Assembly: GCA_965223855.1 (NCBI GenBank)
Contig: CBDCXM010000009.1
Location: 1,376,001 to 1,440,000 of the forward strand
Source: Candidatus Multivoradales bacterium
Lineage (GTDB): Bacteria; Acidobacteriota; Thermoanaerobaculia; Multivoradales; JAHEKO01
Reading direction: 5' to 3'
DNA length: 64,000 bases
The notes under the pieces were generated by a model that was given only the letters and a program-made list of their open reading frames with translations, made no database searches and had not been told where the DNA came from. Below are positions 1 through 64,000 of this stretch, piece by piece; position 1 is the first letter of the stretch, and every line of letters starts with the position of its first letter. Made by a program: the position numbers and the translations under genes.

Positions 1-1
1 C

Positions 2-739
2 CTGGCCCGACGGCTCGTCGATTCCCTGACGGCCAGGGCTGGCGCCGGCGGCCCGGATCGAGATCGCGGCGAAGTGGTGCTCGCTCCGGGGGTCGCGGCT
101 CGGATCCTGGCGGCGCTCGAGCCGCTGTGGGATGGAGCCGCCGGGGCAAAGCGGGCGCTCGAGCTCAACGATCGCAACGATCGTCTCGGCTCTTCCCTGT
201 TGACCGTGGTCGATGACGGGGACCTGGCGGGTGGTGTGATGGCCTCTCCCTGGGACGGGGAGGGGGCGCCCACGCGCCGCCGGGTGCTGGTCGATCGCGG
301 CAGGTACGTGCAGCCACTCGTCGATTGGCGCGAAGCCGCGCCGCCGCGCTGGCGCGCGTCCGGTTGTGTCCGCCGGCCCGGTTGGCGGGACTGGCCGGTC
401 CGCGGCCCGAGTCATCTCTTCATCGAGCCCGACCGCAACGTCGCCGCCGGGGAACTCGTGGCGGCGGTCACACGCGGCTATTACCTGCTCGAGGCGGTCG
501 GTGCCGTGCGGGTCGAAGCCGGGGGGGAGCGCTTCCGGGTCCCGGTCTGCGGCTTCTCCCTCGATCGCGGACGCGCGGTCGAGACCGTCGGCTCGACCTG
601 GCTATGCGGCACGGTCGGCGGCTTCCTCCGCGGAGTGCGAGGGGTGGCGCGCGACCTCGCCTTCGTGCCGGCGGGAGGGATGATCGGCTCGCCGAGCCTC
701 CTCGTCGGCGGGCTCGAGCTGCGCTCTCAGGAGCGCTGA
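2..739 (+). CDS. TldD/PmbA family metalloprotease, C-terminal part (5' truncated by window edge)
   Basis: Motifs LTVVDDG, PWDGEGAPTRRRVLVDRG, PSHLFIEP and MIGSPSLLV match the TldD/PmbA C-terminal domain; frame appears open to the window start. Confidence 0.8.
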   Translation: MARRLVDSLTARAGAGGPDRDRGEVVLAPGVAARILAALEPLWDGAAGAKRALELNDRNDRLGSSLLTVVDDGDLAGGVMASPWDGEGAPTRRRVLVDRGRYVQPLVDWREAAPPRWRASGCVRRPGWRDWPVRGPSHLFIEPDRNVAAGELVAAVTRGYYLLEAVGAVRVEAGGERFRVPVCGFSLDRGRAVETVGSTWLCGTVGGFLRGVRGVARDLAFVPAGGMIGSPSLLVGGLELRSQER

Positions 740-802
740 GACCGGCCCCGGGGCCGGAAGATCGCGACGATCCTCCGGCAGCACCCGGGTCAGGGCTCCG
801 GG

Positions 803-1447
803 CTAGCGCTTCTCCTCGGCCTCGGCCTCGGCGGCGTCGGAGTCCGTCTCGATCGCCTCGAGTTCCGGCACCAGGAGCCCCAGGATCGGCGCGGGATCGT
901 CGTAGACCCGTGTCCGCCGGCCGGCTGAGTGCTTCAGGTAGTGGTGCATCGAAGCCCAGGTGGCGAGCTCGTTGAAGAGAATCTCCGGGTTGTGATGCGC
1001 CTCCAGGAGGGCGGGGTCGAGCTCGAAGGCTCGCGAGAAGCGCAGGACCGCCCTCCGGTGACGCTGCCGGGCGGCGAGCGCCGAGCCGAGTGCGTAGTGG
1101 GCGCGTGCAAACCCGGGGTCGATATCGACCGCCTTGCGGAAGTGGGTGGCGGCGTTGCGCGGCTGCCCCGTCTCGAGCAGCAAAAGACCGAGGTTGTAAT
1201 GAGCGAGCACCGAGGTGGCGTCGAGGTCGATGGCGGTTTCGTAGGCGGCGCGAGCCTCATCGAGGCGGCCCGCCATCACCAGCAGGTTGCCGTAGTCGCT
1301 CCACAGTGCCGAGTCGCGTGGAGTCTCCTCGATCTGCGCCTCCATCGCCTCGAGAGTGGTCGAGATCGGACTGGCGGACGCGGCTCCGCCGACGAGAACC
1401 AGTACGAGGAGGGCGGTCGGGATCGTCTGCTGTGGACGTAGCGGCAT
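803..1447 (-). CDS. Secreted tetratricopeptide-repeat protein
   Basis: Signal peptide, then TPR units (LWSDYGNLL, AHYNLGLLL, AHYALGSAL). Confidence 0.8.
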   Translation of the reverse strand: MPLRPQQTIPTALLVLVLVGGAASASPISTTLEAMEAQIEETPRDSALWSDYGNLLVMAGRLDEARAAYETAIDLDATSVLAHYNLGLLLLETGQPRNAATHFRKAVDIDPGFARAHYALGSALAARQRHRRAVLRFSRAFELDPALLEAHHNPEILFNELATWASMHHYLKHSAGRRTRVYDDPAPILGLLVPELEAIETDSDAAEAEAEEKR

Positions 1448-1475
1448 GCTCGTGTCTCCGGGATCGTTACGGCGG

Positions 1476-2018
1476 CTAGCGGCCCTTGCTCCGGTCGGCT
1501 CCGCGGCCGATCGGGCGCGCCTTCAGTGTCTTCTTGCCGTCCTGCGAGATCACCCTGAACTGCACCGAGCTGCAACCGGTGCGGCCTCGAATCTCCTCGA
1601 CCTTGGTGTCGAGGAACTGGCGGAAGCCGCCCAGCGTCGTCGTCTCGTCGTCGCTGCCCTCGTAGAGCTCGGAGTAGAGCCGCCGGACGGCGCGGCCACC
1701 GCGCTCGCGGCCGGCGACGACGGACTCGACAGGCTTGCTTCGGATCTGGTGTCGGTTGCGCTGGTCCCGGGAACGCCGGTCGAAGAGTTCGTTGTAGCTG
1801 CGCAGCTTCGCCGCCAGGCTGGAGAGCCGGAAGCGTTCCGCCGTCGAGCGCTGGGGAGACGACCTCAGGTTGGCGATCCGGGTCTCGAGCTCTTCGCGAA
1901 GGGCTCGCGGCGGTTGATCGATGTCGCCGGCCAGGAAGCGCGACTGTTCGATCTGGAGTTGTCGGATCTCGCGCTCGAGCCGGTCGAGGGCGCGGTTGGT
2001 GGCGGGGGTGTCGGTCAT
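1476..2018 (-). CDS. Hypothetical protein resembling MXAN_5187 C-terminal domain proteins
   Basis: Start re-assigned to ATG 2018; helical ERFRLSSLAAKLRSYNELFDRR and terminal FRVISQDGKKTLKA pattern. Confidence 0.6.
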   Translation of the reverse strand: MTDTPATNRALDRLEREIRQLQIEQSRFLAGDIDQPPRALREELETRIANLRSSPQRSTAERFRLSSLAAKLRSYNELFDRRSRDQRNRHQIRSKPVESVVAGRERGGRAVRRLYSELYEGSDDETTTLGGFRQFLDTKVEEIRGRTGCSSVQFRVISQDGKKTLKARPIGRGADRSKGR

Positions 2019-2110
2019 CACGTCGGCCCGGGATGGCAGGGTCTCTCGGGAGTATACGGGCCAGGGATCGGCTGCGCCCAGTTCGGCGGTGAGCGCCGTA
2101 CAATGAAGGG

Positions 2111-3427
2111 GTGCCTGCGTTCCGTCTTCTCGTCGTCGAAGACCGCGCCTCTCTGCGGCGGATGCTCGAACACGCACTGACCGGAGAAGGACACCGGGTC
2201 GCTGCAGTCGGCGACGCAGAGACCGCTCGCGAGCTGCTGGCGAGCGAGACCTTCGATCTGGTGCTGACCGACCTGAAGCTCCCCGGGGGCAGTGGTCTCG
2301 ACGTGGTGAAGTCGGCGCGCCGCCGGCAGCCCGACGCTCCCGTCATCGTGCTGACGGCTTTCGGCACCGTCGCTACGGCGGTCGAAGCGATGAAGCTGGG
2401 AGCGACCGACTTCCTGGAGAAGCCGGTCGAGATCGAAGACCTGTTCGCGCTGGTCGATGCAGCTCTGACCCGCCCCGCGGAGCCGTCTTCCTTCTCGACA
2501 CCGGGAGGGACGACGATCGTCGGTTCGCACCCTCACCTGCGCGCCGCGCTCCGCCTGCTGGAACGGGTCGCTCCGACCGACAGCACCGTGCTCCTGACGG
2601 GAGAGAGCGGTACCGGCAAGGAGCTCTTCGCCCGCGCTCTCCACGATCTGTCGCAGCGCTCCGGCGGCCCCTTCGTGGCGGTCAACTGTGCCGCCATTCC
2701 GGCGTCCCTGGTCGAGAGCGAGCTCTTCGGTCATGAAAAGGGTGCGTTCACCGGCGCCCATCGCACCCGTGCCGGTCGCTTCGAACGAGCGTCCGGCGGC
2801 ACCCTTCTGCTCGACGAGATCGGCGATCTCGATCTCACGGTGCAGAGCAAGGTGTTGCGGGTACTGGAGGAGAAGACCTACGAGAGGGTCGGGGGGGAGT
2901 CTTCTAGACGTTCGGATGTGCGTCTCGTCGCTGCGACCAACCGGGACCTGGCAGCGATGGCCGAGGCTGGCGAGTTCCGTTCCGACCTCCGGTTCCGCCT
3001 CGACGTCTTCCCGATCGAGCTCCCGCCGCTGCGGGACCGGATCGCCGACCTGCCGGAGCTGGCGGCACATCTGCTCGCGAAGCTCGCGACCCGGCATTCA
3101 CGTTCGCCCGCCAGGCTGTCGGAGTCGGCGTTGCGCCGACTCGAGGAACAGCCGTGGCCGGGCAATGTGCGGCAGCTCGCGAACGTGCTCGAACGGGCCC
3201 TGATCCTCTCGAACGGGGACGTACTGGGCGAGGAGCTCTTCGATGCCCTGCCGGAGCAGCCGGACGAAGCAGAGGAGCGGGAGCGCCGCCAGCTCGAGTC
3301 GGCGCTCGTCGCCGCCCGTGGCGACAAGCACGAGGCGGCGCGCGCTCTTGGAGTGAGCTACCGCACCCTTCTGCGCCGGGTGGCGCGGCATCGGCTCGAA
3401 GGGGTCGGTCGCTACGTCGATCCCTGA
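2111..3427 (+). CDS. Sigma-54-dependent response regulator (NtrC/PilR-like: REC, AAA+, HTH)
   Basis: REC (LVVEDR, DLKLPG), Walker [33 protein letters not shown]-terminal Fis-type HTH. Confidence 0.95.
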
Positions 3428-3485
3428 AGCGCCCCCTGGCGAAAAAGCGCCCGGAAGACGGTCGGCGCCCTGACGAAGTCGGCGG

Positions 3486-4223
3486 TCAGCTCTGGTCGGC
3501 GTCGCGCTCTGCGTCGGCGTCGCGCTCTGCGTCGGCGCTGCCGGTTTCGAGATCGACGCTGGTGACCGTGAACCGGAGAGCACCGATCGAGAACGTCTCG
3601 CGGAACTGCACATTGAACGTCGAGGTCTGCCCTGGCCTCAGCGATGCAAGAGCGGGTTCGACGGTCTGTGTGGCGACGCGATTGCCGTCGTCGTCGTAGA
3701 CGGTCGCTTCGACGACGATGCCGGTGGCGAAGACGTTGCCGTCGTTGCGGACGGTGCCGGACACCAGACGACCCTCGCCGTCCTCCGGATCGCTCTCTTC
3801 CCACGCGGTCACGCGAACCGGGGAGGCGATCGGTGGGGGAGTGGCGCTTGCAGCCGAAGTCCCGTCTTCGGCGCCGTCGGGAGCCGCCGGCTCCGGCAGC
3901 GGATCGACGTGCGCCACGTCGGCATCGGTGATGACGATGCGCGCCTTCGGCTTCTGCTGCATCTCGGGCTCCGGGGCCGCGTCGGCGGACTCCTCGGTCC
4001 ACGCTTCGGTCGCGTCGAAGTCGACATCCTCGGCGCGCAGCGACTCGAGACCGCCTCCGGCGCGGGTGTAGACGACCATCGCGCCTTTTCGCTGCCAGTC
4101 GCCTTCGATCTCGATCACGGTGCCGTCGGTCGTCACGAGCACCCCCGCCGGAGCGGCGAGGGCGACGAAGATGCCCAGGGCGGCAGCGGTCGCTGCAGGT
4201 ATCCACAGTCGGCGTTGCATCAT
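3486..4223 (-). CDS. Secreted protein with acidic/Pro linker and FxLYD-like Ig-fold C-terminal domain
   Basis: Signal peptide; VSGTVRNDG...ATVYDDDGNRV...LRPGQTSTFNV pattern; DAERDA tandem tail. Confidence 0.6.
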   Translation of the reverse strand: MMQRRLWIPAATAAALGIFVALAAPAGVLVTTDGTVIEIEGDWQRKGAMVVYTRAGGGLESLRAEDVDFDATEAWTEESADAAPEPEMQQKPKARIVITDADVAHVDPLPEPAAPDGAEDGTSAASATPPPIASPVRVTAWEESDPEDGEGRLVSGTVRNDGNVFATGIVVEATVYDDDGNRVATQTVEPALASLRPGQTSTFNVQFRETFSIGALRFTVTSVDLETGSADAERDADAERDADQS

Positions 4224-4279
4224 TGCTCTCCTCGAGAGGGCTCTCTCAGAAGCGGGCCGGTTTCGTGACTCATCGTGCC

Positions 4280-7200
4280 TCAGAAGTCGCGGAAATTCTT
4301 TTCTACCACGCAGATCGGGACCGGGGCGATGAAGTCGATCCCGGTGCCCGAGTTGCGGGTCTTGACGTCGATCCGGTAGCCGGGCGGGAACGAGCAGTTG
4401 GCCGGGAAGTTCTCCTTCAACCGGTCACGAATGAACCTGAGTCGGTTGTCGAGGGTGTCGATGACGTCCGTGCCGGCCTCGGGTGCAGGGTTCTTCGTCT
4501 GCGCCTGCTCGGTGAACGGCGACGACACCAGACCCTCGACCGTGACGAAGCGCTCCAGGTCGTTGGCGCTGTTGATGTCGGGGTCGTCCGAGAGCAGCCC
4601 GTCCGCATTGGTGGTGAAGACGCCGTAGATGTTGCTGGTACCGCTCTCGCGACACAGCGACTCCTCCGGGATGACGATCGGTCCGTCGGGGTTGGGGATG
4701 AAGGTCGAGAAGAAGAGGATCCCCGAAAGGGCGAACGGCTCCGTGACGAGGCGTTCGTCGGCCGCCAACTCGAGCCACCAGCCCTCGCCCGGTAGCAGCA
4801 GGTTGGTGCTGCCGAAGGTCGCGGACGTCGGTGTCAGCGGTTCGAGGTCGGTCGATGCGGGCGAGAACGGCTCGAACGTCGGATCCATGATCGTCGTCTG
4901 CCCGACGTTGTCGACGAAGGTGAAGAAGCGCCCGGACGGCTGCTGGCGACGGAAGATGTTCTCCCGCTCGCCGGTGCCGACCGCGATCGCGTACTTGTTG
5001 AACTCGGAAAGGAAGATCACCGAGGGTGGGTAGAAGATCGGCCGCACCTCGGGAGGGATCGTGCCCGGAGCGGTCGTCTCGAGCAGCACGAACGGGGCGA
5101 AGTCGGTGTCGAGAATCCGTCGCTGGAGCTTGGAGACTACGGTCCCGTCGGCGGCGACCTCCTGAACGAGGTGAAGCTCGGCAAACGGGTACTTGAGGTC
5201 AGGACCCCCGTCGTCGATCGGGAAGAGCACGGTCCGGTAGAGCAGACCGAGCGTCGTGCCGAAGTAGACCGTGTCGATGTAGCCGTCGAAATTGGTATCG
5301 ACCGCGGCGGGTTCGGCGGCGACCGCTCCCATCACCGGGAACTTGTAGATCGGATCACCGGTCTCGACGTCGATCATGTACAGGAAGTTGCCGCGCTGGA
5401 ACTCGGCGCGCGGGTCGTAGCCGCCGCCGACGATCAGCACGTAGCGGTCCTCGAGCTGCGGGTCGGCTCCGGTACAGCCACTGGTGCAGACCTGAATGCG
5501 GCCGACGTTCGGGTTCGACCAGGCGAAAGCGAGATCGACGTAACCGTTGTCGTCCTCGTCGAGTCTCACGCCGTCGATCGAGTCGCTGAACTCCCAGAGG
5601 ATCGAGCCGAAGGCGATCGGGCCGCAACCGTCCTCCGCCGGGGTGATGCCGTCGATCGAACGCAGGCAGCCCGGCGGCTCGAGGCCGGTCACTTCGGGGA
5701 TGGGGGAGACTCCCGGCGCAACCGCGGGCAGCGGATCGGGCTGCGTGACGTCGATGACGTAGTAGCCCGAGGTCGGATGGTTGCGCGGATCCTCGGTGTC
5801 GAGAGGGTTGGAGTCGAGCGGGCTCGACAGGTCGCCGATCCCCTCCGGTGGTACGTGACCGCCTTCGCGCAGGCCGCCGATGAGGACGGTGCGCCACTCG
5901 CGATCGTCTTCTCTCGGAGGATCGAGCGTCGAGTCTGTGCCCTCGTGGATCGGGTCGATGAAGACGTCCGCAGCCTGAGTGCGGCCGTCGACGCTGTAAC
6001 GGTGCCGTGGTAGTCCTTCCGTGAGGTCGCGGACCGTCGGCATCGCCTGCCGCGGCACGACGGCGAAGAGTTCCCGGCCCGAGCCGTTGTCGTAGATGCA
6101 CGGGCGCGGGTCGCCCGAGACCTCGCGGCAGACGCCGGCGTCGAGGCCGTGCAGCATGCCGCCGTTGGCGCCGAAGAGCAGAACCCGTCGGCGGAAGGCG
6201 TGCAGGATCGAGAACTCCCGGTAGCCGTCGAGATCCTGCAGGAAGTAGAGCAGGTTGTTCGGCGAGGTGAAGAAGAGCGGGTCGGAGTGGAAGATGTCGG
6301 TCAGCAGATAGTCGATCGGCGTCGGGAAGTCGTCGTTCTGGGGCGTCGTCTTCTTCTCGAGCGTCTCGCCGATGACGTTGTTGGCCCGCGTCCTCGCCAG
6401 ATCGTGGGTCGGCGTCAGCAACGGGTCGAAGGGGATGTCGAAGCCGCGCCACAGGTCGAACTCCTGAGCGAGCGGCGTGGTGCCGTCCTGGGTCTCCTCG
6501 AAGAAGTGGCGCTTGCGGGGCACCCGATCGCCGAACTCACCGTAGAAGATGCGGCGCTGGTTGGCCAACTCGCCGACCGGGTCCGCCTCGTTGTACTGGT
6601 TGTCGAGGATCACCTGGCCCGCCTCCCACAGGAGACAGGCAGACGGGTCGTCGGTCGGATCGGTCGGGTCGGGATCGGGCGGGCAGGGGATGCTCGTGTC
6701 CGGCCGGTTGAACTCGTCGACCGGCACCGGCTTGAGGAAGGCGTTGACGCGGCCGATCCAGTTGGAGCGCTGCGGTACCGGTGTGAACTCGCTCAGGAAC
6801 ACCTTGTCGGCGGCTTCCGCCTGCACCGAGGGCACCGCGGCGGTGGCGAAGGCGCTCGGCGCCGGCTTGATCTGATCGAGGATGCTGATCAGCGCGTCGA
6901 CGAGCTCGTCTTTGTTCTGCGGGTAGATCACCCCGGGTCCGTCGCTGTCGATCGATCCGTCGAGGTCGTAGTCCTCGTTGCCGGTGCCGCCGGTCGAGGC
7001 CATGCAGCGCAGCGACCGGTTCTCGCGCCCGGGGCCGGTCGGAGGCCATTCGTCCACCGGCAGGCCCACCGTGTCGCTGGGGATACAGCTCGGGTCGGTG
7101 TCGCTGGGGCAGCAATTCACGCCCGGCTCTTCATCGGGGTCGCCCGAGCAGCGCGGCAGATAGGGTCGGTGCGGCGCCACGCCGAACGCGACGACGAAGG

Positions 7201-8635
7201 TCGGGACGCCCAGGCTTTCGAACAACTCCTTGGTGCCCTGCGTATCGCACGGGTCGTCGCCGTCGCAGGTGCTCTGGTTGCCGTCCGAGAGGACGATCAG
7301 GTAGGTGCGGCGGCAGAAGGTGCTCGGATCGCTGTTCTGCGCAACGTTGACCCATCCTGTGCTGCCGGCCATGAAGTCGTGGAACGACCGCAACGAAGTA
7401 CCGATCGGGGTGGCGCCGAACGACAGAATCGGCCGCGCCGCCTCGTCCTTGAGCCGCAACTCGTCGGCCGGGTTGACGATGTCCTCGAAGTACGTGGCGA
7501 CCCTGAAATCGGGGTTGGCGTTTGGGTCGAGCGCCAGGTTCGGTGCCAGTCGCTCGAGCAACGCCTGGCGGTTGTCGTTGCGCCAGTCGATCGGCAGCAC
7601 GTCGCCGACGTCGAGGAGGCCCGGGAAATCGACGTCCGGGACCGTCGGCCAGCGGATGTTGTAGCCGTCCCAGGTGTCGGCGACGGTGTCGGTGTTGGCG
7701 TCCCAATTGACGCACGTGTTGCCGGCGGGGCCGTCGCTCACCGTCCCCTGAGCAAAGAAGCCGGGCTGAAAGTCGGTCCGATCGGTGTTGATGTCCCAGT
7801 TGTCGAAGTCGGTGACGTAGCCGAAATCGACTTCCCGGGTCTCCACCTGGTCGAACGTAGTGCAATCGATGTCGGCGCACCGACGGCGTCTCACCTGCAT
7901 CTCGATCGTCGGCGCGCCGAGCGTGGTCGAGTTCGAGGTGAGGGCGCCGAAGCGCATCTCGTAGGTCTCACCGCCGAAGGCGACGAAGAAGGTCCGGAAG
8001 GCGTTCGCGTCGCCGTTGAGATCGGGCGTGTGCTTGGGCCACGCCTGCATCCGTTCGCGATCCCACCGCAGGTTGAGGTTGGCCGGCGTGGCGGCGGCGC
8101 ACCCGGTGTCGTCGTCGGGGTCGGGTCCGACGAAGCAGCCCCAGGTCGCGCCGAAGGTGTGTAGGTCGCCCTGCACGGGGTCGGGGCCGGAGGTGTCTCT
8201 GCCGCGCGGGTAGGGCCCGTAGCCGGGGATGTTCGGACCGTCTTCCAGTGCCTCGTAGAGCCAGTGCTTGCGCCGCAGCCGCAGGTCGTCCTGGTTGAAG
8301 GTGGCGAAGCCGACCTGGATGTCGTCGGTCTGGTCGATCACCTCGTAGACCGCCTGCTTGGCCTGGAAGAGCTTCGAGTTCGGGCTGTCGCCGGCACCGG
8401 GAGCCCAGCAGCTGCCCAGCGGGCAGAGCAGGTCGCACTCGCCGGCATCGAAGTCCTCCTGGGTGCACTGGGCGCTCCAGTGCATCGAGCCGGAGGTGTC
8501 GAAGAGAAAGAAGACCGTCGGCAGCTCCTCGAACCCGGAGATGAGGCGACGATCGTCGGCGAAGGTCGGGGCGACGCAGGCCGCGCCGAGAGCGACGACG
8601 AGCGACAGGAGGCAGAGGCGGGAAGTTCGGTTCAT
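4280..8635 (-). CDS. pilY1: Type IV pilus tip adhesin PilY1/PilC (vWA plus beta-propeller), 1451 aa
   Basis: Signal peptide; MIDAS-like DTSGSM and LSDG; PilY1 propeller motifs DIFHSDP, FGANGGMLH, GRELFAVVP, YSVDG, DTNFDGYID; follows minor pilins. Confidence 0.9.
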   Translation of the reverse strand: MNRTSRLCLLSLVVALGAACVAPTFADDRRLISGFEELPTVFFLFDTSGSMHWSAQCTQEDFDAGECDLLCPLGSCWAPGAGDSPNSKLFQAKQAVYEVIDQTDDIQVGFATFNQDDLRLRRKHWLYEALEDGPNIPGYGPYPRGRDTSGPDPVQGDLHTFGATWGCFVGPDPDDDTGCAAATPANLNLRWDRERMQAWPKHTPDLNGDANAFRTFFVAFGGETYEMRFGALTSNSTTLGAPTIEMQVRRRRCADIDCTTFDQVETREVDFGYVTDFDNWDINTDRTDFQPGFFAQGTVSDGPAGNTCVNWDANTDTVADTWDGYNIRWPTVPDVDFPGLLDVGDVLPIDWRNDNRQALLERLAPNLALDPNANPDFRVATYFEDIVNPADELRLKDEAARPILSFGATPIGTSLRSFHDFMAGSTGWVNVAQNSDPSTFCRRTYLIVLSDGNQSTCDGDDPCDTQGTKELFESLGVPTFVVAFGVAPHRPYLPRCSGDPDEEPGVNCCPSDTDPSCIPSDTVGLPVDEWPPTGPGRENRSLRCMASTGGTGNEDYDLDGSIDSDGPGVIYPQNKDELVDALISILDQIKPAPSAFATAAVPSVQAEAADKVFLSEFTPVPQRSNWIGRVNAFLKPVPVDEFNRPDTSIPCPPDPDPTDPTDDPSACLLWEAGQVILDNQYNEADPVGELANQRRIFYGEFGDRVPRKRHFFEETQDGTTPLAQEFDLWRGFDIPFDPLLTPTHDLARTRANNVIGETLEKKTTPQNDDFPTPIDYLLTDIFHSDPLFFTSPNNLLYFLQDLDGYREFSILHAFRRRVLLFGANGGMLHGLDAGVCREVSGDPRPCIYDNGSGRELFAVVPRQAMPTVRDLTEGLPRHRYSVDGRTQAADVFIDPIHEGTDSTLDPPREDDREWRTVLIGGLREGGHVPPEGIGDLSSPLDSNPLDTEDPRNHPTSGYYVIDVTQPDPLPAVAPGVSPIPEVTGLEPPGCLRSIDGITPAEDGCGPIAFGSILWEFSDSIDGVRLDEDDNGYVDLAFAWSNPNVGRIQVCTSGCTGADPQLEDRYVLIVGGGYDPRAEFQRGNFLYMIDVETGDPIYKFPVMGAVAAEPAAVDTNFDGYIDTVYFGTTLGLLYRTVLFPIDDGGPDLKYPFAELHLVQEVAADGTVVSKLQRRILDTDFAPFVLLETTAPGTIPPEVRPIFYPPSVIFLSEFNKYAIAVGTGERENIFRRQQPSGRFFTFVDNVGQTTIMDPTFEPFSPASTDLEPLTPTSATFGSTNLLLPGEGWWLELAADERLVTEPFALSGILFFSTFIPNPDGPIVIPEESLCRESGTSNIYGVFTTNADGLLSDDPDINSANDLERFVTVEGLVSSPFTEQAQTKNPAPEAGTDVIDTLDNRLRFIRDRLKENFPANCSFPPGYRIDVKTRNSGTGIDFIAPVPICVVEKNFRDF

Positions 8636-8669
8636 GGGGTCTCTCCCAAGGGGGTCTGCGGTTCCCGCC

Positions 8670-9248
8670 CTAGAGGGCGAGCTTCTCCGCGAGGAGCTCA
8701 GGGCTCAGGCGCTCGATCGGAAACAGCGAGGACGCCGGTACCCGCCACGGCTGGATGTCGATTGTGGCGGCGACGCGACGCCGCGTCGTGCTTTCGTAGA
8801 GGTTCTGGCGCTCACCGTTCGAGGGGAGCGCGATGTTGGTGCGCTGGTACGACGCGTCCCGGTAGGAGCCGGCGTTGTTGATCTCGCACAGGTTGCAGGG
8901 CGAGAGCTGCATCGGCAGGAGCGGGCCGACCTCGACCCGGCTCTGGACCAGCTGGGTGTCGACGATGTCCGCCGCCTCGTTGAGGATGTAGGCGTTGTTG
9001 TCGGGGTCGTTGACGTCGTAGGCGTAGTCGCTCGCCACCAGAATGCGGGCCGCGGCGATACCGATCCCGGAGTCGCTCGTGTAGAAGGTCCGCTCGAGGA
9101 TCCGCTCGTTGAAGCCGATCTGGCTCTCGGTGCTGGTGATGAGGGCGAGCGAGAGGCCCATCAGAGTCAGGACGACGAGCAGCAGGAGGCTGATGATGTA
9201 GGCCGAGCCCGCCTCACGGGCGCGGTCGGACAGAAGGTGTCGGTTCAT
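8670..9248 (-). CDS. pilX: PilX-like minor pilin
   Basis: Start ATG 9248; class III leader EAG/SAYIISLLLLVVLTLMGL lacking Glu5, ITSTESQIGFNER; position between pilW and pilY1. Confidence 0.8.
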   Translation of the reverse strand: MNRHLLSDRAREAGSAYIISLLLLVVLTLMGLSLALITSTESQIGFNERILERTFYTSDSGIGIAAARILVASDYAYDVNDPDNNAYILNEAADIVDTQLVQSRVEVGPLLPMQLSPCNLCEINNAGSYRDASYQRTNIALPSNGERQNLYESTTRRRVAATIDIQPWRVPASSLFPIERLSPELLAEKLAL

Positions 9249-10669
9249 CACAGGTTCCTCAGATCGGCGATCGTGGTGAGCAGGAGGCGACGTCGTGAAC
9301 GACCCTCGAGGTTGTTGACGATGTCGTCGTCGTCGAGGGCGTACTGGTGGTCCTCGAGATCGGTGAGCTCGTCCGCCTGGTAGCCGCCGTCGGGGCGGGC
9401 CGCCATGGCGAGAGTCGTGACCCTGGCGTAGTAGAGGCGCGGCCGCGGCTGGCTGTTCGTGAAGGTCGGCGGAGTCGAACCGGCGGCCGAGTTGGGCGAC
9501 CACGGCAGGCTGGTGAGCGCCGAGGTGTCGCCGGCGTCGTTGAAGAGCCAGTCGTCGGTGGCGGTATCGCCGGTCGCCTCCACATCCGCGTCGAAGATGA
9601 CGTCGTCCGGGCCGGTGTTGTTGAGGTCGGCGGCGAAGTGCCCGTCGGAAGACCCGTTCCCGTCGTAGCTCGAGTCGAAGCCGAGGGCGACCTGGAGGTC
9701 GTAGATGTTGTCGGCCAGATCGCTGGCATAGCCGCCGTCGGGGTGTGGCTCCTCGGTCCCGGGGTAGAAGCGGGCGCGCGACAGCCGGGGGGCGCCGCCC
9801 TCGTCAGGCTCCGGCTCCCGGATGTAGTAGCGGTACTCTTCGAGCAGCGCCACCATGCCGACACCGGTGAGATCGCGCGGCGGGACCCAGTCGGGGCGGT
9901 TCATGAGGGCGCTGTCCGGAAAGACGCCGTCGGCGGACAGTCGGTCGTACGCGGCGGCATGCGGGCTCGCATTACCGACCTGGTAGGCGACGGTGATCGT
10001 GAACTGGACGGTGGGGTCGGGTTCGTAGGGGTCCGGAACTCCCGTCAGATCCGAGCCGCCGGGATTGAGCTGCGCCACGCCGTAGATCTCGTCGCTGAGA
10101 TTGCTCACGAGGAGCAGCGCGTCGGGGCGGCCTGCCCGGATCGCTTCGATCAGCGCGCTCAGGTCCTGGAACACCGAGCCGGCGACGTGGCTCGCGACGA
10201 CCACCGAACCGCCGGCGCCGCCGACGGGGGCGAAGGTGGCCGGATTGGTGAAGTCGACGAAGAGCGGCGGGCTGTTGAAGTGGCCCCGCACGGTGAGCAC
10301 GTCGGTCCCCTCGAGGACCGCGTCCGAGTCGTTGTTGTCGAGGGAGATCTTGGTGTCGGCGGGAACATTGTTGCGCAGCGAGATGGCGGGCGTGACCGAA
10401 GCGGGGAAGGAGGCCGCGGTGTCGCCTGCGACCGCGAAGCCGGGCAGGCCGCCGCGACCCGCCATCCGCAGGTAGCGCAGTAGCTCTCGCTGAGCGACGC
10501 GGCCGGACTGCTGGAGATCGGACTGGTGGATCTGAGCCCGCGACAGCTTGTTCGTGTAGTTGAACATCGCGAAGGCGCCGCCCAGCACGAGGGACACCAG
10601 AACCAGGGTGACGAGCAGCTCGACGAGCGAGAAACCACTCTCGCGATGAGGAGTCCGGGCGGTGATCAT
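9248..10669 (-). CDS. pilW: PilW-like minor pilin
   Basis: Start ATG 10669; ESG/FSLVELLVTL, LLRYLRMAG, LADNIYDLQVALG, terminal ADLRNL; TGATG coupling on both sides. Confidence 0.8.
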   Translation of the reverse strand: MITARTPHRESGFSLVELLVTLVLVSLVLGGAFAMFNYTNKLSRAQIHQSDLQQSGRVAQRELLRYLRMAGRGGLPGFAVAGDTAASFPASVTPAISLRNNVPADTKISLDNNDSDAVLEGTDVLTVRGHFNSPPLFVDFTNPATFAPVGGAGGSVVVASHVAGSVFQDLSALIEAIRAGRPDALLLVSNLSDEIYGVAQLNPGGSDLTGVPDPYEPDPTVQFTITVAYQVGNASPHAAAYDRLSADGVFPDSALMNRPDWVPPRDLTGVGMVALLEEYRYYIREPEPDEGGAPRLSRARFYPGTEEPHPDGGYASDLADNIYDLQVALGFDSSYDGNGSSDGHFAADLNNTGPDDVIFDADVEATGDTATDDWLFNDAGDTSALTSLPWSPNSAAGSTPPTFTNSQPRPRLYYARVTTLAMAARPDGGYQADELTDLEDHQYALDDDDIVNNLEGRSRRRLLLTTIADLRNL

Positions 10670-11211
10670 CAGAAGCCCCTCACGTCGACGAGATCGACCC
10701 GCCGGCCGGGACCGAGCGCTCCGCCGTCGCGCTGCCCGGAGGTCGTGACGATCAGTTGGCGGATGTGAACGAAGGAATCGAGCTCGTCGTTGCCGAGCGA
10801 GTAGCCGGTGACAGGGTTCTTGAAGGTCGGCTCGCCGTTCTTGGTGTCGGAGTCGTAGATCTCGTTGATGTTGAACTGCTGAACCTCGGAACGCCGCAGC
10901 CATTCGGGCTCACCGGTCGGGTCGGCGCCGCAAGCGTAGGGCTTCCAGCCGTCCTTGTCCGTGTACTGGGCGCAGGTCACCGCCTCGTCGTCGCCGACGT
11001 CCGGCCGCACCTGCGGTCGGTCGAGCGGCAACGGATAGAGGAATTCCGAACCAGAGCGCGAGAAGTTGGTCGACTCGGTCGACTCCTTGCCCTGCACGTT
11101 CTGGACGATCGAGTTGGTGAAGAGCGGCATGATGCCGACCGTGATGACGAGGATCAGCGCTGCTGACAGCACCGCCTCGACGAGCGAGAAGCCGCTTTGT
11201 GGATCCCTCAT
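10669..11211 (-). CDS. pilV: PilV-like minor pilin
   Basis: Start ATG 11211; QSG/FSLVEAVLSAALILVITVGIMPLF; gene order fimT-pilV-pilW-pilX-pilY1. Confidence 0.75.
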   Translation of the reverse strand: MRDPQSGFSLVEAVLSAALILVITVGIMPLFTNSIVQNVQGKESTESTNFSRSGSEFLYPLPLDRPQVRPDVGDDEAVTCAQYTDKDGWKPYACGADPTGEPEWLRRSEVQQFNINEIYDSDTKNGEPTFKNPVTGYSLGNDELDSFVHIRQLIVTTSGQRDGGALGPGRRVDLVDVRGF

Positions 11212-11741
11212 CCCCGTTCCTCCCAATCGGCGCCGTCCCAGGTGTTGAGTCGCATTCGCGCCGTCGACGCCGGCTCGAGCCGCACCTCGACGAAATGCTG
11301 GTTGCCGTTGCCGAGTCTCAGCGCACCGGCATCGCTGGCCGAGCCGTCCGCGGCGAACACGACGAAAGCACCCTTGGCGTTCGTCGGGAAGGCTTCGAAC
11401 TTCGGCAGCCCCTGAGGTGCCCTGAACTGAACGCCCCCTGGCAGACCGATCGTCCTCTGGAGCGCGTCGGCGTCGAGCGGGTCGTCGCCCTGGAAGACCT
11501 GCACCTGATGCTCATTGAGCGCCAGGATGGTGTACTCGCGTCCCTCGTTGATGGCGCGGAAGCGGGTTCCGCGCATTACCGACAGGACGTCGCGGGCTCC
11601 CTGCTTGAGCTTGATCTCCTGGGAGATGTCCCACAGGTGAGGCATGCCGACGGCCATGCTGATTCCCAGCACGGCGACCGCCACGATCATGCCGACCAGG
11701 GTGAAACCGGGGCGGCGGGCCTGGATCTTGCGACTCATCAT
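11208..11741 (-). CDS. FimT/FimU (GspH-like) minor pilin
   Basis: RPG/FTLVGMIVAVAVLGI leader, ARDVLSVMRGTRFRAI helix, VVFAADG; first gene of the minor pilin operon. Confidence 0.75.
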   Translation of the reverse strand: MMSRKIQARRPGFTLVGMIVAVAVLGISMAVGMPHLWDISQEIKLKQGARDVLSVMRGTRFRAINEGREYTILALNEHQVQVFQGDDPLDADALQRTIGLPGGVQFRAPQGLPKFEAFPTNAKGAFVVFAADGSASDAGALRLGNGNQHFVEVRLEPASTARMRLNTWDGADWEERG

Positions 11742-11803
11742 CTACTCCTCCGCTTCTCGACGCCTGCCGGCGTTGGACGGTTGGCGGGTGCGGTTCTCTT
11801 CTT

Positions 11804-11819
11804 AGCAAGGGGCGTGCCT
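11804..11819 (-). promoter_or_regulatory. Sigma-54 (-24/-12) promoter of the minor pilin operon
   Basis: Minus strand AGGCACGCCCCTTGCT, GG-N10-GC, about 60 nt upstream of the fimT start. Confidence 0.8.
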
Positions 11820-11911
11820 CGCTTTCGCTGCCCGGGCAAGCCCTTTTTCCACAGGTGGATAGCCGGCTCACCAGGGAGCGAGTCGGATGAGGAGCTGGAA
11901 TGATTGTTACG

Positions 11912-13384
11912 TTACGTAACGATTGTGTCAATAGGGAGAGTGGCGGCGGCTGTCGTGCCTCCCCCGGCGCGGGGCTCGAGCGCGAGCGCGCCGCCGTGGA
12001 GGTCGAGGATTCGCTGCGCCAGCGGCAGGCCGAGACCCACTCCATCGGGCCGCGAGGTCGCGAACGGCTCGAACCACTCTTCGAGTCGGACCGGGTCGAT
12101 CCCCGCGCCCCGATCGGCGACCTCGATCACGAGTTCGCGCTCACGCAGGAAGAGCCGAAGTACGAGGGCCTCACCCGAACCGGCCTCCTCGTGCGCCGCG
12201 GCGCCGTTGCGCACCAGATTGCGTAGGGCGCGCTCGAGGAGCTGTCGATCGGCTCGCAGCTCCAGATCTGGCGGCAGCTCGTTGTCGAGCTCTACCGGCA
12301 CCGCGAGGGCCGGGTCCCGCTGGAGGTGGCGGGCGAGGTCGGCGGCCCGGAAGGTCTCCAGACGCGCCTCGGGGCGGGCGAACGACAGGAAGTCCTCGAC
12401 GACCCGCTGGAGGTGGTCCGTCTCGCCTCGGATCTCTCCCAGATAGTCGTGGACCGTGTCCTCGTCGGGCTGCCGCTCGATGAGGGTCAGATAGCCGCGC
12501 AGCGCGGCGAGCGCGTTGCGCAGCTCGTGGGCGAGGCCGGCCGACATCCGACCGAGCTGAGCGAGACTCGAGGCGCGCTGCTCCCGGTTCGACCGTTCCC
12601 GGTCTTCCGTCAGGTCCGCGAAGAGGGCGAGCCGGCCGCGTCGGGTACCGTCGTCACGGTGGAGCTCATGGGTCGTGAGGCCGAGCGTCAGGGTCGATCC
12701 GTCGGTGCGCTCGAGGGAGAGTTCTCGCCTGGAGACACGGTCTTCGGGTGAGGCTTCGGCGTTGCCGAGCAACTCGACGAGCGCGGGGTGTCGGGCGCCG
12801 TACTCTGAGAGCGCAGGGCGGGCGTCCTCCGGTGGCTCCAGTCCGAGGAGCTCGCAACCGACCGGGTTGAGAGCCAGCACGCGATCGCTGTCGTCGAGCA
12901 GAAGGACACCGCTGTCGAGGCTCGAACCGAGGGTGCGCTGGAGCGCGGCGATCTCCCGCTCCTCGTCGAGATTCGAATCGTCGTGGTGACTGCCGGCCAG
13001 CGCTTCGAGCGCCCGTTCGAAGGTCGAGACGAGATAGTCGACGTCGTCGCGCGCCTCGCTCTCGTCGATCGCCGCCACATCCCTCGCCTGGCCGAGCAGC
13101 GCCTCGAAGGGCGAGATGAGATGCCGGAGGTAGAAGAGCACGAAGATCACCAGCGCGACGCCCACCGCCAGAACGACCCAGGTGAGGCGCTCGGCGATCA
13201 CCCTCTGGCGGGCGACCTCTCTATCGATCTCCGCGCTCCCGGCACCTCCGAGAGAGCCGAGAGACTCCAGCGAAGAACGGTAGGCGGAGAGGGTGGCGAT
13301 CGAGAGCACCACCAGGACGAGCAGCACGAGCGGTAGCAGAATCGAAGCCTCGCGCACGAGGCCGATCCTGGGCCGCCGCTTCAC
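11912..13384 (-). CDS. Membrane sensor histidine kinase with PAS-like domain (PilS-like)
   Basis: Start GTG 13384 overlapping the pilD stop; two TM helices, AGLAHELRN H-box, NLVRNG, DRGAGI, FEPFAT, GVGLGL. Confidence 0.9.
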   Translation of the reverse strand: MKRRPRIGLVREASILLPLVLLVLVVLSIATLSAYRSSLESLGSLGGAGSAEIDREVARQRVIAERLTWVVLAVGVALVIFVLFYLRHLISPFEALLGQARDVAAIDESEARDDVDYLVSTFERALEALAGSHHDDSNLDEEREIAALQRTLGSSLDSGVLLLDDSDRVLALNPVGCELLGLEPPEDARPALSEYGARHPALVELLGNAEASPEDRVSRRELSLERTDGSTLTLGLTTHELHRDDGTRRGRLALFADLTEDRERSNREQRASSLAQLGRMSAGLAHELRNALAALRGYLTLIERQPDEDTVHDYLGEIRGETDHLQRVVEDFLSFARPEARLETFRAADLARHLQRDPALAVPVELDNELPPDLELRADRQLLERALRNLVRNGAAAHEEAGSGEALVLRLFLRERELVIEVADRGAGIDPVRLEEWFEPFATSRPDGVGLGLPLAQRILDLHGGALALEPRAGGGTTAAATLPIDTIVT

Positions 13385-14166
13385 AACAGGCCCAGGTAGA
13401 CGTCGACCGGGCGGTTGCGGGTAAACAGAGCGATCAGCGCGCCGGCGGCGAGGAAGGTACCGAATGGGAGCTTGGAGGCGAGACCGAGACGCCGGGTGGC
13501 GATCATCGCCAGACCGTAGACAGCACCGATGAGGGCGCCGCAGAAGAGCGCCATCGCGACTCCCTTCCAGCCGAGAAAGGCCCCGATCATCGCCAGCAGA
13601 TTGACGTCGCCCAGCCCCATCCCCTCTTCCTCCCGCAGCCAGTACCAGGCATTGATCAGGAGGATCAGCCCTCCGGCGCCGACCAGCGTCCCGATCACGG
13701 CCTCGAGGAAGGTCACTCCGGGAATCCACGGCTGGAGAGCGAGCCCGGCGGCGATGCCGGGGAAGGTCAGCCGGTCGGGCAGCAGGAAGTGCTCGAGGTC
13801 GATGAGGGCGAGGGCGAGCAGCAACGACCCGAACAGGGCCGCGGCGAGTCCCTCGAGCCCGAAGCCGAAGGTCCTCGCGCAGCTCCAGAACAGGAGCGCC
13901 GTCGCCGCCTCGACCGCCGGGTAGCGCCAGCCGATCGTCGCCCCGCAATGGCGGCATCTTCCGCGCAGCCAGAGGAAGCTCAGCATCGGCAGGTTGTCGA
14001 ACCAGGCGATCGCCGCGCCGCACCCCGGGCAGGCCGATCGCGGGCGGATGGTCGAGACCTGCCGCGGCACGCGGTGGATCACGACGTTGAGGTAGCTGCC
14101 GGCGATCAGGCCGAGAGCGACGGCGAGAAACTCGGCCGTCAGCGGGGACAGCGAGAGGGCGGACAC
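13381..14166 (-). CDS. pilD: Prepilin peptidase / N-methyltransferase
   Basis: GSYLNVVIHRVP, CPGC and CRHC zinc motifs, LIDLEHFLLPD, GMGLGDVNL, LPFGTFLA. Confidence 0.95.
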   Translation of the reverse strand: MSALSLSPLTAEFLAVALGLIAGSYLNVVIHRVPRQVSTIRPRSACPGCGAAIAWFDNLPMLSFLWLRGRCRHCGATIGWRYPAVEAATALLFWSCARTFGFGLEGLAAALFGSLLLALALIDLEHFLLPDRLTFPGIAAGLALQPWIPGVTFLEAVIGTLVGAGGLILLINAWYWLREEEGMGLGDVNLLAMIGAFLGWKGVAMALFCGALIGAVYGLAMIATRRLGLASKLPFGTFLAAGALIALFTRNRPVDVYLGLL

Positions 14167-14175
14167 CGGGGGATT

Positions 14176-14541
14176 CTAACCGTCGTCCGCTTCCTCGCGG
14201 CCGCACGGTTCGGCCAGCGGGACGAGGTCGAAGAGATCACCGAGCACCCCGCGCCACTCGGTGTCGAGACCGGCGCTCCAGCGCCGGTCGCGCAGCTCCA
14301 CCTCGGCACTCGCGTCGGCCGGGACCACGTTGGGAGCCTCCGATCCCCGGAGCTCGACGATCCTGAAGTCGTCTCCGTGCCGTCGCTCGAGCGCGGCGAG
14401 GCCGCGGACCAGCCGATGAGGAGCCGAATGCGGGTTGGGGCTGGCACTGTGTCCCGAGCGACCCTCGGCGACAACCTCGATCATCGTGCAGGTACCCGAA
14501 GGCGCCGCCGCGAGGGCGAGCAACAGAGCCGCGACCAACAT
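14176..14541 (-). CDS. Small secreted protein consisting of an isolated M20 peptidase dimerisation domain
   Basis: Signal peptide, then IEVVAEGRSGHSASP...APHRLVRGLAAL...GSEAPNVVPADASAEVELR; TAGACT hexamer 6 nt before the ATG. Confidence 0.7.
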   Translation of the reverse strand: MLVAALLLALAAAPSGTCTMIEVVAEGRSGHSASPNPHSAPHRLVRGLAALERRHGDDFRIVELRGSEAPNVVPADASAEVELRDRRWSAGLDTEWRGVLGDLFDLVPLAEPCGREEADDG

Positions 14542-14587
14542 GGCGTGAGTCTAGCCCGAACGTCTCCCGGTCCCTTCTTCGGACAAC

Positions 14588-14621
14588 AAAAAACGGCGCC
14601 GCCCCGAAGAGCGGCGCCGCC
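14588..14621 (-). terminator. Rho-independent terminator after the major pilin gene
   Basis: Minus strand GGCGGCGCCGCTCTTCGGGGCGGCGCCG hairpin followed by TTTTTT. Confidence 0.85.
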
Positions 14622-14675
14622 AGAAGAGAAGACGTTGCTGTCAGGTCTTCTGTGCCTCGAGGCTCAGCTACCGAA

Positions 14676-15218
14676 CTAGTTGCCGACCTGGGCGCCCGCC
14701 GGGTAGGTGACGAAGAAACCGTCCGCCCAGGCGATGTCGTTGTCGTAGATCGTCGCGATGAACGGGCCGACGGTGTACGACTCGGCGTCGAACGCGCCGT
14801 CACGACCGGTGCTGCGGATACCCATGACCTTCGAGCCGAGAAGCTGGGAGCCCGACGCATAGGCGTACGAGTTGCCCCAACCGTCGAGAGGCGGCACGGT
14901 CTGGATGTAGAAGAAGGTATCCGACTGGAAGAGCGTGTTCTGCAGGTTGTTGGCACCGATGTCGGTGTTGTTGAAGTCCCAGTCGAAGGTCGAGGCGCCG
15001 GCGGAAGCGGCACCGACCTGATCGGTCAGCCAGGAAAACCAGGCGCCACCGACGTTGCGCATGTCACCGACGGTCCGCTTCTGCTTGGCCTTCTGAAGGG
15101 CGTCGAGAAGGTTCGGGATCAGGACCGCGGCGATGATGCCGATGATCGCGACGACGATCAGCAGCTCGATGAGGGTGAAACCCTTCTGGCCGCGGCGACG
15201 ATTGAGAAAATTCATCAT
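14676..15218 (-). CDS. pilA: Major type IV pilin (PilA-like, GspG-type C-terminal motif)
   Basis: QKG/FTLIELLIVVAIIGIIAAVLIPNL, PPLDGWGN, IRSTGRDG; own sigma-54 promoter, GGAGG RBS and terminator indicate a stand-alone highly expressed gene. Confidence 0.85.
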   Translation of the reverse strand: MMNFLNRRRGQKGFTLIELLIVVAIIGIIAAVLIPNLLDALQKAKQKRTVGDMRNVGGAWFSWLTDQVGAASAGASTFDWDFNNTDIGANNLQNTLFQSDTFFYIQTVPPLDGWGNSYAYASGSQLLGSKVMGIRSTGRDGAFDAESYTVGPFIATIYDNDIAWADGFFVTYPAGAQVGN

Positions 15219-15290
15219 GTGTTGCTTCCTCCCTGGGGGAATTGGATGTCTTTCGACGGATGCGGCCGAGCCGCGTGGACCCGCTTACCA

Positions 15291-15306
15291 TGCAGGGAGC
15301 ATGCCG
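15291..15306 (-). promoter_or_regulatory. Sigma-54 (-24/-12) promoter of pilA
   Basis: Minus strand CGGCATGCTCCCTGCA, GG-N10-GC, about 70 nt upstream of the start. Confidence 0.7.
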
Positions 15307-15405
15307 AGAGCAAACACCCCTTTTTTCAGGGACTTGCGGGATTGGGCACGGCTCGGGTTGTCAGGGATCGTCAGCCCGCAGTGACGAATATTGTCGGTCG
15401 CCGCG

Positions 15406-16773
15406 TCAACCGGCCATTCGACGGACGGTCTCGACGTAGAGGTCGATACCCTTGACGAAGCCGGGCAGGTTGATCCTCTCGTTGGGGTTGTCGGCGCGGA
15501 ACGACTCGGTGTTGAAGATCACGAATGGAGAGAAACCGTAGGCGGCCACTCCGGCGTCGCGGAAGAAACGGGCGTCGGTGGCGCTCCAGGCGAGGAAGAA
15601 GGGGCTGACGACGGTACCCGGGTACTCGCGGAGGATCTGCCGCTCGAGCAGGCGGTAGTCCGGGTGGTCGATCGGGCTCCCCCGGATCGATCCCACGGGA
15701 GGGCCGAACTCGACTTCGATCCCGGCCCGCATCCACTCCGGTAGCAGTCGGTCCAGGGTCTCTCGGTAGGGGCTCCCGGGCAGCAGGTTGAGGAACATCC
15801 TCATGCGGAAGGTGCCGTCCTCGAGCTCCTCTACCGGGAAGGTGGCGATCTCGTCGATCACGAAGGAGCGCAGATAGGGCTGCGCCCGGCGGAAGCGGCG
15901 AGGCTCGACGGAGCCGTCCGCGATCCGGTCGAGGAGTTCTGTGAAGATCTCCTGGTCGCGAGTCTTCGAGTAGTCCCCCAGAAACCAGGCGACCTCGTCC
16001 ACGATGCGGGGGACGCTGTAGCGGAGCTGGTGCACCCTGATGGTGCGGGAGAGCTCCTCTAGCAAGTCGCGCCGATCGGCGCAGGCGGAGCCCTCCGCGT
16101 AGCGCTTCTGTGCCGCCTCGATCCCCCAGAACTTGATCTCCGACGTCGTGTTCGGCTCGATGATGCCGCCCTCGGTCAGCACGGTATCGAAGCGGGAGAC
16201 GAGCTCGGGATGGCGTTGGAGGACCCACCGGGTCCCGAGATGGCTGCCGATTTCCTCGCCGGACGTTGCGAGGAAGATTACGGACCGCTCGGGGCGGCGT
16301 CGTGACGCGGCCAATTGCCGCATCGTCTCGAGCTGGGCTATGGCGAGGCTCTTCATGTCGAAGACTCCTCTTCCGTAGAGGAAGGGCGGGTCGATGACCC
16401 CCTCGAACGGCGGATGCTTCCATCCCAGGTCGGTCGGCGCCTCGAACACGTCGATGTGGTGGTGAAGGACGATCGCCTCGCGTCGCTGCCCCTCGATGAC
16501 CGCCCACAGGTTCGCGTGGCCATTTCCGAGCTCCTCCAGCTCCGGTTCGAGGCCTGTTTTCCGGAGCTCTTCGGCGAGGAAGCGTGCTCCGTCGATCTCT
16601 TTCTCGCTGGTATCGATGCGCACGTACTGCTGCAGCAGCCGGACCGCGGGTTCTCCTTCCCAGTCCGCCACGGTGCGCCCTGCGTCCTCTTTCACCTCGA
16701 TCGGACGGTGAAGGTGGGCGACCATCGCCAGCACGGCAGCTACAGAGAGGGCTACCGATGCATAGAGCGCCAC
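15406..16773 (-). CDS. M20/M25/M40 family metallo-hydrolase, N-terminally anchored, atypical
   Basis: HHHIDV, YGRGVFDMK, SGEEIG, TEGG, ATDARFFR; final metal His appears replaced (RADNPNER); start uncertain. Confidence 0.85.
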   Translation of the reverse strand: MALYASVALSVAAVLAMVAHLHRPIEVKEDAGRTVADWEGEPAVRLLQQYVRIDTSEKEIDGARFLAEELRKTGLEPELEELGNGHANLWAVIEGQRREAIVLHHHIDVFEAPTDLGWKHPPFEGVIDPPFLYGRGVFDMKSLAIAQLETMRQLAASRRRPERSVIFLATSGEEIGSHLGTRWVLQRHPELVSRFDTVLTEGGIIEPNTTSEIKFWGIEAAQKRYAEGSACADRRDLLEELSRTIRVHQLRYSVPRIVDEVAWFLGDYSKTRDQEIFTELLDRIADGSVEPRRFRRAQPYLRSFVIDEIATFPVEELEDGTFRMRMFLNLLPGSPYRETLDRLLPEWMRAGIEVEFGPPVGSIRGSPIDHPDYRLLERQILREYPGTVVSPFFLAWSATDARFFRDAGVAAYGFSPFVIFNTESFRADNPNERINLPGFVKGIDLYVETVRRMAG

Positions 16774-16874
16774 CCGTGCGCTTCTGCGTGCACGGCGCTC
16801 GAAGGGGGATCTTGGTGCCGGGGGTTGTCGGGCCAGGGGAGTCTCTCCGGGTGTCGGCGGGTTAGGCTAGCCCC

Positions 16875-18431
16875 ATGTCCAAGAGCTCCGGGGCCGAGGG
16901 CGCCGCGATCGTCGCGATCGCGGCCGGTATCGTATACGCCGCCTTCGCTCGGCACGTCGTGGGCTTCACAGGCCCACCGCTCGACGACGGCTTCATCCAC
17001 CTGCAGTTCGCGCGCAACCTCGCGGCGGGCTCGGGAATGAGCTACTTCGGCGGTGAGCTGGTCGGCGGTTCGACCGCGCCTCTGTGGACTCTGCTCCTCG
17101 CCGTGCTGTCGGGGCTGCCCGGTCCCGCGCTTGTTTGGGCACAGGCGTTCGGATTGCTGTGCTTCGCCGCGTCGGTCTTCCAGACGGTCGGACTGGCTCG
17201 CGACCTCGGAGTCGATCCACTTCTGGCCCGTTTCGCCGGCTACCTCGCGGCGACGACAGGGCCGCTGGTCTGGGCTTCGGTCTCGGGGCTGGAGATCCCG
17301 CTCTTCGCCCTTCTGAGCCTGGCCGCGATCCGACGCCATCTGCACGACCGGCAGCGCAGCGACGGCGTTGCGTTCTCGCTGCCGCTGTTCGCGCTGGCGG
17401 TCCTCGCGAGGCCGGAGGGGGCGTTGCTGCTGGCGCTCGCAGTGATCGATCGATTGGCGGTGCAGCGCTTCCGACCGCGGGCGGCGGTGCGCTCCCTCGG
17501 CCCGGGGCTCCTCCTCGCCGGCCTGCTGCTGGCGCCGGTCGCGTTGTTCCACCTGCTGTCGGGCGGCAGCCTGCTGCCGACGACGTTCGCTGCCAAGGGT
17601 GCCGGGTGGCACCGCCTGACTCCGGACCTGCGGTACCTCCACACCGTGATCGGTATCTTCCTGCGGGCGCAGCCGGTCGCGGCGCTCTTTGCGATCGGCG
17701 GTCTGCTGGAACTGCTGAGGCGTGACTCCATCGTGCCGGATGCAGGCCGGGCCGCGCTTCCGGCGCTGTGGTGCGTCGGGTTGCCCTTCGTCTACTCGCT
17801 GCTCTCGGCACCCGGTCCGGCGATGGTCGGCAACTTCGGCCGCTACTACTATCCGCTGCTGCCGCTGGTCGTCGTCTTCGGCTGTCTAGGTCTCACCCCG
17901 CTGTTGCGGCGTCTCAGGGTTGCGCAGGGATGGGCCGCCTCGCGCTGGGTGGTTCTGCTCCTCGCCCTCCTGGTGGCCGCTCCGGCGCTCCATCGGCTCG
18001 GGCTGACGGCGGGTCGATTCGCTCAGAACGTCCGCAATGTCCACGACGGCGATGTCGCTGCCGCGCGCTGGCTGGGCGAGCGTCTGCCTCCGGAGGCGAC
18101 TCTGGCCGTCAACGACGTCGGTGCTCTGCAGTACCTCCTGCCGCAGAACCGGGTGCTCGACCTCGCCGGTCTCGTCACGCCGCGGCTCACCGCATACACT
18201 CGCCTCGCGCTCGAGTCGGGGCGGCCGAGGAACGACGGAGTGACGGCCTATCTCGCCGAGGCGCGGCCCGACTATCTGGTGATCTTCCCGGAGTGGTTCC
18301 CGATGCTGATCTCGAGTGACGTCCGCTATCGCCCGGTTCGCGAGTTCGCGGTGCCGGGGAACATCACGCTCGGCGGCAGTCGGGTCGTGGTGTTCCGCAC
18401 ACCCTGGACCGACGTCGAGCTCGAGCCGTGA
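16875..18431 (+). CDS. Multi-pass membrane protein, putative GT-C fold glycosyltransferase
   Basis: LDDGFIHLQFARNL first-loop DD motif, GSTAPLW, SGLEIPL, LARPEG, RYYYPLLP, DLAGLVTP. Confidence 0.7.
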   Translation: MSKSSGAEGAAIVAIAAGIVYAAFARHVVGFTGPPLDDGFIHLQFARNLAAGSGMSYFGGELVGGSTAPLWTLLLAVLSGLPGPALVWAQAFGLLCFAASVFQTVGLARDLGVDPLLARFAGYLAATTGPLVWASVSGLEIPLFALLSLAAIRRHLHDRQRSDGVAFSLPLFALAVLARPEGALLLALAVIDRLAVQRFRPRAAVRSLGPGLLLAGLLLAPVALFHLLSGGSLLPTTFAAKGAGWHRLTPDLRYLHTVIGIFLRAQPVAALFAIGGLLELLRRDSIVPDAGRAALPALWCVGLPFVYSLLSAPGPAMVGNFGRYYYPLLPLVVVFGCLGLTPLLRRLRVAQGWAASRWVVLLLALLVAAPALHRLGLTAGRFAQNVRNVHDGDVAAARWLGERLPPEATLAVNDVGALQYLLPQNRVLDLAGLVTPRLTAYTRLALESGRPRNDGVTAYLAEARPDYLVIFPEWFPMLISSDVRYRPVREFAVPGNITLGGSRVVVFRTPWTDVELEP

Positions 18432-19531
18432 GCCCGTCGGTCCCGGCCTTCGACCTCGCCCGCGCGGCCCGACGCATCGAGCCGCGCTTGAGGGCGCGGT
18501 GGGCCGATCTGCTGGAGCGAACGGCCTTCGTCGGCGGTGAGGAGGTCACCGGCTTCGAGGAGGAGTTCCGGGCGTTTCTCGAAGTCGAAGGGTGCGTCGC
18601 CGTCGCCAACGGCACCGACGCGCTTGTGCTGGCACTCCAGGCGCTCGAGCTCGAGCCGGGCGACGAGGTGATCGTCCCGGCATTCACCTTCGTCGCCACG
18701 GCCGCCTCGGTCGTGCAGGCAGGCGGCACTCCGGTCTTCGCCGATGTCGATCCGGGAACGCTCAATCTGGATTTCACCGACGCCGAGCGACGGATCTCGC
18801 CGCGTACCGTCGGCGTGATCGGGGTCCACCTCTACGGCTGTCCGTTCGATGTCGAGGCGGCTGGAGCGCTGTGCGAACGCCACGGACTGTGGCTGGTGGA
18901 GGACGCCGCGCAGGCACAGGGTGCTCGCTGGCGCGGGCGTCGGGTGGGCGGTTTCGGCCGACTGGCGACCTGGAGCTTCTACCCGTCGAAGAACCTCGGT
19001 GCCTTCGGCGACGCAGGTGCCGTGACCGGTAACGACCCGGCCCTCCTCGACAGGGTGCGCCTGCTCGCGAACCACGGAGCGACCGGCCGCTATCACCATG
19101 AGCTTGTCGGCGCGAATTCTCGACTCGACGCTCTCCAGGCGGCGGTGCTTCGTTGCCGATTGGAAGGGCTCGACGCCGACAACGCCGAGCGCCGCTCGGT
19201 GGCGGCGCGCTACCGCCGCGCGCTGGACCGGTCGGAGGGCATCTGCTGGCTGCCGGAGCCCGAGGGGTGCGAGAGCGTCGTGCACCAGTTCACGGTCATG
19301 ACCGAGCGTCGGGACGAGCTGCAGGCGTTCCTGGCCGAGCGGGGGATCGGCTCCTCGGTTCACTATCCGACGCCGTTGCACCGTCAGCCCGCGTTCTCGC
19401 ACCTCGGCGCGGTCCCATCGCTGCCGGTCGCCGAGCGGGCCGCTGAGCGGGTTCTGTGCCTGCCGATGTTCCCCGAGTTGACCGACGAAGAGGTCGATCT
19501 GGTCGCCTCGGCGCTCGTCGACTTCTGCTAG
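18428..19531 (+). CDS. DegT/DnrJ/EryC1/StrS family PLP-dependent sugar aminotransferase
   Basis: ANGTDAL, VHLYG, EDAAQAQG, SFYPSKNLGAFGDAG, NSRLDALQAA. Confidence 0.95.
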   Translation: MSPSVPAFDLARAARRIEPRLRARWADLLERTAFVGGEEVTGFEEEFRAFLEVEGCVAVANGTDALVLALQALELEPGDEVIVPAFTFVATAASVVQAGGTPVFADVDPGTLNLDFTDAERRISPRTVGVIGVHLYGCPFDVEAAGALCERHGLWLVEDAAQAQGARWRGRRVGGFGRLATWSFYPSKNLGAFGDAGAVTGNDPALLDRVRLLANHGATGRYHHELVGANSRLDALQAAVLRCRLEGLDADNAERRSVAARYRRALDRSEGICWLPEPEGCESVVHQFTVMTERRDELQAFLAERGIGSSVHYPTPLHRQPAFSHLGAVPSLPVAERAAERVLCLPMFPELTDEEVDLVASALVDFC

Positions 19532-21036
19532 TCCGCGCTCGGATCGAGCAGCTCGAGGTCGAAGTCCTGGTCGCCGACCGCGATCAGGTGCTCGGCGGGT
19601 GCGAAGGCGTCGCGCAGCTCGATCGTCTCGCCTTCGTCGTATTGCCAGTCGGTCAGGCCCGCAGCGATGTCGGTCATCGGTACGACGAGGCCCCTCCCGG
19701 AGAAGGTCCCGGCGCGTGCCTCGAGAGCGTCGCGCGAAGGCTGCTCGCGAGCGGTGGCGAGGACCAGCACGTTGCCGGCGCCCCGAACCGCAACGACCAG
19801 AGTCGTTCGGAAGCTGCGTCGCAGCGTGTGAAGGAGCGAGCGCGAGAACGGGTCGTGAAGACCGGCGGCGAGGTTCACGGCGAGAGTGCCTCCCTCGGTG
19901 AGCCGGCGGCTCGCCGAAGCGAAGAACTCCCGGGTCGTCATGTGAAACGGCACCGAGCGGCCGATGTAGGCGTCGACGTAGATCACGTCCCAGCTGCGCT
20001 CACTCTCGTCGACGAACCGCCGCCCGTCGGCGATGTGAACCCGCTGCCTCGGGTCGGGCCGCCAGAAGCCGTAGCGCTCGGCGACCTCGGGCACGGCGGG
20101 ATCGATCTCCACGAAGTCGACCTCGAGAGCCGGGGCGAGCTTGTGCCAGGTCTTCGCCACGAGGCCGCCCCCCATGCCGAGCACGAGGGCGTGATCGGGT
20201 GCCGGCGTGGTCAGGAACACCGCCGCCGCGTAGTGTCCGTAGCGGGAGGCGATCTCGCCGCTGTCGAGCCAGTAGGCCGATTGGGTGACGCTGTCGCTGC
20301 GCATGTAGCGCACGCCTGCCTGGTCGAGGATCTCGATGGTCTGATACGCGGTCCCGCGGACGGCGACGACCTCGTCGGGGCGTCCCGGGTCGGCCTCGGG
20401 GAGGGCGAACGCCGAGAGCCCGATGGTCAGCGCCAGTAGGCTTTCCGCCACGCCGCGCCCGCGCCCGACCAGAGCGAGCGCCGCCGTCGCTCCGGTGCCC
20501 GCGGTCAGCGTCGACAGGATGGCGGGCACGGGAAAGCCGGGGATGGCGACGAAGGTGCACAGCAGCGTGCCGGCCAACGAGCCCGCTGTCGAAGTGGCGT
20601 AGATGCGGCCGCTGATATTTCCGAGGCGTTCGAGGTCGTCGGCCGCTAGGCGGATGACGAACGGGGAGATCATGCCGAACACCAGGCCGGGCACCGTGAA
20701 GAGGACGAGGCACGCCAGGAGGGTGCCGCCAGGGGTCGCGCCCGTAGCCTCGGCCAGCTCGCGGCTGACGCCGGCGCTCCACATCCGCAGCGCGAGCATC
20801 CAGATGGCGGCGAGGAGGATCAGTCCGCCGAGCAGGCGTCGATCGGGGCGACGGTCGGCGAGCCGCCCCCCCCAGAAGTAGCCGATCGACATCGCGGCGA
20901 GGAACACCGAGATGATGGAGCCCCAGACGTAGACGCTGTTGCCGAAGTGCGGCGCCAGGATCCGGCTGGCGAGAATCTCCAGGGCCATCAGAAGCGCCCC
21001 GCACAGGCCGGCGACGACCAGCAGCCGGAGCTTCAT
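19528..21036 (-). CDS. Fused membrane domain / spermidine synthase-like methyltransferase
   Basis: MALEILASRILAPHFGNSVYVW TM block; LVLGMGGG, VEIDP, DGRRF, VDAY, PFHMTTREF. Confidence 0.9.
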   Translation of the reverse strand: MKLRLLVVAGLCGALLMALEILASRILAPHFGNSVYVWGSIISVFLAAMSIGYFWGGRLADRRPDRRLLGGLILLAAIWMLALRMWSAGVSRELAEATGATPGGTLLACLVLFTVPGLVFGMISPFVIRLAADDLERLGNISGRIYATSTAGSLAGTLLCTFVAIPGFPVPAILSTLTAGTGATAALALVGRGRGVAESLLALTIGLSAFALPEADPGRPDEVVAVRGTAYQTIEILDQAGVRYMRSDSVTQSAYWLDSGEIASRYGHYAAAVFLTTPAPDHALVLGMGGGLVAKTWHKLAPALEVDFVEIDPAVPEVAERYGFWRPDPRQRVHIADGRRFVDESERSWDVIYVDAYIGRSVPFHMTTREFFASASRRLTEGGTLAVNLAAGLHDPFSRSLLHTLRRSFRTTLVVAVRGAGNVLVLATAREQPSRDALEARAGTFSGRGLVVPMTDIAAGLTDWQYDEGETIELRDAFAPAEHLIAVGDQDFDLELLDPSAD

Positions 21037-21132
21037 CGTTCCCGCACCCGGGTTCGCTGCGTCACGGACAGCTCACTCTTCACGGACGGCCCTCACGGAC
21101 AGCCCGCACAGACATCCCCGGCAGTTGAGCCC

Positions 21133-22581
21133 TCACAGGTAACCCAGCGCCCGGAGCGTTTCCTCGTCGAGCGGTTCGACGGCGCTGTCGTCGTCCAGAG
21201 CGACGGCGGCGGCATCCGCCCGGGCGACGAAGCGGTCGAGTCGCGCCCTGAGGTCGGCAACGACCTCGGGGAGAGATTCGCTCAGGTCCTCGCGGTCTCC
21301 CGGATCCGCGTCGAGGTCGAAGAGAAAGAGTCTCTCGCCTGTGAGCGTGTAGTCGTCCTCGAGAAGTACGAGCTTGTAGCCGCCATGGACGAGCGCTCGT
21401 CCGACGCATCGGGCTTCGAGATCCGCTTCGACGAGAATCTCGCGCTGGTCGAGCCCGCTCACTTCGTGCTCCGAGCGCAGCAGGCGTGCCAGCGAGATGC
21501 CGTCGAGCTCGCGGGACGGCGGGATGCCCGCCAGATCGAGCAGGGTGGGGGTCAGGTCCACCAGCGAGACCGGCTCCGCGATTGTCCGTCTCGCAGGGGA
21601 GACTTCGCGCGGCAGCTTGACGAGAAGGGGAACGTGGATCGACTCTTCGAAGAGGGTGAAGCCGTGGCGGAAACCGCCGTGCTCGAAGAGCTCCTCGCCG
21701 TGGTCGGAGGTCAGCACGACGATCGAGTCGTCCCATTCGCCGGCCTCGCGCAGCGCCTCGAAGACCGCGGCGAGCTGATCCATCGTGTAGCGCACCGCCA
21801 CCGCGTATTGTTCTCGCAGGCTGGTGATCATCTGAGGCTCCACCTGCCACCGGAACTCGAGCCGGCCCGACATGATGCGGGTCTCGATCGGCGACTGGTA
21901 GCGATACTCCCGGCTGGGCGGGCGGCCGAGGAGGGTCGAGCGGTGTTCCTGCGGGACCCGGTAGGGGCCGTGCGGGTTCATCGGCTGGAGGTAGAGGAAG
22001 AACGGCTCGTCCCTTGGGGCGATCCACTCGATCACGTCGTCGTTCATTTCCGAGATGTCGGGGTACGCCAGTACCCCGCCGTCGTAGGCGTAGAACTCCT
22101 CGAACCCCTGGTCGAAGTTGCGCTTCGGACTGACGTTGATGTTGTGCGAGTGACCGCGGGTCCGGTAGCCGCGCTCTCGTAGTATCTCGGGCAGGGTCGC
22201 GACCGACTCCGGCAGGTACTCCGCCCGTTCGGCGCGCACCTGATGACGTGTCGGTACGAGGCCGCTCAGGATTGAGGCGACGCTCGGGCGGGTCCACGAG
22301 CCTGCGGCGTAGGCCTGCTCGAAGCGCACCGCCTCGCTCATGAAGTCGGCGAGGGCCGGCGTCGTGGGGAGCGAGAACCCGTACTCGCTCAGATGGTCTG
22401 CTCGCAAGGTGTCGACGACGACGAGGACGATGTTGGGCCCGTCGAACGGGACCTCACGGGGAGTGCCCGCCCCGCACCCGGTCAGCAGTGAGGCCGCGAC
22501 GAGCAGGGTCAGGGCGGCCAATTGGCCGCGGCCCGCGGAGTTCGCCCCGCCGGCTCGCAGTCGATGTGTCGTCGGTCCCAT
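21133..22581 (-). CDS. Sulfatase-like hydrolase/transferase, predicted lipoprotein
   Basis: LLTGC lipobox, PNIVLVVVDTLRADHL, SWTRPSVASILSG, PHGPY, SDHGEE, terminal LRALGYL. Confidence 0.85.
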   Translation of the reverse strand: MGPTTHRLRAGGANSAGRGQLAALTLLVAASLLTGCGAGTPREVPFDGPNIVLVVVDTLRADHLSEYGFSLPTTPALADFMSEAVRFEQAYAAGSWTRPSVASILSGLVPTRHQVRAERAEYLPESVATLPEILRERGYRTRGHSHNINVSPKRNFDQGFEEFYAYDGGVLAYPDISEMNDDVIEWIAPRDEPFFLYLQPMNPHGPYRVPQEHRSTLLGRPPSREYRYQSPIETRIMSGRLEFRWQVEPQMITSLREQYAVAVRYTMDQLAAVFEALREAGEWDDSIVVLTSDHGEELFEHGGFRHGFTLFEESIHVPLLVKLPREVSPARRTIAEPVSLVDLTPTLLDLAGIPPSRELDGISLARLLRSEHEVSGLDQREILVEADLEARCVGRALVHGGYKLVLLEDDYTLTGERLFLFDLDADPGDREDLSESLPEVVADLRARLDRFVARADAAAVALDDDSAVEPLDEETLRALGYL

Positions 22582-22656
22582 CGGGCGCCAAGACTAGCCT
22601 GCTTTTTCTCACCCCCTCCCGATGCTTAGCCCGAGACCCGGCGGTAAGATCCTCGA

Positions 22657-24561
22657 ATGTCGAATGGCCCTGCGCCCGAGCCGGTCCGTGGGCCGTTCCC
22701 GATCGTCGCCGCCCACGGTGCCCTGCTGCTGGCGTTGATGACGTGGTTGCGGCTCTCCAAGGCGCGTTTCGCCGGTCTCGACCCGTCGCCCCAGGCGTGG
22801 CTGCCGCTGATGGCCGCGGACGTCGGCTTCGTGCTGCTCCTGGAAGGGGTGCTCTGGCTGGCGAGCAACGGACGAGGGTCCAGAGGTTGGTCGGCTGCGG
22901 TTCACCTCGTTCACCTTCCGATCTACCTCTTCCTCGCGATCGCTCACCAGTTCTTCGTCAACACCGGGTATCGGCTGCCGTTCGACGTAGCCGCCTACGC
23001 CGCCGGCCGCCTGGGGATGCTGCGCGACCTGCTCACGGTCACCGGAGGCGTCGGAGCGTTGCGCGATGTCGCGATCGCCGGTGGTGCGTTCCTGCTGGCC
23101 GTCGTCGCCGGGCGGGTTTGGAAGCCGCGGCCGTGGGCGGTGTCGCGGCGGCTCGTCATCGGCGCCGCGCTGGCGCTCGGTGTGGCCCTTCTGCTCTGGG
23201 CTCCGTTCCGGGATCCGGCGGTCCGGGATCTCGCCCGCAACGACGTCGTCGCGTTCGCCGGGAGCGCGCTCCATGCGGCCGAGTCCGATGTCGACCTCAG
23301 CGGCTTCATGATCGAGCCGGAAGACTTCTACAGGCGGCCGGAGGTCGGCGCAGGGCCGGCCTCTCGGCCCAACATCATCCTGCTCGTTCTCGAGTCGACC
23401 GGGGCTCAGGCTGTGGGAGCCGACTTCACAAGTGGGCCGGAGACACCTGAGCTGGCGGCCCTTGCCCTGGACTCCGTGGTCGTCGAGCAGGCGTACGGCA
23501 CGGTGTCGCACACCTCCAAGGCGCTGGTCGGCCTTCTGTGCGGGATGCTGCCGCGGCTCGAGCTGGTGATCTCCGAATCGCTCGAAGGCAATCTGCCGCT
23601 GGCCTGCCTGCCCTCGATCCTGCGGGAGAACGGCTACCGGACGGCGTTTCTCCAGACCGCCCTGGGCGAGTTCGAGAATCGCCCGGGCCTCGTGGCCAAC
23701 CTCGGCTTCGAGCACGGCGCCTATCAGGAGACGCTGACGCGCCCTCCGTTCGCCACCACCGGCTACTTCGGGCTCGACGAGTTCGCGATGCTCGAGCCCG
23801 CGGTCAGGCTCGCGACCTCATCCGGGTCGCAGCCCTTCTTTCTGACGCTTCTTACCATCACTCCCCATCACCCTTACGAGACTCCGGGAGTGCCGATGGG
23901 AGACCGCCCAAACGAAGAGCTCTACCGGGAGGCGCTCGCTCATCAGGATCGCTTCGTCGGTGCCCTGAGAGCGTCGCTGGCCGCCGGCGGAGCGCTCGAC
24001 AACACGCTCCTGATCGTCATCGGCGATCACGGCGAAGCCCACGGTGAGCACGGGCTCTACGAGCACGATGTCGTGCCGTACGAGGAGGTGGTGCACACCC
24101 CCTGGCTGCTGCACGGTCCCGAGGCGCTGATCGGCCCGCCCCGAACGCTGGACGGGCTGCGTTCGCACCTCGATCTGATGCCGACGCTGCTCGAACTGCT
24201 CGACCTCGAATGGTCCGGCACGCTTCCGGGGCAAAGCGTGCTGTCGACTCCCGGCCACGAGCGGGTGGTGACGTCGTGCTGGTATCGGAGTCACTGCCTG
24301 GGACTGCGGCGCGACGATCGCAAGGTCGTCTATTCCTTCGGGCGCCGTCCGACCGAGGTCTACGATCTGGGTGTCGATCCTTTCGAGCACACCGATCTGG
24401 CGCCGACGCTGCCGGCCGACGAGGTCGAGACGCTGGAGGCGGAGATGCTCGCCTGGAAGCTCTCGGTGGATGCCTTCTGGGCGGGGCACCCGAAGAACGA
24501 GGGGCCGCTCTACTGGTGGCGGGAGGCGTCCGGCGATTCGTCTTCTGCAGGATCCGACTGA
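22657..24561 (+). CDS. LTA-synthase / sulfatase-like membrane-anchored transferase
   Basis: About five TM helices, then PNIILLVLES, SHTSKAL, PHHPY, GDHGE. Confidence 0.8.
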   Translation: MSNGPAPEPVRGPFPIVAAHGALLLALMTWLRLSKARFAGLDPSPQAWLPLMAADVGFVLLLEGVLWLASNGRGSRGWSAAVHLVHLPIYLFLAIAHQFFVNTGYRLPFDVAAYAAGRLGMLRDLLTVTGGVGALRDVAIAGGAFLLAVVAGRVWKPRPWAVSRRLVIGAALALGVALLLWAPFRDPAVRDLARNDVVAFAGSALHAAESDVDLSGFMIEPEDFYRRPEVGAGPASRPNIILLVLESTGAQAVGADFTSGPETPELAALALDSVVVEQAYGTVSHTSKALVGLLCGMLPRLELVISESLEGNLPLACLPSILRENGYRTAFLQTALGEFENRPGLVANLGFEHGAYQETLTRPPFATTGYFGLDEFAMLEPAVRLATSSGSQPFFLTLLTITPHHPYETPGVPMGDRPNEELYREALAHQDRFVGALRASLAAGGALDNTLLIVIGDHGEAHGEHGLYEHDVVPYEEVVHTPWLLHGPEALIGPPRTLDGLRSHLDLMPTLLELLDLEWSGTLPGQSVLSTPGHERVVTSCWYRSHCLGLRRDDRKVVYSFGRRPTEVYDLGVDPFEHTDLAPTLPADEVETLEAEMLAWKLSVDAFWAGHPKNEGPLYWWREASGDSSSAGSD

Positions 24562-25931
24562 GTTCCGACCCAGCCGGCGACGATCTTCGTCATCCGCTCG
24601 ACCCCCTCGTCGAAGGCGGCGACCGCGATCCTCTCGTTGGCGGCGTGGACGGTCGTCGTGTAGCGCCCGCTCAGTCGGAAGGGTGAGAAGCCGTAGGCGG
24701 GGAACCCTCGCTCCCGGAAGTAGCGGGAGTCGGTGACGCCACCGATCATCTGCTCGACGATCGGCGCTTCGGTGCTCAAGACCTGCTCGAGCAGGGCGAC
24801 GACCTCGTGGTCGAACGGGCTCGCTGCGGCGGGTGGAGCGGCCAGGAGGGTCTCGATCGCTACTTCGGGCCCGAGGGTCTGGGCGATCGCGGTGCGCTTG
24901 GCGTCGGTGTCCGACCCCGGCAACAGACGGGCGTCGATCGACGCCCAGGCGCTGCCGTCCTCTTCCGTCTCGAGTTGATTGACCTGAAGGGAATCGATGA
25001 AGTAGTTCTCCATCCCGGGCATGAGTCGGGTGGTCGGCCCGGTCGGTGCGATGTGGCTATCCAGGTCGAGGAAGACCGAGCGCCGGCCGCGCCGGTAGAA
25101 CGGGGCGAGGCCGGCGAAGACCCGTCTCGCCGGCGCGGTGACCCGCCATTCGATCGGTTCCGCGAGCAGGCGATCGAGTGCGGTGACCAGAGTGCGCGCG
25201 TCAGGAGCCTCGATCCTGAGCCACAGCGGAAGTTTCTGGGCCGTCTCGATGCCCCACCACTGGATGCGCTCCTCCGACACCCGGTTGAACCCCCCCTCGT
25301 TCAGCACCGCTGCCGTGTCGGCGAAGAGCTCGGGTCGCTCCCTCAGCCAGCGGCCGACGCCGATCTCGCCTCCGGTCTCCTCTCCTGCCGCCGCGAACAG
25401 CGCGACCGCGCGGTGTCGTCGTCGGCCCGATCTTTCTACTTCGAGCATCGCGGAGAGCTGTGCGATGCCGAGCCCCTTGGCGTCGATCGCCCCACGCCCC
25501 CACAACTCGCCATCGACGTGGGCGCCCGAGAAGGGCGCCTGCGCCCACCCGTCCCCGGCCGGCGTGACGTCGATGTGGTGAAGCAGCAGCAGAGTCGGGC
25601 CGCTCTCGGCGCCCGCCGAAGCGGGAAGCCTCGCGTACCAGCTCGGCCGACCGTCTCCGGCGTCGAGCCGTGTGGTCTCGATCGCGCTGCCGGCGACGAA
25701 GCTCTCGAGGAGATCGACGGCGGCGCTCTCTCCCCGGACCGCTGCCGTCTCTCCGGTTCGTACGGCCTGACCCTCGTCGCCGTGCCCGTCTGTCGTGTCG
25801 ATCCTGAGATAGCTCTGCAGCCGTTGGGCGGCAGCCGACAGTCCTTCGTCGTCCCCCGAAGGCGGGGTGGTGCAGCCGGCGGTCGCGAACGCCAGGGCGA
25901 CGGCGACGGTCAGCCGAGATAGACGATCCAC
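24510..25931 (-). CDS. M20/M25/M40 family metallo-hydrolase, predicted lipoprotein
   Basis: TAGC lipobox, LHHIDV, WGRGAIDAK, AGEETG, NEGG, TDSRYFR, VHAANERI. Confidence 0.85.
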   Translation of the reverse strand: MDRLSRLTVAVALAFATAGCTTPPSGDDEGLSAAAQRLQSYLRIDTTDGHGDEGQAVRTGETAAVRGESAAVDLLESFVAGSAIETTRLDAGDGRPSWYARLPASAGAESGPTLLLLHHIDVTPAGDGWAQAPFSGAHVDGELWGRGAIDAKGLGIAQLSAMLEVERSGRRRHRAVALFAAAGEETGGEIGVGRWLRERPELFADTAAVLNEGGFNRVSEERIQWWGIETAQKLPLWLRIEAPDARTLVTALDRLLAEPIEWRVTAPARRVFAGLAPFYRRGRRSVFLDLDSHIAPTGPTTRLMPGMENYFIDSLQVNQLETEEDGSAWASIDARLLPGSDTDAKRTAIAQTLGPEVAIETLLAAPPAAASPFDHEVVALLEQVLSTEAPIVEQMIGGVTDSRYFRERGFPAYGFSPFRLSGRYTTTVHAANERIAVAAFDEGVERMTKIVAGWVGTQSDPAEDESPDASRHQ

Positions 25932-26779
25932 AAGACCACTCCTCCCCAGGCGGCGATGTTGAGCAGGAAGGGGAGGTCACGCAGGAGCTGCTCGGTCGGG
26001 TTGCGCTGTGCGGTCTTCTGGTAGATCAGGAAGAGGTAGCGGAAGATCCCGAAGAGCACGAACGGCACCGTGTACACGAGCCGACTGCCGAAGCGGTCGA
26101 CGTTCTCGGGCGCCACGGCGTAGAGCGCGTAGGAGAGCACGCTCGATGCGGTCACCACATTGACCATCTGATCGAGGAACGGAGCGCTGTAGCGCTCGAG
26201 CACGTCACGGGCGTCACCCGCCCGGTCGGACAGCAGCATGATCTCGTGGCGCCTCTTGGAGAGCGCCAGGAGCAGCGAAACGAAGATCGTGCACAGGAGC
26301 AGCCATGCGGAGACCTCGACGCCGGCCGCCGAGCCGCCGCCGAAGACGCGCAGCACGAATCCCAGGCTGATGATGAGGACGTCGAGGATTACGACCCGCT
26401 TGAGGCCGAGCGAGTAGAGGAGATTGAGGGTGAAGTAGAGCGCGACGACGGTGACGACGGTGCCGCCGAGCCAGGCTGCGAGAGTCAGCGCGGCGCCGAC
26501 GAGGACGAGCGCCGCGACCATGCCGACCGCCGGAGATACAATGCCGGAAGCGAACGGCCGATGGCGTTTCAGTGGGTGCCGGCGGTCTTCCTCGCGGTCG
26601 CGGATGTCGTTGAAGAGGTAGACGGCGCTCGACGCGAGGCAGAACGCGACGAAGGCGAGGAGCGTCCTCGCCTGGGCGTCACGGTCGCCGAGCGAGCCGG
26701 CGAAGACGAGTGGCGCCAGCACGAAGACGTTCTTGACCCACTGATGAGGCCGCATGGCGGCCCACAGACCCTTCAGCAT
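25910..26779 (-). CDS. Decaprenyl-phosphate phosphoribosyltransferase (UbiA family, Rv3806c-like)
   Basis: MRPHQWVKN, YLFNDIRDREEDRRHPLKRHRP, GFVLR, SKRRHE, FGIFRY; start set at ATG 26779. Confidence 0.9.
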   Translation of the reverse strand: MLKGLWAAMRPHQWVKNVFVLAPLVFAGSLGDRDAQARTLLAFVAFCLASSAVYLFNDIRDREEDRRHPLKRHRPFASGIVSPAVGMVAALVLVGAALTLAAWLGGTVVTVVALYFTLNLLYSLGLKRVVILDVLIISLGFVLRVFGGGSAAGVEVSAWLLLCTIFVSLLLALSKRRHEIMLLSDRAGDARDVLERYSAPFLDQMVNVVTASSVLSYALYAVAPENVDRFGSRLVYTVPFVLFGIFRYLFLIYQKTAQRNPTEQLLRDLPFLLNIAAWGGVVLWIVYLG

Positions 26780-29162
26780 GAGCGACATTGTACGGAACGA
26801 CGACGCGGGCCGTCTCCGCTTCCTCCTCGCGTGGGTGGCGCCGGTACTCGTGCTGCTCGGCTTCGTGATCGCACCGCTGGCGAGCGGCGAGCGAACCCTC
26901 TTTCAGCGCGACGTGATGAACACCCACTACGGGAAGAAGTTCGCGCAGGCGGAGGCGATGCTCGCGGGCGAGTTGCCGATGGTCGATCTCCAACGCGCGG
27001 GCGGGCAGGTCCACGTGGGCAACCCGAACACGGTACCGCTCTATCCGACCAACCTGCTGCTCTATGTCGCGGAGCCGCTGTGGATGATCAACGCCCACTT
27101 CTGGCTTCATTGGCTGGCGGCGCTCGTCGGCGGGTTCTGGCTCGGGCGGGCTCTCGGCCAGTCCCGCGAAGCCGCGTGGACTCTCGGGGTCGTGTACGCC
27201 CTGAGCGGGTACTTCCTGTCGACGCTCAACCTCTTCAATCTCGTCGCGGCGGCAGCCTTGCTACCTGCACTGTTGGCGGCGGCGGTGGAGATGGAACGGC
27301 GGCACACTCGTCGGAGAGCCTTCGTGGCGCTCGTGGTGCTGTGGGTGCTGATGATCCTGGGCGGCGATCCGGTGACGGCGGCGATCGCCTTCTTCGGCGT
27401 CGTTGCCGTGGTTCTCTACCGTCACCGGCGGCGCTATCCATGGGGCGCCGCCGCTCTCGCGATCGGCCTCGGCACGTTGATCGCGGCGCCGCAGTGGGTC
27501 GAGCTGCTGCGGATCGTCGGCTTCTCGTATCGCGGCTTCTGGGGCTACGGCGACGATCTCGCGACCTTTGGCGGATGGCGGCCCGTCGATGCGCTCGACC
27601 TCTTGATTCCTCTGCCGTTCGGCCCCCCCAACGTCAACTACTGGGGGCACCACTTGCACGTCAACCACGTGCCGCTCTTCCTCACGTACTACCCCGGATT
27701 GCTGGCGATCGCCCTGGCGACGGCGGCGCGCAAGTCGGGCGACCGCTCCTTCGGCTGGGCGTGGTGGCTGGTAGGTGGGGGATTGTTCTTCGCGCTCGGA
27801 GAGACGAACCCGATCGTCGTCGCCGTGTCCAGGCTGCCGGGTGCTTCGCTGCTTCGGATTCCGGCCAAGCTCTGGTGTCTGGTGGCGCTCGGACTGGCGG
27901 TCCTGGCGTCGTTGGCGGCATCGACGCTCTCGGACCCGGTCGGCAGGCGACGCTTCCGGCGCTCGTTGGCGGTGCTGGCGACGCTCGTGGGTGCCGGCTG
28001 GCTCGTGCTGACGGTCCTCCCGTCACTGGCGGAGACGTGGCTCGGCCGGCTGATTCCCGAGGGCGCCGGAGAAGAGTTCGTCGAGCGCGAGCGCCTGCGC
28101 TGGGCCGGCCTGTGCCTCATCAACCTGCTGGCACTCGGGCTCGCCTTCGTCGGCCTCGGAGCGACCCGCCGTCGGCCGGCGCTCTTCGGAGCGCTGTTGC
28201 TCGTCCTCCACACTGCGTCCCAGATCTTCTTCCTCGTGCCGGTCCTCGAGACCGACGAGCGGCGCTTCTACCTCGAGCGCCCGCCTCTGCTGGACGAGAT
28301 TCCTCCCGGTTCTAGAGTGGTGTACGCCGAGGTCTTCAATCTGTTCGGCCCGACGCGCATCGAAGCACGAGAGTTTCCGGGCGGCAGCTTCCTGTGGCGC
28401 CAGCGCGCCCTGTACCAGGATCTCGCACCGTGGTCGGGCGTGAAGGGTGACCTCCACTACGAGTTCGACGTTTCGCCGGAGGGGCTCGACTCCTTCCTCA
28501 CCCGTGCCACTGCGGGCACACTCGTCAATGCCGACTCGGACCTCGACAGGATGCGGATCCTCGAGGCGAGCGGCGTCGAGTTCCTTCTCATCAAGCGACC
28601 TCTGGACGAGCGGGTGCTCGATCGCGTCGAGCTCGTCACGACCCGCCCGACTCCCGGTACCGAGCTCCATGTCTACCGGTTGCTGCGATCGGCCCGGTGG
28701 CTCGAAGTGCCCGGAGCCTCGAACGGTTCCGACAATCTCAGCGACGCGCTGGCTACGATTCTCGACGAGGAGTTCGATCCCTCTCGCCACGTCGTTCTGG
28801 CGGGTGAGCACGAGCTGCGCGTCGGAGCGCCGGGGACGGCTCGCGAGCTGTCGCGTCGGGGGGCGGCGCTCGAGATCGAGGTCGAGGCGCCCGACCCCGC
28901 CGTCCTCGTCGTCCAACGCACGCACCTGCCGATCTACAAGGTGGAGGTCGACGGCGAACCGGCGTCCTTCTTCGCCGCCAACCTCCACCGTCTCGGCATC
29001 AAGGTCCCGGCGGGCCGGCACCGGGTCACCATCGACATCGATCGCAGGCCGTTCCACCTGTCGCTCCTCGCTTCGGCGGTAGGTCTCGTGGCGCTGATTC
29101 TGTTCGTCTGGAAGGGGCCGATGCCGCTCGCGGCGGGTGAGCCTTCCGCGCCGGCCGGCTGA
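26778..29162 (+). CDS. YfhO-family multi-pass membrane protein (putative GT-C glycosyltransferase)
   Basis: FQRDV first loop, PLYP, GGDP, many TM helices, YfhO-like tail (VDGEP...VPAGRHRV plus TM); start uncertain. Confidence 0.75.
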   Translation: MSDIVRNDDAGRLRFLLAWVAPVLVLLGFVIAPLASGERTLFQRDVMNTHYGKKFAQAEAMLAGELPMVDLQRAGGQVHVGNPNTVPLYPTNLLLYVAEPLWMINAHFWLHWLAALVGGFWLGRALGQSREAAWTLGVVYALSGYFLSTLNLFNLVAAAALLPALLAAAVEMERRHTRRRAFVALVVLWVLMILGGDPVTAAIAFFGVVAVVLYRHRRRYPWGAAALAIGLGTLIAAPQWVELLRIVGFSYRGFWGYGDDLATFGGWRPVDALDLLIPLPFGPPNVNYWGHHLHVNHVPLFLTYYPGLLAIALATAARKSGDRSFGWAWWLVGGGLFFALGETNPIVVAVSRLPGASLLRIPAKLWCLVALGLAVLASLAASTLSDPVGRRRFRRSLAVLATLVGAGWLVLTVLPSLAETWLGRLIPEGAGEEFVERERLRWAGLCLINLLALGLAFVGLGATRRRPALFGALLLVLHTASQIFFLVPVLETDERRFYLERPPLLDEIPPGSRVVYAEVFNLFGPTRIEAREFPGGSFLWRQRALYQDLAPWSGVKGDLHYEFDVSPEGLDSFLTRATAGTLVNADSDLDRMRILEASGVEFLLIKRPLDERVLDRVELVTTRPTPGTELHVYRLLRSARWLEVPGASNGSDNLSDALATILDEEFDPSRHVVLAGEHELRVGAPGTARELSRRGAALEIEVEAPDPAVLVVQRTHLPIYKVEVDGEPASFFAANLHRLGIKVPAGRHRVTIDIDRRPFHLSLLASAVGLVALILFVWKGPMPLAAGEPSAPAG

Positions 29163-29202
29163 GCCGTCGCTGCTATCATCGCCAGCCATTCGAGACCATC
29201 AG

Positions 29203-30738
29203 ATGGGGCAATCGGGCAAACGTTTCAGCAAGGTGCTGATCGCCAACCGCGGCGAGATCGCGGTGCGTGTGCTGAGGACCTTGCGCGAACTCGACATCCG
29301 CTCCGCCGTCGTCTTCTCCGACCCTGACCGGGCGGCGCTGCCGGTGCTCCTCGCCGACGAGGCCTACAGGGTCGGCCCGGCGCCGTCGGCCGAGAGCTAC
29401 CTGAGGGGCGAGGCGATCGCCGAACTCGCCGTGGAGATCGGTGCCGACGCGATCCACCCCGGCTACGGATTTCTGTCCGAGAACGCCGACTTCGCCCGGC
29501 TGTGCCGCGACAGGGGAGTCAAGTTCATCGGCCCGTCGCCCGAGGCGATGGCTTCGATGGGCTCCAAGATCGAGAGTCGGCGTCTCATGAAGGCCGCCGG
29601 TGTGCCCGTCGTGCCGGGTGGAGAGGATCCGCTGCCGACCGCTGCGGAGGCGGTCGCCTTCGCGGAGGAGATCGGATTTCCCGTCATGGTGAAGGCTTCG
29701 GCTGGTGGAGGCGGCAAGGGAATGCGCCTCGTCGAATCGGCGGAAGACCTGCCGTCGGCTTACCGGACGGCACGATCGGAGGCGGCGGCGAGCTTCGGCG
29801 ACGACGCCGTCTATATCGAGAAGTTCGTCCTCGAACCGCGGCACGTGGAGATCCAGATCCTTGGCGACGAGCACGGCAAGGTGGTGTCGCTCGGCGAGCG
29901 CGAGTGCTCGCTGCAGCGGCGGCATCAGAAGGTCGTCGAGGAGGCGCCGTCGCCGGTCGTCGACGCCGACCTGCGCCGCCGCATGGGAGAGGCGGCGGTG
30001 CGCGCGGCCGAGGCGGTCGGCTATGCCAACGCCGGCACGGTCGAGTTCCTCCTCGATCCGAACGGTGACTTCTATTTTCTCGAGATGAACACCCGCCTGC
30101 AGGTCGAGCATCCGATCACCGAGCAGGTGACGGGGGTCGACATCGTCCGCCAGCAGATCGCCGTTGCCCAGGGGGAGCCGCTCGACCCCCGGCTCGAGGG
30201 GATCGAGCCGCGCGGGCACGCCATCGAGGTGCGCCTCTATGCAGAGGACCCCTGGCGCGGCTTCACCCCGTCACCCGGGCGGATCGTCCGGCTGCGCCTC
30301 CCGGAGGGGCCGGGGGTGCGCAACGACTGCGGCGTGTACGAGGGAGGCGAGGTCTCGATCCACTACGACCCGATGATCGGCAAGCTGATCGCTTTCGGAG
30401 CCGACCGGGAAGAGGCGATGGACCGCCTCGGCCGCGCCCTGGCCGAGCTGAGGGTCGACGGCATCCGCACGACGGCGCCGCTCTTTCAGGCCCTTCTCGA
30501 AGACGGCGACTTCAGGAGCGGCAATTTCGACATCGGCATGCTCGACCGCAAGCTCGCGGCGGGAGAGCTCCAGCCCGATCCACCGGATCACCTGCGCAAT
30601 CTGACCATCGCCGCAGCCGCCCTCGAGCACCTCGAGCGGGGTGGCCGGAGAGCGGCGGACGCGAAGAGCGAAGGACGGCGCGACTACTGGCGCTCGGCCG
30701 GGCGCCGTGACGCGATCAGGGGGAGCGGATGGAGCTGA
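29203..30738 (+). CDS. accC: Acetyl/propionyl-CoA carboxylase, biotin carboxylase subunit
   Basis: KVLIANRGEIA, HPGYGFLSEN, GGGGKGMR, ECSLQRRHQK, EMNTRLQVEHP. Confidence 0.92.
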   Translation: MGQSGKRFSKVLIANRGEIAVRVLRTLRELDIRSAVVFSDPDRAALPVLLADEAYRVGPAPSAESYLRGEAIAELAVEIGADAIHPGYGFLSENADFARLCRDRGVKFIGPSPEAMASMGSKIESRRLMKAAGVPVVPGGEDPLPTAAEAVAFAEEIGFPVMVKASAGGGGKGMRLVESAEDLPSAYRTARSEAAASFGDDAVYIEKFVLEPRHVEIQILGDEHGKVVSLGERECSLQRRHQKVVEEAPSPVVDADLRRRMGEAAVRAAEAVGYANAGTVEFLLDPNGDFYFLEMNTRLQVEHPITEQVTGVDIVRQQIAVAQGEPLDPRLEGIEPRGHAIEVRLYAEDPWRGFTPSPGRIVRLRLPEGPGVRNDCGVYEGGEVSIHYDPMIGKLIAFGADREEAMDRLGRALAELRVDGIRTTAPLFQALLEDGDFRSGNFDIGMLDRKLAAGELQPDPPDHLRNLTIAAAALEHLERGGRRAADAKSEGRRDYWRSAGRRDAIRGSGWS

Positions 30739-31247
30739 TCGTCAAACACACCGACGGCGAGATGAAGGTCAAGATCGAGCGGCGGGGTGGCGAGTTCAAC
30801 CTGCAGATCGGTGATCAGTCCTACGTCATCCTCTCCGCGGAAGCGATGAACGGGGTGCGCAGCCTGCTGGTGGAAGGGATGCAATTCGAGGTCGCCGTCA
30901 GGAGCGTCGGCGAGGATCGTTACGAGGTGACGAGCAGCGGCGGCGTGGAGACGGTCCATGTGCAGGATCCCTTGACCGCGCTGGCCGAGTCGGCCCACGC
31001 CGAGGGTGCCGGCGGCGGCCGGCAGCGGGTCGACGCCTACATGCCGGGGCGGGTTACCTCGGTGCTGGTCGCGGAAGGGGACGCCGTCACCGCCGGGCAG
31101 GGCGTCGTCGTGCTCGAGGCGATGAAGATGGAGAACGAGATCCAGGCCGAGCGCGACGGCGTCGTCAGCCGCATCCATGTCGAAGCGGGGCAGGCGGTCG
31201 AGGGGGGAGACCCCCTGTTCGAGCTCGAAGCGGCCGAGACGGGCTGA
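30729..31247 (+). CDS. Biotin carboxyl carrier protein
   Basis: EAMKMENE biotinylation motif; coupled to the biotin carboxylase. Confidence 0.92.
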   Translation: MELIVKHTDGEMKVKIERRGGEFNLQIGDQSYVILSAEAMNGVRSLLVEGMQFEVAVRSVGEDRYEVTSSGGVETVHVQDPLTALAESAHAEGAGGGRQRVDAYMPGRVTSVLVAEGDAVTAGQGVVVLEAMKMENEIQAERDGVVSRIHVEAGQAVEGGDPLFELEAAETG

Positions 31248-31253
31248 GAGCGG

Positions 31254-32285
31254 CTACCCGCCGGAGCCGCCGCTGCCGGCGACGGTCCGCTCGACGATCG
31301 AGACGACCTCGTCGGCTTCGATGTCGCGCAGGCAGCGGTGGTGCAGCAGCGGGCAGCGCCGCCGGAAGCACGGCGCGCACCACCGGTCGCGGGTGACGAC
31401 GTGGTGGCCTTCGCCGGTGGGAGCGGTTCGGCTCGGGTCGGTGGGGCCGAAGAGTGCCACACAGCGGACGCCGACGGCGGCAGCCAGGTGCATCGGCCCC
31501 GAGTCGTTGGTGACGAGGACGCGGTGGTGGGAGAGCACCGCAGCCAGGTCCGCCAGATCGAGGTCGGGGCCCAGGACCGGATGGACCTTGCCGGTCTCCT
31601 CGTGCAGCCGTACGGCGAGCCAGGTCTCTTTCGGCCCGGCGAGAATCGTCAGCCGCGCCTCGGGCAGCGCGCGCCGCACCTGCCGCGCCGTCTCCTCGAA
31701 CCGCTCCCTCGGCCACTGCTTGGAGGCCCCGAACTCGGCGCCGGGGAAGAGCCCGACGATCGGTCCGGCGGCGATGTCGATGCCCGCGCGGGCCAGGCGT
31801 TCGGCGCCGCGCGCCGCGTGCTCCGGGCCCAGTTCGAGCCGCGGGGTCCAATCGCCGGGCGGCTCGACGCCCATCGCCGCGAGCAGCGGGGCGTAGTCCT
31901 CCACCTGATGAACGTCGGTCGGCGGTCGGGCGACGGCGGGGGCGAGCAGCGGGCTGCGGAATCCGCCCCGGTAGCCCCAGCGGGCGGGGATGCCGGCGCG
32001 GCGGGCGAGTCGAGCGGAGCGGAAGCTGTTCGGCAGCAGGACCGCCTCGTCGTAGCGCCCCTCGCGCAGCCGCGCCAGTCGCTGAGCGTCGTCGCTCGCC
32101 GCAACGGCCGCGGCGACGGCGGGAACCCGCTCGAGGAGCGGCACGAGGTGGGGCCGCGCCAGCACTTCGACGACCCGTCCGGAAGCTGCCAGCGCCTCGA
32201 GCACGGGGAACGCCATCACGGTGTCACCGACCCAGTTCGGCGCGACGACGACCGTCCTCGGGCTGCCGGTCCCAGGGGTGCTCAC
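31254..32285 (-). CDS. waaF: LPS heptosyltransferase II (GT9)
   Basis: Start GTG 32285; APNWVGDTVM, LPNSFRSA, PGAEFGASKQWP, NDSGPMHLAAA, LFGPT. Confidence 0.9.
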   Translation of the reverse strand: MSTPGTGSPRTVVVAPNWVGDTVMAFPVLEALAASGRVVEVLARPHLVPLLERVPAVAAAVAASDDAQRLARLREGRYDEAVLLPNSFRSARLARRAGIPARWGYRGGFRSPLLAPAVARPPTDVHQVEDYAPLLAAMGVEPPGDWTPRLELGPEHAARGAERLARAGIDIAAGPIVGLFPGAEFGASKQWPRERFEETARQVRRALPEARLTILAGPKETWLAVRLHEETGKVHPVLGPDLDLADLAAVLSHHRVLVTNDSGPMHLAAAVGVRCVALFGPTDPSRTAPTGEGHHVVTRDRWCAPCFRRRCPLLHHRCLRDIEADEVVSIVERTVAGSGGSGG

Positions 32286-33157
32286 GGCATCCTCCAGCGA
32301 TCGTGCATCCACAGCCATCTCGCCGGGCTCGCCCGGATCTCCGCCTCGACCGCTGCCATGTAACGCCGGGTCAGATCGACCACCGGGTCGGCGCCGTCGA
32401 TGCTGTCGGCGGAGATCGGCGCGCGGGCGACGATCCGGTAGCGCCCGTGCGGTGCCGGGTAGACGTAGATCGGCACGACGTCCGCGTGGTGGGCGAGCGC
32501 CAGCCGTGCGAGCAGGTTGGTCGTCAGCGCGGGGCGGCCGAAGAACGGCACCGTCACCGCGTCGCGCGGCGGGACCCGCTGGTCGACGAGGACGATCATC
32601 GACGTCCCCTGCCGTAGCGCCCTCGTGATCGCCCTTGCCGCGCCGTGCTTGTGGATGAGGCGCAGGCCGAAGGCGGTGCGGGCGCGATCGACGTAGCGGT
32701 CGAGGCGCGGATTGTCGAGCGGGCGGACGAGCGCGGCGACCGGCGGATGGTAGAGCGGCAGCGGCCGTCCCAGCAGCTCCCAGTAGCCGAAGTGGGCGGT
32801 CATGAAGAAGCGCGGTCGTCCGTCGCCGACGGTGTGCTCCCAGCCCTCGAGGCTCCAGCGCTCGCACAGCTCTCGGGGGCCGAAGCGTTCCCACGAGAGG
32901 AACTCGGCGGCGTGGGTCATCATCTGCCGGAACGCTCCGCGCACCACCTGGCGGCAGTCGCCGGCGTCGAGCTCGGGCAGGGCCGCCTCGACGTTGGCCC
33001 GCGCCAGACGACGCCGGGAGCCGAGCAGAGAGTGGGCGAGATCACCGAGCCTTCGACCGATCGCGCGCGTTCGACCGTGCGGAAGCGCGCGCAGACAGCC
33101 GCGCAGCAGGTGGAAGGCGCCGGCCTCGGCGGCGTGGAGAAGAGGTGCGTCCTTCAA
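32282..33157 (-). CDS. lpxL: Lipid A late acyltransferase (LpxL/HtrB family)
   Basis: Start TTG 33157; AHFGYWE, RPLDNP, VDQ, VPFFG, WLWMHDRW. Confidence 0.85.
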   Translation of the reverse strand: MKDAPLLHAAEAGAFHLLRGCLRALPHGRTRAIGRRLGDLAHSLLGSRRRLARANVEAALPELDAGDCRQVVRGAFRQMMTHAAEFLSWERFGPRELCERWSLEGWEHTVGDGRPRFFMTAHFGYWELLGRPLPLYHPPVAALVRPLDNPRLDRYVDRARTAFGLRLIHKHGAARAITRALRQGTSMIVLVDQRVPPRDAVTVPFFGRPALTTNLLARLALAHHADVVPIYVYPAPHGRYRIVARAPISADSIDGADPVVDLTRRYMAAVEAEIRASPARWLWMHDRWRMP

Positions 33158-34227
33158 CGTCCGCCCCCTTCGTCCGGCGACTCTCGACCGTCGGCCGCGC
33201 TGCCGAGTAACTCCTCCAACCGACCGTCCAGCCACTCGAGGAGCGCGGGTTCCGGTTCGGCCTCGAGCGGCAGCTCGGCGAGCGGCAGATCGAGGCGACC
33301 GAGCAACTTGACGCGGTCCTTGCTCGTGGTCAGGACCCACTCTGCACCGCTCTGTGCAAAGCCGGATTCGATCTCGCGCAACGTCGGGTCGGGGTAGGCA
33401 TGGTGGTCGGGAAGGCTCAGCGCACCGACAAGCTCGAAGCCGCTCTTCTCGACCGCGCGCTCGAACTCGGCCGGTCGCCCGATGGCGCTCACGGCGAAGA
33501 TCCGGCCATGCTGCGGCACCGCTCTGCCGTCGACGGTGCGGGCGGCTCCGATCTCGAACCGAGCGACGAACCCGGGACCGTCAAAGCCGTGCGGCCGGAG
33601 GGCCTCGGCCAGCGCGTCGCCGGCAGGGTCCTCGACTCCCACTCCGGTGAGGATCGCCGCGTCGGCGTGGGCGGCGGAGGCGAGCGGTTCGCGCAGTCGC
33701 CCTCCGGGCCACAGCCGGCCGCCACCGAACGGATCGGATCGCGGGAAGACCAGCAGGTCGAGGTCGCGCCAGAGATCGAGATGCGAGAACCCGTCGTCCA
33801 GAAGGAAGAGCTCCGGTGGCGGATCGAGCCGCTCGAGGGCGTGGCGACCGGCGTCGTAGCGTCGCGGGGCGACGACGACGGCCGCCCCTCGAGCCTCGCC
33901 GGCGAGCAACACGGGTTCGTCCCCGGCGACGGCCGGGCCGAGGAGCGGGCCGTCGCCGGTCGAGACGACTCGCACCTGGCGGTCCTTCCTGCCATAGCCG
34001 CGCGACAGGATCGCCGGTCGCAGGCCCTGGGAGACGAGGTGGCGCGCCAGGGCGGCGGTCAGCGGTGTCTTGCCACTGCCCCCCCAGTGGAGGTTGCCGA
34101 TCGAGACGACCGGTCGCGGCAGCCGTCGTGCGCGGGCTGCGCTGCGGCGTCGTCGCAGCCGATGAGCGGCGGCGTAGATCCGCTGCCACGGCGAGCGGCC
34201 GGCAACCGCGAGCGGAAGAGCGCTCAT
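33154..34227 (-). CDS. lpxK: Tetraacyldisaccharide 4'-kinase
   Basis: VSIGNLHWGGSGKTP, LSRGYG, GDEP, LDDGFSH, LREP, TTSKD. Confidence 0.95.
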   Translation of the reverse strand: MSALPLAVAGRSPWQRIYAAAHRLRRRRSAARARRLPRPVVSIGNLHWGGSGKTPLTAALARHLVSQGLRPAILSRGYGRKDRQVRVVSTGDGPLLGPAVAGDEPVLLAGEARGAAVVVAPRRYDAGRHALERLDPPPELFLLDDGFSHLDLWRDLDLLVFPRSDPFGGGRLWPGGRLREPLASAAHADAAILTGVGVEDPAGDALAEALRPHGFDGPGFVARFEIGAARTVDGRAVPQHGRIFAVSAIGRPAEFERAVEKSGFELVGALSLPDHHAYPDPTLREIESGFAQSGAEWVLTTSKDRVKLLGRLDLPLAELPLEAEPEPALLEWLDGRLEELLGSAADGRESPDEGGGR

Positions 34228-35480
34228 TCGAGCCTCGCCAGCAGCGGGGCGAGTGCCTCCAGCGTGCGTGCGGTCGCGCCCCGATGGCTCTCGACGAGCT
34301 CCCTGGCGCGGATTCCGAGTTCCTCGAGGTCGCCATCAAGAGCGGCGCCGAAGAAGGCGGCGAGGTCGTCGACCTCCGCGACCCTCCTCCAGGCGGCGGC
34401 CTCGTCGAACCTTGCCGCCGTGTCCTTGAAGTTGTGCATCGACGGGCCGACCGCGGTCGGCACGCCGAACAGTGCCGGCTCGATCGGGTTGTGACCTCCG
34501 GTCGGAGCGAGGGTGCCGCCGACGAAGGCGGCGACGGCGAGGCGATAGATGGCGGCGAGCTCGCCGAGGCTGTCGAGCAGCACGACGTCCGGCCTTCCAG
34601 CCTCCGCGGCCTGGGCGGGCTCGAGATCGCCGCGCCGGACGAGGGTGAAGCCGCCGCCCTCGATCTCGCCGGCGACCTCGTTCCATCGCTCGGGATGGCG
34701 TGGGGCCACCACCAGCAGCGCCTCGCGCCCGCCGGTCGCGCGCCGGAAGGCGTCGAGGACGGTCGCCTCCTCGCCGGGCATGGTCGATCCGGCGACGACG
34801 ATCGGCCGCCCGCCGGCGAGCGCTTCGAGGCAAGCCTCTGCCTCCTCTGCCGGCGGCGGCGCCTCGGCGTCGAACTTGAGGTTGCCGGTCACATGGATGC
34901 GACGCGCTTCGACCCCCAGCGCCTCGAGACGCTCGCGATCGAGTTGCGTCTGAACGGCGAACCGGTCGACCGCCCCGTACAGGCGCCGGGCGAGCGACTT
35001 CCAGCGCTGCCAGCGGCGGAAGGTGCCGTCGCCGACCCTCCCGTTGACCACCGCGATCGGGATCGAGCGGCGCCGGGCGTGGCGCAGCACCAGCGGCCAG
35101 TAGTCGCCCTCGACCAGCACCAGGGCTCGTGGGGCGAAGCGGCCGAGGAAGCGGCGCACGGCGAAGCCGAGATCGAACGGGAAGTAGGCGATCGCAGCCC
35201 TCGACCCGAGGAGCGCGATCGCCTGCTGCTGGCCGGTGGGGGTGGTGGTCGTCACGACGAGATCGCGTTCGGCTCCCAGGCCGGCTGCCAGCGTCGCCGC
35301 GACGCGCGCCTCGCCGACCGACACCGCATGCAGCCAGAGCGGCTCTTCCACCCGCCTGCCGTCGTATCCACCGAGCCGTCCTCGAAGGGTCGGCAGATAG
35401 TGTCGGCCACGACGCAGGAGGAGCAGCGGTCCGGCGACGGCCAAGGCGGCCGCGACCGCTGTCTGGTAGAGGATCCACAT
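34224..35480 (-). CDS. waaA: 3-deoxy-D-manno-octulosonic acid transferase
   Basis: Start ATG 35480; WLHAVSVGE, TGNLKFD, AGST, APRHPER, GGHNPIEPA. Confidence 0.95.
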   Translation of the reverse strand: MWILYQTAVAAALAVAGPLLLLRRGRHYLPTLRGRLGGYDGRRVEEPLWLHAVSVGEARVAATLAAGLGAERDLVVTTTTPTGQQQAIALLGSRAAIAYFPFDLGFAVRRFLGRFAPRALVLVEGDYWPLVLRHARRRSIPIAVVNGRVGDGTFRRWQRWKSLARRLYGAVDRFAVQTQLDRERLEALGVEARRIHVTGNLKFDAEAPPPAEEAEACLEALAGGRPIVVAGSTMPGEEATVLDAFRRATGGREALLVVAPRHPERWNEVAGEIEGGGFTLVRRGDLEPAQAAEAGRPDVVLLDSLGELAAIYRLAVAAFVGGTLAPTGGHNPIEPALFGVPTAVGPSMHNFKDTAARFDEAAAWRRVAEVDDLAAFFGAALDGDLEELGIRARELVESHRGATARTLEALAPLLARLE

Positions 35481-35515
35481 GGTCGGGGGAGAGGCTGAGG
35501 CAGCCCGGCCGGCAG

Positions 35516-35521
35516 TATAAT
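35516..35521 (+). promoter_or_regulatory. Candidate sigma-70 -10 element (TATAAT) for the ECF sigma operon
   Basis: Perfect TATAAT in the short divergent gap of a very GC-rich genome; overlaps TATACT on the minus strand facing waaA. Confidence 0.5.
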
Positions 35522-35618
35522 CGCTGCAATCTTCGTGGGTTACGGTCCCGACGGTCGCCTGACGCCGGCTTCTAGACGCCCGACCCCGCTCGGCCGTACT
35601 ACCACTGGAGTCTTGAAC

Positions 35619-36266
35619 GTGCCGGAACTCGTCCCACTGCCTGAGCCCCCCTCCGAACCGACGGACCAGAAGTCGTCCGGCGACGTCAGCGATCGCGATC
35701 TGCTGCTGGCGATGGCGGAGGGGGACGAAGGCGCCCTGGACCGACTGATCGATCGCAAGACGGGGCCGCTCCTGCAGCTCGGCTGGCGGGTCACGGGCGA
35801 TCGCGAGGATGCTCGCGACGTCGCTCAGCTCACCTTCGTCCGAGCCTGGGAGCATCGGGAACGTTACAACCCTCGCTACAGCCCGAATACCTGGCTCTAC
35901 CGGATCGCCACCAACCTCGCGATCGATCTGGTGCGATCCCGCAACACCCGCGACCGCAACAGCGAACCGGTCCGGCATCACTATGTGCGGCTCGCCGATT
36001 CGCGGCGCACCAGTGTCGCCCAGCTCGAGGAGCGGGAGGTCACCCGCATCCTGCACGAGTTGGCCGGCGAGCTGACCGAGCGCCAGCGAGCGGTGTTCGT
36101 GCTGAGGGAGGTGGAGCGGTTGCCGTCGTCCGAGGTGGCGGCGATTCTCGGCTGCCGTGCCTCCACGGTGCGCAACCACCTCTTTGCAGCCCGCAAGGTG
36201 CTGCGCCGGGCGCTCGAGGAGCGCTACCCCGAGTACGTGGCCCGTCGGCGCGGAGGTGGGGAGTGA
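35619..36266 (+). CDS. ECF-type RNA polymerase sigma factor
   Basis: DARDVAQLTFVRAW, TWLYRIATNLAID, EVAAILG...STVRNHLFAARK; start GTG 35619 after GGAG. Confidence 0.9.
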   Translation: MPELVPLPEPPSEPTDQKSSGDVSDRDLLLAMAEGDEGALDRLIDRKTGPLLQLGWRVTGDREDARDVAQLTFVRAWEHRERYNPRYSPNTWLYRIATNLAIDLVRSRNTRDRNSEPVRHHYVRLADSRRTSVAQLEEREVTRILHELAGELTERQRAVFVLREVERLPSSEVAAILGCRASTVRNHLFAARKVLRRALEERYPEYVARRRGGGE

Positions 36267-36751
36267 CGGGTCACTGCCCGGACTGGGATCGGATGCTCGC
36301 GCATCGGGACGATCCGCAGCTCGACCCGCCCGCCGGCTGGCAGGCGGCGCTCTCGCATCTCGACCACTGCGATCGCTGCCGTCGCGAGGCGCTCGACCGG
36401 GACCCTCTGCTGGTCTTCCAGGGTGCCGCGGGCTGGGAGCCCGACGAGGGCGAGGTCGAGGCGGTGCGAGCGGGCGTAGATGTGGTCCGCCGTTCGCGGC
36501 AGCTCGTGCCGGTTGCTACCCGGCGGTCGAGCGGCTACCGGTGGGCCGCTGCTTCGTTGTTCGTCGGCTCGCTCTTGCTGCTGCCGTCGACCATCGGCCG
36601 CGACGAGGACGACCCGTGGTCGCTGCGACAGGTGACGAGCGCGCCGGCACAGGCGATCGACGGTCTCGACCGTCCGACGGCGCGCGTCTACGAGTGGGGT
36701 GGTGAGGACCTGTCGGTGGTGATGGTCGTCGATGAATCGCTGGACGTCTAG
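36263..36751 (+). CDS. Putative zinc-finger (HxxxCxxC) membrane anti-sigma factor
   Basis: HLDHCDRC, single TM helix, start overlaps the sigma stop. Confidence 0.75.
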   Translation: MTGHCPDWDRMLAHRDDPQLDPPAGWQAALSHLDHCDRCRREALDRDPLLVFQGAAGWEPDEGEVEAVRAGVDVVRRSRQLVPVATRRSSGYRWAAASLFVGSLLLLPSTIGRDEDDPWSLRQVTSAPAQAIDGLDRPTARVYEWGGEDLSVVMVVDESLDV

Positions 36752-37502
36752 CCGGCTGTGCCCGTTCTTCGCAGAAGGGTCGCGGCGGTCGTCGATCGCG
36801 ATCGCGGCGCTGACGCTGGCGTCGCTCATCCTCCCCGCTCCGGCAGGGGCGCAGCAGCCGGCGGAGGAGCTGGTGGTGACGATCTTCACCCTCGAGTACC
36901 GGTCGACCCTCGAGGCGATCGCCGCGGTCGAGGGGCTGCTGAGCTCCGCCGGCAGCGTCGAGCTGCAGCCGAGCGACAACGTCCTCGTCGTTCGGGACAC
37001 GGCCGCAGTGATGCGTGCCGTGCGCTCCCGCCTGCGGACCTTCGACACGCCGCCGCGGAGGGTGCGGGTCGAGTTGCAGGTCGTGCGGGCCGGGAGCTCC
37101 GGCGAGCGCGGCGGCTCGCCGAGGTTGGCGGCGCCCCTCGCCGAGCGGCTGCGCGAACTGCTCGGTTTTCGCGACTTCCGGCTGCTGGCGCGCGCCACGC
37201 TCGAGGCTTCCGAGGGGGAGACGATCCGCCACGAGTTTGGAACCGGCTGGGAGGTGGGCTTTGTTTCCGCCGCCGACGTCTCTCCAGCGACCCTGCGTCT
37301 CGAGAACTTCGTGCTCTCCCGTGGGCGGGGTGAAGAGGCGCGGCCGTTGATCCACACCAACCTCAACCTCACCGCCGATCGGCCGATGGTGCTCGGCCTG
37401 GCACAGACCGAGACGAGCGAGACCGCACTGATGGTGGTCCTGACCTGGATCGAGCTGCCGGTTTCTCCGCCGGGGCGGGCCGCTTCATCGGAGGAGCGCT
37501 GA
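36732..37502 (+). CDS. Exported protein with secretin N-domain (NolW-like) repeat
   Basis: IFTLEYRS...LLSSAGSV...NVLVVRD...FDTPPRRVRVELQVV; start uncertain. Confidence 0.65.
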   Translation: MNRWTSSRLCPFFAEGSRRSSIAIAALTLASLILPAPAGAQQPAEELVVTIFTLEYRSTLEAIAAVEGLLSSAGSVELQPSDNVLVVRDTAAVMRAVRSRLRTFDTPPRRVRVELQVVRAGSSGERGGSPRLAAPLAERLRELLGFRDFRLLARATLEASEGETIRHEFGTGWEVGFVSAADVSPATLRLENFVLSRGRGEEARPLIHTNLNLTADRPMVLGLAQTETSETALMVVLTWIELPVSPPGRAASSEER

Positions 37503-38719
37503 TGGAATTCCTCTGCCGGATCGGCACCCCGGAGGGGCAGGTCCTCGAGCGGGTCTACGAAGGTGACGACGCGAGGGCCGTTCGCGGCGAACTCGAGAAG
37601 AAGGGTTTCTACGTCTTCGACGTGCGCAGGCGCGGCCTCCTGGCGGCGCTGGGGAATCCGTGGAGCGCCGGCGCAGCGAGCAAGGTGCCGATTCGCGAGC
37701 TCCTTGTGTTCAATCGCGAGCTGATCGCCCTGCTACGTTCGGGGTTGCCGTTGCTGCAGTCGCTCGATCTGCTCAAGGACCGGCCGCGTGACGCCGGCTT
37801 CCGCGAGGTGCTCGCCGAGGTGCGGGACCGGGTCAAGGGGGGAGAGTCGATGTCGGAGGCGTTCGCCTCGTTCGGCGATCGGCTGCCGGCGCTCTTCGCC
37901 CCCACCCTTCAGGCGGGCGAGCGCAGCGGCGAGCTCGAGGGGGTGCTCAACCGCTTCGTCCGCTACCAGAAGATCGTCCTCGACACCCGCAAGCGGGTCA
38001 TCTCTTCGTTGATGTACCCGGCGGCGCTGATCACCCTGTCGCTGATCCTCATTCTCGTCATGACGGCCTACGTGCTGCCGAACTTCGACACCTTCTTCGC
38101 ATCGCTGGGCGCGGAGCTTCCGGCGCTCACGAGGATCGTGATGACGGTGGCGAACACTCTGCGCGGTAGCGCCGTCTGGATCGTCGTCGGCGGCATCGCC
38201 GGCGTGTTCCTTCTGCGCCAGTGGGGCCGCAGCGACGGCGGCCGGCGCTGGATCGACGGCGTCAAGCTGCGGATCCCGCTTCTCGGCATCGTTTTCGAAC
38301 GGATGGCGCTTTCGGAGTTCTGTCGCTCGCTCTCGACGCTGCTGGCGGGCGGCATCCCGATCGTCCCGTCGCTCGACACGAGCGTCGGAGCGATCGGCAA
38401 TGCGGCGATCCGTGCCCGCCTCGAGCCGCTGCCGGGAGCCGTGCGCGAGGGGGTCTCGCTGGCGGAGTCGCTGCGAGCGACAGGGGTCGCCGAGGACCTC
38501 ATGATCGACATGGTGCAGGTCGGCGAGACCACCGGAGCGCTCGATCAGATGCTGACCGACGTCTCGGACTTCCTGGACGAGGAGGTCGAGACCCGCATGG
38601 AGCGCATTCTCGGTTTGATCGAGCCGGCGATGTTGGTCATCATGGCCTCGCTGGTCGCGATCCTGCTGGTGGCCGTCTATCTGCCGATGTACAGCCTGCT
38701 GGGGAATCTCGGGATCTGA
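37502..38719 (+). CDS. Type II secretion / type IV pilus inner-membrane platform protein (GspF/PilC)
   Basis: LLRSGLPLLQSL, AGERSGEL, SLMYP, VGETTGALDQML, LIEP...YLPMY. Confidence 0.93.
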   Translation: MEFLCRIGTPEGQVLERVYEGDDARAVRGELEKKGFYVFDVRRRGLLAALGNPWSAGAASKVPIRELLVFNRELIALLRSGLPLLQSLDLLKDRPRDAGFREVLAEVRDRVKGGESMSEAFASFGDRLPALFAPTLQAGERSGELEGVLNRFVRYQKIVLDTRKRVISSLMYPAALITLSLILILVMTAYVLPNFDTFFASLGAELPALTRIVMTVANTLRGSAVWIVVGGIAGVFLLRQWGRSDGGRRWIDGVKLRIPLLGIVFERMALSEFCRSLSTLLAGGIPIVPSLDTSVGAIGNAAIRARLEPLPGAVREGVSLAESLRATGVAEDLMIDMVQVGETTGALDQMLTDVSDFLDEEVETRMERILGLIEPAMLVIMASLVAILLVAVYLPMYSLLGNLGI

Positions 38720-38852
38720 GCGACCGACGGACACGAGAGCGACCGCCTAGACGATGCGCCGCGAGGGCCGTATTCCTTCGTGGGGACTGCGTCCTCGCCA
38801 CCCGCCCGAGGGCGAGGCGGCGCGACCGAACCTCTGAACCCCACAAGATCCG

Positions 38853-40490
<1,638 letters not shown>

Positions 40491-41438
40491 CCGCCTCCTG
40501 GGGACCGACCCCAGGCCGGTGCCTCCGGACGTCTTCCTGCTCGACGAGCGGAAGCTCTCGTTCGGCCGTTTCGTGCGCGCGGAGAGCGGCTTCGAGATCG
40601 AGGACTTCCTGGTGGCGGAGCTCCCCGAGGAGCTCTTCGGCGAAGGGGCGCTCGGGGCGCCGATGCACGACCCGGGGCTGTTCCGCCCTGTGCTCCGCGA
40701 GCTCCTGGGGCACCTGGATACCGCTCCCACCGAGGCGTCCCTGGTACTGCCAGACGCCTGGCTGCGGCTCTCGTTCGCCGAGCTCGCCGACCTGCCGCCG
40801 CGCGGCGTGAAGCGGCAGGAGGCGCTGCAGTGGAAGCTCAAGCGCCAGGTGCCGTTCCCGGTGGAGGACCTGCGTCTCCAGGCGGTCGAGGTGGCAGCCC
40901 TGCCCGATCAGGAGGAGCCGGTGCGTGCGCTCGTCGGCTACGGCATCGAGGCGCTCTTCTCGCAGTTGGAGGGAGTGTTCGCCGAGTGTGACGTACAGCT
41001 CGGGCAGCTCCTCAACCGCAGTCTGGCGACCGCGACAGCGGTGCGCGAAGTCGTGGGAGGCCTCGAGCTGGCGGTCGTGGTGCTGGTGTCGGAGCACGGC
41101 TACAGCCTCACGTTCACCCGTCGCGGCGAGCCGATGCTCCACCGCTTCCGTGCTCTCACCCGCGGGCTCAGCGGTGACGACGCCGCGGAACTCGTCCGCC
41201 GGGACCTGAGGCTGACCCGCGCCTTCGTCGAGGAACAGCTCCCCGGGAGCGAGCCGGGAAGGGTGCTCCTCGCTTCGACCGAGGCGAACCGCCGCTTCTG
41301 GCTCGACAGCCTGGAAGCGGGGCTGCGAGCGACCCCCGTCGCTCTCGAACGTGAGCAGTTGCCGTTGCGGGGCAACCTGCCGGATGCCGCGATGGCGCAG
41401 CTCGCACCGATGGTCGGCGCCGCGTGGCAGGAGTTCGC

Positions 41439-42149
41439 ATGAGCCACGCCGGACTCAACCTCGCGCGACGTCCGTTCGTCAACCGTCGACCGGTACGCCG
41501 GCTCGCCGGCCTGCTGTGGGTTCTCGCCCTCGCCCTGCTCGTCTTCAACGTGAGCGTCTACTGGCGTCATGTCGTCGGCTCCGGAGGGCAGGAGGAGGAG
41601 CTGACGGCACTGGCGGCAGAGGTGGAGGGGCAGACGGCGGCGCTCGAAGCGGCGGTCGCCAGGCTCGAAGGCTACGATCTCGAATGGCAGACGGAGCAGA
41701 TCGAGTACCTGAACGCGAGGATCGCCGAGCGCACCTTCGCCTGGAGCGCCCTGTTCGATGACCTGGCGGAGGTGCTGCCCGACACGGTGAGGCTGCAGCG
41801 GGTGACGCCTCGCTTCGGGCAGGACGGCACCGGTGGAGGGAGACGATCCGACACCGAAAGCAGGATGGGGGAGCAGGCGCTGCTGGAGCTCACCGGCGCG
41901 TCCGAGGACGACGAGGTGCTGCTCGTCCTGGTCGATGCCTTCTACGCGCACGACCGCTTCTTCCGTCCCGATCTGCAGGTGGAGTCGCGTCGCGACGCCG
42001 GCGGACTCGTCGAGTTCTCGATGAACGTCGGCTACCGGCCGGCTCCGATCGTGCCGCCGGCGCGGGAGGCGAAGGACGGCCAGGGCGACGGCGAGACCGA
42101 CAGCGAGGGTGCGACGCCGGCGGCGGCCCCGGCGGAGGTCGAATCATGA
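41439..42149 (+). CDS. PilN-like protein
   Basis: Start ATG 41439; LNLARRPF motif, TM helix, coiled coil, WSALFDDLAEVLPDTVRL. Confidence 0.8.
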   Translation: MSHAGLNLARRPFVNRRPVRRLAGLLWVLALALLVFNVSVYWRHVVGSGGQEEELTALAAEVEGQTAALEAAVARLEGYDLEWQTEQIEYLNARIAERTFAWSALFDDLAEVLPDTVRLQRVTPRFGQDGTGGGRRSDTESRMGEQALLELTGASEDDEVLLVLVDAFYAHDRFFRPDLQVESRRDAGGLVEFSMNVGYRPAPIVPPAREAKDGQGDGETDSEGATPAAAPAEVES

Positions 42150-42763
42150 GCTTCACGAGCCTCCGCAGCGACTGGAAGAGCTGGCTGCCGGCCGCAGTCC
42201 TGCTGACGGTCAATCTGTGCGCCTTCGCGCTCTACCAGGGGCTGTGGGCCGGCAGAGCCGAGGAGCGCTCGACGGCGGTGGAGCGCCAGCGCGACCGTCT
42301 CGCCCAGGTGACGAGCGAACGCGAGACGGCCGAGCGGCTCGCGACCCGTGCGGAACGCAACCACCGTCGCCTGACAAGGCTCTACCGGCAGCGCTTCCGC
42401 ACTCAGGAAGAGAGGGTCACGAAGCTGATCGCCGAGGTCAAGAGGCTCGCGCGCCGCTCGGGTCTCGATCCGGCGACCATCCGCTATCCCGACCAGGCGA
42501 TCGAGGGCCGTGGCCTCGTCAAGCGGTCGATCGTCTTCGGAGTCGACGGCAGCTACCAGGCGCTGAGACGGCTGATCAACCTCCTCGAGGTGACCGACAC
42601 CTTCGTGATTCTGGAGGAGATCCGACCCGGAGGTCGCAGCGGCAAGGGAAGCAGCGGGAACAATCTCAGCATCGACCTCGCGATCTCGACCTTGTTTCTC
42701 GAAGACGATCTCGACCCCGAACGGTTGGCCGCCGATCGCGACAGCGCGAGCGAAACGTCGTGA
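42146..42763 (+). CDS. PilO/GspM-like protein
   Basis: TM helix, coiled coil, GSYQALRRLINLLE motif. Confidence 0.8.
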   Translation: MSFTSLRSDWKSWLPAAVLLTVNLCAFALYQGLWAGRAEERSTAVERQRDRLAQVTSERETAERLATRAERNHRRLTRLYRQRFRTQEERVTKLIAEVKRLARRSGLDPATIRYPDQAIEGRGLVKRSIVFGVDGSYQALRRLINLLEVTDTFVILEEIRPGGRSGKGSSGNNLSIDLAISTLFLEDDLDPERLAADRDSASETS

Positions 42764-43323
42764 CGAAGGAAGAACGGCAGAAGAGACTGCTGGCGGCGCT
42801 GCTGGTGATCCTTGCGGTGTCGCTCGGCTATCGCGCGTTTCAGGGGGCTTCGAGGGACGCCGATGGGCCGGCGGCCCAGCGCAGGCTGTCCGGCTCCGGT
42901 GAACTGGCGCGGATCGAGCTGCCTCACCTCGAGCTCGAGCTGCTGCGTCGCGAAGCCGCCTCCTACACGCCGGGGCGCGATCTTTTCCGCTTCGCCGAAA
43001 AGGCGCCGCCGCCCCAGCCGCGGCCGGCCGTCGAGCGCCGGCCGGCGCCGCGGCCGCAACCGCGACCGGTCGCCCGGCCGGCGACGCCACCGACGCCTCC
43101 CCGGCCCCAGCCGCCGGCGATCGACTTCAACTACCTGGGCAGTTTCGGTCCGCCCGAGCGCCGCATCGCGGTGTTCGTGAAGGGCGACGAGATCTACAAC
43201 GCATTGGCGGGGGACGTCCTGATGGAGCGCTTTATCGTCGATAAGATCGGCTTCGAGTCGGCGGACATCGGGTTCGTCGGTTTCCCGGATGCTCCCGAGG
43301 CCCGGCTGCAGGCGGGAGGGTGA
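42760..43323 (+). CDS. PilP/GspC-like protein
   Basis: Start GTG 42760; TM helix, GRDLFRF, Pro-rich linker, FNYLG...GDVLMERFIVDKI beta domain. Confidence 0.65.
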   Translation: MTKEERQKRLLAALLVILAVSLGYRAFQGASRDADGPAAQRRLSGSGELARIELPHLELELLRREAASYTPGRDLFRFAEKAPPPQPRPAVERRPAPRPQPRPVARPATPPTPPRPQPPAIDFNYLGSFGPPERRIAVFVKGDEIYNALAGDVLMERFIVDKIGFESADIGFVGFPDAPEARLQAGG

Positions 43324-43360
43324 GGTCATGTCGGTGCAATTCGCGAGAGGAACGAATCGG

Positions 43361-45880
43361 ATGAAGCCCTGGCGCACTGTGATGGCGCTGCTCGTGTTGC
43401 TGACGCTCGTCGGCTGCTCGGGCTACCGCAGCTACCGGGAGGCACAGAGCGCCGAGCGCAACGGCGACTGGGACGAGGCGGTGCTCCACTATCTCGAGCT
43501 CACCGACCAGTACCCGAGCAACATCTCCTACAAGGCGGGCCTGCTGCGAGCCAAGATCAAGGCGTCGCAGGAGCACTTCCAGCGTGCGAAGAAGCTCCAC
43601 GCCGTCGGTTCGCTCGAGCAGGCGCGGCGGGAGTACCTGCAGACGCTGCAGCTCGATCCGTCGAATCAGTACGCCCAGGTCGAGTACGAGAAGGTGCAAC
43701 AGGAGATCGAGGCCAACGACGGCCAGGCCGGTCCGCGCTCGATCGACCAGATGAAGCAGAAGGTCAAGGAGGAGCAGGGCGGCCCGCCGACGCTCAACCC
43801 CAAGTCGAACGACCCGATCTCGCTCAACTTTCCGAACAAGGTGAGCGTGCGCGACATCTATCGGGCGCTCGGCAACGCCTTCGGTATCAACGTTCAGTTC
43901 GACTCCAAGCTGCGCGACAAGACGCTCGCGATCGAGCTGACCGACGTCACCGCCCAGGAGGCGCTCGAGTTCCTGATGCGCGCCGCCGGGCACTTCTACA
44001 AGGTCCTCAACGAGGACACGATCATCGTCATCGAGGACAACGCCCAGAACCGGCGCGAGTACGAAGAGCAGGTGATCCAGACCTTCTTCCTGTCGAACGC
44101 CGAGGTCAAGGAGATGCTGACGCTCCTGAGAAGCCTCGTCGGCACCAAGAACATTGCCTCGAACGATCAGCTCAACGCGATCGTGCTGCGCGACTCGGCA
44201 GACGCCGTCAAGGTGGCGGAGCGGATCATCCAGGCCAACGACAAGGCGCGCGGCGAGGTGGTGGTCGACGTCGAGCTGCTGCAGATCAACACCTCGAAGA
44301 TGCAGGACCTGGGGATCGAGCTCTCCCAGTACCGGATCAACCAGAACCTCGACCAGGATCCGGCTCTCCGGGTCTCCGATCTCGAGTTCCTCAATCAGCA
44401 GAACTGGGAGATCACGCTTCCAGGCTTCATCTACGACTTCATCAAGACGAGCTCCGAGGCGCAGCTTCTCGCCAACCCGCAGGTGCGCATCAGCGACGGC
44501 GAGCCGGCGAATCTGGTGATCGGCGACCGGGTGCCGATTCCGGTGACGACGTTCAACTCCGCGCAGACGGTCGGCTCGAACATCGTGCCGATCACCTCGT
44601 TCCAGTACCAGGACATCGGCATCCGCCTCGAGATCGAGCCGCGCATCCACCACAACCGCGAGATCACCCTCAACATCCAGGTCGAAGTGGCGAGCGTCGC
44701 CGGTTCGGTCGAGGGGACGGGCGGGGTGCAGCCGATCATCGCCACCCGCAACATCCAGTCGACGATCCGGCTCAAAGACGGCGAGACGAACTTCCTCGCG
44801 GGCCTCATCCGTGACGATCAGACGACCGGCCAGACCGGCGTCCCCGGGCTGGGTGATATCCCGATTCTCGGCCGCTTCTTCTCCAAGAAGTCGAACGACA
44901 ACCGGCGCACCGATCTGGTGCTGACGCTCACCCCCCACATCATTCGCACCGCCGACATCACCGAGGAAGACCTGCAGCCGCTGTGGGTCGGCACCGAGGG
45001 CAACCTGACCTTTCGCGGCGGCAGCCCGCGGGTCGAATCGGAGGTCGAGGGACCGTTCGACGACGACGAGGTCGACGACGAGGAGAACGAGCGCATCCGC
45101 GACCTGATCCGTCGCCGCATCGAGTCGCTGCCGCAGGGGCTGCGCGACGAGGGCGAGGAGGAGGGAACCCCGGGGATCGATCTCGTGCCTTCGTCGCCGC
45201 CGAGCGATCCGTTCGGGCGCAACGACGACGATGGCGACGATGGCGACGACGACTCGAGATTCGACCTGTCGATCCGCCTCCCCGAACGGCAGGATGCATC
45301 TGCCGTCTACGCGGCCTGGGCCGCCGCACCCTCGGGTGGCGGAGGTGGCGGGGACCGCGGGGGAGACGCAGCGCCGGTGGTCACCGCGAGGCTCGTCGCC
45401 GATCGCACCTCCGTGGAAGTGGGCCAGGAGATCGAAGTGCGCCTCGAGGCCGACGCCGCGGTCGAGATCTCGCACCTGCCGACGACCCTGCGCTTCCCCG
45501 GCCGGCGGCTCGAGGTGGTGAGCGCCGAGATCGGCGCGTTCCTGGGGCCGGAGGGGGCCGCTCGGATGCTTTCCGATCTTGCCCGCCCCGGCCACGTGGT
45601 GCTGGGGCCGAGCCGTCTCGGCCGGCGACCAGGAGTCTCCGGCAGCGGAGTGGTGGCGGTCGTGACCTTCCGCGCTCTGGCCGAGGGGGAGGCACGGATC
45701 CGCTTCGGTGATCTCGAGGTTCTCGACCCGCGGCTGGCGGAAGTCGAGCCGGTCGGCCGACAGGGGCTGACCCTCGACGTCGTCGCCGCCGGGACCCTGC
45801 CGCCGCCGGCGGACGACGGTCTGGAGCGTCCTGCGCCTGAGGAGCGGCCCGCGGCGTCGCCGACGGAGGATCCGCCGTGA
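43361..45880 (+). CDS. Lipoprotein secretin (GspD/PilQ family) with N-terminal TPR and C-terminal cohesin-like domain
   Basis: LVGC lipobox, TPR, N domains, LLANPQVR, YQDIGIRLEIEP, VPGLGDIPILGRFF, then GSGVVAVVTFRA beta-sandwich. Confidence 0.9.
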   Translation: MKPWRTVMALLVLLTLVGCSGYRSYREAQSAERNGDWDEAVLHYLELTDQYPSNISYKAGLLRAKIKASQEHFQRAKKLHAVGSLEQARREYLQTLQLDPSNQYAQVEYEKVQQEIEANDGQAGPRSIDQMKQKVKEEQGGPPTLNPKSNDPISLNFPNKVSVRDIYRALGNAFGINVQFDSKLRDKTLAIELTDVTAQEALEFLMRAAGHFYKVLNEDTIIVIEDNAQNRREYEEQVIQTFFLSNAEVKEMLTLLRSLVGTKNIASNDQLNAIVLRDSADAVKVAERIIQANDKARGEVVVDVELLQINTSKMQDLGIELSQYRINQNLDQDPALRVSDLEFLNQQNWEITLPGFIYDFIKTSSEAQLLANPQVRISDGEPANLVIGDRVPIPVTTFNSAQTVGSNIVPITSFQYQDIGIRLEIEPRIHHNREITLNIQVEVASVAGSVEGTGGVQPIIATRNIQSTIRLKDGETNFLAGLIRDDQTTGQTGVPGLGDIPILGRFFSKKSNDNRRTDLVLTLTPHIIRTADITEEDLQPLWVGTEGNLTFRGGSPRVESEVEGPFDDDEVDDEENERIRDLIRRRIESLPQGLRDEGEEEGTPGIDLVPSSPPSDPFGRNDDDGDDGDDDSRFDLSIRLPERQDASAVYAAWAAAPSGGGGGGDRGGDAAPVVTARLVADRTSVEVGQEIEVRLEADAAVEISHLPTTLRFPGRRLEVVSAEIGAFLGPEGAARMLSDLARPGHVVLGPSRLGRRPGVSGSGVVAVVTFRALAEGEARIRFGDLEVLDPRLAEVEPVGRQGLTLDVVAAGTLPPPADDGLERPAPEERPAASPTEDPP

Positions 45881-45915
45881 TCGTCGGCCGAGGGGCTGCG
45901 GGGAGAGCTTGAGCC

Positions 45916-46383
45916 GTGACGTTTCGACGGCCTCATCGCGGCGGCTACACCCTCGCCGAGCTGGTCCTCGTCTGCACGCTGCTGGTGACGCTGGCCGGCG
46001 TGGCGCTGCCGCTCGGCAAGCGCACGGTCAAGCGCTCGAAGGAGGCGGATCTCCGGTTGTCGCTGCGGGTGCTGCGCAACGCGATCGACGAGTACAAGCG
46101 CTTCAGTGACGCCGGCCTCATCCCGATCGAGCTCGGCACCGACGGCTACCCGCCCGATCTCGAAGTGCTGGTCGAGGGTGTGGAACTGGTCGGCCAGGTC
46201 GACGGCGATTACCGGTTCCTGCGTCGCATCCCGGTCGATCCGATGACCGGTACCACCGAGTGGGGTCTGCGCAGTTATCAGGACGAATGGGATTCCGAGT
46301 CCTGGGACGGCGCCAACGTCTACGACGTCTATTCCGAGAGCGCCGGGGTCGGCCTCAACGGAGTGGAGTACCGGCTGTGGTGA
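45916..46383 (+). CDS. GspG-like pseudopilin 1
   Basis: GG/YTLAELVLV leader, LRNAIDEY, YPPDLEVLV, FLRRIPVDPMT. Confidence 0.85.
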   Translation: MTFRRPHRGGYTLAELVLVCTLLVTLAGVALPLGKRTVKRSKEADLRLSLRVLRNAIDEYKRFSDAGLIPIELGTDGYPPDLEVLVEGVELVGQVDGDYRFLRRIPVDPMTGTTEWGLRSYQDEWDSESWDGANVYDVYSESAGVGLNGVEYRLW

Positions 46384-46820
46384 CGCGTCTCGATCGATCG
46401 CTCAGGCGGCGACGCGCCGCCGGTTTCACGCTGCTCGAGCTCATCATCGTGGTGGCGATGATCGGCATCCTCGCCACCATCGCCCTGCCGGCGCTGCGAC
46501 AGTGGCCGCGCAGGGCCGGAGAGGCGGTCCTCAAGACCGACCTGAGGACTTTCCGCGACGTCATCGATCAGTACCACAGCGACAAGGGGTACTACCCGAC
46601 GGCCCTCTCCGAACTGGTCGATGACGGTTATCTTCGCGACATTCCGGTCGACCCGATCACGAAGAGCGCCCAGACATGGGTTCCGGTCTTCCAGCAGATC
46701 GACCCGGACAACGCGCCGGCCGAGACCGATCTCGCGGAGGGCGGCCAGCCCGGCATCATCGACGTGAAGTCCGGCTCGATCGAGACCGGCCTCGACGGAG
46801 TTCCCTACAGCGAGTGGTAG
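46380..46820 (+). CDS. GspG-like pseudopilin 2
   Basis: Start GTG 46380; AG/FTLLELIIVVAMIGILA, YPTALSELV, YLRDIPVDPIT, DGVPYSEW. Confidence 0.88.
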   Translation: MTRLDRSLRRRRAAGFTLLELIIVVAMIGILATIALPALRQWPRRAGEAVLKTDLRTFRDVIDQYHSDKGYYPTALSELVDDGYLRDIPVDPITKSAQTWVPVFQQIDPDNAPAETDLAEGGQPGIIDVKSGSIETGLDGVPYSEW

Positions 46821-46827
46821 GGGGCCG

Positions 46828-47637
46828 ATGCCGGAGTTGATGAAGCACTCCCGCCGCCGGAGCCGCTCGCCCCGGAGCCGCTCGCGGAGACGCTCGATTG
46901 GGGAGCTGCGCGAGCACGGCTACAACCTCGTGTTCCTGATCTGCATGTTCACCCTGCTGAGTGTCGCCCTCACGGCGGCGCTGCCGCGCTTCGAGCACTG
47001 GGTGCAGCGCGAGAAGGAGGCGGAGCTGATCTTCCGCGGCATGCAGATCGCCGAAGGGATCCGTATCTTCCAGATGAGGCACGGCCGCTACCCAAACTCG
47101 CTCCAGGAGATGCTCGAGGTCGAGCCGCGCTCCCTGCGCCAGTTGTGGCGCGACCCGATGAGCGACGACGGCAGTTGGGGGCTCATTCTCGCCAGCTCCG
47201 GCGGCGGCGAATCGGGGCAGGCGGTCGACGAGGACGGCAACCCGGTCGATGCCGATCAGAACCAGGGTCGTAACCTGGCGGCGGGAAGTGCCCCGTCGCA
47301 GGGTTTCCAACTCGACCGTCCCAGCTTCGGCACCCCCAACCTGACGGGGCCGATCCTCGGCGTCGTCAGCCGCTCGAAGCGGCAATCGATCCGCACCTTT
47401 CTCGACAAGGACGTCTACTCGGAGTGGCGCTTCACCGCCACCATGCTGCCGCAGCCGGCGCTGATCCCGGGAGCGACCCAGGTGGCGAGTGCCAGTGTCG
47501 AGAACTTCGGCCGCCCGTTCCCCCCTGGGGTCAAGCCGCAGGCCGGTACCGGCCTGGGAGGGGAGGCGGCCGAGCTCTCCGGCGGCAGTGCACCCACGAA
47601 CCTGTTCGATCGCGACGGTGGGGAGGACGGCGGTTGA
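46828..47637 (+). CDS. Minor pseudopilin lacking Glu5 (GspK/PilX-like role)
   Basis: HG/YNLVFL leader, [35 protein letters not shown]. Confidence 0.75.
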
Positions 47638-48122
47638 CGGTCCCGGACAGAGCGGCCGGCCAGGCCGTCGGTCGGGTCGTCGTCCGAGTCAAGCGCCTCG
47701 ACGGTCAGGAGGATCTGCCGCTTCCCAGCCTCGCCTCTGCTCAGGCGGCGGGCTGGGACCTTCCGGCCGGAGTCAGAGAACCGTTCGAGCTCGAGCCGGG
47801 CGCCCGCGCGCTCGTACCCTGCGGCATTGCTCTGGAGATACCGGACGGTTTCGAGGGGCAGGTCAGGCCGAGGTCGGGGCTCGCCCTGCGTCACGGGGTG
47901 ACCGTGCTCAACGCTCCCGGGACGATCGACGCCGACTATCGTGGCGAGGTCGGCGTGATCCTGGCGAACTTCGGTGACCGGCCGTTCACCGTGGCTCGCG
48001 GCGACCGCATCGCCCAGCTCGTCATCGCGCCGCTGGCGCGAGGGGTAGCGTTCGAGATCGCCGAGGCGCTCGCCTCTACCGAGCGCGGTTCCGGCGGCTT
48101 CGGATCGACCGGCACCGACTGA
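47634..48122 (+). CDS. dut: dUTP diphosphatase
   Basis: Start TTG 47634; [40 protein letters not shown]. Confidence 0.97.
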
Positions 48123-48139
48123 GGTCTGCCCCAGTCCGC

Positions 48140-48170
48140 GGCCGGCTCAGCTCGTGGCCGGCTCAGCTCG
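48140..48170. repeat. Two-copy 16-bp tandem repeat between convergent genes
   Basis: GGCCGGCTCAGCTCG-T-GGCCGGCTCAGCTCG. Confidence 0.7.
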
Positions 48171-48176
48171 CGCCTC

Positions 48177-48404
48177 TCAGCCCTTGGGCGGCGGCGAGCC
48201 GGCCTTCGCGGCGATCGCTTCCATCAGCTCCTGCACGATCTCCCGGAGTTCGATGACGTAGTGCGCCATGACCTTGGCATGGTCCTCCAGCTCCTCCTGC
48301 GTCGCGCGGTGAAAGCTGTGGCGCTTCGGTCTCACCTTGTAGGTCGCCGACTCGTCGAGCGCCTTGACCCGTTCGTAGACCTCGCGGAAGCGTTGGGGGT
48401 CCAT
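48177..48404 (-). CDS. Small helical hypothetical protein
   Basis: 75 aa with normal codon pattern; AAAGG RBS; last gene of a three-gene operon. Confidence 0.65.
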   Translation of the reverse strand: MDPQRFREVYERVKALDESATYKVRPKRHSFHRATQEELEDHAKVMAHYVIELREIVQELMEAIAAKAGSPPPKG

Positions 48405-48405
48405 G

Positions 48406-48777
48406 TCAGCCGCCTTTCCGGGTCGATTCCGCCGTGCGCGCCGCGAAGCCGCGCACCAGCAGGTTGAAGAGCGCCAGCACGAGCCCGCCGAGGATCGCCG
48501 GCAGGCAGCCGGAGACGCTGAGCCCGTCGAGCAGCGCCGCCGCCAGCCAGAAGAGCAGGCCGTTGACCACGAGGTAGAAGAGCCCGAAGGTCACGAGAAT
48601 CGCCGGCAGCGACAGCAGCGTGACGATCGGCTTCACCAGCAGATTCAGGGCGCCGACGACGATGCCCGTCAACAGCAGGTAGGCCAGCGATCCCTGATAG
48701 GCGACTCCGGGGACGAGTTTCGCGGCGACGACGATGCCGAGGCCGTTGAGTACGAGTCTGGCGAGCAGGTTCATCAT
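48406..48777 (-). CDS. 4-TM phage-holin-like membrane protein (YvlD type)
   Basis: LNLLVKPIVTLLSLPAILVTFGLFYLVVNG signature. Confidence 0.9.
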   Translation of the reverse strand: MMNLLARLVLNGLGIVVAAKLVPGVAYQGSLAYLLLTGIVVGALNLLVKPIVTLLSLPAILVTFGLFYLVVNGLLFWLAAALLDGLSVSGCLPAILGGLVLALFNLLVRGFAARTAESTRKGG

Positions 48778-49391
48778 CAGTTCACCGCCGGATCCGAGTC
48801 GCTGTCGAACACGGCCAGCGACTCCGGCTCGATGCCGAGCCCTTCGAGGGCGCGGTCCCAGATCGTATCGGGCGCGGTGTCGAACAGCAGCTCGTCGGTC
48901 GCCCGGGCCACCAGCCAGTCGTTGCGCGACACCTCCTCGACCAACTGACCCTCGCTCCAGCCCGCATAGCCGAGCACGAGACGGAAAAATTCGGGCGGAG
49001 CGGAGGCGAGTTCCGCGAGCGAGCCGACGTGCTGCGTCATCCGCAGCCCGGGCGCCAGCTCGACCGCCGTCTCCGGGTCGACCTCGATCCTCTCTCCCGG
49101 CTGCTCGCGGAAGAGCACCGTGCCGAGCTGTGGCTGCACCGGCCCTCCGAAGTAGGCGTTGGCGCCTTCTTCACCCTCCCACGCGATCTCGAGTCCCGAG
49201 AGGATCTCCGCCACCTTGATCTCCGTGCGGCGGTTGAGGATGAAGCCGAGACTGCCCTCCTCGCCGTGCTGGAGGAGCAGCACCACGCTGCGATGGAAGA
49301 ACGGGTCGAGAACGCGCGGCGTGGCCAGCAGCAGAACCGGCGGCTCGAGGGCCGGAGGGGTGATCTCGGGTGACGTCGCAGCCGCGGCCAT
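48777..49391 (-). CDS. YqgE/AlgH family protein
   Basis: LLLATP, DPFFHRSVVLL, GFILNR, FGGPV, LGYAGWSEGQLVEE. Confidence 0.93.
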   Translation of the reverse strand: MAAAATSPEITPPALEPPVLLLATPRVLDPFFHRSVVLLLQHGEEGSLGFILNRRTEIKVAEILSGLEIAWEGEEGANAYFGGPVQPQLGTVLFREQPGERIEVDPETAVELAPGLRMTQHVGSLAELASAPPEFFRLVLGYAGWSEGQLVEEVSRNDWLVARATDELLFDTAPDTIWDRALEGLGIEPESLAVFDSDSDPAVN

Positions 49392-49489
49392 AGACGGATC
49401 TTACGCGACGAGCGGTAACGGAAGCCTCTTCGCGGGCGCCCTGTTACGGGAAGGGCGGAGACGACAAGTCCCGGAAAGGAAGGATCACG

Positions 49490-50056
49490 ATGCTGCGTAG
49501 TCGGAACCCGAAGCTTCTGTGGATCGCCTGTCTGTCGGTTTCTACCGGCTGCCTGTCGACCCTGCCACCCAAGGACCTCGCACCGGTCGGGAGTGTCGAG
49601 CGGGCGGCCGCGACCGACCTCTCCGGAAGCTACTGCTTCAGCGACCCCGAGGAGAGCGTCCGAGGCTTCGAGCGTGATCTGTCGGACCTCTCCTGGTTGC
49701 CGCTCGACAGAGCGGAGGAGGGGACTCTCATCGAAGTGCGCCACGATGGCGACTCGATCGGCTTCTCCTTCGTCGATGCCGAGGGAGAGCCCCTGACGGC
49801 GCACACGAACCTGGGCGAGGCGGCGAGCGTCGAGAACGGCGTCATCACCGTGGATCGCCGCGCGAGTTCCAGGGGAGCGCGAATGGGAGTCGGCCGCTCG
49901 CGTGAGGAGAGCTATGCCTTCCGGATGGCGGACGGCCGCCTGGTGCTCGGAACACTCTCCGCCGAACGCGGAATGGCTTTCCTCGTCGTCCCCTTCCGGG
50001 AGCGCTACGAGATCGTCGTCGAGCTGGCTCCGGCGATCGACGGTGGCTGCCACTGA
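49490..50056 (+). CDS. Hypothetical lipoprotein
   Basis: GAAAGGAAGG RBS, STGC lipobox, beta-rich body. Confidence 0.65.
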   Translation: MLRSRNPKLLWIACLSVSTGCLSTLPPKDLAPVGSVERAAATDLSGSYCFSDPEESVRGFERDLSDLSWLPLDRAEEGTLIEVRHDGDSIGFSFVDAEGEPLTAHTNLGEAASVENGVITVDRRASSRGARMGVGRSREESYAFRMADGRLVLGTLSAERGMAFLVVPFRERYEIVVELAPAIDGGCH

Positions 50057-50109
50057 AGTTCCGGCACGGGCCGGTCCCCTGGGCCAATCCTGGTGCTAGC
50101 GTAGCCGCC

Positions 50110-50577
50110 ATGTCGGCACCTTCGAGCCTCACGAGAAGCCTCACGGCGCTCCTGCCGCTCGCTGTGCTCGCCTTCCCGTGTGCAACGTCGGCGGAGCCCG
50201 AGGCCGGGTTCCATGAGGGAGCGGATGTGGCCTGGATCACCCGTTCGGGAGACCGGGTGGATCTCGAAGGGCACCTCGTGCCGGGCAAGGTGACGGTGTT
50301 CGACTTCTGGGCCGAGTGGTGCCTGCCGTGCCGCGAGGTCGATCGGGCGATGGCGGCGATCCTCGCCGAAGCTCCCGATGTCGCCCTGCGCAAGATCGAC
50401 GTCGTCGAGTGGGATCGGCCGGTCGTCGAGCAGCACCTGAGCCGGGTCGAAGCGCTGCCGTACCTGATGGTCTATTCCGCCGAGGGAAGGCGGGTCGGGG
50501 TGGTCGAGGGGCTCGACGTGGAGAGGCTCGAGCGTGCGATCGAGAGGGCGCGTGGCGCCAGGGGAAGAGGGCGATGA
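50110..50577 (+). CDS. Exported thioredoxin-family protein (WCLPC)
   Basis: Signal peptide, VFDFWAEWCLPC, ALPY cis-Pro loop; ATGA overlap with the next gene. Confidence 0.9.
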   Translation: MSAPSSLTRSLTALLPLAVLAFPCATSAEPEAGFHEGADVAWITRSGDRVDLEGHLVPGKVTVFDFWAEWCLPCREVDRAMAAILAEAPDVALRKIDVVEWDRPVVEQHLSRVEALPYLMVYSAEGRRVGVVEGLDVERLERAIERARGARGRGR

Positions 50578-51617
50578 TCCGCCGCGTGCTGCTGATGGCG
50601 GCCGGGGTCGCCCTCTTCTGGCAGGGAGTGGCCCTCGGCGGTGCCTGAGCCGGCTGAAGCAACCCCAACCTCCCGGGAGGAGGTTCCGCCACTCTCTACG
50701 ACCTGGAGCCGGGCCGGTTTCACGTTACCTTCGACTGGATGGGAACCAGGCTCGGCGCCGGCCATTCCGTGGACCCGGACCAGTACGAGCCGGGCATCCC
50801 CGACGATGAACAGGCCGCCCGCCACCTCGTCGATCTGACGGTGCAGGAGCTCGCTACCCGGCTCTCCCTGGGGGTGACGAAGAGGTGGGCCGTCGATCTC
50901 GAGATTCCGCTGCGCGACGTCGCCATCGAGGCGGATTTCGAGGACGCGGCGGGTCGCCCTCTTCCCGATTTCGAGAGCATTCACCACCGCGACGAGACGA
51001 TCTCCGGTGTCGGCGACGTGAGTGTCACCGGCCGCTACCGTTGGAAGCCGCTCAACCTCGTCGGATGGTTCTTCGACCTCTCTGCGGGCGCAACTCTGCC
51101 GACCGGCCACACCGAAGAGGACCCGTTCGACCTCGGCAGCCGCGGTCTCGAGCACCAGCACCTCTTCTTCGGCAGCGGCACGGTCGATCCGATCGTCGGC
51201 GTCACGGCGGTGCGGCGCGGGGAGTCGTCGGTGACGCTCGGTTGGTTCAGGGCGAAGACCGCGATCGACACGAACTCCAGGGGATACCAGGCCGGCGAGC
51301 GTCTCTCGGCCGGCATCGCGGCGACTCGAAACTTCGGTCGCGAGCTGTGGAACTTCACCGGTCAGCTAGAGGTCTTCCACGAGGGGGCTTCTACCTGGGC
51401 CGGCCGGGACGCTCGCAACAGCGGCCGCACCGATCTGCTCACGAACCTCGGAGCTTCGTGGACGCCGGATCCCGACTGGACGCTGCGCGCGGTACTGCGC
51501 CTGCCGACAAACCTCGACGCCCGTGGTGGTCAGTTGGACCTCGAACCGATCCTCTCTTTCGGCGTCACGCGGTCCTGGAGCTTCGGGGAGCACGTGCACG
51601 AGGAAGAAGACCACTAG
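50574..51617 (+). CDS. Putative selenoprotein: outer-membrane beta-barrel ('transporter'/MetA-pathway-like) with N-terminal UxxU motif, 347 aa
   Basis: ATG 50574; 24-aa signal-like peptide; in-frame TGA 50646 and TGA 50655; frame continues without stop into the 50739-51617 barrel ORF (SGVGDVSV, GATLPTG, GSGTVD); hairpin directly downstream of the TGAs. Confidence 0.8.
50667..50685 (+). promoter_or_regulatory. Candidate bacterial SECIS element
   Basis: AACCTCC-CGGGA-GGAGGTT, 7-bp stem with G at loop position 2; 16 nt separate the second UGA from the loop and 25 nt the first. Confidence 0.65.
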
Positions 51618-51849
51618 TCAGGCCCGACAGGAGCGCCGGGCTGCCGCGATCGAGCGCGAAGTTGCGGCGAACGACCTCGGGCACCTCAGCTCCCGGTCTC
51701 GACTCCTCGAGGCAGCTCGGCACCCATTCCCGGAGGCGATGGGATCAGGCCACGGCTTCCGCGAAGTCGGGGCGGCCTGCCTGCGAGTGCCGGTGCTACG
51801 GTTGCCGGATGTGCGGCGGGAGTTGCCTGGGATGACGGGCGGAAACCAC

Positions 51850-54117
51850 GTGAGGAGTCCGAGCACCCGGGCGCTCGGAGCGTTCCGGGTCTCTGCGGTG
51901 CTCGCGATTGCCGGCTTTCTCCTGGCTCTCGCGCTGGCTTTTCGCGGAAGGTTGGAGATTCCCGCGACCCGACGAGACGGAGGCGTTAGGGTGAGTGGGG
52001 GTACCGAGGAGATGGCGCGGCGACTCGATGCCGCCGTCTCCGGGCTCGATCCGCTCCGCTCCCTTCTTTCCGACCGTCCCGAGGTGCGCATCGAGGCGTT
52101 TCGTAGCAAGTGGACGGCGGCCACCCGCCGCCCCGATCGGATCCGCACCGGCCACCGGCTCGGCTTCGTGCAGCTCGCCAACGGCAGGATCGATGCCGCC
52201 ATCGACACCTACCGGGAGCTTCTCGACCCGATCGCCGGACGCATCCGCCCGCGGCTCGAGGCGATGCTGCGGACGTTCCTCGCTTCGGCCTATCTGCGTC
52301 GGGCCGAGGACGGCAACTGCCTCGAACCGGGGAATCCACGGGCCTGTTTGCTGCCGATCCGCGGTCACGGGGTGCACCAGGAGGGGGAGGCGGGACGTCT
52401 CGCCCTCGAGGAGTTGTCGAAGGTCCTCGAGCTGACGCCCGAGGATCTCGGAGCGCGCTGGCTGCTCAACCTCGCAGCGATGAATCTCGGGAGCCACCCG
52501 GAGGGCGTGTCGGAGGAGCTCCGGTGGGACCTCGATCTGTTCGGCCGCCAGGCCGAGCTGACCGAGTTCCCGAACACCGCCGGCAGTGCGGGCGTCGATG
52601 TTCTGGGCCTTTCCGGCGGGGTGGTCCTCGACGATCTCAACGGGGACGGTTCGCTCGATCTCCTCGTCTCGTCCTGGGGACTGCGCGATCCCCTGCAGGT
52701 GTTCGCCAACGACGGCTCGGGCTCGTTCGTGGAGATCACCGAGCGGGCCGGGCTCGACGGCATCACCGGCGGGCTCAATCTCGTTCACGGCGACTACGAC
52801 AACGACGGCGACGTGGACGTCTTCGTCCTCCGTGGGGCGTGGCAGGACCGTTTCGGCGAGATGCCCAACTCGCTGCTGCGCAACCGCGGCGACGGCAGCT
52901 TCGACGACGTCACGATCGAGGCGGGAGTGTTCAGCGCCCGTCCGACGCAGACCGCCGCCTGGGGCGACTACGACGGCGACGGCGACCTCGATCTCTTCGT
53001 CGGCAACGAGTCCCGCGGCAACCGCGACTACCCGTGCGAGCTGTTTCGCAACAACGGCGACGGCACCTTCACCGAGGTCGGAGAGGCGGTGGGCGTCGCG
53101 GTCGTCGGCTTCGTCAAGGCCGCGGTCTGGGGCGACTACGACAACGACGGCCGCCCCGACCTCTTCCTTTCGCGTTTCGGCCAGGGCAATCTGCTCCTGC
53201 GCAACGAGGGCCCCGGCAGTGAGGACTCCCCTGGCGACGAGTCGTGGCGGTTCGTCGATCGCTCCATCGCCGCCGGCGTGGCCGATCCGGCGGAGAGTTT
53301 CCCGGCCTGGTTCTGGGACTACGATCAGGACGGTTGGCTCGATCTGCTGGTGCTGCCGTTTCCGGGGTTCGACGCTCGCGCCCTCGATCAGGTGATCGCC
53401 GGCTACCTCGGTCGACAGACCGTCGCCGCAGTGCCGCGTCTCTTTCGGAATCTCGGTGACGGCACTTTCGAGGACTCGACCACGGCCGCCGGCCTCTCCG
53501 GCGAGAGCATGCTGGCGATGGGGTCGAACTTCGGCGATCTCGACAACGACGGCTGGTTCGACTTCTATGTCGGCACCGGCACTCCCGACCTCGCGACCCT
53601 CGTTCCCAACCGGATGTACCGCGGCGGGGCCGACGGCATCTTCGAGAGCGTCACTCTCTCCGGCGGCTTCGGCCATCTGCAGAAGGGACACGGGGTCGCT
53701 TTCGGCGACATCGACGATGACGGAGACCAGGACGTCTATGCGGTGCTCGGTGGCGCCTACCCGGTCGACGTGGCGCGCAATGCCCTTTTCCTCAACCCCG
53801 GGAACGGGGGCCGTTGGCTGACGCTGCGACTGGTCGGTCGATCCGCGAATCGCTCGGCGATCGGCAGTCGCGTGCGGATCTTCACCTCGGGGCCGGGAGG
53901 GTTGAAGACACATCATCACCTGGTCGGCTCCGGCGGCAGCTTCGGCGCTTCGAGTCTGCGCCTCGAGGTCGGCCTGGGAACTGCCGACGCGATCGAGATC
54001 GTGGAGATCGACTGGCCCGGCGGCGCGACCGAGCGGGTAGAGGGTCTCGAACTCGACTCGTCCTGGGTCGTCCGCGAAGGGCGAGGTGCGACCCGGCTCG
54101 TGAGGAGGGGCGCCTGA
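51850..54117 (+). CDS. CRTAC1/ASPIC-UnbV family protein with TPR and FG-GAP repeats
   Basis: Repeated GDYDNDGxxDL motifs, ARWLLNLAAMNLG, GHLQKGHG, NRSAIGSRV, GSGGSFGASSLRLEVGLG; start uncertain. Confidence 0.88.
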   Translation: MRSPSTRALGAFRVSAVLAIAGFLLALALAFRGRLEIPATRRDGGVRVSGGTEEMARRLDAAVSGLDPLRSLLSDRPEVRIEAFRSKWTAATRRPDRIRTGHRLGFVQLANGRIDAAIDTYRELLDPIAGRIRPRLEAMLRTFLASAYLRRAEDGNCLEPGNPRACLLPIRGHGVHQEGEAGRLALEELSKVLELTPEDLGARWLLNLAAMNLGSHPEGVSEELRWDLDLFGRQAELTEFPNTAGSAGVDVLGLSGGVVLDDLNGDGSLDLLVSSWGLRDPLQVFANDGSGSFVEITERAGLDGITGGLNLVHGDYDNDGDVDVFVLRGAWQDRFGEMPNSLLRNRGDGSFDDVTIEAGVFSARPTQTAAWGDYDGDGDLDLFVGNESRGNRDYPCELFRNNGDGTFTEVGEAVGVAVVGFVKAAVWGDYDNDGRPDLFLSRFGQGNLLLRNEGPGSEDSPGDESWRFVDRSIAAGVADPAESFPAWFWDYDQDGWLDLLVLPFPGFDARALDQVIAGYLGRQTVAAVPRLFRNLGDGTFEDSTTAAGLSGESMLAMGSNFGDLDNDGWFDFYVGTGTPDLATLVPNRMYRGGADGIFESVTLSGGFGHLQKGHGVAFGDIDDDGDQDVYAVLGGAYPVDVARNALFLNPGNGGRWLTLRLVGRSANRSAIGSRVRIFTSGPGGLKTHHHLVGSGGSFGASSLRLEVGLGTADAIEIVEIDWPGGATERVEGLELDSSWVVREGRGATRLVRRGA

Positions 54118-54200
54118 CGAAGGGTGGCGCCGGCCGCTTCGTCGGAACAGTAGAACCGCCGGAAGGGTAGAGTTCGAGAGAACAGCGAGAGACTCCACCC

Positions 54201-54938
54201 ATGAAGCTCGAAGAACTACGCGATGTCTACGAAGGGCTCGGCGAAGACGATCCGCTGTGGGCGGTGCTGACCGCAGATCGCTACCGCGACAATCGCTGGG
54301 ACCCAGAGGCCTTCTTCGCCTCCGGAAGGACCGAGATCACCGAGGTCGTGGGGTACCTGGAGCGGCTCGGCCGATCGCCGGAAGGGGGCAGGGTGCTCGA
54401 CTTCGGTTGCGGGGTTGGCCGGCTCTCGCTCGCCCTCGCGGAGCACTTCGACGACGTGACGGGCGTCGACATCTCGACGTCGATGCTCGAACGGGCACGC
54501 GACTTCAACCGTTTCGGCGACCGGGTGCGGTTCGTTCACAACGACCGTGCAGATCTCGAGGTCCTCGGCGACGCCCGGTTCGACCTCGTCTACAGCAACA
54601 AGACGCTGCAGCACATCGCCCCCCGCTTCTCGCTCGCCTATGTGGCGGAGTTCCTCCGACTCCTCGCTCCGGGCGGTGTGGCGCTCTTCATGATTCCCGC
54701 CGGTCCGCACCGCGCGGGATCGTGGTCGCGGCGCTGGTACCGGCTGTGGTCCGAGCGTCTGCGGCCGGGACTCAAGCAGCTTCGCGGGCGGCCACGGGTG
54801 GAGATGCACTCCGTCTCGCCCCGCGAGGTGGCGGAGACGGTCGAGGCGGCGGGCGGGCGGATCGTCGACCGGGTCGATCAGTCGCCGCGACGCCGGCGAA
54901 GGAAGCGGATGCGCTACTGCGCCGTCGTCGAAGGCTAG
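54201..54938 (+). CDS. Class I SAM-dependent methyltransferase
   Basis: VLDFGCGVGRL, GVDIS, FDLVYS, LQHI, LAPGG. Confidence 0.92.
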   Translation: MKLEELRDVYEGLGEDDPLWAVLTADRYRDNRWDPEAFFASGRTEITEVVGYLERLGRSPEGGRVLDFGCGVGRLSLALAEHFDDVTGVDISTSMLERARDFNRFGDRVRFVHNDRADLEVLGDARFDLVYSNKTLQHIAPRFSLAYVAEFLRLLAPGGVALFMIPAGPHRAGSWSRRWYRLWSERLRPGLKQLRGRPRVEMHSVSPREVAETVEAAGGRIVDRVDQSPRRRRRKRMRYCAVVEG

Positions 54939-55008
54939 CGCGCCGAGTGCCCGGGCCGCTGCCCGGGCCACTGAAGAGCCCGGGCAGCGGAGTCGGCGGA
55001 CGGCCCTG

Positions 55009-55827
55009 CTACTCGCCGCCGCCGTCGGGCATGGCCGCCTGGGAGAAGTGAACCACCATGACGATCTGATCTTCGTGACGGTCGGTGAAGACCTCCTCCA
55101 TCCGCGCCTGCGTCTCGGCGTCCGGCATCCCGAGCGCGGCGTCGACGGCGTCACGGGCGGCGAGCGTCTCGGCGCTGTACCAGCTCATGTGGGTCCACGG
55201 GTAGCTCCGGTGGACCGCCGGCGCGTGCAGGCCGTAGGCGATGATGTCGCCGTTCGCCGCCACCTGGTCGAAGGCGGGAGCGGCGAAGTTCTTGTAGAGC
55301 TCCATGACCGCGCCTTCCTTGCCCGGCTTCGCCTCGAAGTACCCGAGGTGGATGTAGTTCGGCCGTCCCTCGAGGTTGCCACCCAGATGGACCGAGCGGT
55401 TGATGACGTCGAAGTGGGAGCCGTCGACCACCGTCGAGTCCCACAACTCGGCCTCGGCGGCGAGCTCCTCGGGAGACATCGACTGCCTCTTCGCCATGAA
55501 GGCGGCCATGAACTGGTCCATCGCTTCCCAGCCGACGAACGACACCCACTCGACGTGCGAGGTGGCGTCGCCACCGTCGTGGACGACGTTGAGGCCGACG
55601 CCCCAGTTCAATGCGGCTCCGGACGCGAGGAGCGGCTCGTAGGCCTCGGTGCCCTGCTGGATCATCATGCCGATCAGCGCGTCGCTCTGGCCCGGCTGCG
55701 CCTTGAGCTGGTTGATCCAGACGTAGATCGGCGGCCCGTCGGGCGCCTGGGCGGTCGCCGTCGCCGGCGTCAACAGAGCGGCGATCGCGAGCAGGGTGAG
55801 GACGGCAGGAATCGTCTTGGTACGCAT
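55009..55827 (-). CDS. Secreted protein with two dimeric alpha/beta-barrel-like (NIPSNAP-like) repeats
   Basis: AAGGAGG RBS, signal peptide, duplicated KAQPGQ/EAKPGK and SHVEW/THMSW halves. Confidence 0.6.
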   Translation of the reverse strand: MRTKTIPAVLTLLAIAALLTPATATAQAPDGPPIYVWINQLKAQPGQSDALIGMMIQQGTEAYEPLLASGAALNWGVGLNVVHDGGDATSHVEWVSFVGWEAMDQFMAAFMAKRQSMSPEELAAEAELWDSTVVDGSHFDVINRSVHLGGNLEGRPNYIHLGYFEAKPGKEGAVMELYKNFAAPAFDQVAANGDIIAYGLHAPAVHRSYPWTHMSWYSAETLAARDAVDAALGMPDAETQARMEEVFTDRHEDQIVMVVHFSQAAMPDGGGE

Positions 55828-55952
55828 ACTTCCCTCCTTGGAAGCCGGCCGGGTGCGCAGGCGGCGCTGTAGCGACTCCCTCCTGTGAGAGCGGCTGTCG
55901 ACCCCGGTACCGGTTTTGATGGTGAATCGAGGCCCTCAATATACTGCAAGCC

Positions 55953-56444
55953 ATGCTGTCGACGGGTGCGATCGACGTTGCGTTCCAGAAGCTGATGCCG
56001 GGCAACGGTTGTTTCGGCTGTGGCCCCGAAAACCCGGACGGCCTGAGGATCGAGAGCTTCTGGAAGAGCGTGGCGCCGGATGCCGAGGCGGTCTGCACCT
56101 ACGTGCCGCATCCGCACCAGTCGGCCGGCCCCCCTCAGTGGCTCAACGGCGGCATCGTGTCGGTGCTCATCGACTGCCACTCGGTCTGCACGGCCGTGGC
56201 GGATGCCTACCGGCGCGAGGGCCGGGCGATGGGTGAGGAGCCCCTGATCTGGTACGTCACCGGACGGCTCAGTGTCGACTACCTGCGACCGACGCCGATC
56301 GACCGGCCGGTCGATCTCACGGCACGGGTGACGGCGGTCGAGGGAAAGAAGACGACCGTCGCCTGCCGTCTCGAGTCGGACGGGGTCGTGTGTGCTCAGG
56401 GGGAAGTGCTGGCGATCCGGGTCTCGGAAAGCTGGCGGGGATGA
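55953..56444 (+). CDS. PaaI / hotdog-fold thioesterase
   Basis: CFGCG, LNGGIVSVLIDCH, VTGRLSVDYLRPTP. Confidence 0.9.
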   Translation: MLSTGAIDVAFQKLMPGNGCFGCGPENPDGLRIESFWKSVAPDAEAVCTYVPHPHQSAGPPQWLNGGIVSVLIDCHSVCTAVADAYRREGRAMGEEPLIWYVTGRLSVDYLRPTPIDRPVDLTARVTAVEGKKTTVACRLESDGVVCAQGEVLAIRVSESWRG

Positions 56445-56487
56445 CCTCCCAGTCGGGGAGAAGTTCGCGCTCCGGCGAGGCGGAGGC

Positions 56488-56540
56488 GGCCGGTGAAGGG
56501 CGGCCAGTGAAGGGCGGCCAGTCAAGGGAGGCCAGTGAAG
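56488..56540. repeat. 14-bp tandem repeat, about 3.8 copies
   Basis: GGCCAGTGAAGGGC units with one or two mismatches. Confidence 0.85.
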
Positions 56541-56652
56541 ATCGACACAGGAAGGCTCGAGCGCGGGTGCTAGGGTTTTCGGCATCGCGATCAACGTTCT
56601 GAACACGACTCGGCCGGCCGGCGCCGGCTCGAATGGATTCGGAGACGACGCC

Positions 56653-57984
56653 ATGCCCAGGACGCCCCTCTTCCGCCTCGCTCTCGGCTTCTGCTCATGC
56701 CTTGCCGCCACGGCGGTTCTGGCTCAGGGCAGCCCCGTGGGGCCCGAGTTCCAGGTCAATACCTATGACTTCGGGCGGCAGGATCGCCCCGACGTCGCGG
56801 TTCATGACGACGGCGACTTCGTTGTCGTCTGGAGGAGTGAGTTCCAGGACGGCTCCTACGGTGGCGTCTTCGCTCAGCGCTTCGACGCCGACGGGAACGA
56901 GTTGGGTGGTGAGTTCCAGGTCAACACCTACTTCGTCAACTCTCAGAGGGGCGCCCGCGTCGCGTCGACTCCGTCGGGCGGCTTCATCGTCGTCTGGTCG
57001 AGCGTCAATCAGAACGAAGGCGGCAGTGCGCCCAGCGACATCTACGCGCAGCGTTTCAACGCTGCCGGTACCGCCCTCGGAGCCGAGCTGCAGGTCAGCG
57101 AGGCGGGGATCGAGCGCGACGTCGAACCGGACGTCGCGACCGACTCCGCTGGCAACTTCGTCGTGACCTGGGCGAGGACCCAGTACTACAGCGAGGGGTA
57201 CGGCGGAGCGGAGATCTACGGCCGACGCTTCGATGCTTTCGGCGTTCCGCAGGGTAGCGAGTTCCAGATCAACAGCTACACGACCGGCTCTCAGTACTCC
57301 GCACGTGTGGCGATGAACCCCAACGGCAGCTTCGTCGTCGTCTGGTCGGGCGGCGACGACGGCGACCAGAGCGGAGTCGCCGGTCAGCTCTTCGACAACA
57401 CCGGCGCCCCTGACGGAGCCGAGTTTCAGATCAACGCCTACACGAGCAGCGATCAGGCACGACCGGAGGTGGGGGTGGCGGCCAACGGCGATTTCGTCGT
57501 CGCCTGGCAGGGCCACTACGGTCAGGACGGCAGCGGCACCTCAGTACAGGCCCGGCGGTTCGACGCGAGCGCCACCCCCCTCGGTGACGAATTCCAGGTC
57601 AACGCCTACACGACGCAGAGTCAGGACGACATCGATCTCGCGGTGAGCGAGGACGGCAGCTTCGTCGCCACCTGGCGGAGCCGTCAGCTCAAGGACGACG
57701 ATGTCATCGCGCGGCGTTTCAATGCCGACGACGGCCCTCGCGGGGACGAATTCGTGGTCAACGCCTACACCACCGACAGCCAGCGGCAGCCCGCCGTCGC
57801 CGAACTCGACGAGAACCGCTTCGTCGTCGTGTGGCATAGCGACAACACCGGCCTTCCACCGCTTCTCGAAGAGCTGCTCGGTGGCGGTCAGACGGACATC
57901 TTCGGCCAACGCTTTTCGTACCTGATCTTCGAGGACGACTTCGAGTCGGGCGACACCTCCGCCTGGTCGAATGTCGTCCCCTGA
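56653..57984 (+). CDS. Secreted repeat protein (EFQVNxYT repeats, probable beta-propeller) with IFEDDFESGDTSAWS C-terminal tail
   Basis: Signal peptide; six to seven ~57-aa repeats GxEFQ(V/I)NxYT...FVVVW...RF. Confidence 0.85.
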   Translation: MPRTPLFRLALGFCSCLAATAVLAQGSPVGPEFQVNTYDFGRQDRPDVAVHDDGDFVVVWRSEFQDGSYGGVFAQRFDADGNELGGEFQVNTYFVNSQRGARVASTPSGGFIVVWSSVNQNEGGSAPSDIYAQRFNAAGTALGAELQVSEAGIERDVEPDVATDSAGNFVVTWARTQYYSEGYGGAEIYGRRFDAFGVPQGSEFQINSYTTGSQYSARVAMNPNGSFVVVWSGGDDGDQSGVAGQLFDNTGAPDGAEFQINAYTSSDQARPEVGVAANGDFVVAWQGHYGQDGSGTSVQARRFDASATPLGDEFQVNAYTTQSQDDIDLAVSEDGSFVATWRSRQLKDDDVIARRFNADDGPRGDEFVVNAYTTDSQRQPAVAELDENRFVVVWHSDNTGLPPLLEELLGGGQTDIFGQRFSYLIFEDDFESGDTSAWSNVVP

Positions 57985-58022
57985 TCGGATCGGGTAGGCG
58001 CTCCGGCGACTTCGAGTCGCCG

Positions 58023-58086
58023 GCCGAACCTGCGAGCTGCCGAACCTGCGAGCTGCCGAACCCGCGAGCTGCCGAACCCGCGAGCT
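58023..58086. repeat. 16-bp tandem repeat, 4 copies
   Basis: GCCGAACCTGCGAGCT x2, then GCCGAACCCGCGAGCT x2, no spacers. Confidence 0.9.
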
Positions 58087-58233
58087 AACAGTCCGGGTCT
58101 GACCCGGAGACCCTCGCGCTGCGATCGCGCGATGGCGGTCCGACCTGATCGAGCGGGTGACGGGACCCGCCCGATGGGGTGTTCCGGGGACCACACCGAG
58201 CGGCTAGCGTGGCGGTGACGCAAGGAGGTTCCC

Positions 58234-59160
58234 ATGCTCGATCTCGAGACGATTGTCTTCCCGACCGACTTCTCCCCATGTTCGAACCAGGCGTTCGACT
58301 TCGCGGTCCTGCTCGCGGAGATGGAAAAGGCTCAGCTGCACCTGCTGCACGCCACCGTTCTCTTCGGTTCGGACGTCGGCGATCCCTCGGACCGGTTCCC
58401 GGAGGCGATCGAGCTTCTCGACCGGCTCGAAAAGCTGTCCAAGTCTGAGCTCGGGGCTCTCGCGACTCGCGACCGACTGGCGGCGCTGAAGGTCCGCGAG
58501 GCCGTGCGTCGCGGTTTCAAGGTGTCGGAAGTCGTGCTCGACTACGCGCGCGAAGTCGATGCCGACGCGATCGTGATGGGTACCCACGGCCGACGGGGCC
58601 CCAGGCGTTGGCTGATCGGTTCGGTGACCGAGGAGGTCCTCCGGGCCAGCCGCGTTCCGGTGCTCGTGGTACGCGAAGATTCCGCCGAGCAGGCGAAGGA
58701 CGAGCGGCTTCGTGCGATCGACCGCATCCTCGTTCCGATCGACTTCAGCCGCAACTCCGCCCGGGCACTCGAGACCGCCGTCCGTCTGGCCGACGCTCTC
58801 GATGCGGTCGTCTCGCTGCTGCATGTCGTCGATCTTCCGGCCGTTCCGAGCTTCTACGGTCAGGCGTTGGTGACCGATCTCAGTCAGGTCGAGAACCGAT
58901 CGCTGGATGCGCTGAACGAGCTGGCCGCCGAAGCCGGCCTGGCCGAGGATCGCTACGAGGCGTTCGTCGATACCGGCTGGCCGTCGGCAGCGATCGTCGA
59001 TCATGCCGCGCGGCGCGACTGCGGCCTCATCGTGCTCACCGCGCACAGCCGGCATCGTTCCGGTCTGCTGGGCAACACGACCGACGTCGTGCTGCGCCGA
59101 GCGACCTGCCCGGTGCTCGCCCTCCCCGGTGCGGAACGCGGTTCCGACGACGAAGACTGA
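58234..59160 (+). CDS. Tandem-domain universal stress protein
   Basis: IVFPTDFS...IVMGTHGRRG...GSVTEEVLR; second domain ILVPIDFS...GNTTDVVLRRATCPVL; AAGGAGG RBS. Confidence 0.93.
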   Translation: MLDLETIVFPTDFSPCSNQAFDFAVLLAEMEKAQLHLLHATVLFGSDVGDPSDRFPEAIELLDRLEKLSKSELGALATRDRLAALKVREAVRRGFKVSEVVLDYAREVDADAIVMGTHGRRGPRRWLIGSVTEEVLRASRVPVLVVREDSAEQAKDERLRAIDRILVPIDFSRNSARALETAVRLADALDAVVSLLHVVDLPAVPSFYGQALVTDLSQVENRSLDALNELAAEAGLAEDRYEAFVDTGWPSAAIVDHAARRDCGLIVLTAHSRHRSGLLGNTTDVVLRRATCPVLALPGAERGSDDED

Positions 59161-59175
59161 CTCTCTGGAGCCGGG

Positions 59176-59817
59176 TCAGTCTTCCGGTTCGACGATCCGG
59201 TTCCGCAGTGCGTACCCGACCACCTGCGCCCGGTTGTGCAGGTGCAGCTTGTCGAGAATGTTGCGGACGTGGAACTTGACGGTGTTCTCCGAGACCTCGA
59301 GCCGGTCTGCAAGGTCGCGGTTGGAGGTGACGCCGGCGACCATGAGTTCCAGGACCTCGGTCTCCCGCCCGGTCAGGCGGTCGGGATCGCTCGCTCGTTC
59401 GGTGGGATGCGCGAACTCGTGGAGCAGGCGGCGGGCGAGGGTCGGGCTCAGCGCGGGCTCGCCCCGGCCCACTCCTTCCAGGAGGTCGAAGAAACGGTCG
59501 GACTCGATGTTCTTGGTCAGGTAGCCCTTGGCTCCGGACTTGATCGCCTCGAAGAGGTCGCTGTCGTCCTCGGAGGCGGTCAGGATGATGACCTTCACCT
59601 CCGGCAGCTCGGCTGCCAACCGGCGAGTCGCCTCGAGGCCCCCCATGCCGGGCATACTCAGATCCATCAGGACGAGGTCGGGCTTGTGTTCCCAGGCGAG
59701 TTGAACGGCTTCGTCGCCGTTGGCCGCTTCGCCTACGATGTCCAGGTCGCGAGCTTCGAGTAAGCCGCGAAGGCTGTCTCGAAACAGGGCATGGTCGTCA
59801 GCGATGACGATTCTCAC
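59176..59817 (-). CDS. NarL/LuxR-family response regulator
   Basis: Start GTG 59817; IVIADDH, DLSMPG, LTGRETEVL, TVKFHVRNILDKL. Confidence 0.95.
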   Translation of the reverse strand: MRIVIADDHALFRDSLRGLLEARDLDIVGEAANGDEAVQLAWEHKPDLVLMDLSMPGMGGLEATRRLAAELPEVKVIILTASEDDSDLFEAIKSGAKGYLTKNIESDRFFDLLEGVGRGEPALSPTLARRLLHEFAHPTERASDPDRLTGRETEVLELMVAGVTSNRDLADRLEVSENTVKFHVRNILDKLHLHNRAQVVGYALRNRIVEPED

Positions 59818-61271
59818 GTGATTCCTCCATGGTCGTTCTTGAGGGGGATGCGCGCAGTGACCGTGGCGCCGTCTCCCGGTTGCGAGGTGATTCTCAGACT
59901 TCCGCCGACGCCCTCGGCCCGTTCGCGAAGGATCGCGAGACCGAAGCGTGGCGCGTCCTTTCTCTGAGCCGTGCGGGGGTCGAAACCGCGCCCGTCGTCG
60001 GTGATCGACACGACGACCTCCTCCCCGTCGCGGGTCAGAGTAACCAGGGCGACGTCGGCATCGGCGTGCTTGCGGACGTTGGAGAGGCTCTCCTGCACGA
60101 TCCTGAGCAGCTGTAACTCGACGGCCTCCTCGACCGCGACGGTGCCGTCGGCCTCGAGACGGACGTCGATCGAGGTCTGCTCGCGCCATCGCTCGAGGTA
60201 ACGCTCGAGTACGGATGCCAGAGGCTCGTCGGCGTCGGGGGTCGTGCGTAGCGCCAGGATTCCCTCGCGTGTTTCGCGGTAGGCCTCCCTGGCGGCCGCG
60301 GCGAGCTGGTCGAGATGTCGGAACGCCTCGGTCTTTCGGTCCTTGACCAGGTTCTCCCGTACGACCTGGGTCTTGGCGTTCGCGTAGGCGAGAACCTGCG
60401 CGACGCCGTCGTGCATCTCGCGGGCAATACGAGCCCTTTCCTCGGCGATGGCGAGCGAGCTGAGCCGGGTGTGCATGTCCGCGTTGTCGATGGCGATCGC
60501 CGCCTGGTCGGCGAAGCGGCCGAGGGTCGCCTCGTCGTCATCGTCGAAGGGGCTGCCGTCTGCCTTGTCCGTCAGGTAGAGGTTGCCGCGGAAGCCTCGT
60601 TTGGTGCTGATCGGCACTGCCAGCAACGAGGTCATGTCGGGGTGATGCTCAGGAAGACCGGAGAAGCGAGGATCGCGGGTCAGATCGTCGACTCTCAGAA
60701 CCTGACCTCCGTGCAGCGGTACCCCGAGCAGTCCCTTGCCGACAGGCGGATCGCCGATCGCTTCGCGCGTCGCCGGGTCGATTCCCGAGGTGACGAATTG
60801 CTCGATCGCGCCGTTCACACCGATGGTCGACATGGCCCCGTATTTCGCTCCGGTGAGCCGACGGACTTGATCCACGACTTTCTGGAGGATCCGGTCGAGG
60901 GACAGCTCACCGTAGATGTCGAGACTCGCGCGGTGGAGTGCAAGCATCTCGGCGTCGTGCCGGGCGGAACGAACCTGCGCCTGCTCGTAGGCGGACAGCA
61001 GCCAATGGACGAGCATCGTCAGCAGCGCCGCCAGAATGACTGCCGCGACGAGGCGCGCAGTCAGCCCGGTGGCGAAGCGGGTGAGAAACCCCTCGACCAG
61101 TGCGACGGCTACCGGCGGGGCGAGGAGCAGCACCGGTCGCAGCCGGGTGATCCTCGAGCCGGGGTGAACTTCGGCTGAGGAGGCTACGCTCAACGCCTCG
61201 GCATCCTGCGAACCGTCCCCGTGAGCACTGGAGTCGGCCCCGCTCCCGTCAGGTGAGCGCTCCTCGGACAT
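59814..61271 (-). CDS. GAF-domain sensor histidine kinase (HisKA_3, NarX/DosS-like)
   Basis: Start ATG 61271; two TM helices, GAF, ERARIAREMHDGVAQ, ESLSNVRKHA, DDGRGF, FGL. Confidence 0.92.
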   Translation of the reverse strand: MSEERSPDGSGADSSAHGDGSQDAEALSVASSAEVHPGSRITRLRPVLLLAPPVAVALVEGFLTRFATGLTARLVAAVILAALLTMLVHWLLSAYEQAQVRSARHDAEMLALHRASLDIYGELSLDRILQKVVDQVRRLTGAKYGAMSTIGVNGAIEQFVTSGIDPATREAIGDPPVGKGLLGVPLHGGQVLRVDDLTRDPRFSGLPEHHPDMTSLLAVPISTKRGFRGNLYLTDKADGSPFDDDDEATLGRFADQAAIAIDNADMHTRLSSLAIAEERARIAREMHDGVAQVLAYANAKTQVVRENLVKDRKTEAFRHLDQLAAAAREAYRETREGILALRTTPDADEPLASVLERYLERWREQTSIDVRLEADGTVAVEEAVELQLLRIVQESLSNVRKHADADVALVTLTRDGEEVVVSITDDGRGFDPRTAQRKDAPRFGLAILRERAEGVGGSLRITSQPGDGATVTARIPLKNDHGGIT

Positions 61272-61470
61272 TCGCCGAGTATCCGTCCGTAGAGGCTGGC
61301 GTCGCAACCCTTCGAAGGGTGGGTCGCCTGCTCCCCGTTGGGGTGGTGGGCCTCGTTGCGACGGACTCCTGCGCGGTCCGATCGGGAGCGCCTTCGATGG
61401 TGACGGGAACGAACTCCGACCGATTCCGGCCGCGGCCTCCGCGGCGCTGCGCTGTGGTCGATCGGTCGCC

Positions 61471-62226
61471 TTATCGACGGTCGCCGCCGGGTCTCCGGAA
61501 GATTGCGCCCTCGATGGCTGCATTGACCGCCTTCGCACGCACCTCGGTGCGCTGCACCCGTTCGCCGGTGGCGAGATCGAACTTCTCGACGAGGAAGGGC
61601 GAGAGGACTCCGCCCAGGCGCCGGTAGTCCGAGTAGCGGGTCTCGAAGCGCTTCTTCTCTGGGTCGGCGGCTGGATGGAGGGCGTGGTCGCTCCTCTGGC
61701 GGGCGATCAGGTAGGTGTCGGCGTCGAGGTAGTAGCGGTCCGCGAAGCCGTCCTCGTGCAGGAGATCGACGACCCAGTACGACCGGTCCTCGAGTTGCTC
61801 GGGACCGCTCACCGTGACCTCGACTCCCTGGTCCTCGTATTCGTGAAGTCCGTAGAGGTTGCCGAGCACGCCCCGCCAGAGGATCCTCGCCTCCTCGTCG
61901 GTGATCGGCGAGCCGGAGGTCTCGCCCTGCCGCATCGCCCAGGCCGCTCCGTCGTGAAGCCCTTCCGTGAAGACGCGCTCGCCGTCGATGGAAACGTCGA
62001 TCCTCATGCTGCCGGAACGGACGGCACGGTAGCGGCCCTCGGCCACCCAGCCCTCGTCGATCGTCACGGTGACGTCGACGGACTCGATCGCCTCGATCGC
62101 GGCGGCACCGCCGCGCGCCGCGACGTGGCGTCGCAGCACCTCGGCCTCGTCGAGCGCAGACGCCACGCCGGCGTCCCAGAGCAGAGGGAGCGCGAAGAGA
62201 AACAGTTCGGGGCGGGCCAGTCGCAT
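61471..62226 (-). CDS. Exported hypothetical protein (LolA-like / outer-membrane lipoprotein-sorting-like fold)
   Basis: Start ATG 62226; signal peptide, HVAARGG, YYLDADTYLI, YSDYRRLGGVLSPF, IFRRP. Confidence 0.65.
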   Translation of the reverse strand: MRLARPELFLFALPLLWDAGVASALDEAEVLRRHVAARGGAAAIEAIESVDVTVTIDEGWVAEGRYRAVRSGSMRIDVSIDGERVFTEGLHDGAAWAMRQGETSGSPITDEEARILWRGVLGNLYGLHEYEDQGVEVTVSGPEQLEDRSYWVVDLLHEDGFADRYYLDADTYLIARQRSDHALHPAADPEKKRFETRYSDYRRLGGVLSPFLVEKFDLATGERVQRTEVRAKAVNAAIEGAIFRRPGGDRR

Positions 62227-62537
62227 ACGTTTCCTCTCGGACGCTTCTTCTCCGGACCGGTCTCGGCGGCCGAGATGCAGTTTTTTTAGCACACTCAGGT
62301 CGGGAAGGCCATTCCGGTCGGCCTCGGCTGTCAGCTTGCTGTCATGCGGGAGTTTCTAGAGTGCTCATGTGTCAAGGCGATCCGCCGTGCGTGCGCCCCG
62401 CCCGGTTCCAACAACCTCCTTGCTCCCGCTGTTCTCCCACCAGGCTAGCTCCTCTTCTTCCGCAGCACCCGGCGCACGCAGGGTCGGATCCGCCCCCGGC
62501 ACCGCCGCTCGCCGCATCGCCGGCGAGCCGCACCCCT

Positions 62538-63626
62538 TCAGCGCCGAGCGCCGTCCGGCAGCAGCGGCAGTTGGTCGCCCGGCCGGCGAAAGGCCCCGGT
62601 CGACAGCCGGGGCGGCCGCCGCGACAGTCCGGCCTTGCGCAGCCCGATCGAGAAGAGTTGCTCGATCGGTTCCGCATAGGGCCCGCGACCGCGAAATCGT
62701 CGGTGAAACCTGCTGTCGTTGAGCCGCCCGTCCCGCAGCTCGCGGATCCGGTGCACGACCCGGTCGCGGCGGTCGGGGTAGTGGTGCTGTAGCCAGTCCG
62801 TGAAGAGCCCGGCCACCTTGCCCGGGAGGCGCAACAGCAGATAGCCGGCGTGGCTCGCACCGGCTTCGGCGGCGGCGGCGAGGATGGCGGGGATCTCGGA
62901 GTCGGTCAGCCCGGGAATCACCGGGCCGATCATCACACCGCAAGGCACTCCGGCTCGCGTCAGCTCGGCGATCGCCTCGAGTCTGCGAACGGGCGTCGAG
63001 GTCCTCGGCTCCATCCGACGCGCGAGCTCACGATCGAGGGTGGTGACCGAGAGCGTGACCGTGGCTGCATCGAAGCGGGCGAGCTCGACCAGGAGGTCGG
63101 CGTCACGGGTGACGAGGTGGTTCTTGGTGATCACGCTCACCGGATTGCGGTGCTCCGCCAGAACCTTCAGGCAGTCTCGAGTGAGGCCGAGACGCCGTTC
63201 GATCGGCTGGTAGGGATCGGTGACGCCGGAGAACGCGATCACCCGGGGAGTCCAGCTCCGCGCACCCAACTCGCGGCGCAGCAACTCAGGAGCGTGCTGC
63301 TTGACCAGGATCCTGGTCTCGAAGTCGAGGCCGGCGGAAAGCCCCAGGTACTCGTGCGTCGGTCGGGCGTAACAGTAGCTGCAGCCGTGCTCGCAGCCGC
63401 GATACGGGTTCAGGGAGACGTCGAACGGGACGTCCGGACTGTCGTTGCGGGAGAGGACCGAGCGGCTGTCGTCGCGCAGGTACCGGGTTCTGACGTTCTC
63501 GGCCGACGGTTGTTCCGGCTCGAAGTGAAGACGCTCGAAGCGGCTCCCGGGATTCGCGCCGCTACCCCGGCCGCGAGGCGGCTCGAAAGTTCGCTTCGGA
63601 TCGCCGGTGGTCTCGATGTCTGACAT
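62538..63626 (-). CDS. PA0069-family radical SAM protein (spore photoproduct lyase-like)
   Basis: NPYRGCEHGCSYCYARPTHEYL, SGVTDPYQPIE, ITKN, PVIPGLTD. Confidence 0.93.
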   Translation of the reverse strand: MSDIETTGDPKRTFEPPRGRGSGANPGSRFERLHFEPEQPSAENVRTRYLRDDSRSVLSRNDSPDVPFDVSLNPYRGCEHGCSYCYARPTHEYLGLSAGLDFETRILVKQHAPELLRRELGARSWTPRVIAFSGVTDPYQPIERRLGLTRDCLKVLAEHRNPVSVITKNHLVTRDADLLVELARFDAATVTLSVTTLDRELARRMEPRTSTPVRRLEAIAELTRAGVPCGVMIGPVIPGLTDSEIPAILAAAAEAGASHAGYLLLRLPGKVAGLFTDWLQHHYPDRRDRVVHRIRELRDGRLNDSRFHRRFRGRGPYAEPIEQLFSIGLRKAGLSRRPPRLSTGAFRRPGDQLPLLPDGARR

Positions 63627-63889
63627 CCCTAGCTAAGTCTCCGGGGAGCTTCGGTACCGATGGTATCGCCGCTGCGATGCAACCGTGGGAGAGAAGCGGG
63701 ACGGCAACCTCCCGCTCGACGCCCGGCCGGCCCACGAGAGTGCGACGACTCCCGCGAAGCACGAGGCCCTTCGGAGCTCTGTGGACGCTGGTGGGCGCGG
63801 CCTCATGGATGTCTCGGGAAACCTCAGCTCACGGATCTGCGTAGGCCAGGACAGGGATCGATCGAGTTTCGATGGGAGGAGCATGGGGT

Positions 63890-64000
63890 ATGAAGAAACG
63901 GACTCTTCTTGGGATCGCCGTCGCGGTGCTGCTGGTCGTCGTCGCGGCGCACTGGTACTTCGCCGACCGCGGCCGCTTCACCACCGAGGCCGAGTACGAC
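63890..64000 (+). CDS. Exported or membrane-anchored protein, 3' truncated by window edge
   Basis: GGAGGAG upstream, MKKRTLLGIAVAVLLVVVAAHWYF N-terminus. Confidence 0.6.
   Translation, partial: MKKRTLLGIAVAVLLVVVAAHWYFADRGRFTTEAEYD

What the first reader, a model, noticed from the sequence alone, without database searches (positions are those of the whole stretch)
50574..51617. Hidden double-selenocysteine (UxxU) outer-membrane beta-barrel protein
Seen: ATG 50574 encodes MIRRVLLMAAGVALFWQGVALGGA, then TGA-GCC-GGC-TGA (50646-50657), then SNPNLPGGGSATLYDLEPGRFHVTFDW in frame with the 50739-51617 barrel ORF, which otherwise has no signal peptide. Both interruptions are TGA and are spaced exactly as CxxC at the mature N-terminus. 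A 7-bp hairpin with a G-containing loop (50667-50685) follows at SECIS-like distance from both codons, and the C-terminus is His/acid-rich (EHVHEEEDH). Established: bacterial Sec is encoded by UGA plus an adjacent downstream SECIS; UxxU diselenide motifs are rare (eukaryotic SelL is one example); a Sec-containing porin-like protein (Geobacter ExtI) is a precedent for exported barrels with Sec. Inference: a 347-aa barrel with U25-A-G-U28 that standard annotation would truncate, possibly a redox-gated or soft-metal-binding channel, with one SECIS serving two UGAs.
Basis: partly seen in the sequence, partly recalled or inferred. Interest (0 to 1): 0.93.

Follow-up and report, generated by a model that had tools for sequence, protein, structure and literature searches.

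The report
Double-selenocysteine outer-membrane barrel gene
This is a real gene for an outer-membrane barrel protein whose mature end carries two selenocysteines three residues apart, one member of a widespread and apparently undescribed selenoprotein family that comes paired with a periplasmic thioredoxin or metal-binding partner.

Summary
ATG 50574 opens a 347-codon frame interrupted only by TGA 50646 and TGA 50655. Of 53 other loci whose N-terminus is readable (identity down to about 23%, at least three phyla), 49 keep both TGAs at the same columns, 2 have Cys-x-x-TGA and 2 have Cys-x-x-Cys; TGA-x-x-Cys was never seen. A hairpin whose 5-bp core starts exactly 11 nt after the second TGA is conserved with compensatory base changes and has a G-rich loop. 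It is absent from the two CxxC forms. The genome has tRNA-Sec, selA, selB and selD. The protein is a 12-stranded COG4313/FapF-like barrel (AlphaFold pLDDT 90), with UxxU probably at the mature N-terminus and an invariant His cluster. A signal-peptide thioredoxin, often fused to a heavy-metal-associated (HMA) domain, sits directly upstream or is fused to the barrel in 35 of 55 places. I found no such family in a 2026 list of 119 prokaryotic selenoprotein families, nor in NCBIfam. Sec insertion itself, the use of one SECIS for both UGAs, and the soft-metal/redox function remain inferences.

The parts
50110..50577 (+). Partner gene: exported thioredoxin (155 aa, signal peptide, active site WCLPC). 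Its TGA stop overlaps the ATG of the barrel gene (ATGA).
   Evidence: Pfam PF00085 3.7e-9; sequence. A same-strand Trx domain ends 54-181 nt before the first U/C codon in 31 of 55 places.
50574..51620 (+). Selenoprotein gene: 347 codons plus TAG stop, read through two TGAs.
   Evidence: orthologues with 2 TGA; PF13557 27 bits against a cut-off of 22.
50574..50645 (+). Signal peptide (residues 1-24, ...VALGGA). The signal-peptidase site is inferred to lie directly before U25.
   Evidence: Hydrophobic N-termini ending in small-x-small directly before the first U/C in the loci and in the Cys forms. The cleavage site is an inference by eye; no predictor was run.
50646..50648 (+). UGA1, read as Sec25 (first residue of the UxxU motif).
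   Evidence: TGA in 49 of 53 loci and Cys in 4 at this column. It lies 20 nt before the core stem.
50655..50657 (+). UGA2, read as Sec28.
   Evidence: TGA in 51 of 53 loci and Cys in 2. It lies exactly 11 nt before the core stem. It is the only Sec in the CxxU and single-U forms.
50667..50685 (+). SECIS-like hairpin: stem 50667-50673 with 50679-50685 (conserved core 50669-50673 with 50679-50683), loop CGGGA 50674-50678. It overlaps the codons for N-L-P-G-G-G.
   Evidence: Core paired in 35 of 35 sequences with compensatory changes. The second register with a GGUC loop is 98.3% paired in 10 sequences. No such hairpin at this place in the CxxC forms L055 and L067.
50715..51581 (+). 12-stranded beta-barrel (residues 48-336), with invariant H64, H137, D148, H194, H196, W275 and near-invariant H84, H138.
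   Evidence: AlphaFold2 pLDDT 90.3, pTM 0.83. Foldseek: FapF E 2.6e-12; COG4313 channel 4rl8 E 3e-11, TMt 0.73. Invariant columns.
51588..51617 (+). His/acid-rich C-terminal tail EHVHEEEDH (residues 339-347).
   Evidence: The tail is longer in orthologues. In the fused forms L028, L046 and L060 it becomes the His/Asp-rich linker to a thioredoxin domain.

Best explanation
The stretch 50574-51620 is one functional gene for an exported selenoprotein. A signal peptide (residues 1-24) is followed by Sec25-Ala-Gly-Sec28, a conserved x-N-P-x-L-P arm, and a 12-stranded COG4313/FapF-type outer-membrane barrel with an invariant cluster of histidines. Both UGAs are most likely decoded as selenocysteine by SelB and tRNA-Sec. 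The decoding is directed by a short G-loop hairpin whose core begins 11 nt after UGA2 and 20 nt after UGA1. UGA2 is the primary, optimally spaced site; UGA1 was probably acquired later (CxxC to CxxU to UxxU). The protein works with the exported thioredoxin encoded directly upstream, which in many relatives is an HMA-thioredoxin fusion or is fused to the barrel itself. The most likely role (inference, about 50%) is handling of a soft metal such as Cu(I) or Hg(II), or an associated redox step, at the outer membrane. In this picture the N-terminal diselenol arm binds or relays the ligand, the thioredoxin keeps it reduced, and the His cluster and His-rich tail form further metal sites. Shown: gene integrity, Sec/Cys pattern, hairpin covariation, Sec machinery, fold, partner linkage. 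Inferred: actual Se insertion, one SECIS for both codons, cleavage site, substrate.
For: (1) The frame is open except for two TGAs. (2) All 3 real homologues among 60 relatives' genomes (75, 72 and 49% identity) have exactly 2 TGAs. A Polyangiaceae MAG at 29% identity has them too. (3) Of 53 loci with a readable N-terminus, 49 are UxxU, 2 CxxU, 2 CxxC and 0 UxxC. The frame stays open for about 320 codons after the TGAs in the complete ones. (4) Of the 150 best of 594 profile hits, 13 are full-length with signal peptide plus CxxC (12 of them CxxC-x-NP/NL-x-L) and 3 have a single Cys at the second column. The rest start after the motif, as truncated gene calls would. (5) Hairpin: the core is paired in 35 of 35 sequences with CG-to-UA swaps at two pairs. 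The covariation score is 0.076 against 0.042 in shuffles (0 of 500 reach it), and slid controls pair in 35-59% of cells against 87.8%. In the second register 98.3% of cells pair, with GC/GU/AU/CG at one pair. (6) tRNA-Sec 72.7 bits with anticodon UCA, selA 486 bits, selB 301 bits, selD 247 bits. selA passes the cut-off in 8 of 10 other carrier genomes; in one that lacks a selA hit, tRNA-Sec and selB are present. In L046 the gene is followed directly by selA and selB. (7) TGA is an ordinary stop here: the upstream Trx gene and many orthologues of this gene end in TGA. (8) Fold. (9) Partner: Trx upstream in 31 of 55 places (23 with HMA), fused in 4, HMA-only neighbour in 5 (Pfam). A cupredoxin fusion is seen in L060 and a multicopper oxidase lies beside L030. 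(10) Invariant C/U25, C/U28, H64, H137, H194, H196 across 40 members.
Against: There is no direct evidence that selenium is inserted. The window's hairpin is not thermodynamically exceptional (z = 0.32), and RNAfold prefers other pairings. No Rfam family matches the region. UGA1 lies 9 nt further from the hairpin than UGA2, and whether one element can serve both is untested. A 2026 paper raises the same doubt for UxxU hydrogenases and notes that tRNA-ReC could insert Cys instead. Divergent members (L087-L089) have a differently placed hairpin. On function: the window's own partner has no HMA domain. Fifteen of 55 places show no partner, at least 7 of them despite ample flank, and other neighbours vary. 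The UxxU arm is modelled with low confidence (pLDDT 59-72), so its contact with the His cluster is not shown. The position of the His cluster on the extracellular side is deduced from the loop/turn pattern, not measured. selA was not found in G284, and only a fragment in G011.
Confidence: 0.85

Rival explanations
1. The UGAs are decoded, but one or both as cysteine rather than selenocysteine, through a SelB-dependent tRNA-ReC (SelC*) type tRNA. The protein would then be CxxC, CxxU or UxxC.
For: PMC13582414 (passages) reports that tRNA-ReC-like genes are enriched in genomes with UxxU hydrogenases (about 56% against 2.3%). It warns that either UGA may then be read as Cys. UGA1 sits at a non-canonical distance from the hairpin.
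Against: ARAGORN on the whole assembly (92% complete) finds one tRNA-Sec(UCA), one ordinary 75-nt tRNA-Cys(GCA) and no long-arm tRNA with a UCA or GCA anticodon. The second Rfam tRNA-Sec hit is a normal tRNA-Ser(UGA). This screen is not a dedicated search for allo-tRNAs.
Confidence: 0.06
2. The gene is dead or misassembled: the TGAs are nonsense mutations or sequencing errors, and only a signal-less barrel fragment from ATG 50739, or nothing at all, is made.
For: Standard annotation calls only 50739-51617. Database homologues are nearly all called in truncated form.
Against: The same two codons are TGA in 49 of 53 independent loci across phyla, with Cys as the only alternative. The frame and the signal peptide upstream are preserved. 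M56 is not conserved (T in L023) and lies inside predicted strand 1 (residues 48-65), so a start there would cut the barrel. Contigs of four runs agree at both TGAs.
Confidence: 0.01
3. It is a genuine UxxU selenoprotein, but the motif is structural or gating only. A diselenide would lock the N-terminal plug of a COG4313-type channel for hydrophobic compounds, with no role in metal handling. The thioredoxin would then merely control the oxidation state of the plug.
For: The nearest solved folds are plugged channels for hydrophobic or polypeptide cargo (COG4313 4rl8, FapF, FadL, TodX), and the Pfam family is PF13557. The window's partner is a plain thioredoxin without HMA.
Against: HMA domains accompany the gene in 28 of 55 places, including the low-GC clade that lacks Trx. 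His/Asp-rich tails and linkers, a cupredoxin fusion and a neighbouring multicopper oxidase all point to metals. Six conserved histidines are unusual for a passive hydrophobic channel.
Confidence: 0.2

Closest known systems
COG4313 / PF13557 (Phenol_MetA_deg) outer-membrane channels, e.g. the Pseudomonas putida F1 channel, PDB 4rl8
   Same: Pfam match above the gathering score (27 against 22 bits). Predicted 12-stranded barrel with an N-terminal extension. Foldseek E 3e-11, TM 0.58 (query) and 0.73 (target).
   Different: Only 13% identity over the structural alignment. No N-terminal C/UxxC/U-x-NPxLP motif, SIHHR[DT]ET or HQH histidine cluster, or thioredoxin/HMA partner is known to me for that family (recalled, not tested). 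Substrate is unknown here.
FapF amyloid-secretion channel (PDB 5o65, 5o67)
   Same: Best Foldseek hits (E 2.6e-12, TMq 0.52); a 12-stranded barrel with a plug.
   Different: 13-16% identity, different operon context, no Sec or Cys motif. The likeness is of fold only.
Known outer-membrane selenoproteins: GSU2204-family MtrB/PioB barrel (NF041027) and the FCYXU-motif TonB-dependent receptor (NF049945)
   Same: Exported beta-barrel proteins of diderm bacteria predicted to contain Sec (PMC13188914 Table 1; deep-Sep paper PMC12013277, passages).
   Different: No NCBIfam model matches this protein at E <= 0.01. Those have one Sec, much larger barrels and a different motif position. Here there are two Sec at the mature N-terminus of a small barrel.
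Prokaryotic UxxU selenoproteins: Prx-like oxidoreductase, NF041115 metal-binding protein, FmdB-family protein, Group 4 [NiFeSe] hydrogenases
   Same: Two UGAs 9 nt apart derived from a CxxC motif, with one downstream SECIS-like hairpin. CxxU forms occur in the same family (PMC13188914 Table 1; PMC13582414).
   Different: Unrelated folds, and cytoplasmic or different contexts. [quoted passage not shown]
Periplasmic HMA proteins (MerP type) and reducing periplasmic thioredoxins (TlpA/ResA type), recalled from general knowledge
   Same: The partners carry a signal peptide, an HMA domain with C-x-[ST]-C and a thioredoxin with WC[GLK]PC. This is the logic of keeping a metal-binding Cys pair reduced and handing over a soft metal.
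   Different: Here the two domains are fused and dedicated to an outer-membrane barrel. Membership of the Mer or TlpA families was not tested; the only trace is weak NCBIfam hits far below cut-off.

Membership tests
Bacterial SelB/SECIS-dependent selenoprotein | In-frame UGA aligned with Cys in homologues | tested here: met
   CxxU in L049, L052 and L086; CxxC in L055 and L067 and in 13 of the 150 best database hits.
Bacterial SelB/SECIS-dependent selenoprotein | UGA conserved in orthologues of different taxa, with the frame kept open downstream | tested here: met
   3 of 3 homologues in relatives; 49 of 53 loci UxxU; complete ORFs of 325-360 codons; further genomes of the phylum.
Bacterial SelB/SECIS-dependent selenoprotein | Stem-loop shortly downstream of the UGA with G at the first or second loop position (criterion as quoted in PMC13582414) | tested here: met
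   The loop is CGGGA here, and GGUC in a second group. The core stem lies 11 nt after UGA2. Covariation. No Rfam model applies.
Bacterial SelB/SECIS-dependent selenoprotein | Genome encodes tRNA-Sec, SelA, SelB and SelD | tested here: met
   all above the curated cut-offs.
Bacterial SelB/SECIS-dependent selenoprotein | Selenium actually present in the protein | not testable with these tools
   Needs 75Se labelling or mass spectrometry.
PF13557 / COG4313 outer-membrane channel | Profile match above the gathering score | tested here: met
   27 bits against a cut-off of 22, E 5.8e-6, residues 105-309. The match is weak, so this is a divergent subfamily.
PF13557 / COG4313 outer-membrane channel | 12-stranded barrel fold | tested here: met
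   AlphaFold model with 12 strands; 4rl8 TMt 0.73. This is a prediction, not a solved structure.
PF13557 / COG4313 outer-membrane channel | Passage of hydrophobic compounds | not tested
Catalogued selenoprotein families with NCBIfam models (NF041027, NF049945, NF041115, TsoA/B/C and others) | Match to the family's NCBIfam model | tested here: not met
   The barrel protein has 0 NCBIfam families at E <= 0.01. Only the neighbouring thioredoxin hits the C-terminal part of TsoB weakly: 27.5 bits against a cut-off of 805.

The most novel reading that the evidence does not exclude
The barrel and its thioredoxin partner form a redox or metal relay across the outer membrane, a counterpart of what DsbD does across the inner membrane. 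The periplasmic thioredoxin (HMA-thioredoxin in many relatives) would reduce or load the N-terminal diselenol arm. The arm would thread the barrel lumen and deliver electrons or a soft metal ion to a His-coordinated centre on the extracellular side. Selenium would be chosen because a free N-terminal Sec-x-x-Sec is a stronger, oxidation-resistant ligand and nucleophile at the cell surface. The family would also be the clearest natural case of one bacterial SECIS routinely decoding two UGAs.
Probability: 0.15. Interest if true: 0.85.

Novelty: new member of a known kind. Interest (0 to 1): 0.62.

Why it matters
If confirmed, this adds a widespread selenoprotein family. It is found in Acidobacteriota, Myxococcota and a low-GC marine lineage, and the profile search gave 594 cluster representatives. 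Gene callers truncate it systematically, so these outer-membrane proteins are annotated without their signal peptide and active motif. UxxU is the normal state here rather than a rarity, which gives a natural system for an open question raised in 2026: how two UGAs nine bases apart are decoded with one SECIS. The fixed pairing with an exported HMA-thioredoxin defines a two-component envelope module of unknown function, present in both Cys and Sec versions. It probably bears on copper or mercury handling at the cell surface.

Tried and rejected
Pseudogene or sequencing error: rejected.

Alternative genetic code: rejected, because TGA ends the upstream gene and many orthologues of this gene.

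Internal start at M56: rejected.

Single-sequence thermodynamics as evidence for the hairpin: gave nothing (z = 0.32; RNAfold prefers other pairings).

Rfam scan of 49000-52500 at E <= 10: only a chance lncRNA match.

One structure for all hairpins: not possible, because two registers exist. I split the 46 distinct 60-nt segments into 35 (A3) and 10 (A4). L040 was left out of both because its loop is larger.

tRNA-ReC: no candidate found. The second RF01852 hit is tRNA-Ser, and two ARAGORN 'tRNA-???' calls look like false positives; I inspected only one of them.

A third conserved gene in the module: none found. Neighbours vary: Met-tRNA ligase, sulfatase, kinases, LRR protein, BamB-like protein, peptidase.

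Modelling the mature protein without the signal peptide to order the UxxU arm: only a small gain (pLDDT 72 and 67 for the first two ten-residue blocks, against 59 and 67 for the corresponding blocks). Model coordinates could not be read, so no Sec-to-His distances were measured.

RNA runs: no RNA holder listed.

Literature: searches. I read passages of PMC13188914 (plus section 7, parts 1-2, with Table 1), PMC2398784, PMC9312934, PMC13582414, PMC13326102, PMC12013277 and PMC5877670. None describes this family. Supplementary tables (closed), the BSepDB database itself and subscription journals were not seen and could list it.

The complex prediction of barrel with thioredoxin could not be run.
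Full report
OBSERVATION. The sequence is as described. ATG 50574 begins a frame reading MIRRVLLMAAGVALFWQGVALGGA, TGA (50646), GCC, GGC, TGA (50655), SNPNLPGGG and so on. It runs without further stops to TAG 51618, giving 347 codons. Table-11 ORF calling sees only 50739-51617. The window is 68% G+C and the frame shows the high GC3 expected of a real gene. The upstream gene (50110-50577) is an exported thioredoxin with active site WCLPC. Its TGA stop overlaps the ATG of the barrel gene.

IS IT A SELENOPROTEIN GENE? Four independent lines say yes.

(i) Machinery. The assembly (92% complete) holds tRNA-Sec (72.7 bits, anticodon UCA), selA (486 bits), selB (301 bits) and selD (247 bits), all on contig C8.

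(ii) Conservation of the codons. Of 60 relatives' genomes, 3 hold a real homologue (75, 72 and 49% identity), and all 3 have exactly two in-frame TGAs at the same columns: GG[AG]-U-[AS][GA]-U-SNPNLPGGG. These are Thermoanaerobaculia MAGs. A Polyangiaceae MAG at 29% identity has I-U-T-A-U-INPNLPGGG. A metagenome scan was seeded largely by a barrel motif (SIHHR[DT]ET) that is blind to the N-terminus. It returned 55 loci, of which 3 lack the N-terminus at a contig end. Of the remaining 52 plus the Polyangiaceae locus (53 in all), 49 are UxxU, 2 are CxxU (L049, L052), 2 are CxxC (L055, L067) and none is UxxC. In the complete loci the frame stays open for 325-360 codons, or longer where extra domains are fused. 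A sample of 401 genomes of the phylum gave 35 with a match at E <= 1e-10. The strong full-length matches are UxxU (G373, G284, G099, G135, G129) or CxxU (G330), and one weaker match has a single U at the second column (G081).

(iii) Cys homologues. A profile search of 1.84 billion cluster representatives gave 594 hits at E <= 0.001 and 139 at E <= 1e-30. Of the best 150, 13 are full-length with a signal peptide followed by CxxC (12 in the context CxxC-x-N-P/L-x-L), and 3 have only the second Cys (GQATCSNPGLP). The others begin after the motif, which is what a gene caller would produce from a TGA-containing gene. In the 5.8-billion collection the close homologues cover only 81-88% of the query and are named 'hypothetical protein' or 'transporter'.

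(iv) The RNA element. In 46 distinct 60-nt segments aligned without gaps, two hairpin registers occur. In 35 sequences (loops CGGGN, GUC, GGC or GGU) the 5-bp core is paired in 35 of 35. Compensatory CG-to-UA changes occur at two pairs, and AU-to-GC at a sixth pair. The covariation score exceeds all 500 shuffles, and slid controls pair in only 35-59% of cells against 87.8%. In 10 sequences (loop GGUC or AGUU) a 6-bp stem is 98.3% paired, with four pair types at one position. L040, which has a larger loop, was left out of both groups. The core stem starts exactly 11 nt after UGA2 and 20 nt after UGA1. Several of the compensatory changes alter the encoded residue on one side (Gly to Asp or Glu) and are synonymous on the other, which argues for selection on the RNA. 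The two CxxC loci have no such hairpin at that place.

Contigs from four runs (one study, two samples, possibly the source) carry both TGAs unchanged. TGA is otherwise a normal stop in these organisms.

CAVEATS ON DECODING. The window's hairpin alone is not thermodynamically remarkable. No Rfam family covers bacterial SECIS elements here. Divergent members L087-L089 place their hairpins differently. Nothing here shows that one element serves both UGAs. The pattern CxxU and single-U but never UxxC, together with the 11-nt spacing, suggests that UGA2 is the primary site and UGA1 a later addition. A 2026 paper on UxxU hydrogenases raises the same single-SECIS idea. It also raises the possibility that tRNA-ReC inserts Cys at such codons (PMC13582414, passages). 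I found no such tRNA with ARAGORN, but that is not a dedicated search. selA passed the cut-off in 8 of 10 other carrier genomes. G011 (68% complete) has a fragment at a contig end. G284 has no selA hit, but it does have tRNA-Sec and selB.

THE PROTEIN. Pfam gives PF13557 just above its threshold, and NCBIfam gives nothing. AlphaFold2 with 40 aligned members (Sec modelled as Cys) gives pLDDT 90.3 and pTM 0.83, with twelve strands. The nearest solved folds are FapF and the COG4313 channel 4rl8.

Across 40 members down to 20% identity the invariant columns are U/C25, U/C28, N30, H64, H137, D148, G172, P176, H194, H196, G202 and W275. P31, L33, P34, H84, I136, H138, R139 and E141 are nearly invariant. 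Going by the alternation of short turns and long loops, these histidines sit at the extracellular ends of strands and in loops L1-L3. This is an inference; I could not read coordinates. The x-NP-x-LP arm is conserved in the Cys forms too, so it is a protein motif onto which the SECIS was built.

The small-x-small residues directly before the first C/U suggest that signal peptidase I leaves U/C-x-x-U/C as the very N-terminus. This was judged by eye. The arm is modelled with low confidence, both with the signal peptide (59-67) and without it (72, 67).

THE PARTNER. Local HMMs built from the Pfam-defined domains were searched within 2.5 kb of the gene in 55 places (54 loci plus the window; some are near-duplicates). 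A same-strand thioredoxin domain ends 54-181 nt before the first U/C codon in 31 places, and 23 of those also have an HMA domain in the same protein. Thioredoxin is fused to the barrel's C-terminus through a His/Asp-rich linker in 4, one pair of which also carries a cupredoxin-like domain. A small HMA gene lies about 100 nt downstream in 5 loci of the low-GC clade. Fifteen places show neither; 5 of those have under 250 nt of upstream flank (Pfam).

The partners have signal peptides or lipoboxes, an HMA motif C-x-[ST]-C and a thioredoxin motif WC[GLK]PC. A multicopper oxidase lies beside L030, and selA-selB directly follow L046. Gene adjacency combined with domain fusion is good evidence for a functional pair. 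The HMA domains, His-rich tails and cupredoxin point to a soft metal. The window's own partner, however, is thioredoxin only.

MECHANISM PROPOSED. Translation passes both UGAs with SelB and Sec-tRNA bound to the hairpin. The protein is exported, cleaved before U25 and inserted in the outer membrane. The flexible U-x-x-U arm, kept reduced by the periplasmic thioredoxin, binds or relays a thiophilic ligand (Cu(I) or Hg(II) most likely). It does so in concert with the His cluster and the His/acid tail. The steps from export onward are inferred.

COMPARISON AND NOVELTY. Table 1 of a May 2026 review lists 119 prokaryotic selenoprotein families (PMC13188914, section 7 parts 1-2 read). It has no PF13557 or COG4313 entry. 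Its outer-membrane entries are an MtrB/PioB-family barrel and a TonB-dependent receptor, and its UxxU entries are a Prx-like protein, NF041115 and an FmdB-family protein. Searches combining selenocysteine with UxxU, MetA-pathway, COG4313 and outer-membrane beta-barrel found nothing further. Passages of the BSepDB and deep-Sep papers do not mention it. Supplements were closed.

I therefore rate this as a new member, by all signs an undescribed family, of a known kind: bacterial SECIS-dependent selenoproteins derived from CxxC proteins. Its unusual features are UxxU as the majority state, a position at the mature N-terminus of an outer-membrane barrel, and a dedicated HMA-thioredoxin partner.

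VERDICT. Confidence that this is a genuine double-UGA selenoprotein gene working with the neighbouring thioredoxin is 0.85. Confidence in a soft-metal/redox role is about 0.5. Interest is 0.62.

Noticed in passing
L046:5001-10196: A metagenomic member, fused to a thioredoxin domain, is followed on the same strand by selA (6730-8244) and selB (8241-10196). This selenoprotein therefore sits in a row with the Sec machinery.
   Followed up: partly
L030:6720-8510: A three-domain multicopper oxidase lies about 700 nt downstream of the barrel gene in one locus. This is a possible link to copper.
   Followed up: no
window 50654-50683: In Logan contigs of runs X3 and X4 this 30-nt stretch (UGA2 plus hairpin) has about five times the word depth of its flanks. 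It continues into a different contig (loose end at 50683), so another gene in the same community shares the identical SECIS segment.
   Followed up: no
L067:4252-4938 and L049:3754-4938: The thioredoxin partners of one CxxC form and one CxxU form carry paired C-x-x-C-H-P motifs (CLECHP, CTVCHP, CLLCHP) in place of the HMA domain. These could be haem-c-like or metal sites.
   Followed up: no
L087, L088, L089 (G284, G099, G135): A divergent Acidobacteriota subgroup (U-P-A-U-SNP[SA]I) lacks the NLPGG hairpin. In two of the three (L087, L089) there is a first stem 4-6 nt after UGA2 and a strong second hairpin with a GUC loop about 26 nt after it; L088 folds as a single long hairpin. Which element acts as SECIS is open.
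   Followed up: partly
P0190: A homologue named from Paraliomyxa miuraensis is called N-truncated (it starts MERGRVRLGF...), as Sec forms are. If its DNA has the TGA pair it would be an experimental model. I recall the organism as a cultured myxobacterium. The DNA could not be fetched.
   Followed up: no
L096, L097 (G391, G278); P0085, P0087, P0091: More distant relatives have other N-terminal Cys patterns: C-G-S-A-N-C-F (Cx4C), or a single Cys in GQATCSNPGLP. The second Cys/Sec is therefore the constant one.
   Followed up: no
L076:6171-9431 and L070-L083: The low-GC marine clade (FGQ-U-AL-U-SNPSLPVGES) lies beside a protein with a Por_Secre_tail (type IX secretion) domain, which suggests a Bacteroidota/FCB-group host. 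One half of the clade has an HMA neighbour and the other half has none.
   Followed up: partly
window 43223-45880, 47424-48122, 48777-49391(-), 51523-54117, 54201-54938: Neighbouring genes in the window are a secretin with TPR repeats, dUTPase, an AlgH-like DUF179 protein, a large FG-GAP/ASPIC (CRTAC1-like) protein whose listed ORF overlaps the barrel's 3' end, and a SAM methyltransferase. None recurs beside homologues.
   Followed up: partly
window 49490-50056: A 188-aa ORF with a lipoprotein-like N-terminus (…VSTGC) lies just upstream of the thioredoxin gene and has no Pfam or NCBIfam match.
   Followed up: no
G000 C9:1541097-1541170 and C9:2935044-2935134: ARAGORN reports two 'tRNA-???' calls with two-letter anticodons. 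The 91-nt one, when inspected, has mismatched stems and looks like a false positive. The other was not inspected.
   Followed up: partly
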